IMG/VR virus record: IMGVR_UViG_3300027816_000052
Coordinates: 186,001-250,000 of that record
Strand: one strand, 5' to 3'
Length of the DNA stretch: 64,000 nucleotides
Each line of letters starts with the position of its first letter. Positions within the stretch are counted from its first letter, which is position 1. The position numbers were made by a program, and so were the translations under genes. Below the pieces are notes generated by a model, which was given only the letters and a program-made list of their open reading frames with translations, made no database searches and was not told the origin of the DNA. Shown here one piece after another: positions 1-64,000 of this stretch.

Positions 1-2
1 TT

Positions 3-806
3 TTTCAATCCTCATTACCTAGAGCGGGGTCAACTTTATTACAAAATATAATAGGACAAAATCCAAATTTTTATGTAACACCGACTTCTGGTGTTCTTGA
101 ATTGGTTTATGCTGCTAGAAATAATTATACAAATTCACCAGAATTTAAAGCACAAGAATATGAATTAATGAAAAGTGGTTTTAATAAATTTTGTCATGAC
201 GGTATGTTTGGTTTTTTTAATGCAATTACAGATAAAAAATATGTTTTAGATAAAAGTAGAGGGTGGGGAATACATTACAATTTTTTAGATGGATTTTATC
301 CAAATCCAAAAATAATTTGTATGGTTAGAGATTTACGAGACATATTTTGTTCTCTTGAAAAAAAGTTTAGGGAAAATCAGCATATGGATTCCGGTTTAAT
401 AGACCACTCAAAAATGCTAGGCACAACAACCGAGAAAAGAGTTGATATTTGGGCAAATAGTCAACCAGTTGGTTTAGCAGTTGAAAGACTATATCAAATT
501 TTTAGGGAAGGAAATAATCAAAAAATGCTTTTTATAAGATACGAAGATTTGGTAACTAACCCAAGAAGAGAAGTTGAAAGGATTTATAATTATTTTGAAT
601 TACCAACTTTTTATCACTCTTTTGATAGAATTGATCAAATAACAAAAGAAGATGATTCTGTATATGGAATATATGGCGACCACACAATCAAAACAAAACT
701 TGAATTACCAAAAAGTAACGCAAAAGAAATCTTAGGTGAGGGTGTTTGTAATTGGATTCAAGACCGTTATAAATGGTATTATGATATTTTTTATAGAAAC
801 CTTTGA
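3..806 (+). CDS. Sulfotransferase family protein (5'-partial; the frame is open from the window edge)
   Basis: Frame 3 is open from base 3 and reads FQSSLPRAGSTLLQNII (PAPS-binding motif), upstream of the track's TTG start at 102. It also has LDKSRGW, IICMVRDLRD and FIRYEDLV. Confidence 0.85.
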   Translation, partial: FQSSLPRAGSTLLQNIIGQNPNFYVTPTSGVLELVYAARNNYTNSPEFKAQEYELMKSGFNKFCHDGMFGFFNAITDKKYVLDKSRGWGIHYNFLDGFYPNPKIICMVRDLRDIFCSLEKKFRENQHMDSGLIDHSKMLGTTTEKRVDIWANSQPVGLAVERLYQIFREGNNQKMLFIRYEDLVTNPRREVERIYNYFELPTFYHSFDRIDQITKEDDSVYGIYGDHTIKTKLELPKSNAKEILGEGVCNWIQDRYKWYYDIFYRNL

Positions 807-1783
807 GTGAATTATTATTTGTATCGGCACAACATGATGTACCTTACTTCCATTGGCAAGCAGAGGTATATATAAATAATTTTATTGAAAAGGGAGTACC
901 CCCAGAAAATATTCATGTTATTTTTTCTCTTCATAATGGCGCGGACAAACCATCTAAGGGTGCTAGGACGCTAAAATTAAAATATGGTAATGTTCATTTT
1001 TACAAAGATGATAGAGAAAAAACTCATTATATTCCAAGCATAAAACCATTTTTAATTTCAAAGTGGTTAAAAGAAGAACCAAGCAGAGGTAATTTATTTT
1101 TTTTACATGATTCCGATATTCTATTAACCAGAATTCCTAATTTTTCAAAACTTTTAGATGACGATATTATTTATATGTCTGATACTGTTGGATATATAGG
1201 TTATAGTTACTTAAATGAATGTTCTAAAAGATATGAACAAAAACATCCAATATTATCTGAAAATAAATTAATCGATGAAATGTCGGAAGTTATTGGATTA
1301 CATCCTGAAACAATAAGGATAAATCAAAAAAATTCAGGCGGTGCTCAATATGTTTTTAAAAAACAAGAATGGAAATTATGGGATAAAATCCATAAAGATT
1401 CAACTGAATTATATGATAAACTTTTAAGTTTTCATAAAAAATATCCAATTTCTCCCGGTGAAATACAATTTTGGACCGCTGAAATGTGGTCCATTCTATG
1501 GAATATGTGGTATGCGGGGTATAAAACCGAAGTGGTGAATGAATTAAATTTTTCTTGGGCAACCGATGACATTCACAAATATGAAACAAACCCAATTTTT
1601 CATTTAGCTGGAATTACCGAACAACAAAAAAACGAAAGATTTTATAAGGCGGATTTTATTAATAAAAATCCGTTAGACTCATTAAGAAATAATATTGATT
1701 TTTTTGATTATGTTGATAAAAATAATGCAACATATAAATACGTTGAAAATATGAGGTTGCTTGTTAAAAAACAAGGTTACTGA
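803..1783 (+). CDS. Putative O-glycosyltransferase resembling plant hydroxyproline O-arabinosyltransferase / peptidyl-serine galactosyltransferase (HPAT/SERGT)
   Basis: Motifs PYFHWQAEVY, YIPSIKPFLISKWL, DxD-like HDSD and WTAEMW match my recollection of that family. Confidence 0.55.
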   Translation: MSELLFVSAQHDVPYFHWQAEVYINNFIEKGVPPENIHVIFSLHNGADKPSKGARTLKLKYGNVHFYKDDREKTHYIPSIKPFLISKWLKEEPSRGNLFFLHDSDILLTRIPNFSKLLDDDIIYMSDTVGYIGYSYLNECSKRYEQKHPILSENKLIDEMSEVIGLHPETIRINQKNSGGAQYVFKKQEWKLWDKIHKDSTELYDKLLSFHKKYPISPGEIQFWTAEMWSILWNMWYAGYKTEVVNELNFSWATDDIHKYETNPIFHLAGITEQQKNERFYKADFINKNPLDSLRNNIDFFDYVDKNNATYKYVENMRLLVKKQGY

Positions 1784-1807
1784 TTATTTATGTTTAAAGA
1801 ATAGAAT

Positions 1808-3658
1808 ATGGCTGATTATCAACTTAGAGATTGTGCAAATAATGATTATCTATTCATTTTAAGTGCATATACGTTAACCTCCCTATCAACAGGGTCAACA
1901 TATTTTATTGAATATACCGGAAACACATCGAATGGAGCGCAACCATACTCTGGTTGTTCTACTGTCGTAAATTTTTCAGGCTCCGGATATACCTTTGAGG
2001 GTTCTTTTGTTACAGTAACAGCGACATATACTTCATGTGAAGAGTGTTTAAGTGCTAATACTCTTTGTGATATTGGAAAATATTGCTTAAATACAAATTT
2101 TGTAGATACAATAAGTTATGACGGTGATTATCAAGTGGTTGGTTCATATAATGGTAATTATTTTTATACTGCAACAACAAGTGGAGTAACCGCAGTTGTT
2201 TATTATGACGGTAATAAATGGTGTTTGTCTAGTTCATTGGGTGGTTCATGTATTTTATTTGGTGCTGAACCTTGTCAATCAATATGTCCAGATATATGTG
2301 ATGATATATTTTTTACAGGTCAATGCCCAACGACAACCACAACAACTACGTGTCTAATTAATTTTGATGCGATTTTTGATTGCACACCAACGCCAACACC
2401 TTGTCAAATATGTTGTATATGCTCACCATCTTCTTGTGATTGGCAACCATATACTGGTACATCATGTGTTTGTATTCAGACAACGGCGGCAACAACACCA
2501 AATTCAGCAACCACTTACAGTGCAATTAGTCAAACTTATTTTGAATATTCAGAATTTGGAACTTTTATTTATGATTCGGGTTATTCAATTGACGGTACTG
2601 GTACCACTGTTTCATATTTAACAGGAACAACAGTTTGGGAAAATACGGGAAATACTTCAGGAAATACTATAATAGATGGTCCATTAAATAGATCGGGTAT
2701 TTGGACAACATTAACAGGTGGAACAGATTTACCAGAGGATACTTGGATTGGTTATTCTTTCTGCATTGAATCAACATCGGCAAAAACTTATTATGTTGGT
2801 CTAGGTGCTGATAATAAGTTCTCATTTAGACTTAACGGGCAAACAGTTGTTCAATCTATTTGGAATGATACAACATCATTCAAATATTGGCATGTTTATC
2901 CTATTGATGTTCCTCAGGGAACAAACGTCATTGAATTATTTGGTTTAAATACTAGTTCCGATGCGGCATTTGGTTGCGAAATTTATGATAATACATTATC
3001 TGAATTGACCGCAGCAACGGTTTATAGTGATTTAAATATTATTTATACAACATCTTCACAAATTGGCGGTATTTTTGATTTGGTTGCTGATTCTGGGTTT
3101 ACTTATTTAACTTCAGGCTACACATGTCCATCTGGTTATGTCTATCAATCTTGTAGTGGTAATTGTTTATCATACACAATATGCGATAACGCCATTACAC
3201 CCACACCAACACCGGTACCAACATCGACACCATTACCAAATCCATGTTCAGCAACAAGTATTGATATAACAATTACAGCAATAACATCAATTACAACGAC
3301 AACAACCACATCAACAACAACAGTACCAACAGTTGGACTTAGCGGTAGTAGTGTATTTGAATTAGTTAATACCGTATTTATTTGTCCTGATGTTGTTAAA
3401 AAATTACAAAGTTGTACAACAGGACAAATTTATTATACTGTTGATAATTTAGTTACCGGAACAACATACGTTCAGACTGGAGAAACGATTAATGCATTAT
3501 TTAATGGTGAATATGATTGTGCAACTTATCTTGAGGATGTTATGAATATTTCACCAAATACTGTTGTGACTGAAATTAATGCGGTATTCTGCGATTGTAA
3601 TAACTGCGTTCCGGCAACAACCACAACAACATCAACTACAACAGATTGTTGTCCATAA
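1808..3658 (+). CDS. Cys/Thr-rich probable virion (tail/fibre) protein with a beta-sandwich domain and mucin-like linkers
   Basis: 616 aa with poly-Thr and PTPTP tracts, many Cys, and a YVGLGADNKF...WHVYPI domain. Confidence 0.6.
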   Translation: MADYQLRDCANNDYLFILSAYTLTSLSTGSTYFIEYTGNTSNGAQPYSGCSTVVNFSGSGYTFEGSFVTVTATYTSCEECLSANTLCDIGKYCLNTNFVDTISYDGDYQVVGSYNGNYFYTATTSGVTAVVYYDGNKWCLSSSLGGSCILFGAEPCQSICPDICDDIFFTGQCPTTTTTTTCLINFDAIFDCTPTPTPCQICCICSPSSCDWQPYTGTSCVCIQTTAATTPNSATTYSAISQTYFEYSEFGTFIYDSGYSIDGTGTTVSYLTGTTVWENTGNTSGNTIIDGPLNRSGIWTTLTGGTDLPEDTWIGYSFCIESTSAKTYYVGLGADNKFSFRLNGQTVVQSIWNDTTSFKYWHVYPIDVPQGTNVIELFGLNTSSDAAFGCEIYDNTLSELTAATVYSDLNIIYTTSSQIGGIFDLVADSGFTYLTSGYTCPSGYVYQSCSGNCLSYTICDNAITPTPTPVPTSTPLPNPCSATSIDITITAITSITTTTTTSTTTVPTVGLSGSSVFELVNTVFICPDVVKKLQSCTTGQIYYTVDNLVTGTTYVQTGETINALFNGEYDCATYLEDVMNISPNTVVTEINAVFCDCNNCVPATTTTTSTTTDCCP

Positions 3659-3681
3659 ATGGTTAAAAAAACTAAAATATA

Positions 3682-6318
3682 ATGTCTTATCAATATTGTA
3701 GTGGTGGTTCTTATTGCTTTTCTTCAAACACTACTAGTGTAACAGCAAGTACTATTGGTTGTTTATCTAAAGTAGATAATGTTCAATATAGTATTAATGG
3801 TACAAGAATCTATAATACAAATTTTACTAATGAATCGATTTATGCTGAATTTCCATCTGACCCCGGATTTTTGGGTATTCAAGCGAATTTAACTTCACCA
3901 GCAACTCAGTGGGGATCAACAGGAAATTCAATTTTTGGTCCCATGAATAGACAAGCTGTTTGGTATGACGGAGATTGCAATGGGTCAACAGAAATAATTT
4001 CAGGTGAATTAACTCTTAGTTATTATTTTTATAATTCAGGAACAACAAATCAGTATTATCTAGGTTTTGGGGCTTGGATTTATCCAACAGGACAAATAAA
4101 TTTAACAATAAATAATGATATTATTTTATCTGGTGATGCGTCTATAATTGGTTCAAATTCACAACTCTATCATAGATTTTGGCACATAATTCCAATTACT
4201 TTACTATCTTGTGATAATCATATTAATTTAACAATTACTTCGTCAGGTATTATTCAAAATGCGGTTGGTTTAGTAATATATGATAGCACATATTCTGAAA
4301 TTATTAATGCGACTAATGATAATGATTTGGATATTATTTATAGTACAAATTCTTTATTAACCACAGCAGGAAAAACTGGACCTTTTGTTAAGGCGGGATG
4401 TCCGTCAGGATACATGTTAAGCGCAAATACGCTTACTGCAACTTGTATAACAACAATTTATACTGGTTGTACCTGTAATTGTTGCGATAGATACCAAATT
4501 GGTAGAATATTTGGAAATGATAATTTTGTGTATAATGATTGTAATAATCAACCAAAAATTATAACAAATTTAAATGCTGGTGAATCAATACAAATTTGTG
4601 CATGTTCTATAATAACTCCTAAAACACTATTGGGTAATAATACTTGGAGTGCGGGTAATGGTCAATTTAGAATTGTTTTAATAACATCTTGTGATAGTAG
4701 TTGTATACCAATTCCCGATGGTCCTCCCCCAACACCAACACCAGAACCAACTTGTTCTGATTGTGGATTTACAATGATTTCAGTTGGTGATAGACATACG
4801 GTGGGTATTAGTGGTGATACATTATTTTCTTGGGGAAGCAATTCAGTTGGTCAATTAGGTTTAGGATATACTGGCGGTTCTTTCTATATACCACAACAAA
4901 TGATAGACCCAACAAGTGGTGCATACCCTTGGGTTTATGTAGAAGCTGGTTTAGAATCAACATTTGCAATCAATTCAAATGGGGATTTATTTGTTTGCGG
5001 TAATTCTTCCTCAAATAATGGTGGAGATCAACTAGGATTAAACGATGGTATATCTAATATTGATACATTAACTCAAGTCACCTCACCAACCCCAAATGGG
5101 TGGTTAAAAATATGGTCAAAAAATACAGCAACAATTGCTCTTAGAAGTAATGGTACAATTTGGGGAACAGGTTTTAATGAAAAATATCAATTAGGTTTAG
5201 GTGATAATTTAGATAAAATGCAATTTACACAGATTGGTTCTGATACAGATTGGGAAGAAATTGCTAGAGGATTATTTCATACGCTTGGTTTGAAAAATAA
5301 TGGAACTATTTATTCTTGGGGAACTAATTTAACAATTCCTCAGAGAAACCCATTAGGATTAGGTGCGGGACCAGCTAATCAAGAAGCTCAAATACCAACA
5401 CAAATTACAATACCAACATACCCATTATATTCAAATAGTGTTGTGTTTAATCAAATATCCGCAGGAAATTATCATTCCGTTGCATTAGCTGATAACACAT
5501 CAATATGGGGATGGGGACAAAATACCCAAGGTCAGTTAGATTGCTTTAATTGTGGTTCGGTTGATAATTCAAGACCGTTTCCTATGGATGGTGGAATTTC
5601 TGTAAATCCACCAAGTTCTCAATCTGAAGGTGCTAATACAAATTCAGGATATACATCAGTAATAGCTGTTGGTGATATGACATTAGCCATTACGTCTGGT
5701 ATAACTTTAAATTTTGCACCATTTACTGCACCAAATGGTGTGAATTGGACACCGAATTTAAATGGTGACAGAATTTGGACTTGGGGTGAAGGATATGGAT
5801 CAAATGTAAAAACACTTTTACAAGACAATATTGATAGAATTAATTTAGAAACAAAAAATGATTGGTGTTATGTCTGGGCTGGTGGTCAAGCGGAACAAGG
5901 CGGCATTGGAACTCAAAACTTAGTTTTTTTCGCAAAAGATATTAATGGTACAATATTTACATGGGGTACCAATTCATACGGTCAGTTAGGCGTTGGACAA
6001 AACCCAATTTGTCCTGTTTGTGATAATGACTATGTTAATCCAATTGGGTTGTGTTTTAACTCAATAGATTCGGAATGTCCATGTCCTGATTGCGAATGTG
6101 TTACATATACTTTAAGCAATTATTCTACACTTGAAGTACCGTTTACTTATATTGATTGTAATAACACATTAATAAATTCAATATTAGGTAGAGGTGGTCT
6201 TGGTCCATCGACAACAACTGTCACAATTTGTGCTTGTTTAAATACAATAGTTATTGATGAAAATATCAATCCTAATTTTGTTAATATAACAACAGATCAA
6301 ACCCCTTGTGAATCATGA
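3682..6318 (+). CDS. RCC1-repeat protein, probable virion/adhesion protein
   Basis: Repeated WGSNSVGQLGLG, WGQNTQGQL, WGTNSYGQLG and ISAGNYHSVAL motifs. Confidence 0.75.
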   Translation: MSYQYCSGGSYCFSSNTTSVTASTIGCLSKVDNVQYSINGTRIYNTNFTNESIYAEFPSDPGFLGIQANLTSPATQWGSTGNSIFGPMNRQAVWYDGDCNGSTEIISGELTLSYYFYNSGTTNQYYLGFGAWIYPTGQINLTINNDIILSGDASIIGSNSQLYHRFWHIIPITLLSCDNHINLTITSSGIIQNAVGLVIYDSTYSEIINATNDNDLDIIYSTNSLLTTAGKTGPFVKAGCPSGYMLSANTLTATCITTIYTGCTCNCCDRYQIGRIFGNDNFVYNDCNNQPKIITNLNAGESIQICACSIITPKTLLGNNTWSAGNGQFRIVLITSCDSSCIPIPDGPPPTPTPEPTCSDCGFTMISVGDRHTVGISGDTLFSWGSNSVGQLGLGYTGGSFYIPQQMIDPTSGAYPWVYVEAGLESTFAINSNGDLFVCGNSSSNNGGDQLGLNDGISNIDTLTQVTSPTPNGWLKIWSKNTATIALRSNGTIWGTGFNEKYQLGLGDNLDKMQFTQIGSDTDWEEIARGLFHTLGLKNNGTIYSWGTNLTIPQRNPLGLGAGPANQEAQIPTQITIPTYPLYSNSVVFNQISAGNYHSVALADNTSIWGWGQNTQGQLDCFNCGSVDNSRPFPMDGGISVNPPSSQSEGANTNSGYTSVIAVGDMTLAITSGITLNFAPFTAPNGVNWTPNLNGDRIWTWGEGYGSNVKTLLQDNIDRINLETKNDWCYVWAGGQAEQGGIGTQNLVFFAKDINGTIFTWGTNSYGQLGVGQNPICPVCDNDYVNPIGLCFNSIDSECPCPDCECVTYTLSNYSTLEVPFTYIDCNNTLINSILGRGGLGPSTTTVTICACLNTIVIDENINPNFVNITTDQTPCES

Positions 6319-6527
6319 TACAAGTAACAATAAATAATATAACAGGTCAGACACCATATGATATTTATGTTTGTGATTCTGATGAAGATAACTGTTTTTG
6401 GATAGCAACAATTTCATCATTACCATATGATTTTATTATACCACCACCGTATGATATTATGGAAACTTTTTGTATTAAAGCGGTGGATGGTAATGGATGT
6501 GAAATAATAAATTGTCAAACACCATAA
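6315..6527 (+). CDS. Small Cys-containing probable structural protein
   Basis: 70-aa ORF coupled to both neighbours. Confidence 0.6.
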   Translation: MIQVTINNITGQTPYDIYVCDSDEDNCFWIATISSLPYDFIIPPPYDIMETFCIKAVDGNGCEIINCQTP

Positions 6528-6528
6528 A

Positions 6529-8430
6529 ATGGGATTAATAGGTAGCGGAACAACTAATGAATGTAAAGTGGTAACAATTTTTCCACTGGGTGTTGAGTGT
6601 AATACAACAAATCCGTCAACATCACTTGCACTTGACGGTATCGCGTCATTAATAATTACAGGGGGAACAGCACCATATAATATACAATGGAGTAATGGTG
6701 CAACAAGTCAAACTTTATATGGTCTTGGTGGTGGTGAATATACCGCAACCGTTACAGATTATTACGGTGATTTTACCTCAGTTACCACTTGTGTTTTAAT
6801 ACAACCAACAACAACCACAACAACATATACAACAACGACAACAACAATACCTTATACCTCAGGTGTTACTTTTTGTTTAAGTAGATGTAAAACTAATATC
6901 TGTGATAATTTTACATTCCAAGCCGGAAATATTATAAATGGATATAATTCTTGGACATCAAGCACATTAACAGTTTATTATGATATAATAACTAATAGAT
7001 GGATTTTTGATGGTTATACCGCACCATTAGGCTACAATGCTGGTATTACATATGCAAATGACCCACCAACGGCTAATCCACCATTATCTTGGTTGGTTGA
7101 AGGTTCAAATTATAGACCTGAGGTTTATGCTGTGGTGGGAAATTGCGGTTCTCAGACAGCAACATTTTCTAGGTCGATAACAAATTCAGCTTGTCAATCT
7201 TCAAAAGACGGATCAATAATTGTAACCCCTAATGGTGGTTCCGGTTCTTATTTATTTTCAAAAAATGGTGGATTAACCTATCAATCATCTCCTGTTTTTA
7301 GTAATTTAGATTCTGGGTCATATACAATAGTAATTAAAGATACTGTAACAAATTTAACAAAATCTGATGTTGTGGTTGTATCGAACACAACAAATACAAG
7401 AACTTTTAGTTTGAACTTCTCAACAACAAGTCCAACAACAGTATATACACCACCAACTAATGTTTATGATATAATTCAGCAATTCTCACAAACGAAAGAA
7501 ATTATACCATTTGTAATCACACCAAACCCAATATTACAAGTTGGTGAAACTTTAACTTTTGATTTTGACTTTAGAACTAATACTAGTTTTCAGTCTCCGG
7601 GTAATGCTGTATTTACAAATAACTTATTATTATATAAAAACGGTAATTTATTAACAGGTTTAACGTCTACAATAACTAATACCACCGTTGGTTCCGGCGT
7701 TTGTTCAGCAAATACACTAACATCTGTAACGTCTATAACACAATATAATTCTGTTTCATTAACATATGGTGATACATTAAGTGGTAGTGTATATTCAAAC
7801 ACATCATTATCAGCAACATCGTCTGTATTAGGTTGTACATCGTCAGCAAATAATCTTGTGTCATATGGAACTAAAAATTTAACAATCACACCACAAAAAT
7901 GTCGCTCAATTAGTTCCGGATTGGTAAAAAATACACAATTCACAAACAATTTAAATTATATTTTACCGCCATTAAATATATCATTTACAAACAAATGGTT
8001 AACAAATACCGAATCAGCACTTAGTGGATTTACATATGGCGGAAATGTAAATAACCCAACATCTCCGGGTACAACACCAAAAATATCATATAATTTTACA
8101 ACAGGTTGTTTAATACAAAATACTAGTTGCTTCCCATTAGCAAATACTGTAAATGGTGGACCATTAACCGGAGTTACCACAAATCAATTAACGGTACAAG
8201 CTGGAACAAGAGGGGGTATTATAAATTTATGGTTACAATTAGGTGGGCTTTTAAGTGGTGGTGCATGTGCAAAAATATTTGGAACATTAAAGGTTTCTAT
8301 AAATTCTGGCGCATATACTACTTTAACGACATTAAATGGTGGTTTAGGTACATGCTCAACAACATATTCATATGTTATTCCATTAAATGCAAATTCTATT
8401 GAATTTTTATGGGAACAAACGAGAATCTAA
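6529..8430 (+). CDS. SprB-repeat-containing probable virion/adhesion protein
   Basis: ITGGTAPYNIQWSNGATSQTLYGLGGGEYTATVTD and NGGSGSYLFS...FSNLDSGSYTIVIKD are SprB-type repeats. Confidence 0.7.
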   Translation: MGLIGSGTTNECKVVTIFPLGVECNTTNPSTSLALDGIASLIITGGTAPYNIQWSNGATSQTLYGLGGGEYTATVTDYYGDFTSVTTCVLIQPTTTTTTYTTTTTTIPYTSGVTFCLSRCKTNICDNFTFQAGNIINGYNSWTSSTLTVYYDIITNRWIFDGYTAPLGYNAGITYANDPPTANPPLSWLVEGSNYRPEVYAVVGNCGSQTATFSRSITNSACQSSKDGSIIVTPNGGSGSYLFSKNGGLTYQSSPVFSNLDSGSYTIVIKDTVTNLTKSDVVVVSNTTNTRTFSLNFSTTSPTTVYTPPTNVYDIIQQFSQTKEIIPFVITPNPILQVGETLTFDFDFRTNTSFQSPGNAVFTNNLLLYKNGNLLTGLTSTITNTTVGSGVCSANTLTSVTSITQYNSVSLTYGDTLSGSVYSNTSLSATSSVLGCTSSANNLVSYGTKNLTITPQKCRSISSGLVKNTQFTNNLNYILPPLNISFTNKWLTNTESALSGFTYGGNVNNPTSPGTTPKISYNFTTGCLIQNTSCFPLANTVNGGPLTGVTTNQLTVQAGTRGGIINLWLQLGGLLSGGACAKIFGTLKVSINSGAYTTLTTLNGGLGTCSTTYSYVIPLNANSIEFLWEQTRI

Positions 8431-8452
8431 ATAATTATAGTAAAGGATATTG

Positions 8453-10789
8453 ATGTCATATATTTTAAAAAATACAAATAAAATAGTAAATACCCAGATT
8501 ACAGATGTGGGTAGAAGAAAACTATCACAAGGGAAATTTAAAATAAAATATTTCCAAGTCGGTGATAGCGAGATATTTTATAATGCCATTTCTGGATATA
8601 ATCAAAGTGATAATTTTATTTTACAACCACAATTTAATTCACAAAATGACACAGGTATACCTGAAAGTAATAAAGCAAATATTAAATATCCGTTTTATTT
8701 AGATGAAAATCTAAATAATACTTATGGTTTACCTTATATGAGTTCAGACTTTGATTCTGTATTTGAAAATGTCCCATCTAGAGGATTTTTTACTGGTTCT
8801 AGTGGGTCTTGGTCTGCAATAACTCAAGCGGGATATTTAGTAACATCAAATTATTATATTGATTTATCCTCAGTAACCGGAGGAACAAAAATAACAGTAA
8901 TTAGTGGGTTTTGTAATACAACAACACCAATTGTCTTTACCGGTTGTTGTGATCCAATAACATCAACAACCACAACGACAACAACGTCAACAACCACTCT
9001 TGGTCCTTGTGATTTAACCGGTACAACAGCAACAACTACTTGTGTAATAAGTGGTAATACAAGAGAAGAGGGTGTACCCATCGTTGGTGATTTTGTAACG
9101 ATTATTTTTGATTGTAACGCTGATTGTGGTGAACTTGGTAGTTATCCAATCTTAACATATAGAATATGTTGTATATTAAATGATGTTTTTGTATTGGATA
9201 GGGAAATACCTGACTTAGCATCATTAGGTTATACTGGACAAGCACAATTATTAATTTATCCATCTGGGTTTACGGGATTTTATGATTACGAAACACCCGA
9301 ACAATATTGGAATCCTGAAACTATAAATTTTGAAAGTAGTTGTGACATCTCTAATGATTATGTTAAGATTTGGAATATGGCAATTCCTTGGAGTGAATCG
9401 CCAGCAGGTATTTTTTCTTCAAAAACAAAAGATGTTAATTATTTTGCTAGTAAAAATTATCTAGGTTCAAAAGAATATTTTGGATATCAAACAAACTCTG
9501 GTCAAAAATTTATTAATTCTTCTGGAATTACCACCACAACGGATACTTTTTACTACAATTCTTTTGATGAACAAATTTATGTTGAACCAAAAGACCAGAA
9601 AGCAATTGCAATAATTCATTATACAAATCAAGGAATTGATTTTGAATATGGTGAAAAATTTGCAACACAAGAACTTAATGCTGAAACATCTGGAACAACA
9701 GGATTAGCACAAAACTTTAAATTAGATATTCCTTGGTTATTATGGCACAAAACAACAGGTAACACAATTGGTGAAACATTCTATATTGATCCTCCGGGTT
9801 ATAGTGGATTAAATGTTTGTTATATGGTAACTGAAAGGTATGATATGGTTTCTCAGGGTATGAGGTATTACCATCTTTGGGATTTAAATCCAGATTCGAA
9901 TGGTAATTTGAATAGGGTTGGGAAGGTTTACCCGGATTCTAAAATGGTAATCATTGATGATGAAGAAATTATTGCTGCAATGTCTTATAAAGCAAACAGA
10001 AACTGGACATTACCAGCACCGAATATTAGTTTACTTTCACCAAATTTATGTCAAAACTATTCATCAATTAATGAGGGGTTATTAACTAATAATCAGGAAT
10101 ATTTGTGGTTAACATATCGTTTTGATAATAGTACTTTTACAAATTCATTGCATTGTAACTATTATAGTGTAATACAAGGACCAGACCAAGAATGTGACCC
10201 AACACAAAAAAATATTGTTGTTAGATTTGGTGACGAATTTCCATTCTTAAGAACTGGTACAACATGTAATACCGGATTTTATGCTGAAAAAATAATAATT
10301 TTAGCTCAAAAAGTTATTGGAAATCAGAGACCTTCCCCAACTAACTGGAAAGAAATTGATGTTACTAATCAAGTTTCCGCTTCAACTTTATCATCTGGAT
10401 ATTTAACAGTTAATTCATTAACTACAACTTCATTTATAATTGATAAGATGTTATATGATAATGGTGCAACATATAATTTAGATTCATACATTTCATTACC
10501 CGACCTTAATGAAACCAGTAATTGCTTAAATTTTGGTGATGAATATTATTTCTATGGTAATATTGAAACAGATATACAATCAACCATTTATCAGATGAAA
10601 TATGTTGTTAATTTAACAAATAATCAGTTTAAAATTAGTAGTAACCCAACATGGTCAGCAAATACTTCAACATATGTTACTGAAATTGGTTTATATGATG
10701 AGGATAAAGATTTAGTGGTTATTTCTAAATTACAGTCGCCACAAGTAAGAGAAGGCATACAACAATTCGCAGTTTCATATATATTTTAA
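8453..10789 (+). CDS. Probable baseplate/tail structural protein, paralog A
   Basis: C-terminal YVTEIGLYD...LVVISKLQSP motif typical of tail collar/baseplate proteins. Collinear with the next gene. ATG at 8453. Confidence 0.6.
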   Translation: MSYILKNTNKIVNTQITDVGRRKLSQGKFKIKYFQVGDSEIFYNAISGYNQSDNFILQPQFNSQNDTGIPESNKANIKYPFYLDENLNNTYGLPYMSSDFDSVFENVPSRGFFTGSSGSWSAITQAGYLVTSNYYIDLSSVTGGTKITVISGFCNTTTPIVFTGCCDPITSTTTTTTTSTTTLGPCDLTGTTATTTCVISGNTREEGVPIVGDFVTIIFDCNADCGELGSYPILTYRICCILNDVFVLDREIPDLASLGYTGQAQLLIYPSGFTGFYDYETPEQYWNPETINFESSCDISNDYVKIWNMAIPWSESPAGIFSSKTKDVNYFASKNYLGSKEYFGYQTNSGQKFINSSGITTTTDTFYYNSFDEQIYVEPKDQKAIAIIHYTNQGIDFEYGEKFATQELNAETSGTTGLAQNFKLDIPWLLWHKTTGNTIGETFYIDPPGYSGLNVCYMVTERYDMVSQGMRYYHLWDLNPDSNGNLNRVGKVYPDSKMVIIDDEEIIAAMSYKANRNWTLPAPNISLLSPNLCQNYSSINEGLLTNNQEYLWLTYRFDNSTFTNSLHCNYYSVIQGPDQECDPTQKNIVVRFGDEFPFLRTGTTCNTGFYAEKIIILAQKVIGNQRPSPTNWKEIDVTNQVSASTLSSGYLTVNSLTTTSFIIDKMLYDNGATYNLDSYISLPDLNETSNCLNFGDEYYFYGNIETDIQSTIYQMKYVVNLTNNQFKISSNPTWSANTSTYVTEIGLYDEDKDLVVISKLQSPQVREGIQQFAVSYIF

Positions 10790-10792
10790 GAT

Positions 10793-13144
10793 ATGGCATA
10801 TATAATTAAAAATACTTCAGGTTTATTAAATACAAGATTAACTGACGTTGGTAGAAGAAAGTTATCGCAAGGTAATTTTGTAATTAAGTATTTTCAAATT
10901 GGTGATAGTGAAGTTTGTTATGATTGTGTTCAAAATTTAAATCCAAAAAATAATTATGTAATTGAGCCAGCGTTTAATTCACAAAATAATGTTGGTGTTC
11001 CGGAAAGTAATAAACAAAATATTAAATATCCCTTTAAACAAAGTCCAACAACAACAAATACTTTTGGTATTGGTAATTTTGATTCTGTCGTTTCACCAAT
11101 ATATAATAGTGCAGCACCTAGAGGATTTTTTAAAGGTGAAGAAGGTAGTTGGTCAGCAAATACTGATTATGGATATTTGGTAACACCAAATTATTATATT
11201 GATATTACAACATTAACTGGGGGAACGAATCAAATATTGCTAATTAGTGGTACTTGTGATACATTAATACCACCAACATCAGATGATTGTTGTTCACCCA
11301 CACCAACACCAACTCCTCCACCAACTCCTCCACCAACTCCAACATCCATTTGTGATACGCCAACACCAACACCGTTTTGTACAACAGGACCATCACCGGG
11401 AGTTGGAATACCGCAAGTGGGTGATTTTATTACCATAATTTATGATTGCTGCGGTGATTGTGGAAAGATTAGAAATGGTTATACTATATTAACCTATAAA
11501 ATATGTTGTTTAGATAATTTAGGTACAACCCTAACTTTAGATAGGGATTTACCCGATTTCGCAAGTTTAGGTTTTACGGGTGATGCTAGAGTCTTAATTT
11601 ATCCATCTGAAATATCAGATTTTTATGGTACGTTTATTCCAAATGAAATTACTGACCAAGATTTAATTAACTATGAAATTCCTTGTGATATTTCAGATGG
11701 TGTAATAAAAATATGGAATATGAATATTCCTTGGAGCGAATCACCAGCGGGTATTTTTTCATCGGTAACTCAGGATTATACAACATATAATAGTAGAACT
11801 TATTTAGGGTCAAAAGAATATTTTGGATATCAATCGGCTAATGGACAAACATTCCTAAACTCATCATATGAAAAATTTAGTTCAGATACGTATTACTATA
11901 ATTCGTTTGATGAGCAAGTTTATCTCCAACCCAAAGACCAAAAAGCAATATCGCTAATTCACTATACGAATAATTCTGTGGATTTAATCTACGGTGAAAA
12001 ATTTGCGATGAATCCTATTGACCCAACAGACGAGGGCGCAACAGGTCAAGCAATAAATTTTAAATTAGAAATACCTTGGTTATTGTGGCATAAATCAACT
12101 GATGGTAAAATAGGTGAAACCTTCTATGTAGATCCACCGGGTTATAATAAATTAAGTGTAAATTACATGGTATCATCTAAAAATGATGATATGAATGATC
12201 CGGGTTTAAGATATTATCATCTTTGGGACATAAATCCAGATTCAAATGGTAATTTGAATAGGGTCGGTAAAGTTTTTCCCGACTATAAGATGGTAATTAT
12301 TGACGATGAGGAAATTATTGCAGCTATGTCATACAAAGCAAATAGAAATTGGACATTACCGGCACCTAAACTATCCTTAATTAATTCAAATATTTGTGAT
12401 GGTGATATGGGTACAACAACAGGTATTTTAGAAAATGATAATGAATATCTTTGGGTTACATATCGCTTAGGTAATCAAACAACAAGTGCGTTTACAGAAT
12501 CTTTACACTGTAATTATTATACATCAATACAAGGACCAAAGACCGGTTGTACAATAAATAGTCAAGATGTTTCTATTAGGTTTGGATTAGAATTTCCATT
12601 TTTAAATCAACCGACCGGTAGTTGTACATATGGTTTTTTTGCTGATAGCATGAGTATTTTAGCTCAAAAAGTTACTGGTGATACTAGACCAAACTCTGAA
12701 AATTGGATTGAAATTGATGTAACAAATCAATTAACATCGAGTATGATTGGTGGTTATATTACACAATCAGGACTTACTGCGACAACATTTGTTGTCGATA
12801 TTGATTCATATACCGGAGGAACCACATATGAACTCAATTACGTAAACTTACCATCATTAAATGATAATGGCGAATCCTGTTTAAATTTTGGTGATGAATA
12901 TTATTTCTATGGTAATCTAAAAACAGATATTGAAGCAACCATTTATGAGATGCGTTATGCGGTTAATTTACCAAATCAACAATTTACTGTAAGTACTAAT
13001 CCAACTTGGGGTAATGAAAAAAAATCATTTATTTCAGAAATTGGGCTTTACGATGAAAATAAAGATCTTATACTTTTAACAAAACTACAATCACCACAAT
13101 TAAGACAAGGTGAGCAGCAGTTTTTGATAAAACTTGATTTTTAA
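10793..13144 (+). CDS. Probable baseplate/tail structural protein, paralog B
   Basis: Long identical blocks with paralog A (e.g. GRRKLSQG, IIDDEEIIAAMSYKANRNWTLPAP, CLNFGDEYYFYGN). Confidence 0.6.
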   Translation: MAYIIKNTSGLLNTRLTDVGRRKLSQGNFVIKYFQIGDSEVCYDCVQNLNPKNNYVIEPAFNSQNNVGVPESNKQNIKYPFKQSPTTTNTFGIGNFDSVVSPIYNSAAPRGFFKGEEGSWSANTDYGYLVTPNYYIDITTLTGGTNQILLISGTCDTLIPPTSDDCCSPTPTPTPPPTPPPTPTSICDTPTPTPFCTTGPSPGVGIPQVGDFITIIYDCCGDCGKIRNGYTILTYKICCLDNLGTTLTLDRDLPDFASLGFTGDARVLIYPSEISDFYGTFIPNEITDQDLINYEIPCDISDGVIKIWNMNIPWSESPAGIFSSVTQDYTTYNSRTYLGSKEYFGYQSANGQTFLNSSYEKFSSDTYYYNSFDEQVYLQPKDQKAISLIHYTNNSVDLIYGEKFAMNPIDPTDEGATGQAINFKLEIPWLLWHKSTDGKIGETFYVDPPGYNKLSVNYMVSSKNDDMNDPGLRYYHLWDINPDSNGNLNRVGKVFPDYKMVIIDDEEIIAAMSYKANRNWTLPAPKLSLINSNICDGDMGTTTGILENDNEYLWVTYRLGNQTTSAFTESLHCNYYTSIQGPKTGCTINSQDVSIRFGLEFPFLNQPTGSCTYGFFADSMSILAQKVTGDTRPNSENWIEIDVTNQLTSSMIGGYITQSGLTATTFVVDIDSYTGGTTYELNYVNLPSLNDNGESCLNFGDEYYFYGNLKTDIEATIYEMRYAVNLPNQQFTVSTNPTWGNEKKSFISEIGLYDENKDLILLTKLQSPQLRQGEQQFLIKLDF

Positions 13145-13148
13145 TTTC

Positions 13149-13748
13149 ATGGCAAAAACAACAAAAAATAGCCCAAAAGTTCTTGGTTTAGATGTATCAA
13201 CAAAGACAATTGGATGGGCGTTATTTGATATAAAAAATAAAGAGCTTTTAGAATTAACACATGTTTCACCAATAGTTAAAGAAAAAACTGAAGATAAAGT
13301 TAGAGAGCTATTACTTAAAGCGGACGTGTTTAAAACAAAATTAATTGAATATAAAAATATTGGAATTACTAAAGTAGTAATTGAAGAACCTCTATTAAAT
13401 AGTAATAATATTTATACCATTGGGATATTACTAAGATTTAATAGTTTTATTACAAAAATAATTTATGATGAACTTGGAATTACCCCAGAATTCATTTCAA
13501 CATATGACTCAAGGAAATTTGCATTTCCTGAATTAGTTAAACAAAATGATAAGGGTAAGTTTGTTCTATTTGGTGGCTTACCTAAAGATATTGATAAAAA
13601 ACAAATAATTTGGGATTTAGTATCCAGAAGAGAACCTCAAATTACTTGGTTATACAACAAAAAAAATCTAATAAAAAAAGAGTGTTATGATATGAGCGAT
13701 GCTTATACCTGCGTTTTAGGTAAAATGAATGAGTTGAAGATTTGGTAA
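13149..13748 (+). CDS. RuvC-like Holliday junction resolvase
   Basis: VLGLDVSTKTIGWA, VVIEEP and DMSDAY acidic motifs. Confidence 0.75.
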   Translation: MAKTTKNSPKVLGLDVSTKTIGWALFDIKNKELLELTHVSPIVKEKTEDKVRELLLKADVFKTKLIEYKNIGITKVVIEEPLLNSNNIYTIGILLRFNSFITKIIYDELGITPEFISTYDSRKFAFPELVKQNDKGKFVLFGGLPKDIDKKQIIWDLVSRREPQITWLYNKKNLIKKECYDMSDAYTCVLGKMNELKIW

Positions 13749-13776
13749 TTTAGACTTTCTTTTCTATATTTTATTT

Positions 13777-14694
13777 ATGGAAAATGAAAAAGATGTATTA
13801 TTAGAGATACTAAGAACTATTTTAGGTAAAGAAAAGAATTATTATAATCTTAAACACCAAATTACTTTTGACTGTCCTGTTTGTAGTTATGAAATTAAGG
13901 GGTTAGAACAAGGTGATGGAAAGGGTAATCTTGAAATAAACACTGAAAGACTTATTTATAAATGTTGGTCATGTGGTGATAGTCACGGTACACACGGTCC
14001 AGTAGGTAAACTAATTGATTTATGGGGTAATAAAAAACAAAAAAAGATTTTTGATTTAATTAGACCTAAAGATGATGAGACAGTAAAGCCAATAATTCAA
14101 AAAATTAGGTTACCTGAAGGTTATATTAAATTTAAAGATTCCAATCCGATTCTTATAGCACATAAAGAAGCATATAATTATCTAAAAAAGAGAGGTGTTA
14201 CAGATGATATAATTGAGAAGTTTGATATTGGGTATACAGTAGATGGGGACTTTAAAAATAGAATAATAATTCCTTCATATGATTCAAATAATAATTTAAA
14301 TTATTTTATTGCAAGGTCTTGGGTTAAGACGAAAATGAAGTATAAAAATCCTACAATACCTAAAGAAACTATAATTTTTAATGAAAGTAGGGTTGATTTT
14401 AATAAAGATATTTATCTTTTAGAGGGTGCTTTCGACTCTATTTTTGTTGATAATAGTATACCTTTATTGGGTAAACATGTTAGTCCGTTACTTTTTGAAA
14501 AACTTTATAATGATGCTAAGAAAAATATTATTATCGCATTAGACGGGGACGCATTTAATAATGCACAAAAGTTATTTCATGAATTAAATGGGGGTGTTTT
14601 ATTTGGTAGAGTTAAATTATTAGAATTACCAAAAGATAAAGATGTTGCGGATTTAAGGGGACAAATAAATGAATTTGAAATTTTTATAAAGTAA
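13777..14694 (+). CDS. dnaG: DNA primase (zinc finger + TOPRIM)
   Basis: CPVC...CWSC zinc finger, RIIIPSYD, LLEGAFD and ALDGDA. Confidence 0.85.
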   Translation: MENEKDVLLEILRTILGKEKNYYNLKHQITFDCPVCSYEIKGLEQGDGKGNLEINTERLIYKCWSCGDSHGTHGPVGKLIDLWGNKKQKKIFDLIRPKDDETVKPIIQKIRLPEGYIKFKDSNPILIAHKEAYNYLKKRGVTDDIIEKFDIGYTVDGDFKNRIIIPSYDSNNNLNYFIARSWVKTKMKYKNPTIPKETIIFNESRVDFNKDIYLLEGAFDSIFVDNSIPLLGKHVSPLLFEKLYNDAKKNIIIALDGDAFNNAQKLFHELNGGVLFGRVKLLELPKDKDVADLRGQINEFEIFIK

Positions 14695-15551
14695 TGATTG
14701 ATTTAATTACAGTAAGAGAAGAAATAATAGATATTTTAAAAAATAAGTATGAAAGTCAAAAACTTTCTTTTTTAGAGGAAAATCACATTTATTTTATGAA
14801 TGATATTGACGGTAATTTAAGAAATGATTGGCCTTCAGTGTCAAAAGTTCTTAAATATTTTTATGATGAATTTGATGCAGAATCAATTGCTCATAAGAAA
14901 AGTAAGGGTGATTTAGCAGTTAAACAAGCATTATTAGATGAATGGAGTAAATCGGGTGAATTAGCGGTTAATATGGGTTCTAGGGTTCACTATCTTCTAG
15001 AAAAAGAATCGCTTAAAATTTTCAACATTGAAAAAGAAGTTAGACAACCAACATTTGATTGTGATTTTGACCAAATATTAAAAAGTGATGCTATGATTCA
15101 GGGCGGAATTAAATTTCTTAATTTAATGAAAGAGCGAGGCGCTGTTTTATTAGATACCGAGGTCGTTTTAGGTTCGGCTGAATTAGGATATGTTGGTCAA
15201 GCAGACAAAATTTGGCTAATTGAAAATAAAAATAAAGACGGGTTTGGGGTTATTGTTTCTGACTATAAGAGTAATAAACCAAAAAATTTTATACCAAATA
15301 GTTTTACTAAAAAAATGAAATTTCCATTTATCTTTTTAGATGATACAGCATTGGGTCATTACTCGGTTCAATTACCACTATACGGTAAACTTTTTCTAAA
15401 AATGTTAGAGGGTACAAAATACGAAAATTTAAAACTCTACGGCTGTATAATAGTACTACTTAAGGACGATTCAGATTTTGAAGAATTTAGAGTCGGTAAA
15501 GGTGCTATGGATACCGCATTAACTATGGACGTAAAAAAATACCTGAAATAG
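14694..15551 (+). CDS. PD-(D/E)XK exonuclease
   Basis: PSVSKVL, GSRVH, GQADKI, SDYKSNK and HYSVQLPLY motifs. Confidence 0.75.
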   Translation: MIDLITVREEIIDILKNKYESQKLSFLEENHIYFMNDIDGNLRNDWPSVSKVLKYFYDEFDAESIAHKKSKGDLAVKQALLDEWSKSGELAVNMGSRVHYLLEKESLKIFNIEKEVRQPTFDCDFDQILKSDAMIQGGIKFLNLMKERGAVLLDTEVVLGSAELGYVGQADKIWLIENKNKDGFGVIVSDYKSNKPKNFIPNSFTKKMKFPFIFLDDTALGHYSVQLPLYGKLFLKMLEGTKYENLKLYGCIIVLLKDDSDFEEFRVGKGAMDTALTMDVKKYLK

Positions 15552-15601
15552 TTTTTTTTGTTAGAGATTTTTTCATATCTTTGTAGTTCAAAAAATAAAT
15601 T

Positions 15602-16468
15602 ATGTCAAAAGTATCTGAACTTCAAACAAAATACGCTAAACAAGTTAGTGCAGCTATTTTCCAAAGTTTCTTACATGCTGATAAAACAGAAACTAAGAAA
15701 TATTTGGAATTTATGTGTAAACTTTGGTCGAATAGAGATAAGAACAAACTAACTAGGTCGGCTAAAGTAATTGAACTTGTTAATGATTTTGATAGTTGTT
15801 TAAGTTATCTTACAAATAAAGATATTTACTCTCCTGAATACACTAATCTTAAAATTCTTCAAGATAGGATTGATGATGCGATGAGTCGCAAATTAGAAAA
15901 AGAATTTGAACCCAAAAAACATGGGACAAAAATTTATGAGACCGAAAATATTTTAATTGTAAGACCGTTAACCCAAGAGGGTTCAGATAAATGGGGGGCA
16001 AACACCAAGTGGTGTACTACCGGTAAAAATAGCAGGTTTAAAGAATATTTTAGACGAGGCGTTATCATCTATTTAATAGATAAAAAAGCATCAAGAAATA
16101 GTGGATATAATAAAATAGCTTTTTATATTAATTGGAATAACCATTCTGTTTTTACGAATGATATTGAAGTATATAATCAACTTGATTCAAGAATTTATGA
16201 TAAACATATGTTAAATTCGGGATGGAATAGACAAGATATTATTACAATTTTTAATATTATTAGAACATATATGTTTAATCTTGAGTTCGTTTTTAAAGCA
16301 AAAGAAAATGTGTCAAACACAATCAATACATTAAATAATATTGATATTGATAAATTAATGGAATCTATTCATCTCATTAGTGAGTCAAATGTTGAAGATA
16401 GAGATTATGTTTTAGAAATTAAAAATAACATTGATTTCATTACAAATAAATTAAAGGAAATTATTTAA
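15602..16468 (+). CDS. Hypothetical protein with a PLT/xGxxTKWCT domain (paralog 1)
   Basis: LIVRPLTQEGSDKWGANTKWCTTG, shared with the genes at 17751 and 31895. Confidence 0.7.
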   Translation: MSKVSELQTKYAKQVSAAIFQSFLHADKTETKKYLEFMCKLWSNRDKNKLTRSAKVIELVNDFDSCLSYLTNKDIYSPEYTNLKILQDRIDDAMSRKLEKEFEPKKHGTKIYETENILIVRPLTQEGSDKWGANTKWCTTGKNSRFKEYFRRGVIIYLIDKKASRNSGYNKIAFYINWNNHSVFTNDIEVYNQLDSRIYDKHMLNSGWNRQDIITIFNIIRTYMFNLEFVFKAKENVSNTINTLNNIDIDKLMESIHLISESNVEDRDYVLEIKNNIDFITNKLKEII

Positions 16469-16470
16469 AT

Positions 16471-17250
16471 ATGATAAATAAAATTATTCATTTTAGTGAC
16501 CTACACATTAGGTTATTTAAGGATCACGATTTGTATCGTGAAATTATGTCTGATGCTTTTAAACAGTGGAGAGATATAAAACCAGATAGAATTGTTTTTA
16601 CTGGTGATTTGGTTCATAGTAAGAATCAAATGACACCAGAACTTGTAGAAATGATTCGTTGGGTTTTGACCGAATGTTCAAGTATTTGTAAAACAATTCT
16701 AATTCCGGGAAACCATGATTTTCTTGAAAACAATATGTCGAGACTTGATGCAATTAGTCCTGTTCTTGACGCACTAAATGATTCAAATATTGTTTATTAC
16801 AAAACAAGAGGTGTTTATGAAGATGATAACATTGATTGGGTTGTATATTCATTGTATGAACATAATATACCTCCGGTAATTGAAAAAAATGATAGACTAA
16901 AAATTGGATTATTTCATGGACCAATTGTTGGATTAAAGACTGATGTTGGTTATGAGTTTGATTCGGGTTTTGATAAGAATGGATTTGATGGGTGCGACCT
17001 CGTTTTATGTGGGGATATACACAGGAGGCAAATTTTTGATATCCCAAATGGAAGAAAAGCATATATGATTGGCTCATGCGCTATGCAGAATTTTGGTGAG
17101 AAAATATCCAATCATGGTTATGGGGTTTATGATGTAAAACAAGATAAATATACTACTCACGATTTGACAAATAAGAGACCATTTCTTAAATTTAAGATAT
17201 CGTCAATCGATGATATTGAAAATGGTAATGAAATTTTAGTAAATGAATGA
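16471..17250 (+). CDS. sbcD: Mre11/SbcD-like (T4 gp47-like) nuclease subunit
   Basis: SDLH, TGDLVH, PGNHD, FHG and GDIH metallophosphoesterase motifs. Lies near the Rad50-like gene. Confidence 0.85.
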   Translation: MINKIIHFSDLHIRLFKDHDLYREIMSDAFKQWRDIKPDRIVFTGDLVHSKNQMTPELVEMIRWVLTECSSICKTILIPGNHDFLENNMSRLDAISPVLDALNDSNIVYYKTRGVYEDDNIDWVVYSLYEHNIPPVIEKNDRLKIGLFHGPIVGLKTDVGYEFDSGFDKNGFDGCDLVLCGDIHRRQIFDIPNGRKAYMIGSCAMQNFGEKISNHGYGVYDVKQDKYTTHDLTNKRPFLKFKISSIDDIENGNEILVNE

Positions 17251-17747
17251 CGATTCCAAAAAACATAAAAGATGAAATTAATCAATATTGTAAATTAAAT
17301 AATATTGAAAATGTTGATTCTTTTTTTATTAAAATAATTAAAAGCGGTTTTGATATTGAAAAATATGGTCTTTTGAATGACGTTGAACCAAAAATTATTG
17401 AAAAAGAAATAGAAAAAATAGTTTATCGTGATGTTATAAAAGAAGTACCTGTAATTGAATATGTTGAGATTGAAAAACCGGTTGAAGTTATAAAAGAAGT
17501 GACAAAAGAAATTCCTGTTGAAAATCAAGTTATTAAAGAGGTAATTGTTGAAAAAGAAATTATTATTGAAAATAAAGAAAAACAAAAAGCTCTGGAAGCA
17601 ACAATACAAAAACTTAGAAACGAATTAAATGAGAAAAACAAAAAAATTGGTGAACTAGAAAATACGTTAAACGAAATTAATACAGTTTACAGTAAACCGG
17701 CAATTTTTTTGAATGGCTCAAACTTAAACAATCCAATAAAAAAATAA
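17247..17747 (+). CDS. Hypothetical protein with EKIV/KEVPV repeats and a coiled coil
   Basis: 166-aa ORF in the operon. Confidence 0.65.
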   Translation: MTIPKNIKDEINQYCKLNNIENVDSFFIKIIKSGFDIEKYGLLNDVEPKIIEKEIEKIVYRDVIKEVPVIEYVEIEKPVEVIKEVTKEIPVENQVIKEVIVEKEIIIENKEKQKALEATIQKLRNELNEKNKKIGELENTLNEINTVYSKPAIFLNGSNLNNPIKK

Positions 17748-17750
17748 ATT

Positions 17751-18674
17751 ATGTCTAAAATCGAAGAATTAAAAAAACAAAACCCCAATCTTATAATTGA
17801 TTTTGTTGATGTTATTAAACTTTTATTAGAAAAACCAAAATATGTTGAATTAATGGTTAACTTATCTAAGAAAGATAAAAAATTTGATTCGGAAAAACCT
17901 TATATTAAAAATAATTTAAGAGAAAATTTTTATATTTCGGAAGAAAAAACTAAAGATAAATCATCAATTGAACTTATAATAATTAATTATTTCGTAGAAA
18001 CATTTATTGGTAAAGACAATTACGAAATATTTTATGATTTTATGTCATATAATGAAAGAAAATTAATTGAGAATAACGATTTAAGTAAATATTCATCTTT
18101 TGATGATGTTAGAAATGCGGTTGCTATTGCCGAATTAAAATCAAATACAAAAGAATTTGAAAAAGAAATTGTTAAATTATATGAAACAAATGAGTGGTTG
18201 GTTTTAAAACCATTAAGCTGGGAAGCATCAAAAAAATATGGTAATAGTACGAAATGGTGTACAGCAGCTAGAGGCGAATATTATCAATTTTACCGATACT
18301 CTAAACAGGGTATTCTAATTTATTGTTTAAATAAATTAACAGGTAAAAAAGTTGCGTTCTTTAAAGAACTTGATAATGAAATTTCTTTTTGGAATGCTGA
18401 AGATAGAAGAATCGATTCAATTGAATCTGGATTATCTATAGATGTTCTTGATATTATCAAAAACGAAATTCATAATTGTAAAAATTCTAATTTTTCTTTG
18501 TTTAGTCAAAATGAAATTCTAAATTATAATTCTTTAATGGAGGATAACGTTAAAGATGTGAGTAATGAACTTCAAGTATACGATGAAAATCATTTTAGAA
18601 ACAATACAGCGGAATACGTTGTACGGGATGAGCCAAGAAATCAACTTAGAATTGTATATCCACCAAATAATTGA
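17751..18674 (+). CDS. Hypothetical protein with a PLS/xGxxTKWCT domain (paralog 2)
   Basis: LVLKPLSWEASKKYGNSTKWCTAA. Confidence 0.7.
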   Translation: MSKIEELKKQNPNLIIDFVDVIKLLLEKPKYVELMVNLSKKDKKFDSEKPYIKNNLRENFYISEEKTKDKSSIELIIINYFVETFIGKDNYEIFYDFMSYNERKLIENNDLSKYSSFDDVRNAVAIAELKSNTKEFEKEIVKLYETNEWLVLKPLSWEASKKYGNSTKWCTAARGEYYQFYRYSKQGILIYCLNKLTGKKVAFFKELDNEISFWNAEDRRIDSIESGLSIDVLDIIKNEIHNCKNSNFSLFSQNEILNYNSLMEDNVKDVSNELQVYDENHFRNNTAEYVVRDEPRNQLRIVYPPNN

Positions 18675-18683
18675 TAAAATAGT

Positions 18684-19028
18684 ATGATAACAAAATTAAT
18701 TTTATGGAGTATATTAAGTTACGGCTTAATGAATATAATGGTTTACGGTTCAATCTTTTCCGGATTAAGAAATGACTTAGAATCGTGGGGTAATAGTAAA
18801 TTACCGCTTAATGAACTTGCTAATTTTATAAGCGGAATACTATCATGTCCGATGTGTTTCTCGGTCTGGGGTGGGTTTTTTCTAGGTGTATTTGTATATT
18901 CACCAACAAATGAGTTGTTTGATATATCAAAATATATTTCATGGTTTTTCGATGGAATTTATTCATCCGGAATTGTTTGGTCAATAAACGCCATTGTTGA
19001 ATGGTTTGAAGAATCTAAAAATAAATAA
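18684..19028 (+). CDS. Membrane protein with a CxxC motif (DUF1360-like)
   Basis: Hydrophobic segments and ILSCPMCFSVW. Confidence 0.6.
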   Translation: MITKLILWSILSYGLMNIMVYGSIFSGLRNDLESWGNSKLPLNELANFISGILSCPMCFSVWGGFFLGVFVYSPTNELFDISKYISWFFDGIYSSGIVWSINAIVEWFEESKNK

Positions 19029-19029
19029 A

Positions 19030-19215
19030 ATGGGACAAAAAAAGAAAGAACATAGAAAAAAAATTAAAGCACGTAATGAACGTATTAAACAAGAACGTAA
19101 TCGTGTTGAGAAAATATACAGTGAAATGTATAAAAAAGTAATGATGGAGAGAATTAAGGAGATTAGTGCTAAAACATCAGGTGATACACAAAATGAAGAG
19201 CAAAAAACTATTTAA
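19030..19215 (+). CDS. Small basic hypothetical protein
   Basis: ATG at 19030; Lys/Arg-rich. Confidence 0.6.
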   Translation: MGQKKKEHRKKIKARNERIKQERNRVEKIYSEMYKKVMMERIKEISAKTSGDTQNEEQKTI

Positions 19216-19218
19216 CGA

Positions 19219-21546
19219 ATGAATATTTCAATAGAAAAATTAGATAACCCCTATGTACAGATTGTTTGGGAGGATTCACCAGAAAATTTCACGCAGGAAA
19301 GAATTAAGCGTGTCAAAACATATTTTTCAAAGAAGTATAATACCTCTAATGTTAACATTGTTTTAAAAACAATCCTTGAGAAAGAAGAAGAGGATACAAC
19401 TGTTGACACCTCTTTTAACATTCTAGATAAAAATTATCAACTTGATGTTGTTAAAAATTATTTAACTCAAAAAGGTCTTGAGAATTCTTATGAGGATGTT
19501 GTTGGAATAAACAACATTGTTGAAAATAATTTGGTATTAAGTAACCCAGATATTTCACCATTTAAAAAATGGTATATCAAAAAAATTGAATTTTCAAATT
19601 TTTTATCGTATGGTGAGGACCAAGTTTTGGATTATGAAACATTAAGAGGTATTAGTGTTATTGAGTCGAATCCAAAAAATTTCGGGGGTAAAACAATTTT
19701 AGGGCTGGAATTACTTTTATATCTATTTTTTAACTCAACATCTAGAACTTCAAAAGCTGAAGATATCTTTAATAAATTCTCAGATAAGAATAAGGTCACT
19801 GTAAAGGGAACTATTAATATTGATGGTGAAGATTATGTGATTATTAGAACCGCAGAAAGAAAATTAAATAAAACAGGTGAGTGGAATGTAAAAACCGAAC
19901 TTGATTTTTTTAAAGTTCTTCCAGATGGTGAGCTTCAAAATTTCACAGGAGAACAAAGAAGAGAGACTGAGAAATTTATAAAAACATCAATTGGTGAACA
20001 AGAAGATTTCTTAATGACTATTCTAACAACATCTTCCAATCTAGAAGAACTCTTAGAAGCAAAACCCACCGCTAGAGGTCAAGTTTTAAGTAGATTCCTT
20101 GGGTTAGATGTTCTTAAGAAGAAAGAAGAAATAGCTAAAGAGCTTTACTCGAATTATTCAAAAGGAATGCTTTCAAATGTGTTTAATGTTGAGCAATTAA
20201 AAAATGACAATATTGAACATGAAAAAATGATTGGTATTTTAAACGATTCTAATAAAGAACTTGATGTTAAATTAAATGAGGTTATCGAGAAGATTAAAAT
20301 CGGTGAAAAATACCGCGAAGATTTATTAAAAACAAAACATTCTGATATTGACAAAGATTTGATTATCTTTGAACCCGAAAAAGCTAAAAACGACATTATA
20401 AAGATAACCAAAGAAAAGACTGATTATCAAAAAGAATTATCCGTCCTTAAAGTAGTTGAACCATCGGAATTTTATCATGAGGATAAACATGATGAAGTTA
20501 AAGAAAAAATCACAACTAGAAAAAGTGAAGTTGCTGTTATAGGTAGTCAATTACGAGAAATTGATTCATTAATGTCTAAGTACTCAAATGGGATAAAATG
20601 TGAGCACTGCGGAATTGAATTAATAAATGCAACATATACGCAGGAAAAAATTTCTAGAAAAAATGATTTAACCGACAAATTAAATTTAATTAATAATGAA
20701 CTAAATTCATTATCTGTTAGTGAACAAAGTTTTACTAAATTAAAGAAAGAATTTGATGAATATGAAAAAGCAAAATTAATTAAGGAGAAATTTGAAGTTA
20801 GTATTGATGCTTGCGATATTAAAATAAACTCTATTGAGGAAAAAATTAATCGATATAATGATGCACAAAGTAAAATTGCAGATAATCAAAAGATTGATGG
20901 TCTGCTAATAAAAGCAAAAGTTAGGATTGATGAATTAAATTCGGATAAAGATAGGGTAAACAAAGAAATTAATAACAACAATTTCCAGATTAAATCTTAT
21001 CATCAGAAAATAGATGAGAACAATAAGAGAATTATTAAAATTGCTGAAGAATTTGAAAAAGAGAAAATATATAAAATATATCTTGATATTTACGGTAAAA
21101 ATGGAATTTCAAAAATTATAATGAAATCTATGATTCCATTAATTAATTCTGAACTCCAAAGACTTCTTGAGGATTCCGCATTATTTACTCTTCAAATTAA
21201 AATAAATGATAAAAATGAAGTTGAGTTCTGGATGACGGATAACTCAAGCGGAATTGAAAAACTTATGGTCACAGGTTCTGGTTATGAAAGAACAATTGCA
21301 AGTCTAGCCCTTAGGTCCGTTCTGTCAAAAGTTTGTTCATTACCGAAACCGAATATTATAGTATTCGATGAGATTTTTGGTAAAGTATCTGATGATAATT
21401 TAGAAATGGTTGGAGAGTTCTTCAAGAAAATAAAGGAGTATTTTGACAAAATCTTAATTATTACACATAATCCATTAGTATCAAATTGGGCTGATAGTAT
21501 AATTAAAATTAAGAAAGAAAATAACATTAGTAAGATTGTTAATTAA
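19219..21546 (+). CDS. sbcC: Rad50/SbcC-like (T4 gp46-like) SMC ATPase
   Basis: NFLSY, GGKT Walker A, CEHC zinc hook in a coiled coil, GSGYE signature, IIVFDE Walker B and ITHN H-loop. Confidence 0.9.
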   Translation: MNISIEKLDNPYVQIVWEDSPENFTQERIKRVKTYFSKKYNTSNVNIVLKTILEKEEEDTTVDTSFNILDKNYQLDVVKNYLTQKGLENSYEDVVGINNIVENNLVLSNPDISPFKKWYIKKIEFSNFLSYGEDQVLDYETLRGISVIESNPKNFGGKTILGLELLLYLFFNSTSRTSKAEDIFNKFSDKNKVTVKGTINIDGEDYVIIRTAERKLNKTGEWNVKTELDFFKVLPDGELQNFTGEQRRETEKFIKTSIGEQEDFLMTILTTSSNLEELLEAKPTARGQVLSRFLGLDVLKKKEEIAKELYSNYSKGMLSNVFNVEQLKNDNIEHEKMIGILNDSNKELDVKLNEVIEKIKIGEKYREDLLKTKHSDIDKDLIIFEPEKAKNDIIKITKEKTDYQKELSVLKVVEPSEFYHEDKHDEVKEKITTRKSEVAVIGSQLREIDSLMSKYSNGIKCEHCGIELINATYTQEKISRKNDLTDKLNLINNELNSLSVSEQSFTKLKKEFDEYEKAKLIKEKFEVSIDACDIKINSIEEKINRYNDAQSKIADNQKIDGLLIKAKVRIDELNSDKDRVNKEINNNNFQIKSYHQKIDENNKRIIKIAEEFEKEKIYKIYLDIYGKNGISKIIMKSMIPLINSELQRLLEDSALFTLQIKINDKNEVEFWMTDNSSGIEKLMVTGSGYERTIASLALRSVLSKVCSLPKPNIIVFDEIFGKVSDDNLEMVGEFFKKIKEYFDKILIITHNPLVSNWADSIIKIKKENNISKIVN

Positions 21547-21944
21547 AATTTAGCATCAAATGGATTTGTTAAATCACCAGTTTTAAATGCAACACCGCCC
21601 ACATAATTATTTTCTTTAATTTGGCTGGCAAAATATTCCATCATTTTCATGGCAACATTACGATCAAATTCTTTATCGTCAGTTTCAGGAACAAATAAAT
21701 CAACATATATCGAGCCTCTAGCTCTTCTATGTGGCTTACCATCTGAATCAATATCATCAATGACAGCTTCATCAAATTCATCATTAGAATCTATTAATTG
21801 CTTTAATTTATTAATTAATTCTTGTCTTGGATTATAGTCATCAATCTCTTCATCATTAAACTCATCATTATCAGATTGCTCTAATAAAAATTTTTTTAAT
21901 TCAGTAATTAATTCAGATTCGGTTAATTTAATTTTTTTAGACAT
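21543..21944 (-). CDS. Hypothetical late protein with an N-terminal KLTESEL...LLEQ motif
   Basis: Acidic 133-aa ORF; GATATTTAT lies upstream on the minus strand. Confidence 0.7.
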   Translation of the reverse strand: MSKKIKLTESELITELKKFLLEQSDNDEFNDEEIDDYNPRQELINKLKQLIDSNDEFDEAVIDDIDSDGKPHRRARGSIYVDLFVPETDDKEFDRNVAMKMMEYFASQIKENNYVGGVAFKTGDLTNPFDAKF

Positions 21945-21983
21945 ATTAAATAGTTTTAAACATAAATATCAGAAAAAAATAAA

Positions 21984-22547
21984 ATGGAAACATACTTATT
22001 GTTTATTTATTCGGATTTTAAAGATAACGAAAATAAAATTACTTTAATTACCGAATGTCTTTCACCGATTGTTGTTTCACCAAAATTAAAATTTAATTAT
22101 GGTGATAATTCTATGATTATAAATTTTAAAACTGATTTAGAATTTAATGAATTAAAGGATTATGTTTCTGAAGTTCTCGCATTATTAGTAAATCAATATT
22201 TTTTATTAAATTATTCTGACAAGTTGTCAGTAAATATGCCAAAAAATTTATATAATCATTTATTTGATTTAGAGAACGAAACAGAAAATGTTGATTTGGA
22301 CACTAGAAATTTTATTCCAGAAAAAAAAGGAGTTGGACCAAATTTTTCTATTTTTGAAGGGGAAATTTCATTACCTTTGCCGATAAGCGGCACAACTTTT
22401 GGTGTCACAATTTTTACACCACAAGACAATACCGAAAGTCAAAAAATAAATTATACAATTGATGACATTTTAGATAAGATAAATAAAACTGGTTATGAAT
22501 CATTAACCGAAGAAGAAAAAAATTTTTTAAAAAACTCAAAATATTAA
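21984..22547 (+). CDS. Hypothetical protein with a C-terminal DUF6576-like domain
   Basis: IDDILDKINKTGYESLTEEEKNFLK. Confidence 0.6.
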   Translation: METYLLFIYSDFKDNENKITLITECLSPIVVSPKLKFNYGDNSMIINFKTDLEFNELKDYVSEVLALLVNQYFLLNYSDKLSVNMPKNLYNHLFDLENETENVDLDTRNFIPEKKGVGPNFSIFEGEISLPLPISGTTFGVTIFTPQDNTESQKINYTIDDILDKINKTGYESLTEEEKNFLKNSKY

Positions 22548-22551
22548 TAAA

Positions 22552-23352
22552 ATGAAAGACAAAAACACTACAGTTTCAATTAACCAAGAAGAAATTTATG
22601 GGTACTTAAAAGATATCCGTAAATTTAAAGTAATGACTCCTGAAAGGGAAAGAGAGCTTTCTGAAGTAATGAATAGCGGCATCGCAAATAAAGAGCAGAT
22701 AGATGATATTAAAAAAGAACTCCTTGAGGGTAACTTACGGTTTGTCATTAGTGTGGCAAAACAATATCAAAATCAAGGACTGGAATTGGGTGACTTAATT
22801 GCTGAAGGTAATTTGGGTTTGATTAAGGCAATTGATAGCTTTGATTGGACCAAAAAATTAAGATTTATTTCATATGCTGTTTGGTGGATTAGACAATCAG
22901 TAATTCAATCATTAAATGAAAAATCTAGATCAATTAGAATTCCTGTAAACGTAATTCAAGATTTACAAAAGGAAAAGAAAAAGTCTGAAAAAACTGGTGA
23001 TAACCTGTCAGATAGATTTTCTTCATTACCGTCAATTGTTAAATTAGATATGAATATTAATGAAGATGGTGATTCATTGATTGATGTAATTGTAAACCCA
23101 AATGCGTTATCACCCGACTCAGGGTTCTCAACTCAGGACACATTAAAACAAAAATTATTTGATGTTATGAATATTCTTGATGAGAGGGAGAAAGTTATTA
23201 TTGATGATTATTTTGGTTTAAGTGGATCAACAAGAACACTTGAGGAAATTGGAAATGATTTTAATCTTACCAAAGAACGTATTCGTCAAATAAAAGAAAG
23301 AGCATTGAGAAAGCTTAGAAACCAATCATCAGAGTTATTTGAATATATGTGA
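22552..23352 (+). CDS. rpoD: Sigma-70 factor of the Bacteroidota primary-sigma type (no region 1.1)
   Basis: YLKDI, NLRFVISVAKQYQNQG, EGNLGLIKA, FISYAVWWIRQS and TLEEIG...LTKERIRQIKERALRKLR. Confidence 0.92.
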   Translation: MKDKNTTVSINQEEIYGYLKDIRKFKVMTPERERELSEVMNSGIANKEQIDDIKKELLEGNLRFVISVAKQYQNQGLELGDLIAEGNLGLIKAIDSFDWTKKLRFISYAVWWIRQSVIQSLNEKSRSIRIPVNVIQDLQKEKKKSEKTGDNLSDRFSSLPSIVKLDMNINEDGDSLIDVIVNPNALSPDSGFSTQDTLKQKLFDVMNILDEREKVIIDDYFGLSGSTRTLEEIGNDFNLTKERIRQIKERALRKLRNQSSELFEYM

Positions 23353-23378
23353 TATTTATTAAAAAAAACAAAAAAAAA

Positions 23379-23657
23379 ATGAAAATAATTGAAAAATATT
23401 TTAATATTATTGTTCTGGTATTTCTATTTTTAATCTTCTTTAGAAGCTGTGGTGCTGGTAGCGAAATTTCTAGAGTTAATAAAAAAATAACGATAATTGA
23501 GAATAAAATAGATTCTTTGGAAAAAAGAACAATCACTGAAAAAACATTAAATAAAAACCTACAAAATAATATGTGGGATTTTCTTGAATTGGAGGAATTG
23601 AGCGATAAAAATAAAATACCCATTAATCAATTAAAAAATGAAAGACATAAAAAATAA
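23379..23657 (+). CDS. Membrane-anchored coiled-coil protein (possible spanin/lipoprotein)
   Basis: N-terminal hydrophobic helix ending FRSC, followed by a coiled coil. Confidence 0.45.
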   Translation: MKIIEKYFNIIVLVFLFLIFFRSCGAGSEISRVNKKITIIENKIDSLEKRTITEKTLNKNLQNNMWDFLELEELSDKNKIPINQLKNERHKK

Positions 23658-24069
23658 TGTTTGGATTCCAAATGTTGGTGAGGGAATATTCATAATCGAA
23701 ACAAATGAATGGTATATTGTAAAAAGATTATTAACATTAAATTCTTGGCCCATATATACACCATCATTAGAAGATGAAGATAACGCCATAATTGGTGTTG
23801 AAGTGATCAATAATGCTGGTCGTAAATTAAAATATAGGTTAGATGAAATAAGACAAGAAACATTTTGTCAGTACTTAAAAAGACCGACAGGTGTTGGAAG
23901 AACACCTTGGACAAAAGTAATTATTATGTCCATGATAATGATTTTTGGTCATATCACATCTATTATTACTTGGAATGAGAATGGTTGGGTTGGAACATTG
24001 TTATTAATTATCACTTTAATTGTTTGGTTCTATTCGACATGGCGCAATTATAAAAATATAAATCAATGA
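23638..24069 (+). CDS. Hypothetical protein with two C-terminal TM segments
   Basis: ORF track; hydrophobic C-terminus. Confidence 0.55.
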   Translation: MKDIKNNVWIPNVGEGIFIIETNEWYIVKRLLTLNSWPIYTPSLEDEDNAIIGVEVINNAGRKLKYRLDEIRQETFCQYLKRPTGVGRTPWTKVIIMSMIMIFGHITSIITWNENGWVGTLLLIITLIVWFYSTWRNYKNINQ

Positions 24070-24070
24070 C

Positions 24071-24811
24071 ATGAAAAATTGGATACAAAATAACTTGAAA
24101 AACATAATAGTAACTTGCTTTATAATACCAATTTTATTGGTTGCATTTGTTTCTATTTCTCATGTAACAACTATGTATGAATTATCAAATCCAATTGTTT
24201 GGTCTATCTATTTATCAATAGCAATTGAAATCGCTGCACTATCTGCATTAGCCGCAGTTTCTGTTAAAATGGGTAGATTTATTTATATACCATTTATAAT
24301 CGTAACAATAATCCAATTTCTAGGTAATCTTTTTTTTGCCTACTCATTTATTGATGAAACATCAGTTGCATTTAAAAATTGGGTTGAATTAATTGGCCCT
24401 TTATTTGAACCTATGGGAATTGAGTTGTTAGATATACCATCTCAGAAAAGAATATTAGCTTTCTTTACCGGTGGGTTATTACCATTTATTTCATTGACTT
24501 TTGCACACATGCTGGTTGTTTTTACTGAAAAACAAAAAGAAGATAAAGAAGTTAAAACTAATGATATTAATACCAAATCAATCCAACAAGATACGCAAGA
24601 TATTGAGGAATTGAGTAAAAAGTTATCAAAGTGGGAGAACGAACAACTCCCAGAAGAAAAACCGATTAACCCAACAGAAGAAGAAATTAAAAAAATGGAG
24701 GAAATTTTATTAAAAAAACAATCAATCACAGAAGATTCAGTCATTGATGAAACTCAAAATCAAACAGAACCAACAATAAAAAAATTAGTCTACACCAAAA
24801 ATGGTGAATAA
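24071..24811 (+). CDS. Multi-pass membrane protein with an acidic tail
   Basis: About four hydrophobic segments; lies immediately before the amidase-like gene. Confidence 0.65.
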   Translation: MKNWIQNNLKNIIVTCFIIPILLVAFVSISHVTTMYELSNPIVWSIYLSIAIEIAALSALAAVSVKMGRFIYIPFIIVTIIQFLGNLFFAYSFIDETSVAFKNWVELIGPLFEPMGIELLDIPSQKRILAFFTGGLLPFISLTFAHMLVVFTEKQKEDKEVKTNDINTKSIQQDTQDIEELSKKLSKWENEQLPEEKPINPTEEEIKKMEEILLKKQSITEDSVIDETQNQTEPTIKKLVYTKNGE

Positions 24812-25397
24812 TGAGTTTAAATTAACAACAGATATCTTTGAGAAAAATGAAAGTAAAAAACAAATATTACTTTCAAACTCCTTTAGATATTTTGATGATT
24901 TCAAAAATCAACTAATTTATAGATTTAACGGTAAAAGCAAAAAAATACCTCACTATTTTATAAAGAAAAATGGTGAGATTTTTTGTTTTATAAGCCCAGA
25001 GTGTATTTCTGAATATTTTTTATCAAGTAATAAAAATGATTTAATACATATATGTTTAGAAAATATTGGTTGGGTTGAGAAAGTTCCTATGAAAGATTAT
25101 TATTCAAATTGGTTGGGAATTATTAAAAAACAAGATATTTATGAGAAGAAGTGGAGAGATTATTTTTTTTGGGATACTTATACCGACGAACAAATAAACT
25201 CATTAATTGAATTATGTAAAAATATAACAATGGAAATGTCAATGAAATATAAATTTATTGGACATAATACAAAATCTGTTTCAGTTGAAACTTACGAAGG
25301 AATTACTTGTAGGAGTAATTATAACTCATTTTATACCGATTTAAACCCATCGTTTCCCTTCTCAACCTTTATTAAAAAATTAGAATATGAAAAATAA
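24801..25397 (+). CDS. N-acetylmuramoyl-L-alanine amidase (Amidase_2)-like protein, possibly inactive
   Basis: PHYFIKKNGEI, ICLEN, YTDEQINSL, IGHN and DLNP. The first Zn-binding His appears to be absent. Confidence 0.65.
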   Translation: MVNNEFKLTTDIFEKNESKKQILLSNSFRYFDDFKNQLIYRFNGKSKKIPHYFIKKNGEIFCFISPECISEYFLSSNKNDLIHICLENIGWVEKVPMKDYYSNWLGIIKKQDIYEKKWRDYFFWDTYTDEQINSLIELCKNITMEMSMKYKFIGHNTKSVSVETYEGITCRSNYNSFYTDLNPSFPFSTFIKKLEYEK

Positions 25398-25971
25398 TTA
25401 CGACGAAATAAAAGAATTACTTAAAAAATCTAGATCATTACAGAAAAATGATTTGGTAATGGAAGATATTAAAAAAATTTGGAATAATGCTTCTTTAATT
25501 TCTGAACAAGAAAGAATTAATATGGCTAAAGAAATTGAAAAAGATATCGAAGATGATGAATTACGTGATGAAGTCACACCTAAGGATAAACAACAGAAAT
25601 ATAGAGTTTCTGGTGGGTTTATTGTTGTTCATGGTAAAACAAATTCCGATTTACAGTTAACTATCGATGAAAAAGCTGCATTTCAAGATACAATGAATGA
25701 ATTCATAGAGGAAGTTTCAAATCTAGTTGAATTTTATCCTCTTAATTTATACTCTAGCGATGTTGAATGGTCAGGTAAAATAATTGATATGGATTTAGAA
25801 TTTATTTTTTCTGTCGGTGAAACAAACGGGATTTATGTAAATGGCACTATGAATAAAGTAGATGAAGAATATTTGGCATTTATCGATAAACTTCAAAAAT
25901 TTTATGATAAATTTAAAGTTAGATGGGGTAAAATAATTACAATAAGAAAAAAAACTGAACCTTTAAAATAA
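25387..25971 (+). CDS. Hypothetical protein
   Basis: 194-aa ORF in the operon. Confidence 0.65.
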   Translation: MKNNYDEIKELLKKSRSLQKNDLVMEDIKKIWNNASLISEQERINMAKEIEKDIEDDELRDEVTPKDKQQKYRVSGGFIVVHGKTNSDLQLTIDEKAAFQDTMNEFIEEVSNLVEFYPLNLYSSDVEWSGKIIDMDLEFIFSVGETNGIYVNGTMNKVDEEYLAFIDKLQKFYDKFKVRWGKIITIRKKTEPLK

Positions 25972-25977
25972 TATCAC

Positions 25978-26223
25978 ATGGCACTAACCGATACCGATAA
26001 AAGAGATATTGAAGTAATGATTAGAAAAGAAATTAAAGATTTCTTAAATTCTAACACACTAAATCAGTTTGAGGATAAAATGATTGATGTGATTAGAAAA
26101 GAAATTTCTAGAGGTAAGATTGAAAGCGATGTTAAGGACATTGTTGTAAGAATGTTACGTGAATTTTATGGATTCATGTATACCCAGAGATCTTACTGGG
26201 AATCAAGAATAAAATCAGCATAA
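25978..26223 (+). CDS. Hypothetical protein
   Basis: 81-aa ORF in the operon. Confidence 0.65.
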   Translation: MALTDTDKRDIEVMIRKEIKDFLNSNTLNQFEDKMIDVIRKEISRGKIESDVKDIVVRMLREFYGFMYTQRSYWESRIKSA

Positions 26224-26227
26224 TATA

Positions 26228-26998
26228 ATGGCAAACATTAAAGATACAATAGATAGCGCATTTTCACAAGCAGCAGCACAAAGTGATGTTTCTAGAGGTG
26301 AAATGGCAATAAAAGCATCAGATTTAAAAAATCAGATGAAAGTTAATGCTAACGAAGAAAAAAATAAAAAAACTAAAAAACGAATAACAAAAGAAGCGAC
26401 AACATCGGGGTCATCTGGTGCATATATTCAGTCACTTTCTAATGGTGAAACCAAAGAAGAGACCCTTAAAGGTGGTATGGCAGATAATAAAACGTTAAAT
26501 CAATTAGCAAAAAAACATAATGTTAAAAAAACGACATTAGAAAAACAATTAAAGAAAGGTATGAATGTTGAAAAAGAACATGTTAGTAAAACTGGTTCTA
26601 GAAAAGAAATTGCTATGGATCATCTTACCGAAGATCCAAAATATTACGATAAATTAGAAAAACTGGAAAAAAAAGGAAAGAAAACCGAAACAAAAGAAGC
26701 TACTGGCGCATCATCTGCTGGTCAGTATTCGGGTCCAGCATTCTTAGCTAAAAGCATGAATAAAAAAGATTGGAGAGGAGCCTCTAAAACACAGTACCCC
26801 GGTGGTAAATTTGTTGAAGTTAAGAAAAAATGTAAGACCTTTCCATACTGCAATCAAGGCAACATTAAGTCGTTGAAGTTATTTGAAAATGAACAACTTA
26901 ATAATATTATTAAAAAGATTTCTGAAAAACATAATATATCTGAAAATATAATTAAAAATATTCTCATTTATGAAATGCAAAAAAAAGGAATAATTTAA
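26228..26998 (+). CDS. Hypothetical protein with an internal DUF5661-like module
   Basis: KGMNVEKEH...EIAMDHLTEDPKYYDKL and duplicated KEATT/KEATG motifs. Confidence 0.55.
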   Translation: MANIKDTIDSAFSQAAAQSDVSRGEMAIKASDLKNQMKVNANEEKNKKTKKRITKEATTSGSSGAYIQSLSNGETKEETLKGGMADNKTLNQLAKKHNVKKTTLEKQLKKGMNVEKEHVSKTGSRKEIAMDHLTEDPKYYDKLEKLEKKGKKTETKEATGASSAGQYSGPAFLAKSMNKKDWRGASKTQYPGGKFVEVKKKCKTFPYCNQGNIKSLKLFENEQLNNIIKKISEKHNISENIIKNILIYEMQKKGII

Positions 26999-27006
26999 AA
27001 TATAAC

Positions 27007-27015
27007 GATATTTAT
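27007..27015 (+). promoter_or_regulatory. Putative phage late-promoter motif GATATTTAT (representative copy)
   Basis: Also at 23351 and 49949 (+) and at 21962, 36673 and 41524 (-), each shortly upstream of a start codon. Confidence 0.55.
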
Positions 27016-27029
27016 AATTAAAAATAAAA

Positions 27030-28421
27030 ATGGAGAACGAAAAAAAATATATCACATCCTTAATAAATCAAGTTCTTGAAGAATCCATCCAAGAAAAAGC
27101 TGAATCAATTGTTAAAAAATTAAAAACAGATATGGGTAAAGAGGTTGAAGAAGGTAATGCGTTTACTGGAGCACTAGCCACCGCAAGAAAAGAAAATAAA
27201 AAAGAATTTCAAGTTGACGGTAAAAAATTTAAAGTTGAAGAATATTCCGAATTAGATGAGAAGTGGAAAGGTGATGTTGATGTTGAACAGACGGGTGAAT
27301 ATGTCGATATGTCAATTTCTGAACTTGATGCTGCAATTAAGAAGTTAAAAAATCAAAATGAAAAATATAAAGAAGAAGGTAAAAAAGTTCCTGATTCAAA
27401 CAAAACTAAAATGAGTCAGCTTTATTTTGCTAAAAGAGCTAAACAAGGTTGGAAAGGTAAAGGAAAAGCTAAAGTTAGTGAATCCATTGAAATAATTAAT
27501 GAAATTTCTAAAGAAAAGGAATATAATAATTTAATCAAGTATTTTGAAAAAATTTTAAAGTTCGATATCAGCGAATTAAAAAGCGGTCATAGAATTTGCC
27601 CACCTAAAGAATCAAATGTTGATTGTATCACAACACATAGAAGTGGTGGTGGTTTGAACGATATGTATCGTTTAGTTGGTAAAGTTTATGATGTTACTAG
27701 ACTTGAGGCAGAAAAAGCTTTTAAAGATAATAGAAAACCTAAAAAGAGTGATAAAGTTACAATGACAGAAGAAGAAATGGTCACATTTATCGAAAATATT
27801 GTAAACGAACAAAAATCTGCTAAGGGTTTAGATGTTTATAAAAAATCACATAAAGAGTCTGGTAAAGAAAATGATGACTACATTAAATCGGTCACAAAAA
27901 AGTTTAAAGAATATTTAAAAGACGGTTCAAAAGGTGATTTTGATATGAACCCTAAAACATTTCCAAAAGGAAACGGTCAATTGACTAAAATGACTAAAAA
28001 GGCATATACCCCCTCAAAAGCGGTTGATGAATATATTGAAAACTTTGCACAGACCGCAGGTATGGAGAATATAGACTATGATGAAATTAAACCTAATGAA
28101 GAGTGGGTTGAGATGAACATCAAAGGTTCGTCAAAAACAGGAAATTCGTCAGATTATGCAAATGCTGAAAAAACAGACTTAGGTGAAAAAATAAATGAAA
28201 AGAGAAAAAAGAATTATTTAGCAGCATTAAAGCGACAGTCATATAACAAAGCACCTCAACCGGTAACTGATTTTGCTGGTGAAACTGATGCAAAAAAAGG
28301 AATGGAAGTTAATAAAATCTTTAAAACATTAGAATCAACTGAGGATTCTAAAAAAGATAAAATTAACGAAGAAATGAATAAAATCTTTAAAATGATTAAT
28401 TATAATCAAAAAACACAATAA
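27030..28421 (+). CDS. Large charged late protein (possible head/internal protein)
   Basis: 463 aa, K/E-rich, GATATTTAT upstream. Confidence 0.65.
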   Translation: MENEKKYITSLINQVLEESIQEKAESIVKKLKTDMGKEVEEGNAFTGALATARKENKKEFQVDGKKFKVEEYSELDEKWKGDVDVEQTGEYVDMSISELDAAIKKLKNQNEKYKEEGKKVPDSNKTKMSQLYFAKRAKQGWKGKGKAKVSESIEIINEISKEKEYNNLIKYFEKILKFDISELKSGHRICPPKESNVDCITTHRSGGGLNDMYRLVGKVYDVTRLEAEKAFKDNRKPKKSDKVTMTEEEMVTFIENIVNEQKSAKGLDVYKKSHKESGKENDDYIKSVTKKFKEYLKDGSKGDFDMNPKTFPKGNGQLTKMTKKAYTPSKAVDEYIENFAQTAGMENIDYDEIKPNEEWVEMNIKGSSKTGNSSDYANAEKTDLGEKINEKRKKNYLAALKRQSYNKAPQPVTDFAGETDAKKGMEVNKIFKTLESTEDSKKDKINEEMNKIFKMINYNQKTQ

Positions 28422-28474
28422 AGACTTTAAAACTTTATTAAATTAACTATAAATTCTCCATATGATAAAAACAT

Positions 28475-28951
28475 ATGGAGAATTTTATTAACTGGATATC
28501 TAAACCATTAAATCCTGAGGATATTACTCTTTGGTTTAATATGAATAATATTATTATTGAAAAACTTGATTTGTTTTTCGATTTTACAATTAGTTTAACC
28601 TCTTTAATACAGGAAACGTATTTGGGTAGTTTTGATGAAAAAACCGAAACAACAATTATCTTAAATGATGATGAGAAAATTAAACATTTCGAATGGTGTT
28701 GGAATAAAACTGTTCAAAATTTTAAAAAAGAAAAAATAATCTTTAATTTAACCGGTGAACATAAAGAATATTTTTATAGTTTTTTTATTGACGCATTTTA
28801 TACCCAAAAAAATGAAATAGTTAGAGATTCAATAGATAAATTTTATCATAATATTTTTGATATTAATGCACAATATACAAAATCTGATTTGGATATGTTA
28901 ACCGAATTATATAAAAAATTGGATAAAAACTTAAATATTGTTTACCTTTAA
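28475..28951 (+). CDS. Hypothetical protein
   Basis: 158-aa ORF. Confidence 0.65.
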   Translation: MENFINWISKPLNPEDITLWFNMNNIIIEKLDLFFDFTISLTSLIQETYLGSFDEKTETTIILNDDEKIKHFEWCWNKTVQNFKKEKIIFNLTGEHKEYFYSFFIDAFYTQKNEIVRDSIDKFYHNIFDINAQYTKSDLDMLTELYKKLDKNLNIVYL

Positions 28952-29000
28952 CCTAAAAATCTTATTTTTATATAAATAAACTAAAAAAAGATTAAAAAAA

Positions 29001-29180
29001 ATGGATACTATTGAAATAATTAAGCAATTAGTTGCTGAACTTGAATTGGATACCAATAAATTTTTCCAAAAAGGAAATAACTCTGCGGGTACAAGAGCAA
29101 GAAAAACAGCACAATCAATTAAAGCGACCCTCCAACAACTAAGAGAGGAAATTATTAATCATCGTAAAGCCGAAGCTTGA
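29001..29180 (+). CDS. Histone H1-like nucleoid protein (Hc1 family), missing from the ORF track
   Basis: 59 aa, MDTIEIIKQLVAELELDTNKFFQKGNNSAGTRARKTAQSIK; KGNxxAGTRARK is the Hc1 signature. Confidence 0.8.
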   Translation: MDTIEIIKQLVAELELDTNKFFQKGNNSAGTRARKTAQSIKATLQQLREEIINHRKAEA

Positions 29181-29359
29181 TGATATTTGATGTTGAAAAA
29201 TTCTTATTTGTATTTTCAACATTAGTCCTCATAAGGACAATATTAAACTTTGTGAGTTCCCTACTACAAACTCCACCTAAGAAAATGGATTTTCGTAGTA
29301 GGGAACTTATCTTCATCGGGACTTGCATTAGTTATTTCATAACCTATATAACATCATAA
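29177..29359 (+). CDS. Small membrane protein
   Basis: Two hydrophobic segments. Confidence 0.55.
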   Translation: MMIFDVEKFLFVFSTLVLIRTILNFVSSLLQTPPKKMDFRSRELIFIGTCISYFITYITS

Positions 29360-29362
29360 AAT

Positions 29363-29779
29363 ATGGATTTCTTTAAAGAATTAAATAATATATTTGAATT
29401 TCTATTTTCAATAAGAAAATTAGAGAAATATCTAGCAATAGATGTAAAATTTCCATCTAAATGGGTTATACCAAAATCAGTCATTGAGGATTCTAAAGTT
29501 GTTGAAAATGAGAATCAAGATAGTGAGTTTAGATTTTTTTCATTTGTTTCAGAATTTAAGGAAGAGTCTTTAAGTAATACGCTTAAGAATATAAAAACAA
29601 TAATTAGGATAAATAGGGAACGTGAAGATAAAGAAAAATTATTTAAAAATAAAGTTAATGAATTGAAAGCTTTGTTTGATCAAAATAATTTAGATTCTTT
29701 AAAATTATTGAAAATTGAAGTTATAAAAGAAATATCCGAAGACGATGGAGAACTCAAAATTGATGACGTGGTACAATAA
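29363..29779 (+). CDS. Hypothetical protein
   Basis: 138-aa ORF. Confidence 0.65.
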   Translation: MDFFKELNNIFEFLFSIRKLEKYLAIDVKFPSKWVIPKSVIEDSKVVENENQDSEFRFFSFVSEFKEESLSNTLKNIKTIIRINREREDKEKLFKNKVNELKALFDQNNLDSLKLLKIEVIKEISEDDGELKIDDVVQ

Positions 29780-29924
29780 CCAGATTGAGAAAGATAAAAT
29801 TGAGCTTGAATTTGAAAAGCAAAAAATTATCCAACAACTAAAATTAGTGAAAAAAGAAGAATTAATTCATAAACAAAAACCAATCTCAATATGGAATCGA
29901 ATAATAAAAGTACTAGGATTTTAA
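29763..29924 (+). CDS. Small hypothetical protein (53 aa, not in the track)
   Basis: MTWYNNQIEKDKIELEFEKQK...; fills the gap between two genes. Confidence 0.5.
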   Translation: MTWYNNQIEKDKIELEFEKQKIIQQLKLVKKEELIHKQKPISIWNRIIKVLGF

Positions 29925-30112
29925 ATGATTTAGCAGAAATAACAGATAAACTTCAGAACTTACTGGAGGGTAAAACAACCGTTGTTTTTGAACTAAAAGA
30001 AGGTGTTTACAATAGTGTCTTAACTGAATTAAATGGAATGGTAATAACAAATAATCAATTTAAAATCGATATTTCAGGTACTGATTTCATTTTTTTGAAG
30101 GATGAGTTGTAA
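29891..30112 (+). CDS. Hypothetical protein
   Basis: 73-aa ORF. Confidence 0.55.
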   Translation: MESNNKSTRILNDLAEITDKLQNLLEGKTTVVFELKEGVYNSVLTELNGMVITNNQFKIDISGTDFIFLKDEL

Positions 30113-30728
30113 ATTTTCTATATAATGCTTGTTTATCATAACCAGCATCAATTAATAGGTTATATAAATACTTTCTTTGTAGTGTATCTATATCTCTAAC
30201 AAAAAGAGTATCAACTCTTCGATTCTCCAAAAAAATAGAGCTTAATATTAATATAAATCTATTAGCATCATCTTCACTTTTTAATGAAAAAAGATTAATT
30301 TTTTCTTCATTTTGAACAATAATTTTATGGTTTAGTTTGGAAACCATTTTTATATTTTTTTTAGGTAAATACCGGCCTATAAACTCAGTTAAAAATATTC
30401 TTTTTTGATTTTTAATATCAAAAATTTGTTCTTCTAAGTTATACGGACTTAACTCTATAATTTCTCTTGTATTATCCTCCAACTCAATTTTAATTGACCT
30501 ACCCACAGAATCTCTTTTATATAATATATTATGTTTTGTGTTTTTAATTCCAACAATAGCTAATTCGTGCTCTATTGGTCGTCCAGTTTCAATTAATTTC
30601 GGAAATTTAATTAATTCACTTTCTTTTATTTTTTTCTTAAAAAAATCTTTTGCGCGATTGAAAGTGTTAAATTTCTTTATTATTTTTCTTTGTTTTTTAT
30701 TTTTAAATAAAACTATTAAGTAATTCAT
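30087..30728 (-). CDS. Hypothetical protein
   Basis: Likely start MNYLIVLF at 30728. Confidence 0.65.
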   Translation of the reverse strand: MNYLIVLFKNKKQRKIIKKFNTFNRAKDFFKKKIKESELIKFPKLIETGRPIEHELAIVGIKNTKHNILYKRDSVGRSIKIELEDNTREIIELSPYNLEEQIFDIKNQKRIFLTEFIGRYLPKKNIKMVSKLNHKIIVQNEEKINLFSLKSEDDANRFILILSSIFLENRRVDTLFVRDIDTLQRKYLYNLLIDAGYDKQALYRKFTTHPSKK

Positions 30729-30731
30729 ATC

Positions 30732-31658
30732 ATGAAAGATTATTATCAAATTTTAGGAGTACCAGAAACAGCATCAGTTGACGAGATAAAAAAATCTTAT
30801 CGTAAAATGAGTAAACAATATCATCCAGATGTAAATCCAAATGGTGCTGATAAATTTAAAGAAATTAGTGAGGCGTATGAGAATTTATCCGATTCAGAAA
30901 AAAGAAACGTGTATGATAATCAAAGGAAAAATCCATTTGGTTTTTCTAGTGGTGCTGGAGATATTAACGATTTATTAAATCATCTATTTAATCAAAATAG
31001 AACCAGAAGACCTTCTGCACCTGAGAAAATTATTACTGTTTCTATCGGTGTTGTTGATTCTTTTTTGGGGATAAATAAACCAATTACATATTTAAGAAAT
31101 ATTGCATGTAATTCTTGTAATGGAAATGGTGGAGAACGAAAAAAATGTTCAGATTGTTCCGGTTCCGGTACCAAACTAAAAAGAACTGGAAACGGATTTT
31201 TTTCACAAACAATCCAAACAATATGTGATACTTGCTCCGGTAATGGATCTACCATTGTTAATCCCTGCTTTAGTTGTTCAGGTAATGGATTTAAAACACA
31301 GACAGATAATCTTAATATGAATTTACCAATTGGTGTTCAAAACGGGTCACTATACAGAGTTCAAGGTAAAGGAGATTTTAAAAATAGTATGTATGGAGAT
31401 TTAATAATTAAAGTTAATATTGAACCTCAAAATAATTTTGAACGTATAGATAATGATCTTGTTTATACTAAAATCTTTACATTAGACGAGTTAAATCTGG
31501 ATAAGATAGAAATACCTCACCCAAGCGGTAATCTAACGATTACGCTACCGGAAACATTCGACACGTCAATTCCTCTAAGAGTTAAGGGTAAGGGTTTTAG
31601 AGGAAGTGGACATCTAGGTGACTTATTGATAAAGAAAGTCGTTAGATTTAAAAAGTAA
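30732..31658 (+). CDS. dnaJ: DnaJ chaperone
   Basis: J domain with HPD, four CxxCxGxG repeats and a C-terminal domain. Confidence 0.93.
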   Translation: MKDYYQILGVPETASVDEIKKSYRKMSKQYHPDVNPNGADKFKEISEAYENLSDSEKRNVYDNQRKNPFGFSSGAGDINDLLNHLFNQNRTRRPSAPEKIITVSIGVVDSFLGINKPITYLRNIACNSCNGNGGERKKCSDCSGSGTKLKRTGNGFFSQTIQTICDTCSGNGSTIVNPCFSCSGNGFKTQTDNLNMNLPIGVQNGSLYRVQGKGDFKNSMYGDLIIKVNIEPQNNFERIDNDLVYTKIFTLDELNLDKIEIPHPSGNLTITLPETFDTSIPLRVKGKGFRGSGHLGDLLIKKVVRFKK

Positions 31659-31806
31659 TACTAAGATAATTAATTAATTTTTTAAAAAATAAATAATTAC
31701 CATAAATCGATGTTAGTGATATGTAAATGGCAAGTAAAACCAACGGGTTTTGGAACTTCACCGGCGATTTCTTACATTTGCTACAAGTTTTTTTATTTGT
31801 TTCCAT
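31648..31806 (-). CDS. Small membrane protein with CxxC (52 aa, not in the track)
   Basis: METNKKTCSKCKKSPVKFQNPLVLLAIYISLTSIYG... Confidence 0.5.
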   Translation of the reverse strand: METNKKTCSKCKKSPVKFQNPLVLLAIYISLTSIYGNYLFFKKLINYLSITF

Positions 31807-31894
31807 TTTTTTATAAAAAAATATTTATTTATATAAAAATTTAAAGGGAAATGCTAATATTTATTAATAAATTAATTTAAAATTATAAAATCTA

Positions 31895-33883
31895 ATGAAA
31901 ACATTAGAAGTTCTTAAAAAAATTCTAGTACAAGAATCCACCATTTTGTTAAATGAATTGTCTAGTGGAATTAAAAAAACGATGTTAGACAAATTTAAAC
32001 AAGAAACTGATGATTCCGATGAAAATATCGTTAATATTATTAATTCATTTGAGAATTACCAACAATCACTAGAACCATCACAGAGAGATATTACTAAATA
32101 TAACTATGAGGATTTAAAATCATTAGTTAAAGAAAAAGAAAGTGAAAAAGAATCAAAAAAACAAAAAGAAAATATTATTTCTTACTTTAAGAAAGTAATG
32201 GGCGGAACGGTTGACCCAATGCTAAAGAAAACTGTAAAATATTTTAATGAAATTAAAGACGAATTATCTGAAAAAGATTCGAACTTTAAAAATTTTAAAG
32301 ATTTTGAATCTTTTAAAGAAATGGTTCAAAGTAACTATTCAAAAATAATCTATGATAAGATTTCAAAAAAAATAAAAAATATAGACGAAAACATATTACT
32401 TGCAAGTATAAGTTTTTTTACTGAAAATATGTTTAGTATACCTCTTGAAGCAAAAAGTTTATTAGACTTTAAAAACGAGCAAGAGTTTGAATATTTTTTT
32501 GATGATTTATATCGAACTTTTGGGCAAACTAAAAAAAGTGATTTTTCAGGTGAAGAAAAATATAGTAGTATAAAAAAAATATATAATAAAGATAATTTAC
32601 TTATCTTTGAACCAGAAAGCAAAGAGCAGTGTGTTAGATTAGGTTCCGATAAAGCATCTTGGTGTATATCTAGACCACCTCAAGACTCAAATTATTATTA
32701 TTCATACAGATTTGGTTCGATGGGTAAAGAAAGAACAATGTACTTTGTTTTTGATTTAAATGAGGAAGAGCCAATAAATAAATATTTTGTTATTTTAGTT
32801 GACGATGATACTAATTATTATCTTGCTGACATAACAAATAGTGGTAATTTCTCAGGAAGTCGCATTACCAGTTGGGATACGATTGTAGAAAAAATACCAA
32901 GAATTAAAAATTTAAGAAATTTATTTATTTGGAGACCATTTAGTGAAGAGGAATTAATTATGGTTAATAGACTTCAAAATATATCTAGTTCAGCGGTTGG
33001 AGAAAATCCTATCGAATATTTTAATAGAATAGCGGCGGAAGTTAATAAAAAACCGGAGGAAGTAACGGGAATGTGGCTTGAAATAGGTTCACCAACTTTA
33101 ACTACGGAACAATATTTAAATTTAACATCGGATTTAATGAAAAAATATTTATCCTATGCTAATGATAGAAATATTACTAAAGAAATGATTTCTGGAAGTC
33201 CATCTACTGTTAGAAGTTATTATATCAATAGACGATTTGAGCATATTAAACATGCATCAATAAAAGATTTAACACCTAGCGATTTTGTTCTACTTAAACT
33301 GAACCTTCCAAAAATGAAAGAACTTAGACTTCAGAAAATAAAAGAACTAGCCAACTCGATTAAAACCTCATCAAATAAATTAAGTTCAAATGAAATTGAA
33401 TTCTTATTATTACCAGAAATGGCAACAATAAAAAACTCAATGAGGAAGGAAATAATATCAAGTATTTCAGAATTTAATACTAATAGTGTTGATATAAAAT
33501 TACCGGACGCTGAAATTACAAAAGTAATTAGATTATACCCTGATTACAATATATTTGAAACAATCCCAGAAAGTGTTGAAATTATTAATATTGAAAACAA
33601 TGATAAAAATATAAATATAGCTATAGATATTCCAGATAATATTGGTAACTTTACTAACTTAAGAATTTTAACTCTAAGGAGAGTTTTGAAAACTTTACCA
33701 GAAACAATTGTAAATTGTGAAAATTTAGAATTTTTTAGCATATCAGATAATCCAAACCTAGTAAAATTACCCGAATCGCTATTAGAAATGAAATCTGTTC
33801 AATGGGTGGATTTAGCGGATTTACCTAATTTGGATAAAAGAAGTGAGGAAATTAAAAACATATTAGTTATTAAATATGCATAA
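31895..33883 (+). CDS. Protein with a WCI domain (paralog 3) and C-terminal leucine-rich repeats
   Basis: LIFEPESKEQCVRLGSDKASWCIS; IPDNIGNFTNLRILTL, LPETIVNCENLEFFSI and LPESLLEMKSV. Confidence 0.7.
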   Translation: MKTLEVLKKILVQESTILLNELSSGIKKTMLDKFKQETDDSDENIVNIINSFENYQQSLEPSQRDITKYNYEDLKSLVKEKESEKESKKQKENIISYFKKVMGGTVDPMLKKTVKYFNEIKDELSEKDSNFKNFKDFESFKEMVQSNYSKIIYDKISKKIKNIDENILLASISFFTENMFSIPLEAKSLLDFKNEQEFEYFFDDLYRTFGQTKKSDFSGEEKYSSIKKIYNKDNLLIFEPESKEQCVRLGSDKASWCISRPPQDSNYYYSYRFGSMGKERTMYFVFDLNEEEPINKYFVILVDDDTNYYLADITNSGNFSGSRITSWDTIVEKIPRIKNLRNLFIWRPFSEEELIMVNRLQNISSSAVGENPIEYFNRIAAEVNKKPEEVTGMWLEIGSPTLTTEQYLNLTSDLMKKYLSYANDRNITKEMISGSPSTVRSYYINRRFEHIKHASIKDLTPSDFVLLKLNLPKMKELRLQKIKELANSIKTSSNKLSSNEIEFLLLPEMATIKNSMRKEIISSISEFNTNSVDIKLPDAEITKVIRLYPDYNIFETIPESVEIINIENNDKNINIAIDIPDNIGNFTNLRILTLRRVLKTLPETIVNCENLEFFSISDNPNLVKLPESLLEMKSVQWVDLADLPNLDKRSEEIKNILVIKYA

Positions 33884-34148
33884 AAATATTGAGGTTGAAA
33901 TTTATTTAAATAATATAATTAATTTTTTTGAAAAAAATCCTAATGATTTATTGGCTTTAATTGGTGAGTCCGATAGAGAAAAATTTTATGAAGAAATCAA
34001 GAATAAATCCTATGAAAATTATGCAGAAACCAAAGAAGCCGAATTAACCAAAAAACAATTAATTGAAATTGTGGTCGCATTAACCACAAACAAAAAAATA
34101 GACAAGACATTCATTTCAACTAAGATTGGTCAAATTTGTTTAAATTAA
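33876..34148 (+). CDS. Hypothetical protein
   Basis: 90-aa ORF. Confidence 0.6.
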   Translation: MHKNIEVEIYLNNIINFFEKNPNDLLALIGESDREKFYEEIKNKSYENYAETKEAELTKKQLIEIVVALTTNKKIDKTFISTKIGQICLN

Positions 34149-34153
34149 TTAAA

Positions 34154-34519
34154 ATGTATAACGAAACTACCACTTTATTTTTTAAAAATGATTATGAAAT
34201 ATTGAATCTATTAAAGGGAAATGATAAATTTTTTCATTCCGTCATTAGTTTTGGTGAAAGTTTTAAAATCAAATATCAAGATTTATTAAAGAACGATAAT
34301 AAGTTATATTTTGAATATAAAAATGTTAATAGTATTAATGAATTTAAAATTGATAGTGAGGAGATAATCATAAAAACAACTCAAAATCTGTTTATATACT
34401 TTAAGTCAATTAATGGTGAAACGAAAATTAAAATTTTTTATAAACCAGAAAATATTAATGATTTAAATCTATTCATAATGGGTTTAAAAAAAATTGCAAA
34501 AAATAATGAAAACAAATAA
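34154..34519 (+). CDS. Hypothetical protein
   Basis: ATG at 34154. Confidence 0.6.
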   Translation: MYNETTTLFFKNDYEILNLLKGNDKFFHSVISFGESFKIKYQDLLKNDNKLYFEYKNVNSINEFKIDSEEIIIKTTQNLFIYFKSINGETKIKIFYKPENINDLNLFIMGLKKIAKNNENK

Positions 34520-34784
34520 AATATTGGTTGTTTATACAATGAAAGGTTGTCCTTTTTGCGACATAATGAAAAATATGTTATCTGAGAATAATATTACATA
34601 TCATGATTTGGATATTGATGAAAATGAGTTGGAATATGATTTGTTTAAGGAGGTAACACAAAACGAGTTTGTTCCCGCGTTTATGATAATTGAAGAAGGT
34701 ACAACAAAAGCAGAACTTTTTGCTCCAAGTAGAGATTATAATGAAATAAGTGAGGCTATTGAAATTATTAAAAAAAGAATTTAA
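34506..34784 (+). CDS. Glutaredoxin
   Basis: YTMKGCPFC active site and a VP motif. Confidence 0.85.
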   Translation: MKTNKILVVYTMKGCPFCDIMKNMLSENNITYHDLDIDENELEYDLFKEVTQNEFVPAFMIIEEGTTKAELFAPSRDYNEISEAIEIIKKRI

Positions 34785-34787
34785 TTT

Positions 34788-35546
34788 TTAGTCTTCTTTT
34801 CTCTTGTTCTGATATATATAACTCATAAGTTTTCTTTTAAAAATGGGGGCCAGCGTACCAGAAACAGGGAAGTTCTGTGTTGAAAACATTTCAATAACTG
34901 GTAGTGAGTTAACAACTTCTTGATTAAATGTTGTGTATTTTTTTATAGTTCTTAGTGGACTCTTAATTTCAGTTTCAATCTCAAGAATTAAATTAAATAT
35001 ACATTTGTTATCTATACTTTTTATTTCGTTTTCAATTGAGTATTCCCAAATATAATTTTTCTTATTAAATAAATTCTTATAAATAACAAAACCTTTATTC
35101 AAATCACAATTTGATTTATTTCTTTTAAATCTTAAGTTTGTGGATTCAAACGCTAATGTCCACATTGATTTTGCAACAGAAAAATATTCATAAATTCTGA
35201 GTCCAAAAAATTTATTTATTTTTATTAATTCTAAATTCTCATTTGGTGAAAAATCTGGAATTTTAATACTCTTTAATTCATTTATCAAAAGTTCATCATC
35301 CGCAGATTTGAATACTTTATCTGTATAAAATATTTTGTGTTCTTTTTCAAGAACATGAGCATTTGCAAAATGTAATGACAATTCTATAAAATATGGATAA
35401 ATTTCACCTTGACTGAATTTTTCCTCACATTTCTTTAAAAATGATAAAAGGACATATTTTTTATGTTCAAAATCGATTGGTTGTTGAATAATCCAATCAG
35501 GACTCAACATGAAATTTACTTTAGATTCTTCTTTTTTTGTTTCCAT
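34788..35546 (-). CDS. Hypothetical protein
   Basis: 252-aa ORF, PIDFEHKKYVLL. Confidence 0.65.
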   Translation of the reverse strand: METKKEESKVNFMLSPDWIIQQPIDFEHKKYVLLSFLKKCEEKFSQGEIYPYFIELSLHFANAHVLEKEHKIFYTDKVFKSADDELLINELKSIKIPDFSPNENLELIKINKFFGLRIYEYFSVAKSMWTLAFESTNLRFKRNKSNCDLNKGFVIYKNLFNKKNYIWEYSIENEIKSIDNKCIFNLILEIETEIKSPLRTIKKYTTFNQEVVNSLPVIEMFSTQNFPVSGTLAPIFKRKLMSYIYQNKRKED

Positions 35547-35576
35547 AAAAACAAAATAATTTTTTTGTTAAAAAAA

Positions 35577-36626
35577 TCAATCTATTCTCGCAATATAATA
35601 GTCGTTTAAATTAATTCTTTGTTCACCAATATTATTGTAATATTGATCTAAGAAATCAAAACCATCACTTTCTATAATATCAGCAACAAAATCCTTAAGT
35701 ATTAAGTAATCATTTATCTTATTTTCCATACCATTATCCTTATAAAATTGAATAATATCTTCTCTAGCCAATTCAGAATAAAAATCAATTCTTTCTGAAA
35801 TTACATCTTCATTATATCCACCATCTTCATCAATATCATCAGGATCAATTCCCCATCCTTCTGGGTCATCATATATTGCATCTGAAATATATTCTAATGC
35901 GTCTTTTAACATTTGTTTTTTATTTAAATACGGTTCAATCACATCAATATCAAGACTATCAACAATGGTTTCAATTTCATCTTTTTTAAATTCTATTGCT
36001 GTACCTTCTGTTTCATAATATGTTCCAACCGCCCACTCACTATTATCTAATTTTGGTATTTCAAATCGAAACATTTTTTCGTATTTAGTTGGTTCTGGAA
36101 TGATATCATAAACATCAAAATTATTGATATTATCAAATTCTGAGTCATCAAAGGTTTTGGTTATATATTTGTATAAAGCATTTGCTCTTTCTCCAACACT
36201 ATCTTTAGCTACTAAATCAAGATTCCATTCATTATTGTCTCTTCTTTTTTTACTTCCCAACTCTATACTAGGATAAAAATTACCTCTTATTAATGTTACA
36301 TCTTCAGGTAAATTGACAATACTTGTGTCTCTAGCGTCTATATTTCCACGAACCGTTAAATTTTTTGGTAACTCTATTAAATTTTTTGCCATTAGTATCA
36401 AACTACCATTTATATTTAAGTTATCCGGTAATTTTGTTAGTTCATTGTTATAAATTGATAAAGACATCGGAATATCAATTCTATCATAATTTTTTTTGTT
36501 TAAAAAGTTAATTATTTTATTAATATCATTGTTAAACACCGTCCACATAGGCTGGTTTAGTACAAAAACATTTTTATTGAATTCCTCTTTAATCGCTTCT
36601 TTAATTAATTTTAATCTCTCTTTCAT
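35577..36626 (-). CDS. Protein with N-terminal LP-x-N-L LRR-like repeats and an acidic C-terminus
   Basis: LTKLPDNLNINGSLIL and LIELPKNLTVRGNIDA. Confidence 0.7.
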   Translation of the reverse strand: MKERLKLIKEAIKEEFNKNVFVLNQPMWTVFNNDINKIINFLNKKNYDRIDIPMSLSIYNNELTKLPDNLNINGSLILMAKNLIELPKNLTVRGNIDARDTSIVNLPEDVTLIRGNFYPSIELGSKKRRDNNEWNLDLVAKDSVGERANALYKYITKTFDDSEFDNINNFDVYDIIPEPTKYEKMFRFEIPKLDNSEWAVGTYYETEGTAIEFKKDEIETIVDSLDIDVIEPYLNKKQMLKDALEYISDAIYDDPEGWGIDPDDIDEDGGYNEDVISERIDFYSELAREDIIQFYKDNGMENKINDYLILKDFVADIIESDGFDFLDQYYNNIGEQRINLNDYYIARID

Positions 36627-36654
36627 CGTTTAATCTTTATTTATTCCAAATCCT

Positions 36655-36685
36655 AGAATATTTATTATATAAATAAATATCTTAA
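36655..36685. promoter_or_regulatory. Back-to-back late-type motifs serving divergent genes
   Basis: ATATTTAT on + before 36698 and GATATTTAT on - before 36626. Confidence 0.5.
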
Positions 36686-36697
36686 AAATAATTAAAC

Positions 36698-36835
36698 ATG
36701 GGCTGCGGATGCAAAAATAAGACAACAACTCAACAACAACAGACACAACAGCAAGTTCAACAAGCTGTTCAATCAAATTCTAAAGTTGTAAGTGAATCAA
36801 TTAAGAACACAATTCAAAAGTACTATAAGCGTTAA
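36698..36835 (+). CDS. Small MGCGC/Gln-rich peptide (45 aa, not in the track)
   Basis: MGCGCKNKTTTQQQQ...; TAATG-coupled to the next gene; ATATTTAT upstream. Confidence 0.6.
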   Translation: MGCGCKNKTTTQQQQTQQQVQQAVQSNSKVVSESIKNTIQKYYKR

Positions 36836-37659
36836 TGGGTGACACAATACGTCATAGATTGGATATTGCGACAAAACGCAATATTAAAAACTTAATTCCC
36901 AAAATTTTTAAACTTAAAAAGAAAAAAAAAGTTTTTAATCGGGAAAAAGTTGATGATATTGTTGTTAGGGTTGACGATGGGACAATGTATGAGGTTACTG
37001 TTTATTTGGACACATCTATAAATCATTATGCTCACGTTCAAGATGTAAGTACAAATAAAAAATTGTTTGATATTGAACTTATTGTAAATCCTTTACTAAT
37101 TAAATCTGATAAGGATTTATATAATAAACTATATCATGAGTTTTTACATGCAACGGACCCTGATTTAACAACGTCACAAACTGATGAGTATTTAAGTTAT
37201 TATGATAGTAAAAACGTTGAAACTTATTACGGTACCAGCATAGAATTTAGAGCGTGGACGGGCGAAATTCTAGAAGCATTACATAATGAAATTTTGAATG
37301 AATTAAATTATGTTAATAATAGAGAAGAATTAAATGATTTAAAAAATACTCTAAAAAACATTGTTGTACATCTTGCTGAAGGATATGAAATACTACCAAA
37401 AGCAAAAAAAATAATAAGAAAAATGTCTGGTAGAGAGGAAAATGTTGACGATTTTACTAATTTACTTGAAAAGCTAAAGTTAACATCTGAATTTCAACAC
37501 CTAATTGAACCATTTGATGATGAAATTATACCAGAATATTTAGTCGTTTTAAATTTATTTAAAGAATATAATCAACCTTTATGGGATAATTTTATTAAAC
37601 AATTAAAACATTTATATGATGAGTTATCCGAAATAATTGATAACTTTGAATTTAGTTGA
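36835..37659 (+). CDS. Hypothetical protein with an HExxH motif
   Basis: LYHEFLHATD, a possible zinc-metallopeptidase-like site. Confidence 0.55.
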   Translation: MGDTIRHRLDIATKRNIKNLIPKIFKLKKKKKVFNREKVDDIVVRVDDGTMYEVTVYLDTSINHYAHVQDVSTNKKLFDIELIVNPLLIKSDKDLYNKLYHEFLHATDPDLTTSQTDEYLSYYDSKNVETYYGTSIEFRAWTGEILEALHNEILNELNYVNNREELNDLKNTLKNIVVHLAEGYEILPKAKKIIRKMSGREENVDDFTNLLEKLKLTSEFQHLIEPFDDEIIPEYLVVLNLFKEYNQPLWDNFIKQLKHLYDELSEIIDNFEFS

Positions 37660-37699
37660 CAATTTAAGTTGTTTTTTTTATTTTTCTGTAAAATTTTAG

Positions 37700-37933
37700 A
37701 TGGAAAATAAAGAAATGGTTAACCACCCAAATCATTATGGTGGAAAAGAAAATGTCTATGAAGTGATAAAAGTTTGTGAAGCATGGTCTTTGGAAAAAGA
37801 CGCTTATCTTTTTAACGTAGTTAAATATGTCGCTAGATCAGGTAAAAAAGACCCCAATAAAGAGTTAGAGGATTTAAAAAAAGCAAAATTTTATTTGGAA
37901 AGGAAAATTTATCTTTTGGAAAATAAAAATTAA
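37700..37933 (+). CDS. DUF3310 family protein
   Basis: VNHPNHY, NVVKYVARSGKK and EDLKKAKFYL. Confidence 0.85.
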   Translation: MENKEMVNHPNHYGGKENVYEVIKVCEAWSLEKDAYLFNVVKYVARSGKKDPNKELEDLKKAKFYLERKIYLLENKN

Positions 37934-37975
37934 TAAATTATTCATAACGTCAGTATATTTATACAAAAAGATGTT

Positions 37976-39004
37976 ATGAAAGAATTAGAAATAAAATGGG
38001 GTTTACTATCTCTAGCTGAAAGAGAGTTTGTAGTTGAGACATTATTCTTATTACATCCAGAAAAGAAACAAGTAATTACCGAAGCTGCTTGGTGGAACAC
38101 GCTAGGGGATGTTGTAGGTATTTTTGACCCAACTGGGGTTGTTGATATTGTAAATGGGTTAGATTATATTCGACAAGGTGACCATTTATTTGGTATGTTG
38201 TCGATGATTTCAGCAATTCCCTATCTTGGAGATGTGTTTGCAAAACCCGTAATTGGTGTACTTAAACTAGGTGGTGAAGGAGCGAAGATTTTAAGAGGTG
38301 CTAAAACTAGTTCTGATTTAGCAAATGCTGGTAGAAAAGTACCTGAATTTGGTAAGTTGTTAAAAAATAGCGATGAAATCTTACCGAGACTTATTCAAAT
38401 TCTAAAGAAAGGCGAAAAAATACCCGTCATTGGTGGTCTTATGAAGGTTATTAATGAATGGATTACTCTTTTAGCGAAGGGTGCTAAAGAATATAAATTA
38501 GGTACAACCACAACTAAAACCGCAGCAAAAGGTGCGGTCGCTTCTGGTGAAAAAATAAGTCTTTTAAATACTATAAAAGATATTTTAAAACCCGGAGCAA
38601 AAACAAAAACGTTTAGAACGTACAAAGATTTAGACCCATCATTATGGTCAAAATATGTTGTTGGTGGGGTTGGTAGAATTTGGGGTAATAGATCAGTTAG
38701 ATCTTTGATGAGAAGAACTAAATGGTATTTAGGTTTACTTGATTATCTAGGTGTGGCTAATTTTATTGGTCCAGATGAGCTAGAAGCAAAACTTGGAAAA
38801 AACACAGTCCTTAACGGAATTGAAAAATATGCATCGACACCACAATCTACACAAGCTTGGAATAGTGATTTTTCTGGCTCTGAGATGACTAAAGATTTAG
38901 ATGTTGATAAGGAAGTAAAACCAGAAAAAGAACAAGAGAAATCTAGTTTAATACCTCAGACTGATGATATTCTTGGTATGATAATAAAACAATTATTTTT
39001 ATAA
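37976..39004 (+). CDS. Hypothetical late protein (possible membrane-inserting internal protein)
   Basis: GIFDPTGVVDIVNG and Gly-rich amphipathic helices. Confidence 0.6.
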   Translation: MKELEIKWGLLSLAEREFVVETLFLLHPEKKQVITEAAWWNTLGDVVGIFDPTGVVDIVNGLDYIRQGDHLFGMLSMISAIPYLGDVFAKPVIGVLKLGGEGAKILRGAKTSSDLANAGRKVPEFGKLLKNSDEILPRLIQILKKGEKIPVIGGLMKVINEWITLLAKGAKEYKLGTTTTKTAAKGAVASGEKISLLNTIKDILKPGAKTKTFRTYKDLDPSLWSKYVVGGVGRIWGNRSVRSLMRRTKWYLGLLDYLGVANFIGPDELEAKLGKNTVLNGIEKYASTPQSTQAWNSDFSGSEMTKDLDVDKEVKPEKEQEKSSLIPQTDDILGMIIKQLFL

Positions 39005-39007
39005 AAA

Positions 39008-39373
39008 ATGAAAGACACGATAGTTTTGACATTCGTTGAATTACAACAACAATTAAGAATTTTACATTGGCAAACAAAATCTTATGCAAAACATAACGCA
39101 TATGGTAAAACATATGATGAATTAAGTGGTTTGATTGATGACTTTGTTGAAATCTCTATGGGTAAATATGGAAGATTTGAATTAACAGATGGTACAATTG
39201 AGTTGTTTGACATAAAAAATATGTCACTTCAAGACTTTATAGATTCAGCAGTTGAGTTTTTAATTTCGTTAAGTGGTGAATTTTCAGGCGAAACAGACAC
39301 TGACTTATTAAATATAAGAGATGAAATGCTTGGTCAATTTAATAAACTAAAATATCTATTAACATTAGAATAA
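39008..39373 (+). CDS. DUF5856 family ferritin-like protein
   Basis: QLRILHWQT, HxAY...YDEL, DDFVE and KLKYLLTL. Confidence 0.75.
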   Translation: MKDTIVLTFVELQQQLRILHWQTKSYAKHNAYGKTYDELSGLIDDFVEISMGKYGRFELTDGTIELFDIKNMSLQDFIDSAVEFLISLSGEFSGETDTDLLNIRDEMLGQFNKLKYLLTLE

Positions 39374-39720
39374 TGGCTAAAATTATAATAACAGAAAAAC
39401 AATTAATTGATTTAAGAAAATCAATTGTTAATGAAGATGCAACCGGATTAAAACCGGGGGAACATCGTATTTGCAAGGGCGGTTATTCAGAATCTTGCTT
39501 AATGGAAACCGGTAATTTAAAATATAATGTAAAAGGCGATAAACCATATTTTGCATTAATATATAAAGTCGCATCTGGTGACACTATGAGCGGTATTTTA
39601 TCAAAGTTAAATAAAAAGGGTAATTTTATTATTAAGAATCCGATGGAACTCAATACACTTTTAAAGAATGAAAATGATTTAAAACCTAATGATGTTCTTC
39701 TTTTTAATTTTGAGGTTTAA
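39373..39720 (+). CDS. Protein with an N-terminal ITEKQL motif and a C-terminal LysM-like domain
   Basis: YKVASGDTMSGI...LKPNDVL. Confidence 0.55.
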   Translation: MAKIIITEKQLIDLRKSIVNEDATGLKPGEHRICKGGYSESCLMETGNLKYNVKGDKPYFALIYKVASGDTMSGILSKLNKKGNFIIKNPMELNTLLKNENDLKPNDVLLFNFEV

Positions 39721-40258
39721 TCCACATTTTCTTATAATCTTTAGTATTTGAGCAATACATAGCATAATCGTTTACAAGTACTTTACCAGTATTATAAACA
39801 CCACAAACAATATCCCACTTTTTGTATTTATTGTGGAGATAGCGTAATAACTTCATACTAGTACGCACATTATATTCAATATCGGTTTTTAGCTTTTTTC
39901 CGCCAATTGGTTCTTTATTAATAAATTCAGATGTTGCTGGCATAATTTGCATAGGACCAAGAGCACCGGCTTTTGAACCTTGTGCGTGATTATAACCCCA
40001 ATGAAATGGACCCAAATATCTAGTTTCTTTGTATGCTACATTGTATGCGATATATTTTGGGATATTATATTCATCCGAATACTTCTCGATGAAGTAATAC
40101 ATCTTTAAACAATTTGGGGAATTATCTGTTTCCGCTAGATAAAATAAATCACCATCATCTAATGTAGTTTTTTCCTCAGGTTTAATTATGAAAAACATAA
40201 AGATGGTGAAACAAATAATAATATAGACCCAAACATTTAAGTAAAATTTATGGTTCAT
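39704..40258 (-). CDS. Lytic transglycosylase (SLT domain) with an N-terminal TM anchor
   Basis: AYKETRY, GALGPMQIMPAT and YNTG. Confidence 0.85.
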   Translation of the reverse strand: MNHKFYLNVWVYIIICFTIFMFFIIKPEEKTTLDDGDLFYLAETDNSPNCLKMYYFIEKYSDEYNIPKYIAYNVAYKETRYLGPFHWGYNHAQGSKAGALGPMQIMPATSEFINKEPIGGKKLKTDIEYNVRTSMKLLRYLHNKYKKWDIVCGVYNTGKVLVNDYAMYCSNTKDYKKMWIKPQN

Positions 40259-40559
40259 TTTTTGTCATGATTTGGTTTGCATAACTATTGAAAATTGATT
40301 TTCCTACACTGTCTGAGTAAATCACATAATCACCACTAAAGTTATCAATCAAAATCAATCTATTTCCCTCATCTATTGCAATATTAACATCTTTTTTATT
40401 AACATATTTGATTTTTGTTTTTGGTTGAGGAACAATTTTATTGTAATTAATACCGACCAAAAAACCAACTGTGATTCCACCAGCAACCGCAACAACAAAT
40501 AACATATGATTAATAATACGCTTAATGGTTGTGAAAGTTTCTTTGAATTCTAATTTCAT
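40248..40559 (-). CDS. Single-TM protein next to the transglycosylase
   Basis: Hydrophobic MLFVVAVAGGITVGFLVG. Confidence 0.6.
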   Translation of the reverse strand: MKLEFKETFTTIKRIINHMLFVVAVAGGITVGFLVGINYNKIVPQPKTKIKYVNKKDVNIAIDEGNRLILIDNFSGDYVIYSDSVGKSIFNSYANQIMTKNEP

Positions 40560-40590
40560 GTTTCTTAATTTTTTAGGTTAGACCGCAAAA

Positions 40591-40947
40591 TTAAGAAGAT
40601 TTTTTGAAATATGCAACTTTATCACCAACTTTTATATCATGATGCGAACAAGAACCTCCGGGTAGCTCAAGAACTATGTTACCTTGACCTGAATATGTTG
40701 GACAGTCATTTGATTTGCAAGGAGGACAATTTTCATGAATTTTTGATATAGTATCATTTACTATAAATATGATATCAAGATTTACAATGCAATTTTTCAT
40801 CCAAAATGATTGTTCTTCATTTTTGTCCATTATAAATAACATTCCATCAAAACCATTAAATCGTTTACCCATCATACCTTCAGTTCTTCCTTCTACAGAA
40901 GTTTTAAGTATTACGTTAAAGTTTTTGTTATTTATTTTTATTTTCAT
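40591..40947 (-). CDS. DUF192 family protein
   Basis: GMMG, GMLF, FWMKN, LDIIF and VLELPGG. Confidence 0.85.
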   Translation of the reverse strand: MKIKINNKNFNVILKTSVEGRTEGMMGKRFNGFDGMLFIMDKNEEQSFWMKNCIVNLDIIFIVNDTISKIHENCPPCKSNDCPTYSGQGNIVLELPGGSCSHHDIKVGDKVAYFKKSS

Positions 40948-41519
40948 TATTTAACAATTATATATTTTTTTCTATAGTTCGCAACTAATTCATCATTTTT
41001 ACTTAATGGTGTATTGATAATATCAATTTCTAATCCAGTCCTAAGATTATCCGGTAAGGATTGAATTGGTGTTCCATTTAACCACAAACTTCCCCCAACA
41101 CGAAGATTATCCGGTAAGGATTGAATTGGTGTTCCTCTTAAATCCAACAATCCCTTAACGTCAAGATTATCCGGTAAGGATTGAATTGGTGTTCCTCGTA
41201 AATACAAACTTCCCCCAACATGAAGATTATCCGGTAAGGATTGAATTGGTGTTCCATTTAACCACAAACTTCCCCCAACTTTAAGATTATCCGGTAAGGA
41301 TTGAATTTGTGTTTCACTTAAATCCAAATGCCCATTAACAACAATCTCATCATATTTGTTATTAAGATGTTTAACAAATCTTTCACCTGATGATGATGTT
41401 ATAAAAGATGCAAATGCTCCCGGAGAAAATGTAAAACTTCTCTTTTCTTCCTCCTGTTCAAGAAGAACCTTTCTAACAATTCTATATAAATCCGATTCTG
41501 TTAATTTTATCTTTTTCAT
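40947..41519 (-). CDS. LRR-like repeat protein with an N-terminal KLTESDL...LLEQ motif
   Basis: Five 20-aa units of the form (P/Q)IQSLPDNLxVxGxLxLxxT. Likely start at 41519. Confidence 0.8.
   Translation of the reverse strand: MKKIKLTESDLYRIVRKVLLEQEEEKRSFTFSPGAFASFITSSSGERFVKHLNNKYDEIVVNGHLDLSETQIQSLPDNLKVGGSLWLNGTPIQSLPDNLHVGGSLYLRGTPIQSLPDNLDVKGLLDLRGTPIQSLPDNLRVGGSLWLNGTPIQSLPDNLRTGLEIDIINTPLSKNDELVANYRKKYIIVK
41043..41342. repeat. Five tandem 60-bp coding repeats
   Basis: AAGATTATCCGGTAAGGATTGAATT recurs at 41043, 41103, 41163, 41223 and 41283. Confidence 0.95.
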
Positions 41520-41538
41520 AACCATAAATATCATTAAA

Positions 41539-41569
41539 TTGACATTGTACTGAAATTATCGTATCTTTA
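41539..41569 (+). promoter_or_regulatory. Bacteroidota-type promoter (variant -7 box)
   Basis: TTG-N20-TATCTTTA upstream of 41582. Confidence 0.6.
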
Positions 41570-41581
41570 CCAAAAAAAAAC

Positions 41582-41986
41582 ATGAAAATTTACTTGGATG
41601 ATATTCGTACACCATTAGATGGTGGTTGGGAAGTTGTTAGAACTTGCGACGAATTTAAGAATTTAATTAAAAAAATTGAACTTAAAGATGTTGAGTTAAT
41701 TTCTTTGGATCACGATCTTGGTCCCGAATCAATGAAAGAATATTTTAAAAATGTTGCAACCAATTACATATTAGATTACGATAACATTAATGAATGCACT
41801 GGTTATGATTTAATTAAGTGGTTAATTCATCATGTTGAAGATACAAACCAAGAACTTCCATTGGTATATTCACATAGCGCAAATCCGATTGGTGCGAGTA
41901 ATATAATCGGGGTGGTTAATAATTATTTGAAAAATAAACGTAGACCACAAACTTCAATAAGACATAATCCACCTCATACAACATGA
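41582..41986 (+). CDS. Cyclic-phosphate-processing receiver domain protein
   Basis: KIYLDDIRTP, ISLDHDLG, TGYD and HSANPIG. Confidence 0.8.
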   Translation: MKIYLDDIRTPLDGGWEVVRTCDEFKNLIKKIELKDVELISLDHDLGPESMKEYFKNVATNYILDYDNINECTGYDLIKWLIHHVEDTNQELPLVYSHSANPIGASNIIGVVNNYLKNKRRPQTSIRHNPPHTT

Positions 41987-42399
41987 AGAAAAATAAAAGA
42001 TATGCTGGAATTTTGGTCAAATGTGATGACAAAGTTCTTTTATGTAAACGCTCTTTAAAAAAAATAAGAGGAGGTGAATGGAGTATACCATCTGGAGGAA
42101 TTGAAGAAGATGAAGCACCAATCGATGCAGCATATAGAGAATTTTTTGAAGAAACTGATATTGAAATAAACGAAGATATTGAATTAATTTCATTAATTGC
42201 AAAAATGACAAGGAATGGCGAAAAAATGAAAGGTCTTTTGTATGTTTATTTTTGTGAGGTTGATAATGAATTTGATGTTAATTTGGAAACAGCACAAGAT
42301 GGTCATGAACATTCACAGTGTGGTTGGTTTGGAATAGATAACCTACCAGAACCAATTGGTGAGCAGTTAAGAAAAATTGTTATAAAAAAATTATCGTGA
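41983..42399 (+). CDS. NUDIX hydrolase
   Basis: GGIEEDEAPIDAAYREFFEETDI Nudix box. Confidence 0.9.
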   Translation: MKKNKRYAGILVKCDDKVLLCKRSLKKIRGGEWSIPSGGIEEDEAPIDAAYREFFEETDIEINEDIELISLIAKMTRNGEKMKGLLYVYFCEVDNEFDVNLETAQDGHEHSQCGWFGIDNLPEPIGEQLRKIVIKKLS

Positions 42400-43469
42400 A
42401 TCATAATAAAATAAAGCAATATGTTATTGATGGTTGGGTAGAAGAAACAAAACACCCAACCAAAAATCTTTTTATTTATAATTACTCAAGAAAAACTCAG
42501 TTTGATAATAAGTGGGACGATATTACGCTTAATTGTCGTGGTCTCATTCTTGATGAGAACGGTAATTTAATTGCTAGAGGATTCTCAAAGTTTTTTAATT
42601 ATGAAGAATTACCACAAAATCACTCCGCGTTTAATATTATTGTAAAAGAAAATCCGATTGTGCAAGATAAATGTGATGGATCACTTGGAATTATTTATTA
42701 TTATGATAATAAGTGGAATGTAGCAACCAGAGGTTCTTTTATGTCTGAACAAGCGCAAAAAGCTGAGGAAATATTACATAATTTGTATCGTGTTGATTTG
42801 TTAAATCCGGAATACACATATCTAGTTGAAATAATTTATGTTGAAAACACGATTGTTGTGGTTTATAATGAGGAAAAACTATTTTTCTTATCCATCTATC
42901 ATAAAGATAAGGAACTTTCTTGGTCTCAGTGCAAAGAAGAATTTAATCGTTGTCAAATACCCAATTCACATATTGTTAAAGAATATGGAAATGTATTTGA
43001 TTATAAATCATTAAAGAATTCTTTTGAAGAAAATAGAGAGGGTTATATTATTAAATTTGAACCATCTAACTATCGAATCAAAATTAAATTTGATGAATAT
43101 GTTCGTTTGCATAAATTAATAACCAATTTTTCAAACGTTGATATTTGGGAATGTTTGAAAAACGAAGATGATATTTATGCGTTCTTGAATAAAGTTCCAG
43201 ATGAATTTGATAAGTGGGTTAGAGGTAAGATATTTGACTTGAACAAGTCTTTTGATTACATTTTATCAGTCTGCAATACAAAAAAAGATGAACTCAATAA
43301 TCAACAACTTGAAAATAGAAAAGATAAAGCATTATGGATACAATCGAATGTGATTCCAAGATATCAAAAAATATTGTATTCGATGTTGGATAATAGAAAT
43401 TATAAACCACTAATTTGGGATTTGGTAAGACCAAAATATCAAAAACCTTATTGGAATAAAGAAGATTAA
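42396..43469 (+). CDS. T4 Rnl1/RnlA-like RNA ligase
   Basis: CRGLIL, FSKFFNY, DKCDGSLG (KxDG), TRGSF, EGYII and KIKF. Confidence 0.85.
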   Translation: MNHNKIKQYVIDGWVEETKHPTKNLFIYNYSRKTQFDNKWDDITLNCRGLILDENGNLIARGFSKFFNYEELPQNHSAFNIIVKENPIVQDKCDGSLGIIYYYDNKWNVATRGSFMSEQAQKAEEILHNLYRVDLLNPEYTYLVEIIYVENTIVVVYNEEKLFFLSIYHKDKELSWSQCKEEFNRCQIPNSHIVKEYGNVFDYKSLKNSFEENREGYIIKFEPSNYRIKIKFDEYVRLHKLITNFSNVDIWECLKNEDDIYAFLNKVPDEFDKWVRGKIFDLNKSFDYILSVCNTKKDELNNQQLENRKDKALWIQSNVIPRYQKILYSMLDNRNYKPLIWDLVRPKYQKPYWNKED

Positions 43470-43472
43470 AAA

Positions 43473-43751
43473 ATGATTGATAAAAATTTAGTAAATTACT
43501 ATAAAGATGAATTAACTAATATTGAGGGACTTATTCGAATCTTAGAAAGATTAAATAAAATCCAATCAAATAATATAAGAATTGATATTACATTATCTGC
43601 TGATGGTATAGATGCATTTGATAAACCATATTGCAACCTTCATAATCAAGAAGTTGATTTCTTAAAAAGAATTTTCGAGCAATTCTTGGATACCTCTAAT
43701 AAGAATATAAATGAATTGGACGAACAAATTAAACTACAATTAAATGGATAA
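43473..43751 (+). CDS. Hypothetical protein
   Basis: 92-aa ORF. Confidence 0.55.
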   Translation: MIDKNLVNYYKDELTNIEGLIRILERLNKIQSNNIRIDITLSADGIDAFDKPYCNLHNQEVDFLKRIFEQFLDTSNKNINELDEQIKLQLNG

Positions 43752-44202
43752 TCACAAAACATTAGCAGATATGTTAATTGACGGTCAATTAGCGGAAGCA
43801 AAAATTATTGACATGCTTTTTGATGCTTTCGAGAAATATGAACCGGAAATTAAACTTGATGACCTTAAAATAGGTTGTGATTATTATGATTGGAGTATTG
43901 AAATTTATTTTCGGGAATCTATTCCATATCCTTGGGAACCATGCAAGGAAATTCGTGACATGATTTATGAAATGGGATTCAAAAATGTTTATTGGAATTT
44001 CACCAAAGATACTAGGGATGTTATGTGCGATAGATACATCGGAGAAATAGAACAGTTGGTGAAGGACTCCAAAGATGAAATTCGCAATTGGGAACCTCGA
44101 CATACGGAACACGCTAAGTGGATTGAGACAAAGTATGGTTATGTTGATGAGCGATTTAATGAAGAGGAATGGTGCAAAAAATATAACTTCTTGCATAAGT
44201 GA
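43744..44202 (+). CDS. Hypothetical protein
   Basis: 152-aa ORF. Confidence 0.6.
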   Translation: MDNHKTLADMLIDGQLAEAKIIDMLFDAFEKYEPEIKLDDLKIGCDYYDWSIEIYFRESIPYPWEPCKEIRDMIYEMGFKNVYWNFTKDTRDVMCDRYIGEIEQLVKDSKDEIRNWEPRHTEHAKWIETKYGYVDERFNEEEWCKKYNFLHK

Positions 44203-44221
44203 AATTTATTAATTATATTTG
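44191..44221 (+). promoter_or_regulatory. Bacteroidota-type promoter
   Basis: TTG-N20-TATATTTG upstream of 44252. Confidence 0.75.
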
Positions 44222-44251
44222 CATTAAATTTAAACATAAAATCAAGTTAAC

Positions 44252-44866
44252 ATGCCAACAGCATTCACGGAAAGAATTGAAAAGGGTGAAATTACGAATT
44301 TTAAAGATTTTGCTAAATTATGTACAAGAGCATTCAGCGCAGCTATTCATATGCGAGATGAGTCGTTAGATTCTTCTTATCGGAAGAGATATGTTGACCC
44401 ATATTATCTAGAAAGTCTTGATGAGGTTAAACATGAATTATTGTTTTTAGAACAATATCCACATGAAGCATATGAAAGTGAGAAGAAAAAAATTATTGAA
44501 GATTTAGAATTTTGTGAAAAAGAAATTAGTAAAAGGTTAGAAAATAAAAAATTAGTTGATAAAATTTTTAAAGAAGCAAATGAGTGGGTAGTACCAACTG
44601 ATGAACATATTGGTTTTAGAAATTTTGTTATGGAACAGCTTTCATATGCTCAAAAAGATTGTGATATAAGTTATTATGACGAAAGAATTTCTGAATTAAA
44701 AAATCGACTTGAAACAATGTCCTTGGATGTTTTTTTAAAAGAAAAATATGATGAATTGAAAAAAGATTTTGAATATTCTTCCAAAAAATTAAAGGAACAA
44801 GAAGAAAACTGTGAAGAGTCGAATATTTGGATTGAAGCTTTATTTAAAAGTTTGGGTGAACTATAA
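44252..44866 (+). CDS. Conserved phage hypothetical protein (MPTx(F/Y)T family)
   Basis: MPTAFT...FAKLCTRAF..IHMRD; promoter upstream. Confidence 0.65.
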   Translation: MPTAFTERIEKGEITNFKDFAKLCTRAFSAAIHMRDESLDSSYRKRYVDPYYLESLDEVKHELLFLEQYPHEAYESEKKKIIEDLEFCEKEISKRLENKKLVDKIFKEANEWVVPTDEHIGFRNFVMEQLSYAQKDCDISYYDERISELKNRLETMSLDVFLKEKYDELKKDFEYSSKKLKEQEENCEESNIWIEALFKSLGEL

Positions 44867-44897
44867 AATAATTATAGATAAAAATATTTTAATTAAA

Positions 44898-45272
44898 ATG
44901 GAATTTATTGAATATAATGGTAAGAGCGAGGATTTTCCGGGATCTTGGGATCACGTTCTAGCTGATGATGTAAAAACGTATGTTCCGGTTGTGGAACGAT
45001 TACATTGGGCATATGGATACCCAATCATAAGAAATATTTTTTATATGTTAGGCACAAATAAAAATCGTGATATATACTATGTTTATCCGGATTTTGGTAA
45101 CAAATATTATATATACGCATCTGAGGATTTAAATAAGGCTAAGTTCTTTGTTGAAAATTTTATAGTAAAGGGGTTAAATAACGAATTACTAACATCAGAG
45201 ACACGTATATTTGATTTACAAGAATATACGCAAAAATTAAGTCAAATCATTAAAATTGTTGAAGAAAAATGA
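44898..45272 (+). CDS. Hypothetical protein
   Basis: ATG at 44898. Confidence 0.55.
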   Translation: MEFIEYNGKSEDFPGSWDHVLADDVKTYVPVVERLHWAYGYPIIRNIFYMLGTNKNRDIYYVYPDFGNKYYIYASEDLNKAKFFVENFIVKGLNNELLTSETRIFDLQEYTQKLSQIIKIVEEK

Positions 45273-45778
45273 ATATAGTAAATAAAGCAAGGGAGTTTGC
45301 AATCAAAGCACACAATGCTGTGAATCAAAAATATGATAATCAACCTTATGAGGTTCATCTTAAAATGGTCAGTGAATTTGCAAGTCAGTTCCAATATCTC
45401 CTTAAAGATGATGATTTGGAAATAGCGCAAGCATCCGCATGGTTACACGACACACTAGAGGATATTTACTTTATAAGTTACAACGACATCAAAAAGGAAT
45501 TCGGTGAGCAAATTGCAGAAGCTGTCTATGCATTAACGAATGAAAAAGGTAGGACGCGAAAAGACCGAGCGAATGCTAAATACTATCAGGGTATTCGCGA
45601 TATTCCTGTTGCTAGATTCGTTAAGGTCTGCGATAGACTTGCAAATGCGAGTTATTCTATAAGTAATGATAGTTCAATGGTGAATGCGTATCGTAAAGAA
45701 AATGAGGAATTTAATCGTGAGTTATATTGCGATGAATTAAAACCCATGTTTGATTATTTAAACCAAATATTAAAATAA
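45269..45778 (+). CDS. HD-domain hydrolase, RelA/SpoT (Mesh1-like) type
   Basis: AH...QKY...PYEVHL, AWLHDTLED, FGEQIA and VKVCDRLAN. Confidence 0.85.
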   Translation: MNIVNKAREFAIKAHNAVNQKYDNQPYEVHLKMVSEFASQFQYLLKDDDLEIAQASAWLHDTLEDIYFISYNDIKKEFGEQIAEAVYALTNEKGRTRKDRANAKYYQGIRDIPVARFVKVCDRLANASYSISNDSSMVNAYRKENEEFNRELYCDELKPMFDYLNQILK

Positions 45779-45786
45779 AATGTTTA

Positions 45787-46149
45787 ATGAAAGTAATAAT
45801 AGCGGGTAGTAGAGACTTTAATGATTATGAATTATTAAAGAAAACTTGCGATAAAATTTTAATAAATCAAAAGGATATCGAGATAGTGAGTGGAGGCGCT
45901 AAAGGTGCCGATGCTCTTGGTGAACGATATGCAAATGAAAGGAGATATGGTCTTAAGATTTTTTTGGCGAATTGGGATGAATATAAAAAAAAAGCTGGTT
46001 ATCTTCGAAATATTAAAATGTCTGAATATGCTGACGCTCTAATAGCATTTTGGGATGGCGAATCTAGAGGGACGAAACATATGATTGATATAGTAACTGA
46101 AAAGGGATTAAAAACTAGAATAATTAGATATGGAATACAAAATAAATAA
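45787..46149 (+). CDS. SLOG (YspA/DUF2493-like) protein
   Basis: KVIIAGSRDF, VSGGAKGAD, AGYLRN and AFWDGESRGT. Confidence 0.85.
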   Translation: MKVIIAGSRDFNDYELLKKTCDKILINQKDIEIVSGGAKGADALGERYANERRYGLKIFLANWDEYKKKAGYLRNIKMSEYADALIAFWDGESRGTKHMIDIVTEKGLKTRIIRYGIQNK

Positions 46150-46669
46150 AAGTTTCTTCATAGATAGAGATAAAAATTCCCATTATTATTTAATTAATAA
46201 TGAATTTCGTGAGCAATGGGAAGAATGGAATAATTTAAGTGAAGATGATGAAAGAAGTTGGAATATTCCAGATTTTGTAATTCCGGTTAATAAACATCCA
46301 AAACATTTAACATTTTCAGAACCAAAACTTGGTGATGAATATTTTGATGATGGTCCAATCAGAGAATTTATTAATGATAATGGTGAGGGTTTCTCAGTTT
46401 ATCCAGAATATAATCATAGTGGTGGATTTTATTTTTCTTGGTTAGAAAACGGTGAAAGATGGTCAACAAAATATGGTTGGCAAGATATCATTGATATTAT
46501 TAATGAACACGATGAAATGCTAAATAGAAAACCTGTTGCATGGTATGTACAAAGAACAGGAGGTCTTACAGAAAGGGAAAGAAATATTAAATACGGTCCA
46601 TTTTTTAAGGAATCTGAAGCAGATGGGTGGGTTGACGAAAATCACACTAAAATTCCGTTATTTAGATAA
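46130..46669 (+). CDS. Hypothetical protein
   Basis: 179-aa ORF. Confidence 0.55.
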   Translation: MEYKINKSFFIDRDKNSHYYLINNEFREQWEEWNNLSEDDERSWNIPDFVIPVNKHPKHLTFSEPKLGDEYFDDGPIREFINDNGEGFSVYPEYNHSGGFYFSWLENGERWSTKYGWQDIIDIINEHDEMLNRKPVAWYVQRTGGLTERERNIKYGPFFKESEADGWVDENHTKIPLFR

Positions 46670-47039
46670 TACTATCTAAAAATATATTTGCAACCTCGTT
46701 ATAAAATAAATTAGCGATTTCATCATCTTCCATATTCTTATCTTTGATTTCATCATAACCCAAAGCATACATTAAATGCTCAATATCATAATAAGAATAC
46801 GGTAAACTAATCCAACTTGGTAAACCTTGCAAATACTCAATAAATGCTCGTTTCATACCACGTCTTTTGATTTCAAAATCATATTCATTCACGAATATTT
46901 CCAAACCGGTTTTTAATGGATTTTTTGTTGGTCTAATATCATACCCATCAAAATCTATATTATCCACAATAAAATCTTTTAAATTATTTTGTCTATCCGA
47001 TTCCTTTAAAAGTTTTTTAATTTTTGTTCTTATATTCAT
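46662..47039 (-). CDS. Hypothetical late protein
   Basis: MNIRTKIKKLLKES; GTATTTAT upstream on the minus strand. Confidence 0.65.
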   Translation of the reverse strand: MNIRTKIKKLLKESDRQNNLKDFIVDNIDFDGYDIRPTKNPLKTGLEIFVNEYDFEIKRRGMKRAFIEYLQGLPSWISLPYSYYDIEHLMYALGYDEIKDKNMEDDEIANLFYNEVANIFLDSII

Positions 47040-47095
47040 TTTATTTTTTATATATAAATACTTATGTTTATAAAAACATTCTTTCGCTTAAAAAT

Positions 47096-48166
47096 ATGCA
47101 AATAATAAATAACAAATTAAAATATATATTTATAATAATTTTTGGTTTTGTTTTCAACATTAAAACTTTCTCACAAACAGATTTGGTATTTTATGATTTT
47201 AATGTATGTAATAATAATCCTGATTATATTTTTCCATATTTTAATGCAACACCTGTGACAACAACTTTACCACTTGGTTCGGGATGTAGTAGCATTAATG
47301 ATGGATGTGCAGCCGGATGCCCCGATTTGATTTGTACAAATAACAACACATCCTTTATAACAAAATCTTGGACTAGTCCAGCAATAAATCTCGCTCATTA
47401 TTATGAGTTTACAATATCAACATATCCAAATGTTTCGTTTTATTTAAATCAATTAAGTTTTAGTTTCAGAAGATCATCCACTGGACCCACCAACCTTGCT
47501 GTATATATGAATGGTGTTTCTCAATCAATATTTAATTCAACATCAACAAGTTGCGTTTCACTTGGTGCGGGAATTAATCAATTGGTGACTGGTTCAGCAA
47601 ATTTTAAAATTTATTTTTGGGGTGGCTCGGTCGATGGGACAGTAAGAATTGATAATGTGAAACTCACACATTCGTTTACAACTTTACCAATTGAGTTAGT
47701 TTATTTTAATGTGAGGTCAATTGAAAATAAAATTAATTTAGAGTGGTTGACATCATCAGAAGTGGATAATTCGCATTTTGAAATTGAAAAGTCATTTGAT
47801 GCGTTTAATTTCTATAAAATAGCCAATATAATTTCAATTGGTTACTCACAACAAAATATATTGTATAATTATACAGATTTTAATGTAAATAATGATAAAA
47901 TAATATATTATCGCTTAAAACAAGTTGATTATGATGGTGATTATACATATTCACCAATAGTTTCAGTTAATAATAATTTTGATGCAATTTTAATACAAAA
48001 TGGATTGGTTTCATTAACCAACCAACATGAATACAAAATAGCTAATATTTGTGATATCTCTGGGAGATTTATTCATGATTTGAATAATGGATCAGTTCAG
48101 CTAAATGCTGGAATATATTTATTAAGATTAAACGATAAAACCAAAAAAATTGTTTTAAACAATTAA
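47096..48166 (+). CDS. Secreted protein with a T9SS type-A C-terminal sorting domain
   Basis: Signal peptide ending TFSQ, an LPIELVYF...YYRLKQVDYDG module, and C-terminal ICDISGR...LNAGIYLLRL...KKIVL. Confidence 0.8.
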   Translation: MQIINNKLKYIFIIIFGFVFNIKTFSQTDLVFYDFNVCNNNPDYIFPYFNATPVTTTLPLGSGCSSINDGCAAGCPDLICTNNNTSFITKSWTSPAINLAHYYEFTISTYPNVSFYLNQLSFSFRRSSTGPTNLAVYMNGVSQSIFNSTSTSCVSLGAGINQLVTGSANFKIYFWGGSVDGTVRIDNVKLTHSFTTLPIELVYFNVRSIENKINLEWLTSSEVDNSHFEIEKSFDAFNFYKIANIISIGYSQQNILYNYTDFNVNNDKIIYYRLKQVDYDGDYTYSPIVSVNNNFDAILIQNGLVSLTNQHEYKIANICDISGRFIHDLNNGSVQLNAGIYLLRLNDKTKKIVLNN

Positions 48167-48198
48167 TTTGTTTTTCTAAACATTTTTATTTATATTTG
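48167..48198 (+). promoter_or_regulatory. Bacteroidota-type promoter
   Basis: TTTG-N20-TATATTTG upstream of 48215. Confidence 0.8.
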
Positions 48199-48214
48199 CA
48201 TATAAATACAAAAA

Positions 48215-48889
48215 ATGTTAATTACAATAATATCTGATACCCACACAAAACATCATCACATTCCGAAAGAACATCTTCCGGGTGGAGACATGATTATTCA
48301 TTGTGGTGATATTTCTTCGCGTGGTTATAGAGAAGAGGTTAGATTGTTCCTTGAATGGTTTACCGATTTAGATTCCTATACACACAAAGTATTCATTGCT
48401 GGTAATCACGATTTCTTCTTTGAAGATAACCCACTCCAATCAAAGGAATTGGTTCAAGAATATTCAAATATAATTTATCTTCAGGATAATATGGTTGAAA
48501 TTGAGGGGGTCAAAATTTATGGCTCACCTTGGCAACCAGAATTTTATAATTGGGCGTTTAATCTTCCAAGAAACGGTGAAAAACTTAAAGAAAAATGGAA
48601 AGCAATACCGGAGAATATTGATATATTAATTACACATGGTCCACCGTTTGGTTGTTTGGACAAAACAATTCAGGGACAATCCGTTGGATGCGAAATTTTG
48701 ACCGAAGAAATTAAAAGAATTAATCCAATAATTCATTGTTTTGGTCATATTCATTATTCTTATGGTTATATGCAAAGAGACAATATTAATTTTATTAATG
48801 CGTGTTCTCTTGGTGAAAATTATGTTTATCAAAACAAACCTTTGAACATTGATTTGGATATGTCAAATAGAATGATTAGCTTTGTCTAA
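48215..48889 (+). CDS. Metallophosphoesterase
   Basis: SDTH, HCGD, AGNHD, THGPP and FGHIH. Confidence 0.9.
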   Translation: MLITIISDTHTKHHHIPKEHLPGGDMIIHCGDISSRGYREEVRLFLEWFTDLDSYTHKVFIAGNHDFFFEDNPLQSKELVQEYSNIIYLQDNMVEIEGVKIYGSPWQPEFYNWAFNLPRNGEKLKEKWKAIPENIDILITHGPPFGCLDKTIQGQSVGCEILTEEIKRINPIIHCFGHIHYSYGYMQRDNINFINACSLGENYVYQNKPLNIDLDMSNRMISFV

Positions 48890-48900
48890 ACAAAAAACAA

Positions 48901-49047
48901 ATGAAAAAATTAATTTTTGCACTTATTATTGTTATTTTTGCATCTTCCTGTGCATCACAAAGATGTCATGGTGTTGGAAACACAACACATGCACTTAAAG
49001 CGAAAAAGCAGCAACAACAAAGAACGTTTTCACAATTTCCTTTCTAA
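48901..49047 (+). CDS. Small lipoprotein (48 aa, not in the track)
   Basis: MKKLIFALIIVIFASSC lipobox; TAATG-coupled to the next gene. Confidence 0.65.
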   Translation: MKKLIFALIIVIFASSCASQRCHGVGNTTHALKAKKQQQQRTFSQFPF

Positions 49048-49622
49048 TGTTTAAACATAGTTTTTCATATTATTTTAGAAATACTTGGGAATTTATCCGA
49101 TGGGATATTCCAAGATTTTTTAAGAACATTTGGAGGTTCAGGAGAGAACTTAAATCCTTTGGTGGTTGGGACCGGTATTATACTATCTCAATGCTAAGAA
49201 GGTCTTTGATTACACAGAAAGAATCAATGGAAAAGTTCAGCAATGAATATGAACCAACACTTAGATTGAAACTTTATTATATGAAGAGAGCAATTTATTT
49301 AACGGATTGCATTCTCGAAGATAAATTTCATGATATGGCGGAAGCTAGACTTGGTTATAAAACAGTTTTTAGAGATTTTAAATTTGAACCAATTGAAGGT
49401 TCTACCAGTAAAAGATTGGTTTTTGATGAAGAAAGCGAAGAAGAAAGACAAGCGAACTGGAAAATTTTTGAGGAATCTTCAAAAATTGAGAAAGAAGTTT
49501 GGAATGAACTTTTTGATATTTTAAAAGGCGATATCTATAATGTTGATATGTATACCGAACATAAAGGTAAAGCATATGAAGATGTTCACAATGGTAAGGG
49601 TTTAATTAATTGGTGGTACTAA
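49047..49622 (+). CDS. Hypothetical protein
   Basis: 191-aa ORF. Confidence 0.65.
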   Translation: MFKHSFSYYFRNTWEFIRWDIPRFFKNIWRFRRELKSFGGWDRYYTISMLRRSLITQKESMEKFSNEYEPTLRLKLYYMKRAIYLTDCILEDKFHDMAEARLGYKTVFRDFKFEPIEGSTSKRLVFDEESEEERQANWKIFEESSKIEKEVWNELFDILKGDIYNVDMYTEHKGKAYEDVHNGKGLINWWY

Positions 49623-49634
49623 AAAAATAAAAAC

Positions 49635-49949
49635 ATGTCAGGAGGTTATTTTGATTATAAAAAATATCAACTTAATGATATCATTGATGATATTGAAAGA
49701 GTTTTAAATAGACAAGGAAAAGAAAGACCAAAAGAAGAACGTTGGTGTAGTGATGAATATCTTGAAAAATATCCAGAAGAAAAATATTATCCAACCTATT
49801 CAAAAGAAATTCAAGAAAAATTGCAAGAAGCAATTAAATCATTAACAATTGCAAGAATTTATGTACAAAGAGTTGATTGGTTTTTATCGGGTGATGATGG
49901 CGATGAATCATTCTTGAGAGAATTGTCTGAAGAATTGGATAAGGTATAG
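49635..49949 (+). CDS. Conserved phage hypothetical protein (MSGG family)
   Basis: MSGGYFDY...RVDWFLSGDDG. Confidence 0.65.
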   Translation: MSGGYFDYKKYQLNDIIDDIERVLNRQGKERPKEERWCSDEYLEKYPEEKYYPTYSKEIQEKLQEAIKSLTIARIYVQRVDWFLSGDDGDESFLRELSEELDKV

Positions 49950-49972
49950 ATATTTATTGAAAAATAAAAATC

Positions 49973-50236
49973 ATGAGTACTGAAATGAGAAAACTCATAA
50001 ATGAGTTTAATAACATTAACGAATCAAGTTTAAATAGAATATATAGTCATATTCAAAAATATGAATGCGCAATTATAACAGCGTTTAAAGGTAAGTTAAC
50101 TAACTGTAGAACCGAAAATGATAATGAAAAAAGAATATATATTAGACAGAACAAGGATAGAAATAAACTTTTAAAATCAGCTTTATTATTTTTTGGATAT
50201 CAAATTACAAAAGTAAAAGGTACTTATGTTGAATAA
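49973..50236 (+). pseudogene. Probably 3'-truncated late gene (ESSLNRIY...CAIITAF family)
   Basis: The frame stops at KGTYVE* exactly where a half attC-like site begins. Confidence 0.5.
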
Positions 50237-50274
50237 ACCACAAACCCGCCACTTGCATATACACGCTGTTATAA
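50232..50274 (+). repeat. Truncated attC-like site (right arm only)
   Basis: ATAAACCACAAACC...TATACACGCTGTTATAA resembles the right half of the 54977-55069 site. Confidence 0.65.
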
Positions 50275-50364
50275 GCAGGTGCGGTATTATAGCACAGAAC
50301 TTGATTTGAAAGACGAAACCTTTTTCTTTTCTTTTTGTGTGGTGGGAAAATAAAATTTAAAATA

Positions 50365-52338
50365 ATGAATAAAGTATTATTACCAAAAGAAGAAATTACA
50401 CAGAAGTTAGATAGAGATAAACTTACTTTATTGAACGCTTCTATCAAAGATTATGTGAACAACTTGTATGAAAATTCAAATGATGAATACATTATACAAG
50501 ATGGTGAACCATACGCCAATGGAGAATTACATTTGGGACATTTTTTAAACAAAACCTTGAAAGATTTTGTTGTAAAATATTACTTAACAAAAGGTAAGAA
50601 AGTTAGGGTTTCATTTGGTTGGGACTGTCATGGTTTACCCATTGAAAATAAAGCAAAAGAAATGAGTGGTGATTTAATTCAAAATGCTAAATTAGTCGCA
50701 ACCAAATATTGTGATATTCAAAATAAAACTCTTGAACTTTTCGGGATTTATCCAACTGAAGGTAGGTTTAAAACTATGGATATTGATTTTATAGAAAGAG
50801 AATTATATATATACCACCAACTACTAAATGCGGGTCTAATTCTTAAAAAGAATAAGCCTACTTGGTACTCACCAACATTAAAAACAGTATTGGCTAACTC
50901 AGAAATTGAATATAAAAAAATAGAAGATGAATCTTTGTATTTTCTATTCAACTCTGATAGTTTTAAATTACTTGTTTGGACAACAACAGAATGGACTGTA
51001 AACGGAAATCAGGCAGTATGTTTAAGTAATAATATAAAATATGTTAAAACTGTTGACAATATTATTTGTAGTGAAAGTTTTGCTATTGAAAATAATTTAG
51101 ATTATGATTTGTTTGATGTGAGTAATATTAAGTCATATCATAACCACAATGGAGATTTATGTCCAATTATTTATGATGACTACGTTTCAGATGATAAAAC
51201 AGGTATAGTACATCTTTGCGGTGGACACGGTGATGAAGATTATCGAATTTTAATGGATAATAACATAACCCCCAAAAATGTGTGCGATAAAATCGGCTTA
51301 TTAAAACACATAGAAGATTTTAAAATTGATGAAAAGTTTGTATATAAACGTGAAATTTACACACACGATTATCCAATTGATTGGCGTGAAGGGAATAAGG
51401 TGTATAAAGTATTAACGGAACAAACGTATCTTGATTTTGATTTAAACAAAATAAAGACTTGTTTAAAAGAAATAAAGTTATCATCAAAAGACAGAAATCG
51501 TTTATCAACGACAATATTTTCACGCAAAGATTGGTGTATTTCAAGACAAAGAAAATGGGGTGTTAAAATACCTAATAGTAATGATATATTGGATGTTTGG
51601 TTTGATAGTGGTTCTACATTTATGATGTATGATAAACCTGCCGATATATACATTGAAGGTTCAGACCAACACAGAGGGTGGTTTCAAAGTTCGATTATAT
51701 TAGCATCAATGATTGGTCGAGTACCAACAAAAAGAATAATAACACACGGATTTATTGTTGATAACACATTAGAAAAACTATCAAAATCAAAAGGTAATGG
51801 CGGAAGTTTGGAAAAGCTGTATGAAACATATAACCCTGATGTATTAAGACTATGGGTTTTACTGTCAGATTTTAAAAACGATATTGTCTTTTCGGAAGAT
51901 TCATTAAAAAACTCTGGTAAACAATATTTTAAAATAAGAAACTTTCTCCGTTATTTATTTAATAATCTATATATATATGATTATGATGAAACAAAAGTTG
52001 ATGAAAATATTTTTTTTAAAGTAAAAGAGTTGGAAAATAAATTTGATTTACTTGTCAATGAATTTGATTTGAATAAAGCAGTAAGGGGTTTTGTTGAATT
52101 TATAAACTATTATTCATCTTTGTTGACGGAGGATATTAAAAATGAATTTTATGAATCTGACACAAATTCCAATATGAGAATTAAATATGAAACAGAGTTT
52201 TACTATGTTTTAAAACACTTAAATAAACTACTTTTTTCGATTTTACCATTTCTTTCTATGGAAATAAAAAAAGCGTGGGAAGAAAAAAGAAAAGAAAAAG
52301 ATTTACATGTAGGGACTATATTTGGAAACGAGATGTAG
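50365..52338 (+). CDS. ileS: Minimal isoleucyl-tRNA synthetase (cassette 1)
   Basis: DGEPYANGELHLGH, GWDCHGLPIE, WTTTEWT, DWCISRQR, DVWFDSG, EGSDQHRGWFQS and KLSKS. Likely start at 50365 (657 aa). Confidence 0.9.
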   Translation: MNKVLLPKEEITQKLDRDKLTLLNASIKDYVNNLYENSNDEYIIQDGEPYANGELHLGHFLNKTLKDFVVKYYLTKGKKVRVSFGWDCHGLPIENKAKEMSGDLIQNAKLVATKYCDIQNKTLELFGIYPTEGRFKTMDIDFIERELYIYHQLLNAGLILKKNKPTWYSPTLKTVLANSEIEYKKIEDESLYFLFNSDSFKLLVWTTTEWTVNGNQAVCLSNNIKYVKTVDNIICSESFAIENNLDYDLFDVSNIKSYHNHNGDLCPIIYDDYVSDDKTGIVHLCGGHGDEDYRILMDNNITPKNVCDKIGLLKHIEDFKIDEKFVYKREIYTHDYPIDWREGNKVYKVLTEQTYLDFDLNKIKTCLKEIKLSSKDRNRLSTTIFSRKDWCISRQRKWGVKIPNSNDILDVWFDSGSTFMMYDKPADIYIEGSDQHRGWFQSSIILASMIGRVPTKRIITHGFIVDNTLEKLSKSKGNGGSLEKLYETYNPDVLRLWVLLSDFKNDIVFSEDSLKNSGKQYFKIRNFLRYLFNNLYIYDYDETKVDENIFFKVKELENKFDLLVNEFDLNKAVRGFVEFINYYSSLLTEDIKNEFYESDTNSNMRIKYETEFYYVLKHLNKLLFSILPFLSMEIKKAWEEKRKEKDLHVGTIFGNEM

Positions 52339-52345
52339 CACTTGC

Positions 52346-52465
52346 TTATAACGGTTGCAAATATAAAACGTTTTAAACTAAACTTAAATTGAAAAACAGT
52401 ATATAAATATAAACCAACAATAAATTTGGAACGCTGAAATAAATGTTTTATATTTGTTGTTATAA
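52346..52465 (+). repeat. attC-like hairpin (120 bp)
   Basis: TTATAAC-GGTTG-CAAATATAAAAC...GTTTTATATTTG-TT-GTTATAA. Confidence 0.85.
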
Positions 52466-52485
52466 ACACGTTAAATTATTTTATT

Positions 52486-52764
52486 ATGAAAACATATAAT
52501 GTAAAGTATGATGTTGGACAAGAAGTATATATACTTTTATCCAAAAAAATATTTAAAAGTAAAATTGAAAAGATTAGAATTGTTCATGGGGTACCTTATA
52601 TCAAAGGCGAAACAATGGAACAAATGGATGGAATTGAAATTGATTACTTGGTTGTAGTTAATGAACAATTCTATCCTTCAGGTGGACATTTATCTAGTTA
52701 TGATTGGTATAAACAGGATGATATTTTTTTGGATAAAGATGAACTGTTGCGGAAAATAATTTAA
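52486..52764 (+). CDS. Cassette 2 hypothetical protein
   Basis: ORF between the 52459 GTT and the 52775 AAC. Confidence 0.7.
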   Translation: MKTYNVKYDVGQEVYILLSKKIFKSKIEKIRIVHGVPYIKGETMEQMDGIEIDYLVVVNEQFYPSGGHLSSYDWYKQDDIFLDKDELLRKII

Positions 52765-52768
52765 TTGT

Positions 52769-52822
52769 TTATAACGTCTGATGATAAACAATCGTTTTAA
52801 TGTGTTTTATTTGCTGTTATAA
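52769..52822 (+). repeat. attC-like hairpin (54 bp)
   Basis: TTATAAC-GTCTGATGATAAACAATCG...GTTATAA; near-copy of 57404-57457. Confidence 0.8.
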
Positions 52823-52846
52823 GTATGTAATTTACAATTTATACCT

Positions 52847-53092
52847 ATGAAAAAAACGAAAAGAAAAATACATATTGGAAATGACCTATGGTTTTATTGG
52901 GTTGGTTCTGGTAGATGGGGTGAGGTAACTCATGTAACGATATGTTCACCAGATGAACAATATTATAAAATAGATGCAAGTGATGTTGCAAGTAGTGAAA
53001 TGTATGTTGGTGCGGAAGGGTCATTTCCAACACAAATATTACCGTCAAAAGTTAAAGAATATATTGAAAATAAAATAATAAATAAATTTTAA
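52847..53092 (+). CDS. Cassette 3 hypothetical protein
   Basis: ORF between hairpins. Confidence 0.7.
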   Translation: MKKTKRKIHIGNDLWFYWVGSGRWGEVTHVTICSPDEQYYKIDASDVASSEMYVGAEGSFPTQILPSKVKEYIENKIINKF

Positions 53093-53100
53093 ATTATTAC

Positions 53101-53195
53101 TTATAACGGTTGGGTGTATGAGAAGGTTTGCTTAGATGAACTTTCAAATTAACCACTGAACTTTATAGCAAACTTTCTTATACACCTTGTTATGT
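53101..53195 (+). repeat. attC-like hairpin (95 bp)
   Basis: GGTGTATGAGAAGGTTTGCT / AGCAAACTTTCTTATACACC stem. Confidence 0.88.
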
Positions 53196-53263
53196 GTAGG
53201 TGTGGTTAATTAAGGTAGAATGTTAAATAGTAGAAATGAACAAAAATTTTAAAAGAAAAATAT

Positions 53264-53674
53264 ATGAATTATAAACAAAAAATTACAACTATCAATTATT
53301 TTGAAAAGGTGGTTAAAATTTCTCTAACAAGAGAAGAGTGGAATTCATCTGGAACTTGGGTAGAGTCAATGATGAAAAAAGGTTGTGAAAGACTGAGTAA
53401 GGATTGGTTTGAAGATTTACATCACTTAGTTATGCGACCAATAAGTGACGAAATAAACTTTTCTGGTAAAAACTATACTTATGATGTGGATATAACATTT
53501 GATATACCAAGAGAATTACTGAGAATGTTTGTATATTCAATCGGTCAAATTGCTTATGATTTTGATGTTAAAGGTATAACTTCGGTTACTGCTCAAAATA
53601 TAGTGGGAAAAATAAACAAACAATTAAAAGAACAACTACCAAATGATGATAAATGGTTTCATTATGGATTTTGA
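53264..53674 (+). CDS. Cassette 4 hypothetical protein
   Basis: ORF between hairpins. Confidence 0.7.
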   Translation: MNYKQKITTINYFEKVVKISLTREEWNSSGTWVESMMKKGCERLSKDWFEDLHHLVMRPISDEINFSGKNYTYDVDITFDIPRELLRMFVYSIGQIAYDFDVKGITSVTAQNIVGKINKQLKEQLPNDDKWFHYGF

Positions 53675-53732
53675 TTTTTCTTTTAAAATTTTCAACCGAA
53701 ATGTTGATTAGAACGATGAACGGAACGCTTAC

Positions 53733-54208
53733 ACATAACGTATATCGGCTAAACGCAGTATTTAAAAACTTTTGCGAGGGAAATAATTAATCAATTAAAT
53801 AATAATAATTAAAAACAAAAAGTAAAATGGAAATCAAAACAAAATTTGACGTAAACAATTTGGTGAAAAGAAAATTCGACACCAATTCAAAGAACCAGAT
53901 GAGTGCTTTGGAAGTAATGGAAGTGATTGCACAAACTTGCTATGCAGGAACGCAGGTATTTTATTTGTGCAAACATGTAATTGCTCAAAAGGAATTTGTA
54001 GAAAAGTATTCTGAAAAAGGAGAATTTACTTGGGTGATTGCTCACAGTATTTCACAAGAAGAAAATCAGGCAGGATGGAGAAAATACCGTGAAGATGAAT
54101 TGATAGAAGCACCAAAAGAAGTGATTGACATTATACTTGGTAATTCTTAATTGTTCAATTGTGCGGTGGGAAAGTTTTTAAATATTGTCGTTTTAGCCGT
54201 TGTTATGC
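53733..54208 (+). repeat. attC-like hairpin with a gene in its loop (476 bp)
   Basis: CGGCTAAACGCAGTATTTAAAAACTTT pairs with AAAGTTTTTAAATATTGTCGTTTTAGCCG. Confidence 0.8.
53827..54150 (+). CDS. Hypothetical protein inside the attC-like loop
   Basis: 107-aa ORF with an A-rich leader. Confidence 0.7.
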   Translation: MEIKTKFDVNNLVKRKFDTNSKNQMSALEVMEVIAQTCYAGTQVFYLCKHVIAQKEFVEKYSEKGEFTWVIAHSISQEENQAGWRKYREDELIEAPKEVIDIILGNS

Positions 54209-54273
54209 GAAGGTGTGGCAACTCCAAAATTTCAAATTATAGACAAAACTTTCTTGCCACACTTTTGCATAAC
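54202..54273 (+). mobile_element. Empty cassette body (cassette 5, 72 bp)
   Basis: GTTATGCGAAGGTGTGGCAA...TTGCCACACTTTTGCATAAC with no ORF between. Confidence 0.8.
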
Positions 54274-54351
54274 GGTTGTAAATATGAGAAGTAAATTTTA
54301 CCTATAAAAATTAGATAAATCAAAATTTATTTCTTATATTTGTTGTTATAA
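54267..54351 (+). repeat. attC-like hairpin (85 bp)
   Basis: AAATATGAGAAGTAAATTTT / AAAATTTATTTCTTATATTT stem. Confidence 0.85.
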
Positions 54352-54382
54352 GTATGTAAAACAAACTAAATAATAATTAAAT

Positions 54383-54613
54383 ATGAAAATTGAAGGTCAA
54401 ATTACGCTAGATGGTATATTATATACACTGTTTATTTTATTCTGTTTATTTTTAACAATAGGTAGTTCTATTAGTGGGTGGTGGTATTTATCACACTTTG
54501 GATTCAGTGTAAAACAATTTTTGGTAAATATTTTAGTTTCGTCTTCAACTTTATTTATGATCTGGATGATTTTCACTAAAATATTTATTATAAAAATAAA
54601 CAGAATAAAGTAG
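54383..54613 (+). CDS. Cassette 6 small membrane protein (2 TM)
   Basis: Two hydrophobic helices. Confidence 0.7.
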   Translation: MKIEGQITLDGILYTLFILFCLFLTIGSSISGWWYLSHFGFSVKQFLVNILVSSSTLFMIWMIFTKIFIIKINRIK

Positions 54614-54626
54614 TTTGTTTTATTAC

Positions 54627-54757
54627 TTATAACGGTTGAGTATAACCGAAGGTGGGGATTAGAAGTGCCGAACCCTGACTTACCTACAAAAGTAAATTAG
54701 AAGCACAATATCTGAATGTTGGAACTACACCCCACTTTTGGTTATACTTTGTTAGGT
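54627..54757 (+). repeat. attC-like hairpin (131 bp)
   Basis: AGTATAACCGAAGGTGGGG / CCCCACTTTTGGTTATACT stem. Confidence 0.88.
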
Positions 54758-54777
54758 GTATGTAAATTTTACGGATT

Positions 54778-54966
54778 ATGAAAGATATACAACTGTTAAT
54801 TGATATGAAAGTTTCTTTAGGTAGGGAAACATTATTATTTCAGATACTTGGTAAGTATGGTGATAAAATACCAATGGAACTTCAAGAAGAACTACGAAAA
54901 TTGGCAGAAGAAGAAAGAAACTTTGGTGAAATGAAGAAACGAACTTTGAAGGGTGTGTTGGAGTAA
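54778..54966 (+). CDS. Cassette 7 hypothetical protein
   Basis: 62-aa ORF between hairpins. Confidence 0.65.
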   Translation: MKDIQLLIDMKVSLGRETLLFQILGKYGDKIPMELQEELRKLAEEERNFGEMKKRTLKGVLE

Positions 54967-54976
54967 AATTTATTAC

Positions 54977-55069
54977 ACCTAACGGTTGGGTGTATGAAAC
55001 GTAGCCACGCACAATACTTAATATAAACCACAGACCTTAATTGGCTATGTTTTATACACGATGTTAGCA
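54977..55069 (+). repeat. attC-like hairpin (93 bp)
   Basis: GTGTATGAAACGTAGCCA / TGGCTATGTTTTATACAC stem. Confidence 0.88.
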
Positions 55070-55175
55070 GTAGTACGGATTTAAACTACAAATGCTCATT
55101 CGGAGAACTGAACCTTTTTCTTTTCTTTTTTGTGGGTTGGACAAAATAAATTTGAAAAATTTAAAAATAAATAAT

Positions 55176-55409
55176 ATGAAATTAGAAACAATTGTAAAAG
55201 TTACACCAGATGGTGGAGTTGAAATTCCTTCTGATATGAAAGTTGGAACTGGATTGATGAATATGGTAAAAGAATTACGTGATAATGAATGGAGAACATT
55301 TGAACATCACGATAATTGGATTAAAAACGAACATTATCCAAATCCAACATTTGAACAACAATTTGATACAGGTAATGCTTATAAAGAAATGTTAAAAACT
55401 AAAATTTAA
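55176..55409 (+). CDS. Cassette 8 ORF a
   Basis: Likely start at 55176; the track's start at 55092 lies in the cassette flank. Confidence 0.6.
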   Translation: MKLETIVKVTPDGGVEIPSDMKVGTGLMNMVKELRDNEWRTFEHHDNWIKNEHYPNPTFEQQFDTGNAYKEMLKTKI

Positions 55410-55413
55410 AACT

Positions 55414-56013
55414 ATGATGAAAATTGAAGCAAAAAAAGACGGTAAAGGAAACATTGTAATATCGGAAGATTCCTTTGAAATGATACTGGCTTGTTTAGAT
55501 AATCAAAAATTTGTTGGTGAACAGCCACAAAATGGTGATTCGCTTTCGGTAGGCGAAGACAACTATTGGAAAGGACAAGAAGATATTCAAAACACTATTG
55601 ACCATTATAATAGAGAATGTAGAAAAATATTACATCAAAAATATGTTTTAAGAACAGAATCTGATGGTTATTTTCTTGCTAAAAAATATGAACATCAAAC
55701 AGAAGATACTGAATGGACTGGTGAAGATGTTGGATTAGTGTATGAACTATTCAAAGATACAAGAATAATTTATAATGAAACAAGAGATTTATTACCATTA
55801 GATGGTAGTGAAGAAATTAAGGAAGGAAGTACTCCAATTGGTAAAACAAAAGATGGGTGGATTGCAGTTGAACAAGAATCAAGACCTTGGTTAATTGAAA
55901 GAGCATTGGGATATGATGGTGATTATTTAACAATTTCTGAAGATGGCAGTAAGAATAGACCTTGGAAACAAGATGAAATTCGAAAAATTATAAACATATT
56001 TAATAATAAATAA
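55414..56013 (+). CDS. Cassette 8 ORF b
   Basis: 199-aa ORF. Confidence 0.7.
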   Translation: MMKIEAKKDGKGNIVISEDSFEMILACLDNQKFVGEQPQNGDSLSVGEDNYWKGQEDIQNTIDHYNRECRKILHQKYVLRTESDGYFLAKKYEHQTEDTEWTGEDVGLVYELFKDTRIIYNETRDLLPLDGSEEIKEGSTPIGKTKDGWIAVEQESRPWLIERALGYDGDYLTISEDGSKNRPWKQDEIRKIINIFNNK

Positions 56014-56014
56014 A

Positions 56015-56422
56015 ATGGGAATATTTGATTGTTTAATAGATAAAGACAATGGAAAACCAAAATCTGATATGGAATATATTTACAGATTAGATATGGTTTG
56101 GATACCTAACAAACTTGAAAGTAAACCAATTAAAATTGGAACGATAATGAATAATGTTATTCAACGAGATAATGGCAGTTATGAATTTACTTGTAAAGAA
56201 ACTGGTGAAAGATTACAAGCAACTTATTCTTGGGCTTTGGCTGAAAACACACCAGAAAATGTTGAAAGAATAAAAATATATGATGATGAATATTTAAAAT
56301 TCAAAGAATACGAAAGAAAAATAAATTCTTTGAGAAATAATATTATTACTCTTAAAGAGCGTGGAGAAAAAAGAAAAGAAAAAGATATTGCAGATGAAAC
56401 TCAAATCGGAGAACAAATGTAG
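56015..56422 (+). CDS. Cassette 8 ORF c
   Basis: 135 aa; the C-terminus reads through the cassette 3' flank. Confidence 0.7.
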   Translation: MGIFDCLIDKDNGKPKSDMEYIYRLDMVWIPNKLESKPIKIGTIMNNVIQRDNGSYEFTCKETGERLQATYSWALAENTPENVERIKIYDDEYLKFKEYERKINSLRNNIITLKERGEKRKEKDIADETQIGEQM

Positions 56423-56428
56423 TATTAC

Positions 56429-56487
56429 ACATAACGGTTCGGCGGGTTGCCGTTGTGCATTCAATAACGGCAACCCGACTGTTATGC
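56429..56487 (+). repeat. attC-like hairpin (59 bp)
   Basis: CGGGTTGCCGTT / AACGGCAACCCG perfect stem. Confidence 0.88.
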
Positions 56488-56527
56488 GGGGTCATTCTTT
56501 TTCACTCGGTAAAAAGCAAAAGGTACA

Positions 56528-56830
56528 ATGGCAAAAAGGAAGTTAGGCCCATCGAGCGGCAAGTGCTCCAAGTGCGGAGGTCACATCAGCATCAATCCAC
56601 CAAGACCGTGCCGCCGCTGCTCAGGCGAAAAGCCTCAGGCGAGCTCGGAAAAGAAAGAGCGCGTGTTCACCGAGAGCGAGGTGAAGGCGATGGTGCGAGA
56701 GATTCTCGCAGAACAGGAACGACTGCATATAAGCGATGGATCCGGAGGACACGATATTGTGTGGGCGGTCGGGATCGGAGAGGTCGAGGCGGTGTTTAAA
56801 GCGCACGGCATTGTTCTCGATCCCGCATAA
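56528..56830 (+). CDS. Cassette 9 GC-rich zinc-ribbon protein
   Basis: CSKC...CRRC; the stop codon TAA lies inside the GCATAAC core. Confidence 0.7.
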   Translation: MAKRKLGPSSGKCSKCGGHISINPPRPCRRCSGEKPQASSEKKERVFTESEVKAMVREILAEQERLHISDGSGGHDIVWAVGIGEVEAVFKAHGIVLDPA

Positions 56831-56954
56831 CGGTTGACGGTATGAAAAGTTGGGGATTAAAAGATATAAACTTTCGCACCGATACAATGATAATTAATAG
56901 TACAAACCTTCGGGAACGCACACACGCCCCAATTTTTTATACCGTGTGTTATGC
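56825..56954 (+). repeat. attC-like hairpin (130 bp)
   Basis: ACGGTATGAAAAGTTGGGG / CCCCAATTTTTTATACCGT stem. Confidence 0.88.
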
Positions 56955-56975
56955 CCCGTTTTTATCCAATTTTTT

Positions 56976-57398
56976 ATGTTACAAGACGAATTAGCATTAC
57001 AATATAAATACAAAAAACTTCCATCAGAATTATCTGACAAGGTAAGAAACCAATATTTGTCTGAAATACCAAAATGTTTGAATATCAATGGTGATTCTGA
57101 ATTTGAGTTAAAAACAGCAAACGGTACAATAATTTCAAAAGGATATGAAAGAATTGTAATTGGAGATTATGGAGCGTTTATTGAATTTAACAGAAATCAA
57201 GTTATTGACGAAAATATTTGTATTCAAAAGGGGCAAGAATATAGAATTAACGATGAAAAATATAGTAAGAATGTGAAATATTTTTGGTTGACTGCAAAAG
57301 ATTCATCGTGTATAAAGATATATTTACAACAGAAAACGGTATCATACGCAGATTATAAACCAAATATGTATTACGTGTCTCCATTTGAGGTTTTTTAA
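56976..57398 (+). CDS. Cassette 10 hypothetical protein
   Basis: GYERIVIGDYGAFIEF; likely start at 56976. Confidence 0.7.
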   Translation: MLQDELALQYKYKKLPSELSDKVRNQYLSEIPKCLNINGDSEFELKTANGTIISKGYERIVIGDYGAFIEFNRNQVIDENICIQKGQEYRINDEKYSKNVKYFWLTAKDSSCIKIYLQQKTVSYADYKPNMYYVSPFEVF

Positions 57399-57403
57399 AT
57401 GGG

Positions 57404-57457
57404 GAATAACGTCCGATGATAAACAATCGTTTTAATGTTGTTTATCATTTGTTATGT
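57404..57457 (+). repeat. attC-like hairpin (54 bp)
   Basis: ATGATAAACA / TGTTTATCAT stem. Confidence 0.85.
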
Positions 57458-57536
57458 GTAGGTGTGGATTATTAAGGTGGAATGTTTAATCGGAGAACTG
57501 AACAAAAATTTTAAAAGAAAAATTAATATATAGATT

Positions 57537-57761
57537 ATGGGAAACATAGTTAAAAAATTTGAAAACTTTAAAGATGGGTTATACGTCACATGTAAAAACG
57601 CACCAGAAGATAATTACCAACTTCATAATAAAAAGGATTATTTGGTTATTAAATATGATAACCAACCGTATGGTGTTGGACGAGTAACTATATTTAACCC
57701 TTCAAGTAGAAAGGAAGAAACATATCCTAAAACTATGTTTAGTGAACCATTTAACAAATAA
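57537..57761 (+). CDS. Cassette 11 hypothetical protein
   Basis: 74-aa ORF. Confidence 0.65.
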   Translation: MGNIVKKFENFKDGLYVTCKNAPEDNYQLHNKKDYLVIKYDNQPYGVGRVTIFNPSSRKEETYPKTMFSEPFNK

Positions 57762-57819
57762 TTTTTCTTTTAAAATTTTAAACATAGATGTTGATTAGAA
57801 CGATGGGTGGAACACTTAC

Positions 57820-57952
57820 ACATAACGTTTCGCAGCTTGGCGAGGTGCGGGATTTACAGCACTAAAGACGATTAGAATTACAAATTTTTAAATAAAAAAC
57901 AATATGTCAAACGAAGTACAAAACCCCGCATCTTGCCAAACTGCTGTTATAT
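57820..57952 (+). repeat. attC-like hairpin (133 bp) containing the start codon of the next gene
   Basis: GCAGCTTGGCGAGGTGCGGG / CCCGCATCTTGCCAAACTGC stem; ATG at 57904. Confidence 0.88.
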
Positions 57953-58185
57953 GCCGCCTTTTTGATTTGGGAAGGAAAGGGTTAACATGGGATTGGTCAA
58001 AATTGGAACTGAAAAAACAATACTTTATCAGTCGTGAAGATGTTTTGAATATGAATATGCTTTGGCAACTTGCACAAGGTGGTATAACTGAACAAGCACA
58101 ATCTTTGAATGCAGAAGTATTGATTTGGGAAGATGTCATAAAAAACGGATGGTACTTGTTGCTGAGACCGCAAGGTGGCATATAA
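57904..58185 (+). CDS. Cassette 12 protein starting within the upstream hairpin
   Basis: The first ~15 codons (MSNEVQNPASCQTAV) are hairpin sequence. Confidence 0.65.
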   Translation: MSNEVQNPASCQTAVICRLFDLGRKGLTWDWSKLELKKQYFISREDVLNMNMLWQLAQGGITEQAQSLNAEVLIWEDVIKNGWYLLLRPQGGI

Positions 58186-58313
58186 CGGTTTGCGTATTGC
58201 TGACGTTGCCAATTTGAAACACAAATGTTGAATTAAAAACAAAAAAATAAATATGAAAATCAGAGTTGAAGTTAAAGACGAAGCTGGCAATGTTCAGCAA
58301 TACGTTGTTAGGC
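58180..58313 (+). repeat. attC-like hairpin (134 bp) containing the start codon of the next gene
   Basis: CGTATTGCTGACGTTGCCA / TGGCAATGTTCAGCAATACG stem; ATG at 58253. Confidence 0.88.
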
Positions 58314-58471
58314 GCAGTTACTTGGTCAAATTTGTTGACCCGAAGAAAGAGTATCCTGTTACCTACACAATTAAACACGATGGCACAAGAGTAAATGAAC
58401 CTGCAATGCTCAAAGGCGAAGATTTAACCGAAAATCAAATTGCACAACTTTTCTCGAAGGGTTTGTTGTAA
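58253..58471 (+). CDS. Cassette 13 protein starting within the upstream hairpin
   Basis: The first ~19 codons (MKIRVEVKDEAGNVQQYVV) are hairpin sequence. Confidence 0.65.
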   Translation: MKIRVEVKDEAGNVQQYVVRRSYLVKFVDPKKEYPVTYTIKHDGTRVNEPAMLKGEDLTENQIAQLFSKGLL

Positions 58472-58475
58472 TTGC

Positions 58476-58570
58476 GCCTAACGATTGGGTGTATATGTAG
58501 TTTTTTATTTGGAAATGTCAAAACTTATTCGTACCTTTGTAAAAAAAATTACATATACACCTTGTTATGT
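58476..58570 (+). repeat. attC-like hairpin (95 bp) with a promoter in its loop
   Basis: GGTGTATATGTAGTTTTTT / AAAAAATTACATATACACC stem. Confidence 0.88.
58508..58539 (+). promoter_or_regulatory. Bacteroidota housekeeping-type promoter inside the attC-like loop
   Basis: TTTG-N20-TACCTTTG. Confidence 0.75.
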
Positions 58571-58601
58571 ATAGTTTATTCACAAATTAAAATAAAAGTT
58601 T

Positions 58602-58808
58602 ATGAAACAACCAAAAATTAAAATAACCGACATTCACGGTAAAGACTGGGGTATTAAAAAAGTAAAAACACTTCATTGGAATTTGGACGGAAAATTAAAC
58701 ACAATTCAAGTTGATTTTTCTGGAACTATGGATATGTATGATTTAGATGATGAAGGCGTTTTTACTAATCCACATGGTAATATGAAAGGCGTTATCATTT
58801 GGGAATAA
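58602..58808 (+). CDS. Cassette 14 hypothetical protein
   Basis: 68-aa ORF. Confidence 0.65.
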   Translation: MKQPKIKITDIHGKDWGIKKVKTLHWNLDGKLNTIQVDFSGTMDMYDLDDEGVFTNPHGNMKGVIIWE

Positions 58809-58813
58809 ATTAT

Positions 58814-58866
58814 ACATAACTAGTATATATAAGTAAGTATAATCTAACCACTTAAAAATAAAGGAC
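58814..58866 (+). other. Candidate attI-like half-site between the last cassette and the recombinase
   Basis: ACATAAC is followed by TAGTATATATAAGTAAG rather than by a hairpin; no partner GTT arm. Confidence 0.5.
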
Positions 58867-59667
58867 TTGAATAATAAAATTATTAAGATTTGTGAAGAAA
58901 AGTTTATATATTTAAACTATTCACCAAGAACAAAAGATAATTATCTTTCACATATAAAAAATTTCTTAAATCACATTGGTAGTAAACAAGTAATACATTG
59001 TAATGCTCAAGATTTTCAATCCTATTTAGATAATTATAAATTCACTTCAACAGCACAACAAAACCAAATCATTAACGCAATAAGATTTCTCTACAAATTT
59101 GGTCTTAATAAAAAATATGATAAAATATCGTTTAAAAGACCTAAATCTGAGAAGAAACTACCAAAAGTAATTGATTCAAATTCAATCATTGATAAATTAA
59201 ATAAGATTGATAATCTCAAACACAAAGCAATTCTCACCTTAACTTTTTCAGTTGGTCTACGAGTCTCAGAAATAATTAATCTTAAAATAGAGGATATTGA
59301 TTCCAAGCGAATGTTAATCCACATTAAGAACGCAAAAGGAAGAAAAGATAGAGTTGTTCCATTATCTCAAAATGTATTAAGACTATTAAGAACTTATTAT
59401 AAAAATTATATCCCAAAGGAATATCTCTTCAATGGACAAAACAGTACTAAATATTCAATAGGTAGTTGTCAGAAAATATACAAAAAATATATTGAATCTG
59501 ATGGACATATACACACACTTAGACACAGTTTTGCAACATCCTTATTAGAAAATGGAACAGATTTAAGAATTATTCAAAAAATTCTTGGTCATTCAAATGT
59601 TAAAACCACAGAAATATACACACACGTTTCAAATCAAATTTTGAACAAAATTAATTTGCCAGTTTGA
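58867..59667 (+). CDS. Compact tyrosine recombinase (integron-integrase-like, lacking the IntI insertion)
   Basis: SAM-like N-terminus YSPRTKDNY, GLRVSE (R), AKGRKDR (K), HTLRHSFAT (HxxR), LGH and TEIYTH (Y). TTG start. Confidence 0.92.
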   Translation: MNNKIIKICEEKFIYLNYSPRTKDNYLSHIKNFLNHIGSKQVIHCNAQDFQSYLDNYKFTSTAQQNQIINAIRFLYKFGLNKKYDKISFKRPKSEKKLPKVIDSNSIIDKLNKIDNLKHKAILTLTFSVGLRVSEIINLKIEDIDSKRMLIHIKNAKGRKDRVVPLSQNVLRLLRTYYKNYIPKEYLFNGQNSTKYSIGSCQKIYKKYIESDGHIHTLRHSFATSLLENGTDLRIIQKILGHSNVKTTEIYTHVSNQILNKINLPV

Positions 59668-59686
59668 AAAGTTTTAGTTATCTTTG
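59655..59686 (+). promoter_or_regulatory. Bacteroidota-type promoter
   Basis: TTTG-N20-TATCTTTG upstream of 59702. Confidence 0.8.
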
Positions 59687-59701
59687 TCAAAAATAACAAA
59701 A

Positions 59702-59983
59702 ATGAAAAAAGAAGTTTTTGAAATTATCATCTGGAATGATACATTTGGAAAAGTGGTTGATGAAAGATTTGTTGATGAAACACAATTTTCGATTTTTTTG
59801 AAAGCGATTAAGGGTTGCTTGGATACAACACAAGATTTTAGTTATTTTAATGGAAAAAACTTTTTAATCCACATTCCTTTTGCAGTTTTGAAAAATAGCG
59901 TTATCTTTACCAAAGAAAATGAAATTGGTGTAAGTGAAATCATTAAATCAAAAGCTGAAGCTCTAACAACTAAAACAAAATAA
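59702..59983 (+). CDS. Hypothetical protein
   Basis: ATG at 59702, downstream of a promoter. Confidence 0.65.
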   Translation: MKKEVFEIIIWNDTFGKVVDERFVDETQFSIFLKAIKGCLDTTQDFSYFNGKNFLIHIPFAVLKNSVIFTKENEIGVSEIIKSKAEALTTKTK

Positions 59984-59987
59984 TAAA

Positions 59988-60137
59988 ATGGGAAAACTTT
60001 TCAAAATCATTCTTGGTGTTATTTTGGTATACATTGGCGGAAAAATGGTTTACAACAATGTAAAAGGTAAAAAAGATGAAGAATTTAATTTTAATGATTT
60101 TAAAGACTTGAAAGCAATTAAAGATATTGAATTTTAA
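59988..60137 (+). CDS. Small single-TM protein (49 aa, not in the track)
   Basis: MGKLFKIILGVILVYIGGKMV... Confidence 0.55.
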   Translation: MGKLFKIILGVILVYIGGKMVYNNVKGKKDEEFNFNDFKDLKAIKDIEF

Positions 60138-60141
60138 AAAA

Positions 60142-60384
60142 ATGATAGAAAAAATTTTAGAGATATATGATGATGCTAGCTTTATGAAAGCTGACGGATT
60201 TGATAATGCAATAATCGGTATTGATGAGGTTGATATGCGATTAATATATTCGGTATCAAAATGTATTGACATTCTGAAAAAAGATGGTATGAATTATGAA
60301 GAAGCAAGAGAGTTTTTTGATTTTAATGTGAGCGGTTCTTATGTTGGTGAAAAAACACCAATATGGTGTTATGATGATTTTTAA
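60142..60384 (+). CDS. Conserved phage hypothetical protein (ADGFDxAIIG family)
   Basis: MKADGFDNAIIG...EEAREFFDFNV.GSYVGEKTP. Confidence 0.7.
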   Translation: MIEKILEIYDDASFMKADGFDNAIIGIDEVDMRLIYSVSKCIDILKKDGMNYEEAREFFDFNVSGSYVGEKTPIWCYDDF

Positions 60385-60442
60385 TTTCTTGGTTTTTTAA
60401 ACCAAGTGGTGGAGCGACCTGCAAGCGTTTGGTCCCAAATAT

Positions 60443-60478
60443 AAATGGTGATAGAAATATCACCATTTTATTTTTTTG
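60443..60478 (+). terminator. Intrinsic terminator
   Basis: AAATGGTGATA-GAAA-TATCACCATTT followed by a T run. Confidence 0.8.
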
Positions 60479-60507
60479 TTATATTTATATATAAAACACT
60501 TCAAAAA

Positions 60508-60825
60508 ATGGCAAAATTCATTCTTACCGAAAAACAAATGGCGGAAGTTCTTCAGCATATTGAGAAAACAAAAAAACAAGTTAATGAAGATAAGGACGGT
60601 TCTTATATGGCAAAACAACAATTATTTACAATTGCAACATTAGCATATAAAATGTGGGAGCAATTGGGTGATGATGAACAACTTGATGATTGGATGGAAT
60701 CAAAGATAGCACAAGCTGAACAATCCGTTGTTGCTGTTGTTAAAGCATATATGTATGATGAGGTTGAAGATAAAATGAAGGGAATGGATAAGTTGGACCA
60801 TAATGATTTAATTATTGGGAATTGA
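60508..60825 (+). CDS. Late protein with an N-terminal ILTEKQM motif
   Basis: ATG at 60508; ATATTTAT upstream; C-terminal QLDDWMESKIAQA. Confidence 0.7.
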   Translation: MAKFILTEKQMAEVLQHIEKTKKQVNEDKDGSYMAKQQLFTIATLAYKMWEQLGDDEQLDDWMESKIAQAEQSVVAVVKAYMYDEVEDKMKGMDKLDHNDLIIGN

Positions 60826-60852
60826 CCTTTTGACTTTTTCTTTTTATCTTTA
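60822..60852 (+). promoter_or_regulatory. Bacteroidota-type promoter (variant -7 box)
   Basis: TTG-N20-TATCTTTA upstream of 60866. Confidence 0.6.
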
Positions 60853-60865
60853 TGGTGTTAAACCA

Positions 60866-61081
60866 ATGGAAAAAAGAAAACTAAAAATAGAATTAAACGA
60901 ATATTGTTATAATTGCGCTGATGGCTGTTGTACTCATTATGGTACAATAACCAAAGTTAATGGTCAAGAATTGGAATTGCATAATGATGATACAGCAACA
61001 ATACTTAAACAAGTATTGAAACATTTGGGTTATGAAGTCGAAATAACAACTAATGTAGCAGATGATTATGGGAATGTTTGA
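60866..61081 (+). CDS. Small Cys-containing hypothetical protein
   Basis: YCYNCADGCC; promoter upstream. Confidence 0.6.
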   Translation: MEKRKLKIELNEYCYNCADGCCTHYGTITKVNGQELELHNDDTATILKQVLKHLGYEVEITTNVADDYGNV

Positions 61082-61370
61082 TGATTTATATATTGATAAA
61101 AAACATCTACCTGACGAGTTAAAAGATTATGAATTTGGTTGGAAAACCAAAAGTCATCATAGACTTCTTAATTTATTGAAAATCGATGAAAATGGTAATC
61201 TATTATTGGTTGATGTTGATGAATATGGTAATCATGGAGAAACTGAAAAACTAAATTATACTGGTGAGATTAGATTTTATCAAAATATTAACTCAATATG
61301 GTACGAATTTGTTGCTTTTTTTGTGAAAGGTGAAATGTTAAAAATAATTAAATTAGAAGAAAATGAGTAA
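61068..61370 (+). CDS. Hypothetical protein (MGMFD family)
   Basis: MGMFDDL...YTGEIRFY. Confidence 0.65.
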   Translation: MGMFDDLYIDKKHLPDELKDYEFGWKTKSHHRLLNLLKIDENGNLLLVDVDEYGNHGETEKLNYTGEIRFYQNINSIWYEFVAFFVKGEMLKIIKLEENE

Positions 61371-61572
61371 AGAACTAAAACCAGTTGAATATAAAATTAC
61401 AACAAAAGCTGATGTTGTGTTATATGAAGGATTTGATATTAAATTAGCGGTTAGAGCATATTCAGATCTTAGTGCGGATAAACGGTTTGAAAGACGTGGC
61501 GATGATGAATGGAAACTAAAATTCTACAAACCCGAAAATAATGAGTTCTTTAAACCAAAAGTTTTTAGATAA
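61363..61572 (+). CDS. Hypothetical protein
   Basis: 69-aa ORF. Confidence 0.55.
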   Translation: MSKELKPVEYKITTKADVVLYEGFDIKLAVRAYSDLSADKRFERRGDDEWKLKFYKPENNEFFKPKVFR

Positions 61573-61576
61573 TCTT

Positions 61577-61608
61577 TTTGGAATTTGAAATTTTTTTTCT
61601 TAGATTTG
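61577..61608 (+). promoter_or_regulatory. Bacteroidota-type promoter
   Basis: TTTG-N20-TAGATTTG upstream of 61629. Confidence 0.8.
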
Positions 61609-61628
61609 CATAATAAAATAAGCAAAAT

Positions 61629-62609
61629 ATGAAAGACGCAACGATTGAAATTATTTCTGAAGTCAAAGCTCATCCTGATGCAGATAGACTTGATCTTGTT
61701 AAGATTCTTGGGTTTCAATGCGTTACACAAAAAGGACTTTATAAGGGTGGTGAGAAAATTGTTTATATTCGACCTGATGCGGTTCTTCCTATTGAACCTT
61801 GGACTGAAGAGTATCGAAAATATTCACCAAAACGAATCAAAGCTGTAAAACTTCGTGGCGAATTTAGTGAAGGTATTATTGTTAGGTTTGAACAACTTCC
61901 AGTTGATTTATCAAATCTTCAAGTTGGCTCTGATGTGAGTGAACAAATTGGTGTTGTTCATTATGAAGCACCACAACCACAAGATCTTCAAGCAAAAGGT
62001 TATCTTCCGGTTGGAATTGGTCCCACTGATGAAATTCGATTTGAGAATATCATTGATGAACTTCCATTCGGTTCAATTGTTGATGTTACATCTAAAGTTG
62101 ATGGACAAAGTTGTAGTTTCTATTATAACATTGAAACTGATGAATTTGGTGTTCTTGGAAGAAACTTGGAAATGAAGTTGGATGCGGTAAATAACTATAC
62201 CGCACATGTTGCTCGTTACAACATTAAAAATAAGCTTATTGACTATTGCAAAAAACATAATGTTTCTTTGTGCATTCGTGGTGAGTCGTTTGGTCAAGGG
62301 ATTCAAAGTTCTGGAAACAATCCACATTCTCAAAAACCAAAAGGGTGGGTAATGTTTTCTGTATATAACATTAAAGAACGTAAATATCATAGAAAGAACG
62401 ATAGATTCTATTTTAGAAATGTTGCGCAAGAATTGGAATTACCATTCGTTGATATCATTGAATTGGATGTCGAATTAACTAATGAGTTGATTCAAAAATA
62501 TTCGGTTGGTATTGATAAAATTGAAGGTAAACCTTTTGAGGGTGTTGTAATTAATCATGAAAATGGTTCTTTTAAAGTTATTAACAAATCTTATGATTCT
62601 AAAAAATGA
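61629..62609 (+). CDS. RNA ligase, DRB0094/Rnl5-like family
   Basis: N-terminal HPDADRL...RIKAVKLRGEFSEG module, SKVDGQS (KxDG), RGE, EGVV and SFKVIN. Confidence 0.85.
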   Translation: MKDATIEIISEVKAHPDADRLDLVKILGFQCVTQKGLYKGGEKIVYIRPDAVLPIEPWTEEYRKYSPKRIKAVKLRGEFSEGIIVRFEQLPVDLSNLQVGSDVSEQIGVVHYEAPQPQDLQAKGYLPVGIGPTDEIRFENIIDELPFGSIVDVTSKVDGQSCSFYYNIETDEFGVLGRNLEMKLDAVNNYTAHVARYNIKNKLIDYCKKHNVSLCIRGESFGQGIQSSGNNPHSQKPKGWVMFSVYNIKERKYHRKNDRFYFRNVAQELELPFVDIIELDVELTNELIQKYSVGIDKIEGKPFEGVVINHENGSFKVINKSYDSKK

Positions 62610-62800
62610 ACAATCGAAGAAATTCATTGTTTGGTAAAAAAGTAGTTGTTGGTCCTTGGGGATGGGGTAAAATTGGCGAAGTAAGTGTTCAAAAAACAGA
62701 TGTTACTGTTTTTTATTATGTGTTTGGTATCTTAGTACATTGTGTAACAGCACATAATGTTTCTTATGATACAGCAGTAGAAATGGGTTATAAAAAATAA
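62606..62800 (+). CDS. Hypothetical protein
   Basis: 64-aa ORF. Confidence 0.55.
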   Translation: MNNRRNSLFGKKVVVGPWGWGKIGEVSVQKTDVTVFYYVFGILVHCVTAHNVSYDTAVEMGYKK

Positions 62801-62804
62801 AAAA

Positions 62805-63185
62805 ATGACTGATAATAAATATATACCAATAGTGACAGATGAGACCATTGAAAAATGGTCAGAAGGAGATAGTTTTGCTGCGGTTATTGCTGAAGAGGTT
62901 AGAGATGTTTATGAGATTCATATCTCAGAAGGTCGATTGAAGTGGGTCGAATATGTGGAAGTTCATCATCCATCAGTACCCGAAGAAGAATGGAAAAAAT
63001 GGGTTGATGGTAATGATGTTGAATTTTCTATGTTGGTGACTAAATGTTGTAATAAAAATCCTTGGATTCCACCTTGGGCATATAAAAATGCAGAATTAGA
63101 CCATATTAATAAAAGAATTGTTTATCCGAATAAGTGTTGGGTTTGTCCGGGATGTGGTAATCAAATTAAAAAACTAATAAAATGA
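62805..63185 (+). CDS. Hypothetical protein with a C-terminal zinc ribbon
   Basis: KCC...CPGCG. Confidence 0.6.
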   Translation: MTDNKYIPIVTDETIEKWSEGDSFAAVIAEEVRDVYEIHISEGRLKWVEYVEVHHPSVPEEEWKKWVDGNDVEFSMLVTKCCNKNPWIPPWAYKNAELDHINKRIVYPNKCWVCPGCGNQIKKLIK

Positions 63186-63397
63186 ATTTAAGAATCGTTG
63201 AAAGAACCTATCCAAGTGGAAATATCTTATATGTTATACAGAAGAAACATTGGTTATTTAAAGATAAGTGGGTGGATTGTGAAATAGCTTCTTTTGGTTT
63301 TTATGAGACCGCAAGATTTAAAACTTTAGAAGAAGCAAAAAAGAATCTTTATCTATTTAGTAAAACTAAAATTATTGATAAAGTTGTTTATCCATGA
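63182..63397 (+). CDS. Hypothetical protein
   Basis: 71-aa ORF. Confidence 0.6.
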   Translation: MNLRIVERTYPSGNILYVIQKKHWLFKDKWVDCEIASFGFYETARFKTLEEAKKNLYLFSKTKIIDKVVYP

Positions 63398-63543
63398 TTT
63401 GTTTTGAATCACCAAAATGTTCGGAATGTTTAGAATCCGCTGGATGGGCATTAGCTTGTGGATTCGATATTTTATTTTTTGTTGGTGGTTTATTCATCTT
63501 AATTCTAATGATAATTCGTCTTAAAAATGAAAATAAAAAATGA
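63394..63543 (+). CDS. Small membrane protein (49 aa, not in the track)
   Basis: ATGA overlaps with the genes on both sides. Confidence 0.5.
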   Translation: MICFESPKCSECLESAGWALACGFDILFFVGGLFILILMIIRLKNENKK

Positions 63544-63899
63544 AAAAATTTGTTATTGAAAATATAGGTTGGCAAAGTATGAATATATTTGAATATTCGC
63601 ATCCAAATAAAACAAAAATTGATTTTGAAAATGATGTTAAAATTGCGATTAAGAATGCTGCTGAATTTTTAACATCTAACTCAAATGATTATTTAATTTC
63701 GGTTGATGATTTGTTAAGGATAACTGATAAAGAATTGTTAGCATTAGGATATAATCATCCACAAATACCTGATGTGATAATTTCGATTGATTCTGAAAGT
63801 TTAATTGATTCCAATTGTAAAGATATTGAGAATTTAGTTGGAAAAGAATTGTTCGATAAAATTAATTCACATAATAATGAACATAATCCATATTTATAG
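63540..63899 (+). CDS. Hypothetical protein
   Basis: 119-aa ORF. Confidence 0.6.
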   Translation: MKKFVIENIGWQSMNIFEYSHPNKTKIDFENDVKIAIKNAAEFLTSNSNDYLISVDDLLRITDKELLALGYNHPQIPDVIISIDSESLIDSNCKDIENLVGKELFDKINSHNNEHNPYL

Positions 63900-63901
63900 T
63901 T

Positions 63902-64000
63902 ATGAACAAAAATTTTTTATATATAATTTTAATTATTGTTAGTTTATTGGGTATTTCTTATGTAGTTTTGCCTGATAAATGGAAGATTGTATTGGGTAAA
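63902..64000 (+). CDS. 3'-partial membrane/secreted protein
   Basis: MNKNFLYIILIIVSLLGISY..., open to the window edge. Confidence 0.45.
   Translation, partial: MNKNFLYIILIIVSLLGISYVVLPDKWKIVLGK

Follow-up and report, generated by a model that had tools for sequence, protein, structure and literature searches.

A complete 107-codon gene was located inside the loop of a conserved, attC-like hairpin in the gene-cassette array of a giant phage. The same hairpin arms enclosed at least eight unrelated genes in other phages, so the structure is a reusable gene carrier and not an accident. The term attC-like refers to form only. The analysed window was a 64,000-nt stretch comprising bases 186001-250000 of the 256,029-bp IMG/VR virus record IMGVR_UViG_3300027816_000052, with about 28% GC.

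A gene-bearing hairpin

The first-pass annotation had proposed that arms at 53733-53773 and 54171-54208 pair around ORF 53827-54150, and this was confirmed. A gapped local alignment of 53725-53790 with the reverse complement of 54150-54215 paired 53746-53772 with 54171-54199, showing 27 matches in 29 columns, two single-base bulges and a score of 39. For 9,057 segment pairs of the same geometry across the window, the mean score was 14.2 with a standard deviation of 2.9 and a 99th percentile of 23. The only pair of similar strength was formed by the flanks of the neighbouring ORF 53264-53674. The left arm had its only strong partner in the window at 54171. The long-range stem was present in the minimum-energy and centroid folds of 53720-54280 on both strands (z of -3.6 and -3.0), and the + strand folded more stably, with -66.6 against -58.8 kcal/mol. 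No TAAC, GTTA, RYYYAAC or GTTRRRY was present in 53740-54201; the region therefore cannot be split into ordinary units. In the predicted fold, the box GTTATGC paired with GCATAAC (54267-54273) of the adjacent 72-nt hairpin and not with 53733-53739. The identical sequence was detected in other IMG/VR contigs and in independent run assemblies, so it is not an assembly artefact. The region and its surroundings comprised the following features.

53733-53739 (+): left box ACATAAC (R''-type); homology with other genomes breaks here or up to about 7 nt to its right
53740-53745 (+): unpaired spacer GTATAT, facing only TT (54200-54201) on the other side; GGTT-type variants occur in other copies
53746-53772 (+): 5' arm of the attC-like hairpin
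53773-53784 (+): inner left motif TGCGAGGGAAAT, constant in copies that carry different ORFs and a direct-repeat partner of 54161-54174
53785-53826 (+): AT-rich leader of the cargo gene
53827-54150 (+): cargo ORF of 107 aa (ORF107)
54161-54174 (+): inner right motif GTGCGGTGGGAAAG, near-constant in copies that carry different ORFs
54171-54199 (+): 3' arm of the attC-like hairpin, with two bulged T
54202-54208 (+): right box GTTATGC, the start of the following hairpin
54202-54273 (+): short empty hairpin (GTTATGC..GCATAAC), arms 54202-54221 and 54254-54273, 90% complementary
50073-58820 (+): whole array, with the first attC-like hairpin at 50073-50274 and the last box at 58814-58820, followed by a conserved TAKTATATAT terminal element
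58867-59667 (+): Xer-like tyrosine recombinase of 266 aa

ORF107 had no hit in Pfam, PHROG or NCBIfam, and the Atlas gave only unnamed clusters. It was predicted as an orphan small beta-barrel protein. The model was confident (pLDDT 89.5), but no fold match in PDB or BFVD reached E <= 0.001. The cargo showed no transposase or integrase features. No Rfam family matched anywhere in the window.

The array and its recombinase

The array was a strict alternation of TAAC and GTTA boxes, with 14 A modules (5'-TAAC..GTTA-3') alternating with 14 B modules (5'-GTTA..TAAC-3'). A modules were normally imperfect hairpins of 50-130 nt with attC form. B modules normally held one to three ORFs, and all ORFs of the array were on the + strand. 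The ends of B modules were paired as well. In the window, 12 of 14 gene-bearing bodies had inverted repeats running on directly from the boxes, including a 2-kb class I aminoacyl-tRNA-synthetase-like gene. In 78 related loci (1.15 Mb), 209 A-type and 75 B-type arm pairs were found, against 4 and 8 in shuffled controls. Since hairpin families are related by descent, these counts are not independent events. Many long A-type pairs from the automatic scan were false, as they joined two copies of the common 54-nt hairpin, and were removed by inspection.

The consensus of 164 distinct A hairpins kept TAAC, the following GGTTG, a GTAT.AG.AGG stem motif with its partner, and positions on the B side of both boxes. 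Only TAAC, GTTA and the adjoining G/T were invariant. Stem positions that varied between modules were almost always Watson-Crick paired within a module, so the pairing itself is maintained. Non-Watson-Crick pairs were G.T in 244, T.G in 17 and A.C plus C.A in 7 cases, pointing to the + strand as the folded strand. However, most G.T pairs sat at two fixed stem positions and could be a sequence difference between two classes of double-stranded site instead of a folding signature.

The array ended 47 nt before the recombinase gene. The recombinase carried Phage_integrase and SAM_4 domains, and its best family was XerA-type, with 195 bits against a cut-off of 220. The integron-integrase model TIGR02249 matched in two pieces that skipped model positions 204-256, with 161 bits against a cut-off of 265. 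The alignment to IntI4 (2a3v) skipped chain residues 178-259. The protein thus lacks the integron-integrase-specific insert. At least 80 homologues with 55-100% identity lay on IMG/VR contigs of up to 362 kb. The nearest cultured relatives of the recombinase were found in Cellulophaga and Polaribacter phages, and Flavobacterium phages shared array DNA. In the 256-kb record, 10 of 11 hairpin hits lay in the array. In 28 loci with 10 kb on each side of the recombinase homologue, 85 hairpins were upstream and none downstream, although this position may partly be inherited synteny among related phages.

Constant carriers and variable cargo

The block from just right of TAAC (53740-53746) to GCATAAC (54273) recurred as a whole in two other genomes, L132 and L133, with different flanks in each case. 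The compared arm blocks 53746-53773 and 54171-54201 were identical in all three copies (28/28 and 31/31 positions), whereas the ORF was only 89-93% identical and the leader 92%. Among the first 130 loci retrieved, the arms or ORF107 were found only in identical copies of the same phage. A metagenome scan with 23 nt of the left arm returned 19 loci. In those with both arms, the arms, the inner motifs TTTTGCGAGGGAAA and GTGCGGTGGGAAAG, much of the leader and trailer, and the B hairpin were constant or nearly so. The enclosed ORFs belonged to at least eight unrelated families of 107, 85, 59, 58, 62, 112, 89 and 53 aa, with BLOSUM scores of at most 51 between and 259-534 within families. The DNA outside differed in nearly every contig, giving about a dozen flanking contexts, and diverged at the TAAC boxes. 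The A module and its B hairpin travelled together in all complete copies examined except L152, where only the B 5' arm followed; there the B loop carried an ORF as well.

Of 39 ORF107 homologues, the five more distant ones whose contexts were scored (51-70% identity) lay in ordinary tight operons without flanking arms. A 79%-identical copy (L135) also showed no arms when its flanks were read. The gene family therefore predates its hairpin setting and was captured. The first-pass annotation had suggested two interleaved classes of inverted-repeat-bounded modules, both able to carry cargo, and this holds generally. Its alternative, a snapshot of cassette formation, is only partly supported, since the structure is a stable, reused carrier and not a transient intermediate.

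In related phages, about ten further A hairpins with different arms enclosed whole ORFs (loci L044, L078, L009, L055, L013, L022, L079, L058 and L075, and nearly whole in L062/L032). In the eight cases whose downstream sequence was read (L044, L078, L009, L013, L022, L079, L058 and the window), the next B module was a short empty hairpin, often a 29-nt form with the loop ATCGTTTTAATGT. In L062, the ORF ran into the 3' arm and stopped in the R' box, and the following B module carried another ORF. The same default loop capped the short A hairpins 52769-52822 and 57404-57457 and replaced the loop of the 53101-53196 hairpin in other samples. In the window, ORFs 57904-58185 and 58254-58472 started inside A loops and read through the 3' arm and the box. 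As a general signature, the inner G-rich motif gave only 3 relevant hits in the array, too few for statistics.

Exchange points were found at TAAC, at GTTA and at the inner ends of stems. Cassette 52826-53190 was an indel exactly at G|TTAT relative to the paralogous region 57395-57523. The 5' and 3' flanks of ORF 53264-53674 recurred around the unrelated ORF 57539-57761, with a perfect 19-21-nt inverted repeat abutting the start and stop codons. A conserved 3' flank ending in ACATAAC was joined to different hairpins in seven loci. In the run data, which were evaluated at contig level only, contigs broke at the hairpins, which had 10-100 times the depth of the ORFs. Two joints skipped exactly ORF 54383-54613 or ORF 54778-54966 between their B arms. 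No run contig skipped ORF107, no circular junction was found and an empty copy of this hairpin with a 3-33-nt loop had no match in IMG/VR.

Recombination models and related systems

The favoured interpretation, with a probability of roughly 0.55, is an integron-like and dif-module-like capture platform whose recombination site has two loops, either of which can hold cargo. The recombination chemistry is inferred, as no direct evidence links this recombinase to the sites. It is inferred that the Xer-like recombinase acts on the boxes at the base of the stems, most likely on the folded + strand, which is also the recombinase-sense strand, as in integrons. Crossovers mainly at TAA|C would make one A plus one B module the mobile unit. 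In the excised circle, B 3' arm-TAAC-A 5' arm would pair with A 3' arm-GTTA-B 5' arm, giving a rod with the crossover box in the middle and a loop at each end. If the enzyme reads only the box and its nearby stem, cargo would be tolerated in either loop. Usually it sits in the B loop; here it sits in the A loop. ORFs would be loaded or swapped inside constant stems by a second process, probably homologous or microhomology-mediated exchange at the shared inner motifs and untranslated regions. The array would serve the phage as a hypervariable store of accessory genes. Some observations do not fit easily. Homology breaks at both TAAC and GTTA boxes are not predicted by one-strand attC chemistry alone, and a 398-nt loop should fold far less readily than that of a normal attC. 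Flavobacterium phage mymlan6-1 and Polaribacter phage P12002L carried the same hairpins and B flanks, there around DNA methyltransferase genes. A search of mymlan6-1 found no homologue of the recombinase, and the P12002L record annotates no integrase or recombinase. P12002L also held a short version of the proximal stem of this hairpin, with the same bulge and the default loop. This is P12002L_attC1 of Qi et al. 2023 (PMC9892861), which was predicted as attC by HattCI/Infernal but was not recombined by the class 1 integrase IntI1, whereas the terminal element P12002L_attC2 was.

Two other serious explanations are not excluded but appear less likely. In a double-stranded, dif-module-like system, each box with its flanks would be an asymmetric duplex site, the hairpin potential would be a by-product of inverted sites, and the ORF would simply lie inside an A module. 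The Xer-like enzyme without the insert used by integron integrases to read extrahelical bases, the strict box alternation, the match of the inverted R' site to the R'' site on both flanks and the joint movement of this A module and its B hairpin agree with this, the last paralleling the gain of C and D modules in pairs (PMC13141974). Exchange at both kinds of box would fit cointegrate formation followed by resolution at a different site. However, the arms of one module co-varied over 20-30 bp at positions differing freely between modules, far beyond a protein footprint and not expected for independent duplex sites, and minimal B hairpins kept complementary N4 positions that varied between copies. 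Judged by eye, no 11-6-11 dif-like site or fixed dyad around each box was recognised, since spacing was inconsistent. Somewhat less likely still, the stems may be mRNA structures (processing, stability or attenuation signals) repeated between small early genes and shuffled by general recombination, with the recombinase being the phage's own integrase and unrelated to the array. The shared orientation of ORFs and favoured folding strand, the excess of G.T (G.U in RNA) over A.C pairs (261 to 7), the untranslated stretches shared by unrelated cargos and the modules in phages lacking the recombinase are consistent with this, and the PeSL cassettes of T4-type phages are a precedent (PMC2839356, PMC4122927). 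An RNA-library run held a 100%-identical 4.5-kb contig across the region, which may be contaminating DNA. This reading is weakened by the confinement of the hairpins to the block directly upstream of the recombinase gene, by breakpoints at 4-nt boxes, by the absence of an Rfam match and by several ORFs that are read through 3' arms and boxes or end inside B arms, so that ribosomes would melt those stems. No T-run was seen after the stems in the sequences read, although without a promoter/terminator scan. ORF-precise swaps within shared leaders and trailers probably involve homologous exchange under any model. One-off damage, an ordinary short hairpin split by a private insertion and now inert, is very improbable. 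The near-direct repeats TGCGAGGGAAA and TGCGGTGGGAAA at the inner ends of the arms resemble a target duplication and a short-loop relative exists in P12002L, but the conservation of the arms, their reuse around unrelated ORFs and the analogous cases with other arms contradict it.

Similar to integrons and to attC clusters without integrase (CALINs) reported in phages (PMC9892861), the array comprised small, mostly orphan, co-oriented ORFs separated by imperfect hairpins with ..AAC / GTT.. boxes at their bases (although the outer 7-mers fit the integron consensus only in part), an unpaired spacer next to the box and bulged bases, here on the 3' arm of the coding strand. The two conserved G.T pairs of the family are not the classical pattern. 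A tyrosine recombinase gene is adjacent, with the array upstream of its start on its sense strand. It differed from integrons by the missing IntI-specific insert, by ORFs reading towards the recombinase, by stem complementarity continuing 10-75 nt beyond the box into the cassette body, by the coding strand being favoured, and by a site of 476 bp, where known attC sites probably measure about 57-141 bp. The dif modules of Acinetobacter plasmids (PMC13141974) share two alternating classes bounded by asymmetric, inverted sites, movement as adjacent pairs, exchange of single modules between replicons, a Xer-family recombinase and gene carriage in either class. Here, no 28-bp XerC/XerD site was recognised by eye, the sites are short boxes at the base of long, co-varying stems, the recombinase is encoded by the element itself, and the modules are much smaller (30 bp to 2 kb) and sit in a phage. 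PeSLs likewise flank small novel ORFs and coincide with insertion, deletion and replacement breakpoints, but they are promoter-plus-terminator units thought to act through homologous recombination, are scattered over several regions without being tied to a recombinase and do not enclose genes in their loops. Attempts to find similar arrays in jumbo or huge phages in the literature gave nothing relevant. In the literature that could be searched, no description was found of genes inside the hairpin loop, paired-end B modules, reusable carriers or a Xer-like recombinase coupled to such arrays.

More tentatively, phages of Bacteroidota, among them a large family of jumbo phages, may carry a gene-capture platform distinct from integrons, run by a Xer-type recombinase at a two-loop rod, with genes loaded into either loop of standard carrier hairpins. 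This suggests that cassette-style gene capture does not need an integron integrase and combines features of integrons and dif modules inside virulent-type phage genomes. As identical carriers hold many unrelated ORFs and some of those ORF families also exist without arms, it would be a natural system in which the unsolved step of cassette genesis, how an ORF becomes joined to its recombination site, can be studied directly. Integron-finding software will see these arrays as attC clusters with divergent sites and will miss modules whose loops hold genes. The cargo included the aminoacyl-tRNA synthetase-like gene, one foreign cassette ORF with 57% GC and, in cultured relatives, DNA methyltransferases, and the platform is therefore probably a source of host-range and counter-defence variation in aquatic Bacteroidota phages.

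Cargo and paired ends of the B modules

The B modules (GTTA..TAAC segments) were usually gene-bearing. The following features were relevant:

50268-52352, B module with ORF 50335-52338, a 667-aa class I aminoacyl-tRNA-synthetase-like gene
50073-50274, A hairpin (TAAC..GTTA segment) upstream of it
56528-56830, cassette ORF with 56.8% GC

The synthetase-like gene had its best match to IleRS, below the cut-off. It was bounded by box-anchored inverted ends (GTTATAAGCAGGTGC and its partner) and is therefore itself a cassette. The ORF at 56528-56830, in a phage with about 28% GC, was evidently captured from a high-GC source. A C-terminal tail (..EKRKEKD..) was shared by unrelated proteins, namely the synthetase-like protein (tail at 52283-52304), the last ORF of the three-gene cassette (tail at 56367-56384) and, judging from the DNA at about 2340-2360 of locus L136, apparently a methyltransferase of phage mymlan6. 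Their 3' ends ran into the same A-rich B arm, whose T-rich partner was located upstream of the start (50316-50336, 55114-55131).

Perfect inverted repeats of 19-21 nt abutted the start and stop of two unrelated ORFs, at 53243-53261/53674-53692 and 57505-57525/57759-57779. The wider 75-nt flanks of these ORFs were 84-91% identical. This is an ORF-precise swap inside a constant B stem.

Loops and loop-stem junctions

Two ORFs, 57904-58185 and 58254-58472, started inside the loops of A hairpins (57820-57952 and 58180-58315) and were read through the 3' arm and the GTTA box. The same layout was present in L037, L069 and L132, three of the related loci. A 13-nt default loop, ATCGTTTTAATGT, capped short hairpins of both classes and, in other samples, replaced longer loops on otherwise identical stems. 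It was located at 52784-52796 and 57419-57431, in the related loci L058, L022, L044, L078 and L009, and in L142 (Polaribacter phage P12002L). It could be a landing pad, a scar or a binding site.

In the hairpin enclosing the 107-aa ORF, G-rich inner motifs stood in direct orientation at the loop-stem junctions, with GCGAGGG.. on the left (53773-53784) and GTGCGGTGG.. on the right (54161-54174). They recurred in a different carrier, L079 (about 4895-4915 and 5255-5275), and after the 5' arms of B modules in mymlan6 and P12002L. They could represent a second recombination site or a promoter element.

Array terminus and CRISPR spacer

The last TAAC box of the array was followed by a conserved TAKTATATAT element just upstream of the recombinase gene (58814-58830; loci L049, L044, L009 and L013). 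This element is a candidate primary integration site (attI analogue).

A CRISPR array (locus L159) held a spacer identical to the 5' arm of the hairpin around the 107-aa ORF, with L159:531-566 corresponding to 53741-53776. The repeat was 31 nt long, with at least 19 copies on a fermentation-metagenome contig, and the same repeat occurred 43 times in a Bacteroidales MAG (UBA5281). A host therefore targets the conserved carrier and not its variable cargo.

Follow-up and report, generated by a model that had tools for sequence, protein, structure and literature searches.

Hairpin sites of a phage cassette array that hold the predicted start codons of their own genes

How can a recombination site that is constrained by its folded DNA structure also serve as the beginning of a protein-coding gene, and to which gene does it then belong? 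This question is raised by an integron-like array of small gene cassettes in an uncultured freshwater jumbo phage (IMG/VR virus record IMGVR_UViG_3300027816_000052, 256 kb), of which a stretch of 64,000 nucleotides, record bases 186001–250000 and hereafter called the window, was analyzed. A preliminary description made from the sequence alone had noted that two open reading frames (ORFs), at 57904 and 58253, start in the loops of their upstream hairpins after A-rich leaders and read through the right arm and the GTT core. It proposed that the site doubles as a translation-initiation module, so that shuffling could create or break fusion proteins. Direct reading of the sequence and folding of both sites as DNA show that what was described is indeed there: two imperfect hairpins with arms of about 20 bp and loops of about 70 nt carry the ATGs in their loops, and the core GTT is an in-frame valine codon in each ORF (..CQTAV before ICRL.. 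in ORF12 and ..QQYVV before RRSY.. in ORF13). The next in-frame ATGs are codon 50 in ORF12 and codon 52 in ORF13, close to the earlier estimates of about 48 and about 54. The proposed interpretation is only partly supported, since the site does appear to act as an initiation and N-terminal module whereas the expected consequence of shuffling is not supported, as described below. The coordinates of the features are collected in Table 1, where a slash in a motif marks the inferred crossover point or, in the cassette 12 row, the end of the unit.

Table 1. Features of the recombinase-proximal part of the cassette array (window coordinates)
Feature	Position	Strand	Description	Supporting observation
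Cassette array	52348..58820	+	13 cassettes (S2–S14), each a hairpin site followed by its ORF(s); crossover points at the C of each left box: 52352, 52775, 53107, 53739, 54273, 54633, 54983, 56435, 56831, 57410, 57826, 58186, 58482 and 58820	In 10 of 13 cassettes the right box is perfectly complementary over 10 nt to the cassette's own 3' end
Hairpin site S12	57822..57950	+	129 nt; left box ATAAC 57822–57826, unpaired spacer of about 5 nt, 5' arm about 57832–57851, A-rich loop with the ATG at 57904, 3' arm about 57925–57944, right box GTTAT 57946–57950	DNA folding: + strand -18.6, - strand -16.4 kcal/mol
Cassette 12	57826..58185	+	Inferred mobile unit, 360 nt: S12 plus ORF12; 3' end GCATATAA/C	3' end complementary to its own right box GTTATATGC
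ORF12	57904..58185	+	93 aa; residues 1–7 encoded in the loop, 8–14 in the 3' arm, V15 is the GTT core, conserved body follows; stop codon TAA (58183–58185) inside the terminal ATAAC box	14 homologues, conserved body, hypervariable N-terminus
Hairpin site S13	58182..58311	+	130 nt; left box ATAAC 58182–58186, loop with the ATG at 58253, one extra T on the 3' arm, right box GTTAG 58307–58311	DNA folding: + strand -18.2, - strand -13.9 kcal/mol
Cassette 13	58186..58481	+	Mobile unit, 296 nt: S13 plus ORF13	Same block (92% identity) in four other loci, limited by TAAC/G on the left and CCTAAC/G on the right
ORF13	58253..58471	+	72 aa; about residues 1–10 encoded in the loop, 11–18 in the 3' arm, V19 is the GTT core; conserved body starts at RRSYLVKFVDP	One body, at least 5 unrelated N-termini
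Cassette 14	58478..58819	+	91-nt site (58478–58568); ORF 58602–58808 starts after the hairpin; cassette nearest the recombinase	
attI-like end of the array	58816..58835	+	Lone left box ATAAC followed by TAGTATATATA, 47 nt upstream of the recombinase start	TAAC plus TAtTATATATA invariant or nearly so in 17 diverse loci
Tyrosine recombinase	58867..59667	+	266 aa, XerA/XerC type, presumed cassette recombinase	Phage_integrase, E 1.9e-37

In the whole 256-kb genome, sites of this type occur only between 52348 and 58568 of the window and only on the + strand. The 13 sites are 50–472 nt long with invariant TAAC and GTTA boxes and paired arms, and they agree with the R''/R' boxes (RYYYAAC/GTTRRRY) of integron attC sites, although in many of them the fifth base of the right box is T rather than a purine. 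A general repeat search missed S12 and S13 because their arms have a mismatch every few bases. Profile searches of 12 of the cassette ORFs, ORF12 and ORF13 included, against Pfam, NCBIfam and PHROGs gave no significant match, and an Rfam search of 49000–60000 found nothing. The presumed recombinase scores highest with the model of archaeal XerA (XerA_Arch, 195 bits) and reaches 161 bits with the NCBIfam integron integrase model (cut-off 265), both below cut-off. It is closest to archaeal XerA and to XerC/D. Its best solved match is P. abyssi XerA (4a8e), with which it aligns end to end, whereas its alignment to VchIntIA (2a3v) covers IntI residues 17–177 and 260–308 and it has 35 residues where IntI has 83, so that about 48 residues corresponding to the integron-specific insert are lacking. 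The Xer-like sequence does not place the locus with Xer/dif chromosome-dimer resolution, in which a single duplex dif site of about 28 bp is acted on by XerC/D or XerA, since here the recombinase is linked to an array of 13 hairpin sites and an attI-like site. Its relatives in cellular genomes are almost all from Bacteroidota, and no close relative was found in cultured phages, the nearest at 41% identity being in phages that infect Cellulophaga and Polaribacter. A Bacteroidota host is therefore likely.

The system is conserved beyond this phage. Eighty IMG/VR loci (the compared loci are designated by L and a number) encode recombinases 55–100% identical to this one, and most of those with enough upstream sequence carry arrays of the same kind of site upstream on the same strand, with site lengths clustering near 48, 88, 125 and 200 nt. 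In 17 diverse loci that were aligned, the TAAC followed by TAtTATATATA lies 45–55 nt before the recombinase start while the sequence to its left is variable, which is the behavior of an attI site at the insertion end of an array.

Is the start codon in the loop more than chance? In 76 non-duplicate related loci, 92 of 145 hairpins of 100–140 nt and 12 of 24 hairpins longer than 140 nt have a loop ATG whose ORF runs at least 30 codons past the core, against only 13 of 179 hairpins of 45–100 nt (63% of long sites against 7% of short ones), and GTT is in frame 0 relative to the ATG in 77 of the 104 cases among the long sites. The loop ATGs carry the same upstream signature as ordinary cassette start codons, with 72–80% A at -11 to -13, A at -3 in 69%, T at -1 and few G, and internal in-frame ATGs lack it. 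In many cassettes the hairpin site in front of the gene holds its predicted start codon and first 15–20 codons. In the window only cassettes 12 and 13 show the feature, and one further site, S5, holds a whole ORF in its loop.

It might be argued that the upstream extension is an annotation artefact, with translation really starting inside the cassette body at a non-ATG or later ATG, or with these small ORFs not being expressed and the open frame through the arm arising by chance. In support of this view, the evidence for translation is indirect, the variable columns of three N-terminal peptide families are distributed over the codon positions as 28:24:32 without third-position excess, so that no protein-level selection on the peptides is claimed, and ORF12 residues 1–14 are predicted to be disordered (pLDDT below 50). 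ORF13 residues 2–20 are modelled as a beta-hairpin at pLDDT 70–74. Against it stand the frequency and signature of the loop ATGs, and also the pattern of conservation in both protein families. The ORF12 family (14 representatives) is conserved from the residue after the core, V being followed by ICRLSDLGRKGLTWDW, whereas the 13–23 residues before the core vary in sequence and length. The ORF13 family (25 representatives, 23 of them aligned) is conserved from RRSYLVKFVDP, also directly after the core V, and carries at least five unrelated N-termini of 8 to about 50 residues. In every one of the 14 and 23 aligned members the frame stays open from an upstream ATG although the N-terminal sequence is hypervariable. 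In L091 and L093 these N-termini are again encoded by hairpin loops and arms, and L089 keeps the extension although no hairpin is left there. Because conservation begins 33–35 codons before the next ATG, initiation must lie at or upstream of the core. Moreover, contigs from freshwater metatranscriptome libraries span 57427–58056 and 58036–58410, crossing both hairpins, with depths of 3.6–12 over the cassettes and 205 over the recombinase gene. Such uneven depth argues for RNA, although the contigs have no strand information and DNA carry-over cannot be excluded. We thus consider the artefact reading unlikely.

Which side of the hairpin, then, belongs to the gene? We first read the array as a canonical integron, with each hairpin belonging to the upstream cassette, as the preliminary description seemed to imply, but box complementarity fits both orientations and could not decide between them, and the limits of cassettes that recur in different arrays did. 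Blocks shared at 92–100% identity between different arrays begin at the left box (at TAACG) and end at the next left box (at TAAC). For example, L004:583–1542 equals L017:2634–3593, a cassette that is internal in L004 and terminal, next to the recombinase, in L017 and L018. Cassette 13 itself (window 58181–58483) recurs in L083 and L085–L087 with exactly these limits and with different neighbors on both sides. When two sites share only their downstream flank, the hairpin is shared in 15 of 25 pairs, and when they share only the upstream flank it is shared in 1 of 15, though the pairs are not all independent. The two strands also fold unequally, the + strand being more stable in 161 of 169 long sites and 165 of 179 short sites (326 of 348 in total); the spacers are asymmetric (about 5 nt against about 2 nt) and S13 has its one extra base on the 3' arm, while no conserved extrahelical bases, through which integrons choose the one folded strand that is recombined, were established. 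In 233 of 254 cassettes the main ORF is on the strand on which the site precedes it, pointing towards the recombinase gene.

Taken together, we are fairly confident in the following scenario. Each cassette consists of an imperfect hairpin site (TAAC, about 5 unpaired nt, stem, variable loop, stem, about 2 nt, GTTA) followed by its ORF on the same strand, and the XerA/XerC-like recombinase encoded just past the attI-like site is inferred to cut the folded + strand at the 5' box (TAA/C), so that cassettes would be excised and inserted as hairpin plus downstream ORF. In integron terms the genes sit on the bottom strand behind their own attC-like site. Because the site lies in the 5' leader of each gene, the long class of sites (about 115–200 nt) would have taken the translation-initiation region into its unpaired A-rich loop, with the 3' arm and the GTT core being translated as the first 14–27 or more residues, and this peptide would be shaped by the DNA structure rather than by protein function, a by-product that the proteins tolerate. 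The anatomy of the sites, the limits of the shared units, the conservation of the open frame and the start-site signature are established by the sequence comparisons, whereas recombination itself, its chemistry and strand, and the actual use of the loop ATG in translation remain inferences. Some observations weigh against this scenario. Circle-junction patterns for cassettes 12 and 13 were not found in assembled metagenome contigs, the recombinase lacks the domain with which integron integrases read extrahelical bases, and the link between hairpin and body is not absolute, as ten flank-sharing pairs have different hairpins.

The alternative, in which the hairpin is the 3' attC of the upstream cassette, the crossover is at G/TT of the right box and each excision or insertion couples a start-bearing site to a new start-less body, deserves consideration because hairpin and body have been re-paired over longer times. 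The search for unrelated proteins that share these N-termini, which had been suggested beforehand as a check, was positive. A hairpin 84% identical to S13 sits in front of an unrelated body at L025:770–903, where its 19-residue peptide (..DEAGNVQQYVV) is joined at GTT, the window having MKIRVEVKDEAGNVQQYVV before RRSY.. and L025 having MEYKVQITDEAGNVQQYVV before SRSS... Families such as ..NLNISDV and ..KKLHISDV, ending at the core, head many different bodies. A translated comparison of cassette bodies, with positional filters since it was otherwise swamped by overlaps with neighboring cassettes, showed one pair of homologous bodies (L040 and L056) with unrelated hairpins. The at least five N-termini of the ORF13 family and the frame-0 bias, which would keep fusions in frame, point the same way, although the bias can also come from common descent of hairpin families. 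Nevertheless, the recent, recognizable mobility events all keep the hairpin with its ORF, the array ends next to the recombinase with a lone left box, and the strand whose 5' box is the left box is the better folder, so that this model appears improbable and routine shuffling should neither create nor break these fusions. Re-pairing at the GTT core is seen only as an older and rarer process, for which cassette genesis on existing hairpins, gene conversion or rare recombination of the other strand are possible routes that the data do not distinguish. One speculative and rather unlikely possibility that would be of considerable interest is that the long hairpins are exchangeable start modules. 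Besides the usual crossover at the left box, the recombinase would occasionally recombine the other strand at the right box (G/TTA), swapping the loop-encoded initiation region and N-terminal peptide between bodies while the shared frame-0 convention at GTT keeps such fusions in frame. That would make a second, combinatorial level of shuffling in a phage integron, including the attachment of lipoprotein-like signal peptides to new bodies.

It has also to be considered that the hairpins are not site-specific recombination sites at all but regulatory stem-loops or mRNA stabilizers, with cassettes exchanged by homologous recombination between them, as in the PeSL promoter/stem-loop cassettes of T4-type phages (PMC2839356, PMC4122927). 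There, too, small ORFan genes in a variable region of a large phage genome are each flanked by a conserved stem-loop module and shuffled between relatives, and here the hairpins lie in 5' leaders, their loops share A-rich motifs, and the similarity of hairpin families between cassettes would give homology for exchange. However, PeSLs are early sigma-70 promoter plus terminator motifs exchanged without a dedicated recombinase, whereas here neither signal is in excess (42 promoter-like hits against 38 expected and 1 terminator-like hit against 2.5 expected). The block limits fall within the 4-nt TAAC box and are not spread over the homologous stems, each cassette has its own 9–10-nt box complementary to its own far end, the recombinase and the attI-like site are conserved in the 17 aligned loci, and related recombinases in Bacteroidota chromosomes sit beside arrays of the same site type. 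This reading is thus unlikely, though a secondary role of the hairpin in the mRNA is not excluded.

Compared with bacterial integrons (IntI, attI and attC cassette arrays), the locus has a tyrosine recombinase gene next to an attI-like site at one end of an array of small ORFan cassettes, imperfect hairpin sites of variable length (50–200 nt) with outer AAC/GTT boxes and unequal folding of the two strands, cassettes whose own ends complete their boxes, and an inferred crossover that falls in the conserved AA/C (equivalent to G/TT). It differs in its short Xer-like recombinase without the IntI-specific insert, in the asymmetric spacers, in its jumbo phage host, in sites that often contain the start codon and N-terminal codons, and in the orientation of the ORFs, which in integrons lie upstream of their own attC on the top strand and are transcribed from Pc, whereas here a Pc-type promoter at attI cannot drive them. 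Start signals within recombination sites are already known from ORF-11 and ORF-18 in attI1 and from short ORFs inside attC sites of class 1 integrons (PMC8876359), where a translation-initiation region and start codon serve the cassette gene downstream and the ORF can run across the core site. In these cases, however, the start lies in a different unit from the gene (attI or the preceding cassette's attC) and mostly works by translational coupling, whereas here the inferred crossover lies upstream of the loop ATG, the start is on the same mobile unit and fused in frame to the gene, and the pattern is systematic. Clusters of attC sites lacking an integrase (CALINs) have been reported in phage genomes, including a phage of the Bacteroidota host Polaribacter (Qi et al., 2023; PMC9892861). 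These 17 clusters, found with standard attC models, need contain as few as two predicted sites (the one described in detail has three) and have no associated recombinase, and the terms jumbo, Xer and start codon do not occur in that paper. We found no description of a jumbo-phage array with a Xer-like recombinase and sites in front of the genes in the literature library searched, which is not proof of novelty.

If this scenario holds, integron-type cassette capture would exist in large virulent-type phages, run by a short Xer-like recombinase that lacks the integron-specific domain, and standard integron finders would report such a locus at most as an orphan attC cluster. A structured DNA recombination site could then be placed in front of genes and be translated, so that constraints on DNA structure write the first 15–25 residues of many proteins, and gene callers and users of these phage proteins should be aware that the N-termini are site-derived. 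The hundreds of natural hairpin-body pairs also offer a means to ask how cassettes acquire their sites, a question still open for integrons. In this context, a brief comparison with Bacteroidota chromosomes showed that the related recombinases of Niabella ginsengisoli (L171) and of a MAG (L116), which are 41–48% identical, sit beside arrays of the same site type (TAAC/CAAC, spacer, stem .. stem, GTT) with box complementarity from site to site. Their cassettes are larger and their ORFs lie on the opposite strand, the canonical integron orientation, in which no loop start codons are expected.

The loop of site S5 holds a whole ORF of 107 aa, and the cassette “body” that follows its right box is only a 66-nt hairpin, so that loops can hold anything from a leader to a complete gene. 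In the case of ORF12, the TAA stop codon lies inside the terminal ATAAC box of its cassette, and therefore this ORF spans from the loop of its own site to the last bases before the crossover. Cassettes S4 and S11 share a leader of about 85 nt and a trailer of about 65 nt around unrelated ORFs; the leader and trailer contain a perfect 19–21-nt inverted repeat (AAAATTTTAAAAGAAAAA..), and the same leader occurs in other phages (loci L018, L035, L036, L048, and L054). The G+C content of cassette S9 is 55%, against 21–38% for the other cassettes, which suggests a recent foreign origin for its 100-aa ORF. Cassette S8 holds three ORFs and its right box matches its 3′ end at only 6 of 9 positions; it may be a fusion of cassettes after loss of sites. 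A gene for a 667-aa class I aminoacyl-tRNA-synthetase-like protein is bounded by GTTATAAGC and its complement GCTTATAAC, and may be the first and largest cassette of the array, with a degenerate site.

Positions of the cassette features in the window and in related loci (L, locus or contig handle)
Feature	Location	Position
Cassette S5	Window	53735-54272
S5, ORF inside the loop	Window	53827-54150
S5, arms	Window	about 53745-53772 and 54171-54200
S5, body after the right box	Window	54207-54272
Leader and trailer shared by cassettes S4 and S11	Window	53189-53261 with 53674-53738; 57451-57525 with 57759-57825
Cassette S9	Window	56435-56830
S9, ORF	Window	56528-56830
Region of the aminoacyl-tRNA-synthetase-like gene	Window	50268-52352
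Aminoacyl-tRNA-synthetase-like gene	Window	50335-52338
GTTATAAGC	Window	50268
GCTTATAAC	Window	52344-52352
Cassette S8	Window	54983-56434
S8, three ORFs	Window	about 55177-55409, 55414-56013, 56015-56422
Stop codon of ORF12	Window	58183-58185
Region noted for metatranscriptome depth	Window	58836-59000
Bacterial array, Niabella ginsengisoli	L171	156-4250
Bacterial array, Bacteroidota MAG	L116	6772-9093
Region of the replaced left arm of the cassette-13 hairpin	L082	1106-1492
Region of the replaced left arm of the cassette-13 hairpin	L084	402-788
Loop-ATG ORF with lipoprotein-like signal peptide	L057	7670
Loop-ATG ORF with lipoprotein-like signal peptide	L011	371
Loop-ATG ORF with lipoprotein-like signal peptide	L054	1621
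Loop-ATG ORF with lipoprotein-like signal peptide	L074	6017

In two contigs (L082 and L084), the left arm of the cassette-13 hairpin is replaced by sequence encoding a 128-aa ORF with an IS605 OrfB-type HTH domain, while ORF13 and its loop ATG are intact. Several loop-ATG ORFs in which the core is in frame 2 begin with lipoprotein-like signal peptides (for example ..AMLVAVIFCGC), and the hydrophobic core of the peptide is encoded by the 3′ arm of the hairpin. Arrays of the same site type, with box complementarity from site to site, are also carried by the bacterial chromosomes of N. ginsengisoli and a Bacteroidota MAG that encode recombinases of 41–48% identity, however their ORFs are on the opposite strand, which is the canonical integron orientation. 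This points to a Bacteroidota integron family with short Xer-like integrases. As for the recombinase gene in the window, its assembled depth in a freshwater metatranscriptome library (X10) is about 205, whereas the depth over the cassettes is 3.6–12.

Follow-up and report, generated by a model that had tools for sequence, protein, structure and literature searches.

In classical integrons, cassette ORFs point away from intI and each attC follows its gene. The array examined here, in which all cassette ORFs point toward a co-oriented recombinase, raises the question of which hairpin travels with which gene and at which end the array grows. The array lies in a 64,000-nucleotide window (positions 186,001 to 250,000 of IMG/VR record IMGVR_UViG_3300027816_000052; the window denotes this whole stretch) of a large phage, probably of Bacteroidota. 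The preliminary description, made from sequence alone, inferred that the mobile unit is a hairpin plus its downstream ORF, with crossover at the AAC side and an attI-like site beside the integrase start, and our analysis supports this inference. Between 50.1 and 58.8 kb the window holds 13-14 attC-like hairpins (xTAAC, a 3-4 nt bulge, a stem-loop, and GTTAx) that alternate with + strand ORFs and end at a lone TAAC (58817-58820), 46 nt before a 266-aa tyrosine recombinase with a TTG start (58867-59667, + strand). Three independent contigs (L001-L003; loci gathered for comparison are numbered with the prefix L) are identical to the window over 48867-61000, indicating that the array is not a one-off misassembly.

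All cassette ORFs in 50.3-58.8 kb are on the + strand, as is the recombinase. The recombinase-proximal unit, cassette 14 (58482-58819), consists of a hairpin (58476-58571) and an ORF (58602-58808), with terminal inverted repeats GTTATGTATAGTTTATT and GAATAAATTATACATAAC. Cassette 13 (58186-58481) has a hairpin at 58180-58314 with the start of its ORF (58253-58471) inside the loop; a hairpin of the same type in L025 also has an ATG in the loop and encodes the same N-terminus. In cassette 12 (57826-58185; hairpin 57820-57953), the ORF (57904-58185) likewise starts in the loop, and its stop codon is the TAA of the next TAAC; 46 of 302 cassette ORFs in related loci use the boundary TAA as their stop codon. 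Cassette 9 (56435-56830; hairpin 56429-56488, ORF 56528-56830) is GC-rich and foreign, with a GC content of 0.578 in the hairpin core and 0.568 in the ORF, against 0.27-0.39 for its neighbors. The rest of the array (50073-57825) comprises the first hairpin (uncertain) to the eleventh with their downstream ORFs, including a class I aminoacyl-tRNA-synthetase-like gene (50335-52338), the only window cassette ORF with a Pfam hit, and one hairpin with a whole ORF in its loop (53733-54209). All 14 hairpins fold more stably on the + strand.

The preliminary description also held that the distal end starts with a hairpin remnant, which could be only partly confirmed. A 3' arm plus GTTATAA lies at 50251-50274, and a possible partner arm lies at 50073-50096 (20 of 24 complementary, 154-nt loop) inside ORF 49973-50236, but it lacks the usual bulge and may be either a remnant or a long-loop hairpin. 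Two cassette frames, 1 and 8, had been described as related and preceded by the same hairpin type; we found that what is related is the hairpin 3' arm plus leader (50248-50364 and 55044-55172, both matching L024 8314-8441), not the proteins. The hairpins that follow do differ, as described.

About 70 related viral contigs show the same layout, and of 48 nonredundant loci with at least 1.5 kb of upstream sequence, 42 have two or more hairpins upstream of the recombinase and co-oriented with it. The longest ORF is on the recombinase strand in 312 of 320 units, and in 273 of 277 units with an ORF of at least 60 aa. The hairpins are far above chance, with 338 in 407 kb upstream of the recombinase (0.83 per kb) against 30 in 584 kb downstream (0.051 per kb), a 16-fold difference. 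There are 307 distinct hairpins and 187 distinct 12-nt stems, all with the AAC/GTT R box, conserved in structure but not in sequence; because our detector required pairing, the independent support for this is the enrichment. In the window, the detector found 11 of the 14 hairpins read by eye in the 8.7-kb array (one further nested call aside), and two such hairpins of similar span (170 nt or less) on the + strand in the other 55 kb.

At the proximal end, TACATAAC (58813-58820) is followed by sequence that forms no hairpin, the conserved right half TAGTATATATAAG...; together they make up an attI-like insertion site at 58813-58866. In 67 of 68 nonredundant loci, variable sequence on the left meets a conserved TATTATATATA on the right exactly at AAC, the motif being (A/C)TAAC followed by TAT(T/A)ATATATA, about 45-55 nt before the start codon. 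Phages with an identical recombinase and identical attI right half have unrelated sequence directly left of the AAC. The flanks confine the crossover to the AAC triplet (58818-58820 in the window) but not to a single bond.

To determine which hairpin moves with each ORF, we compared cassettes shared between genomes. Because the window cassette proteins had no homologues in the loci retrieved, the comparison used other loci, together with a database search for cassette 9. In seven of seven informative nonsyntenic pairs the upstream hairpin core is 0.79-1.0 identical, while the 45 nt after the next AAC are at background (0.47-0.62); the downstream hairpin is kept in none of the seven. Homology blocks start and stop at AAC on both sides in L031/L054 (100% over 315 nt), L034/L061 (99.4%), L058/L060 (97.6%), L009/L036, L022/L054, L051/L052, and L004 versus L017/L018. 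Cassette 9 and its relative in L161 (genome GC 0.51) are likewise similar only between the bounding AAC triplets, with the hairpin 100% identical. Turnover is at the recombinase end: L065 has a 100% identical second copy of a cassette abutting attI, and L004 versus L017 shows a cassette moved to the attI position. In addition, 298 of 302 ORFs stop before or at the next AAC, whereas up to 97 may start inside the hairpin. Retention of the downstream hairpin and addition at the 50.2-kb end, the two outcomes that would have contradicted the preliminary description, were thus both tested, and both tests came out in its favor.

The recombinase matches the Pfam models Phage_integrase and Phage_int_SAM_4, and its best NCBIfam model is XerA_Arch/integron integrase (195 bits, below the cutoff of 220); TIGR02249 scores 161 bits against a cutoff of 265, and PRK15417 scores 107 against 435. 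The candidate catalytic residues R132, K157, H216, R219, H242, and Y251, assigned by the family's usual motifs, are invariant in 28 homologues of 52-87% identity. VchIntIA (2a3v) aligns in two pieces, query 17-174 with IntI 17-177 and query 209-257 with IntI 260-308, such that the query has 34 residues where IntI4 has 82 and lacks about 48 residues at the IntI-specific insertion (the I2 α-helix region). The AF2 model has no extra helix between residues 181 and 198, and its top structural neighbors are XerA and then IntI4. The hairpin also lacks the canonical attC layout: in 231 of 307 hairpins (about 75%) the first unpaired feature is a 3-4 nt bulge on the AAC arm with nothing opposite, and there is no consistent bulge on the other arm, where attC sites carry extrahelical bases opposite the cleaved AAC (PMC5027507). 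This is therefore not a true integron but a new variant.

We interpret the locus as a phage-borne, integron-like gene-cassette platform in which the Xer-like recombinase is presumed to recombine structured hairpin sites with the attI-like site upstream of its own start codon, and we put the probability of this reading at roughly 0.8; it rests on metagenomic assemblies, without experiment or an observed circle junction. Each cassette runs from the C of one TAAC to the AA of the next and consists of a 5' hairpin (an R box of ATAAC paired with GTTAT, a 3-4 nt bulge on the AAC arm, a long stem of variable sequence, and a variable loop) followed by one ORF on the same strand. The sense strand folds better in 298 of 305 hairpins with unequal strand energies, and stems contain 314 G.T against 50 C.A on the strand whose AAC lies at the observed crossover; the same G:T excess is reported for the recombinogenic strand of classical attC sites, which are cleaved in 5'-AAC (1.24 against 0.39 per site; PMC5027507). 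By analogy with IntI/attC and XerCD/CTX-phi, we infer that the + strand folds as single-stranded DNA, that one recombinase monomer cleaves within 5'-AAC on the 5' arm, that a single strand is exchanged with double-stranded attI or another hairpin, and that replication resolves the junction. Cassettes would be excised as circles in which their own trailer and leader extend the R-box stem to 10-15 bp. The single-strand mechanism is not guaranteed, however, since the hairpin lacks the canonical attC layout and the recombinase lacks the I2 insertion thought to have enabled single-strand recombination in IntI (PMC7790495). The G.T asymmetry could reflect RNA folding, the folding strand being also the mRNA strand. 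Nor is it explained how the same hairpin type comes to precede unrelated ORFs.

Several alternatives were weighed against this reading. The most credible, although unlikely, is double-stranded, Xer/dif-like module shuffling, as proposed for pdif modules, with two staggered strand exchanges on duplex sites at each TAAC and a hairpin potential that is incidental or serves RNA. The Xer-like character of the recombinase, the absence of I2, and the mRNA-strand ambiguity favor it, as do single-base differences 3-4 nt after AAC (GTCT, GTAT, GTCC) that vary between otherwise identical units, in one case follow the upstream trailer, and could mean a staggered double-strand exchange. However, only the left arm (ATT-N4-ATAAC) is conserved in sequence; the right side is any of 187 stems, conserved in structure, or the AT-rich attI block, and a duplex site would therefore have no recognizable second arm. 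XerCD itself is known to use a folded single strand for CTX-phi (PMC3442271), so the absence of I2 does not exclude single-strand recombination. Classical polarity, with each ORF traveling with the hairpin that follows it, crossover between G and TT, and a recombinase that merely happens to lie downstream, is already contradicted and very improbable. On the + strand the order of ORF and then xTAAC...GTTAx does resemble ORF-attC, and one homology block (L004 55-630 = L018 7391-7966) ends at the GTTA of a hairpin, but this block runs through the commonest 48-nt hairpin type and is uninformative. In addition to the pair comparison, the same trailer, 100% identical for 1.8 kb, is followed by different hairpin types in L004 and L017, cassettes next to the recombinase end in AAC with no hairpin, and two window ORFs would be split by a crossover at GTT. 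The terminal inverted repeats of each unit do not discriminate between the two crossover models, as both keep GTTAxxx...xxxTAAC together.

It is also very unlikely that the hairpins are recombinase-independent repeats, whether regulatory stem-loops or REP/MITE-like elements, shuffled by homologous or illegitimate recombination beside an ordinary lysogeny integrase. Hairpin types and leader/trailer blocks do recur between unrelated ORFs, a Bacteroidota-type -7 box (TAnnTTTG) is enriched in leaders (27 of 202 against 11.9 ± 3.0 in shuffles), and Polaribacter phage P12002L has such hairpins without any integrase. Breakpoints, however, fall at one triplet and not anywhere within the repeats, and arrays are tied to this recombinase clade, on one side and in one orientation. 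Among chromosomal homologues in 80 genome contigs, only four MAG contigs (L081, L082, L084, and L087) show the attI motif, L087 has seven hairpins, and homologues of 50% identity or less have no arrays. A near-identity search of 40-64 kb against isolated phages gave no match, and the best isolated-phage integrases (Cellulophaga phage Ingeline, 41%; Polaribacter phage Freya, 36%) do not carry the system, the region upstream of the Ingeline integrase having no array or attI motif. A scan of the array gave no Rfam match, and a tRNA scan gave none; terminator-like sites were not enriched (1 found against 3.0 expected), and a sigma-70 promoter scan was uninformative.

Since the ORFs point toward attI, they cannot be driven by an attI-side promoter and are probably expressed by read-through of the co-oriented phage transcription, and some from their own leader promoters. 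This removes the Pc-promoter logic that explains cassette order in bacteria, and selection on cassette position must therefore work differently here. Of the 40 largest cassette ORFs in related arrays, seven are DNA methyltransferases, the methylases in the cargo including orphan ones, and the others with a Pfam hit include one Tad6 Thoeris inhibitor, one ART-PolyVal ADP-ribosyltransferase, and an RNA ligase. Such cargo suggests a store of counter-defense and other accessory genes, the mirror of bacterial chromosomal integrons that store anti-phage defenses (10.1101/2024.07.02.601686). The family is common, with 6426 relatives of the recombinase at E <= 1e-30 in public metagenomes annotated only as XerD or integrase. 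We found no published description of this system in literature searches that did not reach most subscription journals. Integrons are defined by IntI, and their single-strand recombination has been attributed to the I2 insertion (PMC7790495); a platform run by a Xer-like enzyme without it would show that the integron principle is not tied to IntI. Somewhat more likely than not, in our view, is the broader possibility that a clade of short Xer-like recombinases in large Bacteroidota phages recombines folded single-stranded hairpins with an attI, as a widely distributed, actively exchanging store of counter-defense genes with cassettes moving even between genomes of 28% and 51% GC, which would be either an independent invention of the integron principle or a relic of the pre-IntI state.

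Compared with classical integrons (mobile class 1 and the sedentary chromosomal integrons of Vibrio), the array likewise has a tyrosine recombinase gene with its 5' end next to attI and transcribed away from the array, cassette entry and duplication at attI, imperfect hairpins conserved in structure rather than sequence, a G:T excess on one strand, and small, mostly single-ORF cassettes of unknown function. Entry next to the integrase and a hairpin at the integrase-distal end of each cassette are true of both. What is actually inverted is the gene orientation relative to the hairpin and attI, so that the folding or cleaved strand is the coding strand and the hairpin precedes its gene; in addition, the recombinase is not an IntI, the bulge is on the AAC arm, and the carrier is a large phage genome. 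Among the attC clusters without integrase (CALINs) reported in phages (PMC9892861), the P12002L_attC1 oligo is a hairpin of exactly this family, lying upstream of a methyltransferase gene on the coding strand of Polaribacter phage P12002L. It was treated there as a canonical attC, was the one site of six that IntI1 did not recombine, and was described without a cognate recombinase, attI, or polarity, suggesting that attC-based finders may miss or misorient such arrays. In XerCD-mediated integration of CTX-phi, a Xer-type recombinase without the IntI insertion exchanges one pair of strands on a folded single-stranded hairpin, as is inferred here, with resolution thought to be by replication (PMC3442271), but that system integrates a whole phage genome at the host dif site and has no cassette array or dedicated attI. 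Finally, the PeSL mobile regulatory cassettes of T4-type phages (PMC2839356, PMC4122927) are stem-loop-containing repeats that flank small accessory ORFs in hyperplastic regions of large phages and are proposed to mediate modular shuffling. PeSLs are composite promoter-terminator motifs, whereas here the boundaries are at a single triplet beside a recombinase and the hairpins are not terminator-like.

The window has about 28% G+C, and almost all of its genes are on the + strand. It encodes an SbcC-like protein and, at 6529-8430, 42396-43469 and 61629-62609, a protein with an SprB repeat and two separate RNA-ligase genes, and it is identical over 12 kb to three IMG/VR viral contigs of 84-256 kb. 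We take it to be a large phage, probably of a Bacteroidota host, where the host assignment is inferred from the SprB repeat, from the MAG bins of the nearest genomic hits, and from a Bacteroidota-type -7 box in some leaders. Between 50.1 and 58.8 kb, + strand ORFs alternate with 13-14 imperfect hairpins (numbered hp in array order) that all read, on the + strand, xTAAC, 3-5 unpaired nt (often GGTT), stem, loop, stem, 0-2 nt, and GTTAx. Every unit GTTAxxx...ORF...xxxTAAC has terminal inverted repeats of 10-15 nt, as read directly from the sequence, with the exception of a three-ORF unit between hp8 and hp9. The array ends with TACATAAC (58813-58820), followed by 46 nt of non-hairpin sequence and a tyrosine recombinase of 266 aa (58867-59667).

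A 667-aa class I aminoacyl-tRNA-synthetase-like protein (50335-52338; Pfam tRNA-synt_1, 222 bits, with an anticodon-binding domain) is carried as a cassette, and its true start is likely the ATG near 50366. One hairpin (53733-54209) appears to hold a whole ORF of 107 aa (53827-54150) in its loop, and the stretch after it (54202-54273) is an ORF-less palindrome of 72 nt (GTTATGCGAAGGTGTGGCAA ... TTGCCACACTTTTGCATAAC); under the hairpin-first model this is one ordinary single-ORF cassette. Two cassettes (53187-53261 / 53674-53741 and 57449-57523 / 57761-57828) share a leader of roughly 70 nt and a trailer of roughly 65 nt, which are inverted repeats of each other at both ends (GTTATGTGTA and AAAATTTTAAAAGAAAAAT), yet enclose unrelated ORFs of 136 and 74 aa for which BLASTP returned no alignment. 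The same chassis recurs in six of the related loci described below (L018, L035, L036, L047, L048 and L054).

To ask whether the hairpins exceed chance expectation and are tied to the recombinase, we scanned viral contigs and obtained 80 loci (designated by L numbers) with recombinases 55-100% identical. Of the 48 non-redundant loci with at least 1.5 kb of upstream sequence, 42 have two or more such hairpins upstream of the recombinase and co-oriented with it, with a median of 5 and a maximum of 20. Hairpin density is 0.83 per kb upstream against 0.051 per kb downstream, and the upstream hairpins have 187 different 12-nt stems, so it is the structure and not the sequence that is kept. In contrast, bacterial chromosomal homologues of 50% identity or less, and the integrase of Cellulophaga phage Ingeline, have no array. 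The hairpins are not terminator-like and match no Rfam family. The position of the module in the genome differs between phages: a conserved backbone gene of 224 aa (48215-48889) lies upstream of the array in the window but downstream of the recombinase in L011, L024, L037 and L049. Genes also seem to enter or leave cassette status, in that an ORF just outside the window's array (49635-49949) has a 37%-identical homologue that is a hairpin-flanked cassette in L004/L017 (L004 2702-2971) but lies outside the arrays in L062 and L037.

In 67 of 68 non-redundant loci a motif, (A/C)TAAC followed directly by TAT(T/A)ATATATA, lies 45-55 nt before the recombinase start. Left of AAC the sequence is variable apart from an ATT at -12 to -10, whereas right of AAC it is conserved. 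Phages whose recombinase gene and right half are 99-100% identical have unrelated sequence immediately left of AAC (L044/L046 versus L045 versus L047, L054 versus L055, L051 versus L052, and L042 versus L043). This is the signature of an attI with the crossover in the AAC triplet.

The key claim of the preliminary description was that the hairpin travels upstream of its gene, and we tested this by determining which hairpin co-segregates with which ORF. Near-identical blocks shared by otherwise different arrays begin at the TAAC of a hairpin and end at the next TAAC, as in L031 6607-6921 and L054 2131-2445 (100%), L034/L061 (99.4%), L058/L060 (97.6%), L009/L036, and L022/L054. In a formal pair test, seven non-syntenic pairs of homologous ORF segments all keep the upstream hairpin core (identity 0.79-1.0), while the 45 nt after the next AAC, and the 45 nt before their own TAAC, are at background (0.42-0.62); three of the seven have the very common 48-nt hairpin type upstream and therefore speak only against linkage to the downstream hairpin. 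In the 99-100% identical phages L004, L017, and L018, one cassette sits internally in L004 and at the recombinase-proximal position in L017/L018, where its terminal AAC is followed directly by the attI sequence, and an identical block of 1.8 kb is followed by different hairpin types in the two genomes. Single-base differences at the 3rd or 4th base after AAC (GTCT, GTAT, GTCC) were seen between copies of otherwise identical units (L004 583-590, L017 2634-2641 and 1553-1560, L018 7919-7926), and in one case the base follows the upstream trailer, which may be a hint about the width of the strand-exchange region. L065 carries two 100% identical copies of a 394-nt unit, both bounded by ATAAC and CTAAC, the second of which abuts attI; this is what excision and re-insertion of a replicated cassette would give, and it implies recent activity. 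L051 and L052 share 70 identical nt up to an AAC and then carry different hairpins.

The window itself provides further evidence. Cassette 9 (56435-56830) is compositionally foreign: its ORF (56528-56830) has 0.568 G+C and the hairpin in front of it 0.578, against 0.27, 0.39, and 0.28 for the preceding ORF, the following hairpin, and the following ORF. Its only database relatives lie on contigs of about 51% G+C that carry the same kind of hairpin array, so cassettes appear to move between very different genomes. The alignment with one of these contigs (L161 2913-3316) starts exactly at the junction of AAC with GGTTCGG (hairpin 100% identical), stays high through the leader and the first part of the ORF, falls off in its second half, picks up again at the trailer, and stops at the junction of ATAAC with G; the flanks, including the downstream hairpins, are unrelated. 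Two window ORFs (starting at 57904 and 58253) begin inside the loop of the preceding hairpin and read through its 3' arm, such that a crossover at GTT would cut them whereas a crossover at AAC does not. For the second of these, the hairpin type (58180-58314; also L025 770-908) carries an ATG in its loop and encodes about 20 N-terminal residues (..DEAGNVQQYVV..) in its 3' arm, but the two ORFs that continue from it are unrelated after the GTTA; either the hairpin donates a start and leader peptide, or the annotated starts are wrong. Identical hairpins were found to precede unrelated ORFs. Across loci, 298 of 302 cassette ORFs end before or at the next AAC, 46 use its TAA as their stop codon, and up to 97 may start inside the hairpin, the last figure being an upper bound because it uses the first ATG of the longest frame.

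The + strand folds better in all 14 window hairpins, and among 307 distinct hairpins it folds better in 298 and worse in 7, with a mean free energy of -13.5 against -9.9 kcal/mol. The stems hold 314 G.T pairs against 50 C.A. In classical attC sites the recombinogenic bottom strand shows the same excess (1.24 against 0.39 G:T per site) and is cleaved in its 5'-AAC (PMC5027507). Selection on RNA folding cannot be excluded as a source of this bias, since the better-folding strand is also the mRNA strand. The 5'-AAC of this strand coincides with the crossover found by comparison, and these are two independent lines that agree. We infer that the + strand folds as a single strand, that cleavage occurs in AAC on the 5' arm, that a single strand is exchanged with replicative resolution, and that the intermediates are circular. 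In such a circle the cassette's own trailer and leader would extend the R-box stem from about 6 bp to 10-15 bp or more.

Of the 40 largest cassette ORFs in related arrays, seven are DNA methyltransferases. The other Pfam hits above the curated cutoff are one Tad6 Thoeris inhibitor, one ART-PolyVal ADP-ribosyltransferase, an RNA ligase, an exoribonuclease, a phosphatase, and an acetyltransferase; weaker, sub-cutoff matches are to PARP and to an Eco57I-type methylase, and about 25 have no Pfam hit. The Tad6 inhibitor, several orphan methyltransferases (N6_N4, D12, MT-A70), and an ADP-ribosyltransferase (L021 8229-8864; L024 8430-9326; L040 5187-6032; L074 7042-7851; L057 6627-7139) give the cargo a counter-defence flavour. 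The median longest + strand ORF is about 87 aa and the median unit 388 nt. The recombinase family has 6426 members with E <= 1e-30 among the candidates scored, annotated as XerD or integrase, on contigs of up to 566 kb.

We found no description of this system in the literature searched, the closest items being Qi et al. 2023 (PMC9892861) and the papers on PeSL regulatory cassettes of T4-type phages (PMC2839356, PMC4122927). Qi et al. reported a hairpin of this family in Polaribacter phage P12002L, which has no integrase, as a predicted attC in a CALIN, and it was the one site of six that IntI1 failed to recombine (PMC9892861). This isolated phage (L165) carries several such hairpins (29960-30090, 38035-38090, and 38879-38936) upstream of methyltransferase genes on the coding strand, with the same loop motif, TCGTTTTAATG, as window hairpins hp3 and hp11. 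For a Xer enzyme that uses a folded single strand, the precedent is CTX-phi (PMC3442271).

Turned round, the locus reads as a recombinase transcribed away from attI, then attI, then cassettes, each with its hairpin at the far end and its crossover on the far side of the hairpin, which is the geometry of classical integrons. The preliminary description was correct in stating that the array grows toward the recombinase, but this is shared with classical integrons. The difference is that the ORFs lie on the folding strand and read toward attI, in 312 of 320 units overall and in 273 of 277 units with ORFs of at least 60 aa; as a result the hairpin precedes its gene, and an attI-side promoter cannot drive the cassettes. 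The recombinase is not an IntI: its best NCBIfam model is archaeal XerA/integron integrase, below cutoff, and the integron-integrase models score far below their cutoffs. Against VchIntIA it has 34 residues where IntI4 has 82, which is the region of the IntI-specific insertion, and the AF2 model (pLDDT 83) has no helix there, with XerA and then IntI4 as its nearest structures. The candidate catalytic residues are invariant in 28 homologues. The hairpin also departs from attC, in that the first unpaired feature in about three quarters of hairpins is a 3-4 nt bulge on the AAC arm with nothing opposite, and there are no consistent extrahelical bases on the other arm. We therefore regard the system as working like an integron but not as a member of the integron family.

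Follow-up and report, generated by a model that had tools for sequence, protein, structure and literature searches.

A predicted host-type promoter inside the hairpin of a phage gene cassette

The locus described here raises the question of whether one short element can supply both the mobility and the expression of a gene cassette. We analyzed a 64,000-nt stretch of DNA (hereafter, the window), bases 186001–250000 of a 256,029-bp linear IMG/VR virus record (IMGVR_UViG_3300027816_000052) with about 29% G+C. The phage appears to be a jumbo phage of a Bacteroidota host, although the host is inferred rather than known. An earlier note proposed that an attC-like site at 58476–58570 contains a complete host-type promoter in its loop, and that this hairpin drives its own cassette and possibly the neighboring integrase. 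No close DNA relative was found in the phage collection searched.

The loop motif and its statistics

The sequence reads exactly as the earlier note described. The element begins shortly after the stop codon (58469–58471) of a 72-aa ORF and consists of GCCTAAC, the 5-nt sequence GATTG, a stem, a loop, the complementary stem, TT and GTTATGT. The features are as follows.

58476–58570 (+): whole hairpin recombination site (type A, 89 nt from TAAC to GTTA), bounded by GCCTAAC (58476–58482) and GTTATGT (58564–58570)
58479–58482 (+): 5′ core TAAC, left boundary of the cassette and inferred crossover core
58488–58506 (+): 5′ arm of the stem, 19 nt
58507–58542 (+): 36-nt loop, of the form A-TTTG-GAAAT...-TACCTTTG-TAA
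58507–58516 (+): extended –33 element ATTTGGAAAT, with the core TTTG at 58508–58511
58532–58539 (+): –7 element TACCTTTG, 20 nt after the TTTG core
58543–58561 (+): 3′ arm of the stem, 19 nt
58544 (+): predicted transcription start (within about 2 nt), the second base of the 3′ arm; inferred, not observed

The two boxes and their spacer fill 32 of the 36 loop bases. The arms are 95% complementary, and the single-stranded DNA is predicted to fold at –14.1 kcal/mol (z = –3.0). An ORF listed at 58472–58621 (49 aa, TTG start), which spans the hairpin, was dismissed as an artefact of ORF listing.

To assess whether the motif could arise by chance, we counted matches to TTTG and TAnnTTTG at various spacings. 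With a loose gap of 17–23 nt, the motif is not significant (12 found versus 8.6 expected). With the gap fixed at 20 nt, however, it occurs 8 times in the window, all on the + strand, against 1.28 expected, and 0 of 100 shuffled sequences reached 8. Across the 256-kb genome, the spacing profile peaks at 20 nt (13 on the + strand, 4 on the –) and 19 nt (8 and 4), compared to 0–6 per strand, mostly 0–2, at the other spacings tried. The –7 box by itself is uninformative in this AT-rich genome. There are 432 copies, 372 of them in coding DNA, and these show no upstream signal when taken together. When only the 60 copies in non-coding DNA are considered, a T-T-G-(G) signal emerges de novo at –23 to –20, the position expected for a 20-nt gap. 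The hits share an extended form, TTTGGAA.TTTGAAA...TAtCTTTG, and most lie 9–30 nt before an ATG. A weight matrix built without the loop site gave it 11.2 bits at the positions not fixed by the pattern, against a null of –15 ± 7.9; 1.5e-4 of random positions reach this score, and the site ranks tenth genome-wide. Sigma-70-type promoters, by contrast, are not enriched between 52 and 62 kb (65 found versus 57.6 expected).

The motif matches the published consensus for the primary sigma factor of Bacteroidota, TTTG near –33 and TAnnTTTG near –7 (PMC7366714, PMC2483708, PMC9723704). In Flavobacterium psychrophilum, the –7 box occupies –12 to –5 (PMC9723704), which places the predicted start at about 58544, one base from the 58545 given in the earlier note. 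The phage class differs from the consensus in having an extended –33, (A)TTTGGAA, a preferred –7 box TAyCTTTGT, and a fixed 19–20 nt gap.

An array of hairpin-led cassettes beside a recombinase gene

To learn what the hairpin is, we scanned the whole genome for TAAC, 3–7 nt, a stem, a loop, the complementary stem, 0–4 nt and GTTA. Strong matches occur only at 52349–58567. There are eleven, all on the + strand, mostly with 5 nt after TAAC and 1–3 nt (most often 2) before GTTA, and one or two degenerate copies are visible by eye. The next gene encodes a tyrosine recombinase. The surrounding features are as follows.

52349–58567 (+): array of about 12 sites, at 52349–52462, about 52772–52826 (degenerate), 53104–53192, 54270–54348, 54630–54754, 54980–55066, 56432–56484, 56828–56951, 57407–57454, 57823–57949, 58183–58310 and 58479–58567
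52425–52456 (+): second predicted promoter inside a site, TTTGGAAC...TATATTTG, in the first site of the array, with its –7 box overlapping the 3′ arm (rank 4 genome-wide by weight matrix)
58602–58808 (+): 68-aa ORF of the cassette, function unknown, with TAAAA 4 nt before the ATG
58816–58833 (+): attI-like site, ATAAC-TAGTATATATAAG, 34 nt before the recombinase start
58817–58820 (+): TAAC at the right boundary of the cassette, shared with the attI-like site
58867–59667 (+): XerA-like tyrosine recombinase, 266 aa, TTG start
59655–59686 (+): next predicted promoter of the same class, overlapping the end of the recombinase gene (rank 3)
60443–60478 (+): first clear intrinsic-terminator-like hairpin plus T run downstream of the loop promoter

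Related recombinases (55–100% identity) were found in 80 IMG/VR contigs of up to 362 kb, and the same scan of these loci yielded 319 sites. Practically all lie on the recombinase strand and upstream of the gene, with almost none downstream or on the other strand. An element yATAAC-TAT(T/C)ATATATA is conserved 45–60 nt before the recombinase start in nearly every locus; in the window the distance is 34 nt, and AACTAnTATATA occurs once in the 256-kb genome. The context thus resembles an integron platform, with a recombinase, an attI-like site and an array of highly variable cassette content. When 11 cassette ORFs of the window were compared by tblastn with the 80 related loci, only the two identical contigs were found. 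No Pfam or PHROG family was found for any cassette ORF tested, and no Rfam family was found in 52000–61000. Bacterial relatives of the recombinase are Bacteroidota proteins of 40–50% identity, nearly all without such arrays. This result supports a Bacteroidota host but does not support an origin from a chromosomal integron.

In integrons, the attC site follows its ORF. Here, the arrangement is reversed. Isolated blocks shared by two loci in different surroundings (8 examples; loci are designated L plus a number) begin at xTAAC(G) of a site and end at the next TAAC, and one of these blocks abuts a further hairpin in L005 but the attI-like element in L053. Over all informative breakpoints, 16 of 35 left ends and 8 of 25 right ends coincide with TAAC, compared to 3 and 1 near GTTA. 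The only G+C-rich cassette (56432–56831, 55% versus about 28%) includes the G+C-rich hairpin at its 5′ end. Most directly, the 68-aa ORF has homologues of 82–99% identity in metagenomes, and in L206, L211 and L212 the homologue is preceded by the same hairpin with the same promoter motif. Homology with L206 and L211 begins exactly at the 5′ TAAC and ends at the TAAC of CATAAC, while the flanks on both sides differ. A more distant homologue (L214) sits in an ordinary operon without any hairpin. The unit 58479–58820 is thus a discrete mobile cassette, comprising the hairpin, the predicted promoter and the ORF. Excision at TAAC would join the cassette end, ...CATAAC, to GATTGGGTG..., and would leave the upstream TAAC joined to TAGTATATA....

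We next asked whether the loop promoter is under selection. Among the 255 distinct sites, loops fall into families on similar stems. Five sites (in the window, L042, L050, L051 and L052, with recombinases 68–70% identical to that of the window), found without regard to promoter content, have the promoter loop. All five have intact boxes, even when the search allows two and three substitutions; only the first base of the extended –33 element varies (G in L052), and the TTTG core is invariant. Across the four sites with the 20-nt gap, 2 of 18 box columns vary, against 12 of 15 spacer columns (Fisher p = 9e-5). The stems of the type A sites covary, with 8 pairs showing compensatory changes. The site type with a promoter at the start of the array recurs in L041. 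An exact scan of IMG/VR for ATTTGGAAAT-N14/15-TAYCTTTGTAAAA found 36 distinct contexts. About a dozen are inside TAAC...GTTA hairpins, and about twenty are free-standing, typically just after a terminator-like hairpin with a T run and shortly before an ATG. One decayed site (L083) retains the promoter of the window letter for letter but has lost the 3′ arm, and in another (L091) a terminator-like hairpin replaces the 5′ arm. The ORFs behind type A sites are all different, 56–230 aa (all but one 56–110), and start 34–143 nt (all but one 34–73) after the –7 box. This is the behavior of a portable promoter rather than of a recombination-specific loop.

In the stems of the 255 sites, non-Watson–Crick positions on the + strand are G.T or T.G 355 times and A.C or C.A 37 times (p about 1e-66, although the sites are related and this overstates their independence). 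The sense strand is therefore the one selected to fold, whether as DNA, as RNA or both.

Expression of the cassette and of the recombinase

Taken together, the observations favor, with fair confidence, the view that 58476–58570 is the recombination hairpin at the 5′ end of a small mobile cassette, the last member of an integron-like array, and that its loop is a promoter for the host primary sigma factor. Promoter activity, the start site and catalysis by the neighboring recombinase remain inferences from sequence. In double-stranded DNA, transcription should start at about 58544, and the transcript, weakly structured (–10.2 kcal/mol, z = –1.5), would carry only half of the hairpin, with an open, A-rich 58-nt leader, and would express the 68-aa ORF. 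The ATG lies 62 nt after the –7 box, and the TAAAA before it matches the flavobacterial ribosome-site motif (PMC2483708). When the + strand is single-stranded, the same sequence folds into the hairpin that the XerA-like recombinase is inferred to recombine at the 5′ TAAC core, such that the promoter moves with its ORF as one unit. Read-through RNA from upstream would contain the full hairpin, a strong structure of –29.8 kcal/mol, and hence the hairpins could also act at the RNA level. The site may stop or process upstream transcripts and restart transcription, although this too is inference.

The proposed link to the integrase is plausible only. Between 58200 and 59700, the only + strand –7 boxes are at 58532, in the loop, and at 59679, in the next promoter, and no terminator-like site lies before 60443. 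Read-through from 58544 across the attI-like site into the recombinase gene, with its weak TTG start, is thus the simplest expectation, but it is unproven in the absence of RNA data. Because cassettes appear to enter next to the attI-like site, the newest cassette would set the transcriptional input to the recombinase. A caveat is that most related arrays have no strict promoter in the last cassette or within 8 kb upstream of the recombinase, and hence recombinase expression cannot depend in general on a type A cassette. Type A cassettes lie 281–3374 nt from the gene in the first set of loci examined and 1349 nt away in L085.

It remains possible, if less favored, that the promoter serves only the 68-aa ORF and that the recombinase is controlled separately, for example from the conserved AT-rich attI-like region by a phage-specific polymerase or factor, or only by long read-through from the start of the array. 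Array order would then have no effect on recombinase level. That most relatives keep the recombinase and the attI-like element without a strict sigma-A promoter is in line with this view, and the TTG start suggests low, tightly set expression. On the other hand, neither a –7 box nor a terminator lies between 58544 and 58867, and the attI-like motif, being unique in the genome, is not a recurring promoter type.

Two further possibilities appear less likely. The hairpins could be composite terminator and promoter modules like the PeSLs (promoter-early stem-loops) of T4-type phages, which would insulate ORFan genes and shuffle them by general homologous recombination, with the recombinase playing no part. 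Both systems flank small ORFan genes in a variable region of a large phage and combine a stem-loop with a host-type promoter (PMC2839356, PMC4122927), the folded strand is the sense strand, and a 47–70 nt leader after GTTA is shared among several type A sites. But breakpoints fall at a 4-nt core rather than within stretches of homology, a cassette joins a hairpin-less attI-like site at that same core, sites are confined to one strand and one side of a conserved recombinase gene in about 80 contigs, and only 10 of 319 sites (8 non-redundant) carry a strict promoter. We consider it very unlikely that the loop match is not a working promoter and that the conserved bases instead serve recombination or another ligand, or are simply young. 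Sites with the same stem but a loop without a promoter do exist (L034 and L036), and other families have conserved loops lacking promoter boxes, such as the roughly 88-nt family with ...TTAGTAnAAAC... and the 48-nt family with CGTTTTAATG. However, the extended motif stands alone before genes in about 20 unrelated phage contexts and survives loss of the hairpin in L083, its boxes are fixed while the spacer diverges, and its spacing matches the promoter class of the genome.

Comparison with integrons and related systems

Like integron attC sites, the hairpins separate small, mostly ORFan cassettes and have complementary TAAC/GTTA cores, an asymmetric bulge (5 nt versus 2 nt between core and stem) and a variable terminal loop. 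They fit the structural description of attC, an imperfect hairpin of 57–141 bp with RYYYAAC and GTTRRRY cores, although R′ fits GTTRRRY only in part. The consensus is [A/C]TAACG ... TGTTA[T/G], and lengths fall in classes of about 48, 79, 88, 117 and 125 nt. In other respects the system departs from an integron. The recombinase (Pfam Phage_integrase, 1.9e-37) scores 195 bits on the NCBIfam XerA model (cut-off 220) and 161 bits, in two stretches, on the integron integrase model TIGR02249 (cut-off 265). It aligns in one piece with Pyrococcus abyssi XerA (PDB 4a8e, 3.9e-37) but in two pieces with VchIntIA (2a3v), where query residues 174–209 face IntI4 residues 177–260 and about 48 residues, the region of the IntI-specific insertion (I2 alpha-helix), are absent. 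That insertion is regarded as the innovation that allowed single-strand recombination (PMC7790495), and its absence counts against the recombination of hairpins by this enzyme. Breakpoints fall at the 5′ TAAC rather than at G|TT of the 3′ core. All cassette ORFs read towards the recombinase gene, and hence no platform promoter Pc can serve them. The folded strand is the coding strand, not the bottom strand. Finally, the carrier is a lytic-type jumbo phage.

Some integron cassettes bring their own promoter, including gene-less promoter cassettes of Vibrio superintegrons (PMC8876359, PMC11014356, PMC6557892), but in the papers read these promoters lie in the 5′UTR or body of a cassette, not in the loop of the recombination site. 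In group IIC-attC introns, a promoter lodged at an attC site can drive the next cassette (PMC3001079), but it belongs to the inserted intron. In PeSLs, the terminator stem-loop precedes the promoter, exchange is by homologous recombination at variable points, and no recombinase is known (PMC2839356, PMC4122927). Here, the promoter is inside the 36-nt loop, and a dedicated recombinase and an attI-like site are present. Literature searches for phage-borne integrons or attC-like arrays found nothing relevant in the library searched, which is not proof of novelty. The element resembles cassette-borne promoters, PeSL-like modules and attC hairpins and sits within what appears to be an undescribed phage-borne, mirror-image integron-like system.

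A more tentative idea is that jumbo phages of Bacteroidota carry a mirror-image integron in which a XerA-like recombinase without the IntI insertion shuffles hairpin-led cassettes at a TAAC core, with the variable loops used as regulatory payload. Capture of a promoter-bearing cassette at the attI-like site would then raise recombinase expression and hence the rate of shuffling, and array content would feed back on array dynamics.

In integrons, cassette expression is thought to depend on distance from one platform promoter, with exceptions traced to promoters in cassette bodies or inserted introns. Here, the recombination site itself carries the predicted promoter, so one 89-nt element probably provides both mobility and expression, and each such cassette would be an autonomous plug-in gene. 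The compact hairpin would also be a ready-made portable expression part for Flavobacteriia and Bacteroides, where standard promoters fail. Its position in a phage, in an array that reads towards the recombinase gene, gives a concrete model for how large phages acquire and immediately express accessory (possibly anti-defence) genes, for whether a Xer-like enzyme without the IntI insertion can recombine hairpins, and for whether array order tunes the recombinase.

Variation among loops and stems of the sites

Inspection of the sites in the window and in related loci revealed variation in what the loops carry. The relevant features of the window are:

57823-57949 and 58183-58310, two sites with loops of about 100 nt
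57407-57454 and about 52772-52826, mini-sites of a 48-nt class
54270-54348, a member of a highly conserved family of 78-80-nt sites

In the first two of these sites, the loop contains the A-rich leader and start codon of the next ORF (ATG at 57904 and 58253), and the 3' arm lies inside the coding sequence. Loops can therefore carry translation starts as well as promoters. The mini-sites, a class that includes 24 of 26 sites of 48-49 nt in related loci, have a conserved loop, CGTTTTAATG. The site at 54270-54348 and its 78-80-nt relatives in six loci (L006, L036, L042, L055, L058 and L069) carry TATATTTG as part of the 3' arm, directly before TTGTTA, and have a conserved loop ...TTAGAyAAA... where a -33 would lie. 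This family may represent a third promoter-bearing class with a non-canonical -33 (matrix rank 29).

A still larger loop may exist in two other loci. A block of 326 nt, shared by L032 (3307-3632) and L062 (6187-6512), starts at CATAACG, and its ends are mutually complementary (GCGGATATATGAA... and ...TTCATATATCCG, then TTGTTAT). This block may be a site with a loop of about 280 nt.

Among the 255 unique sites in loci L003-L082, the wobble pairs are themselves polarised, with G in the 5' arm and T in the 3' arm 318 times, compared to 37 times for the reverse. This asymmetry may be a structural mark for strand or orientation choice, or it may reflect a mutational bias.

Cassette composition, shared trailers and neighbouring genes

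Other features of the window concern the cassettes themselves and the genes that follow the recombinase:

56432-56831, a G+C-rich cassette, including its 5' hairpin
53676-53745 and 57762-57828, copies of a repeated segment of about 65 nt
59655-59686, a promoter overlapping the last codons of the recombinase gene
61577-61608, a promoter preceding the RNA ligase-domain gene
61629-62609, a gene for a 326-aa protein with an RNA ligase domain

The G+C content of the first of these is 55%, compared to about 28% for its neighbours, and this cassette looks like a recent capture from a G+C-rich source. The segment of about 65 nt (ttttcttttaaaatttt...gttgattagaacgatg...cttacacataacg) is repeated before two TAAC cores and is a shared cassette 3' trailer. 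Another trailer, ending ...CTCAAAACAAAAATAATATTACyTATAAC, gives several unrelated cassette ORFs the same C-terminus, SKQK (loci L052, L084, L086, L114, L118 and L119).

The promoter at 59655-59686 is a strong one of the same class (matrix rank 3), and it precedes the ORF starting at 59702. The recombinase therefore appears to close one transcription unit, and the next to begin inside its end. Further along, the 326-aa protein has an RNA ligase domain and a PHA02142-type OB fold (Pfam 1.2e-14 and 3.2e-12), and its gene lies behind its own promoter.

Possible relatives outside the phage arrays

Two bacterial loci, L148 (from a Bacteroidota MAG) and L166 (Aquimarina), encode a recombinase of 42-44% identity and have several TAAC...GTTA hairpins, which lie on the opposite strand, downstream of the gene. 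This geometry differs from that of the phage arrays, and it may represent a cellular relative of the system. A homologue of the 68-aa cassette ORF, 82% identical, is found in another locus (L214, 1493-1702), where it lies in a tightly packed operon without any hairpin. This operon could be the source context from which the cassette was formed, or the gene could be a fixed former cassette.
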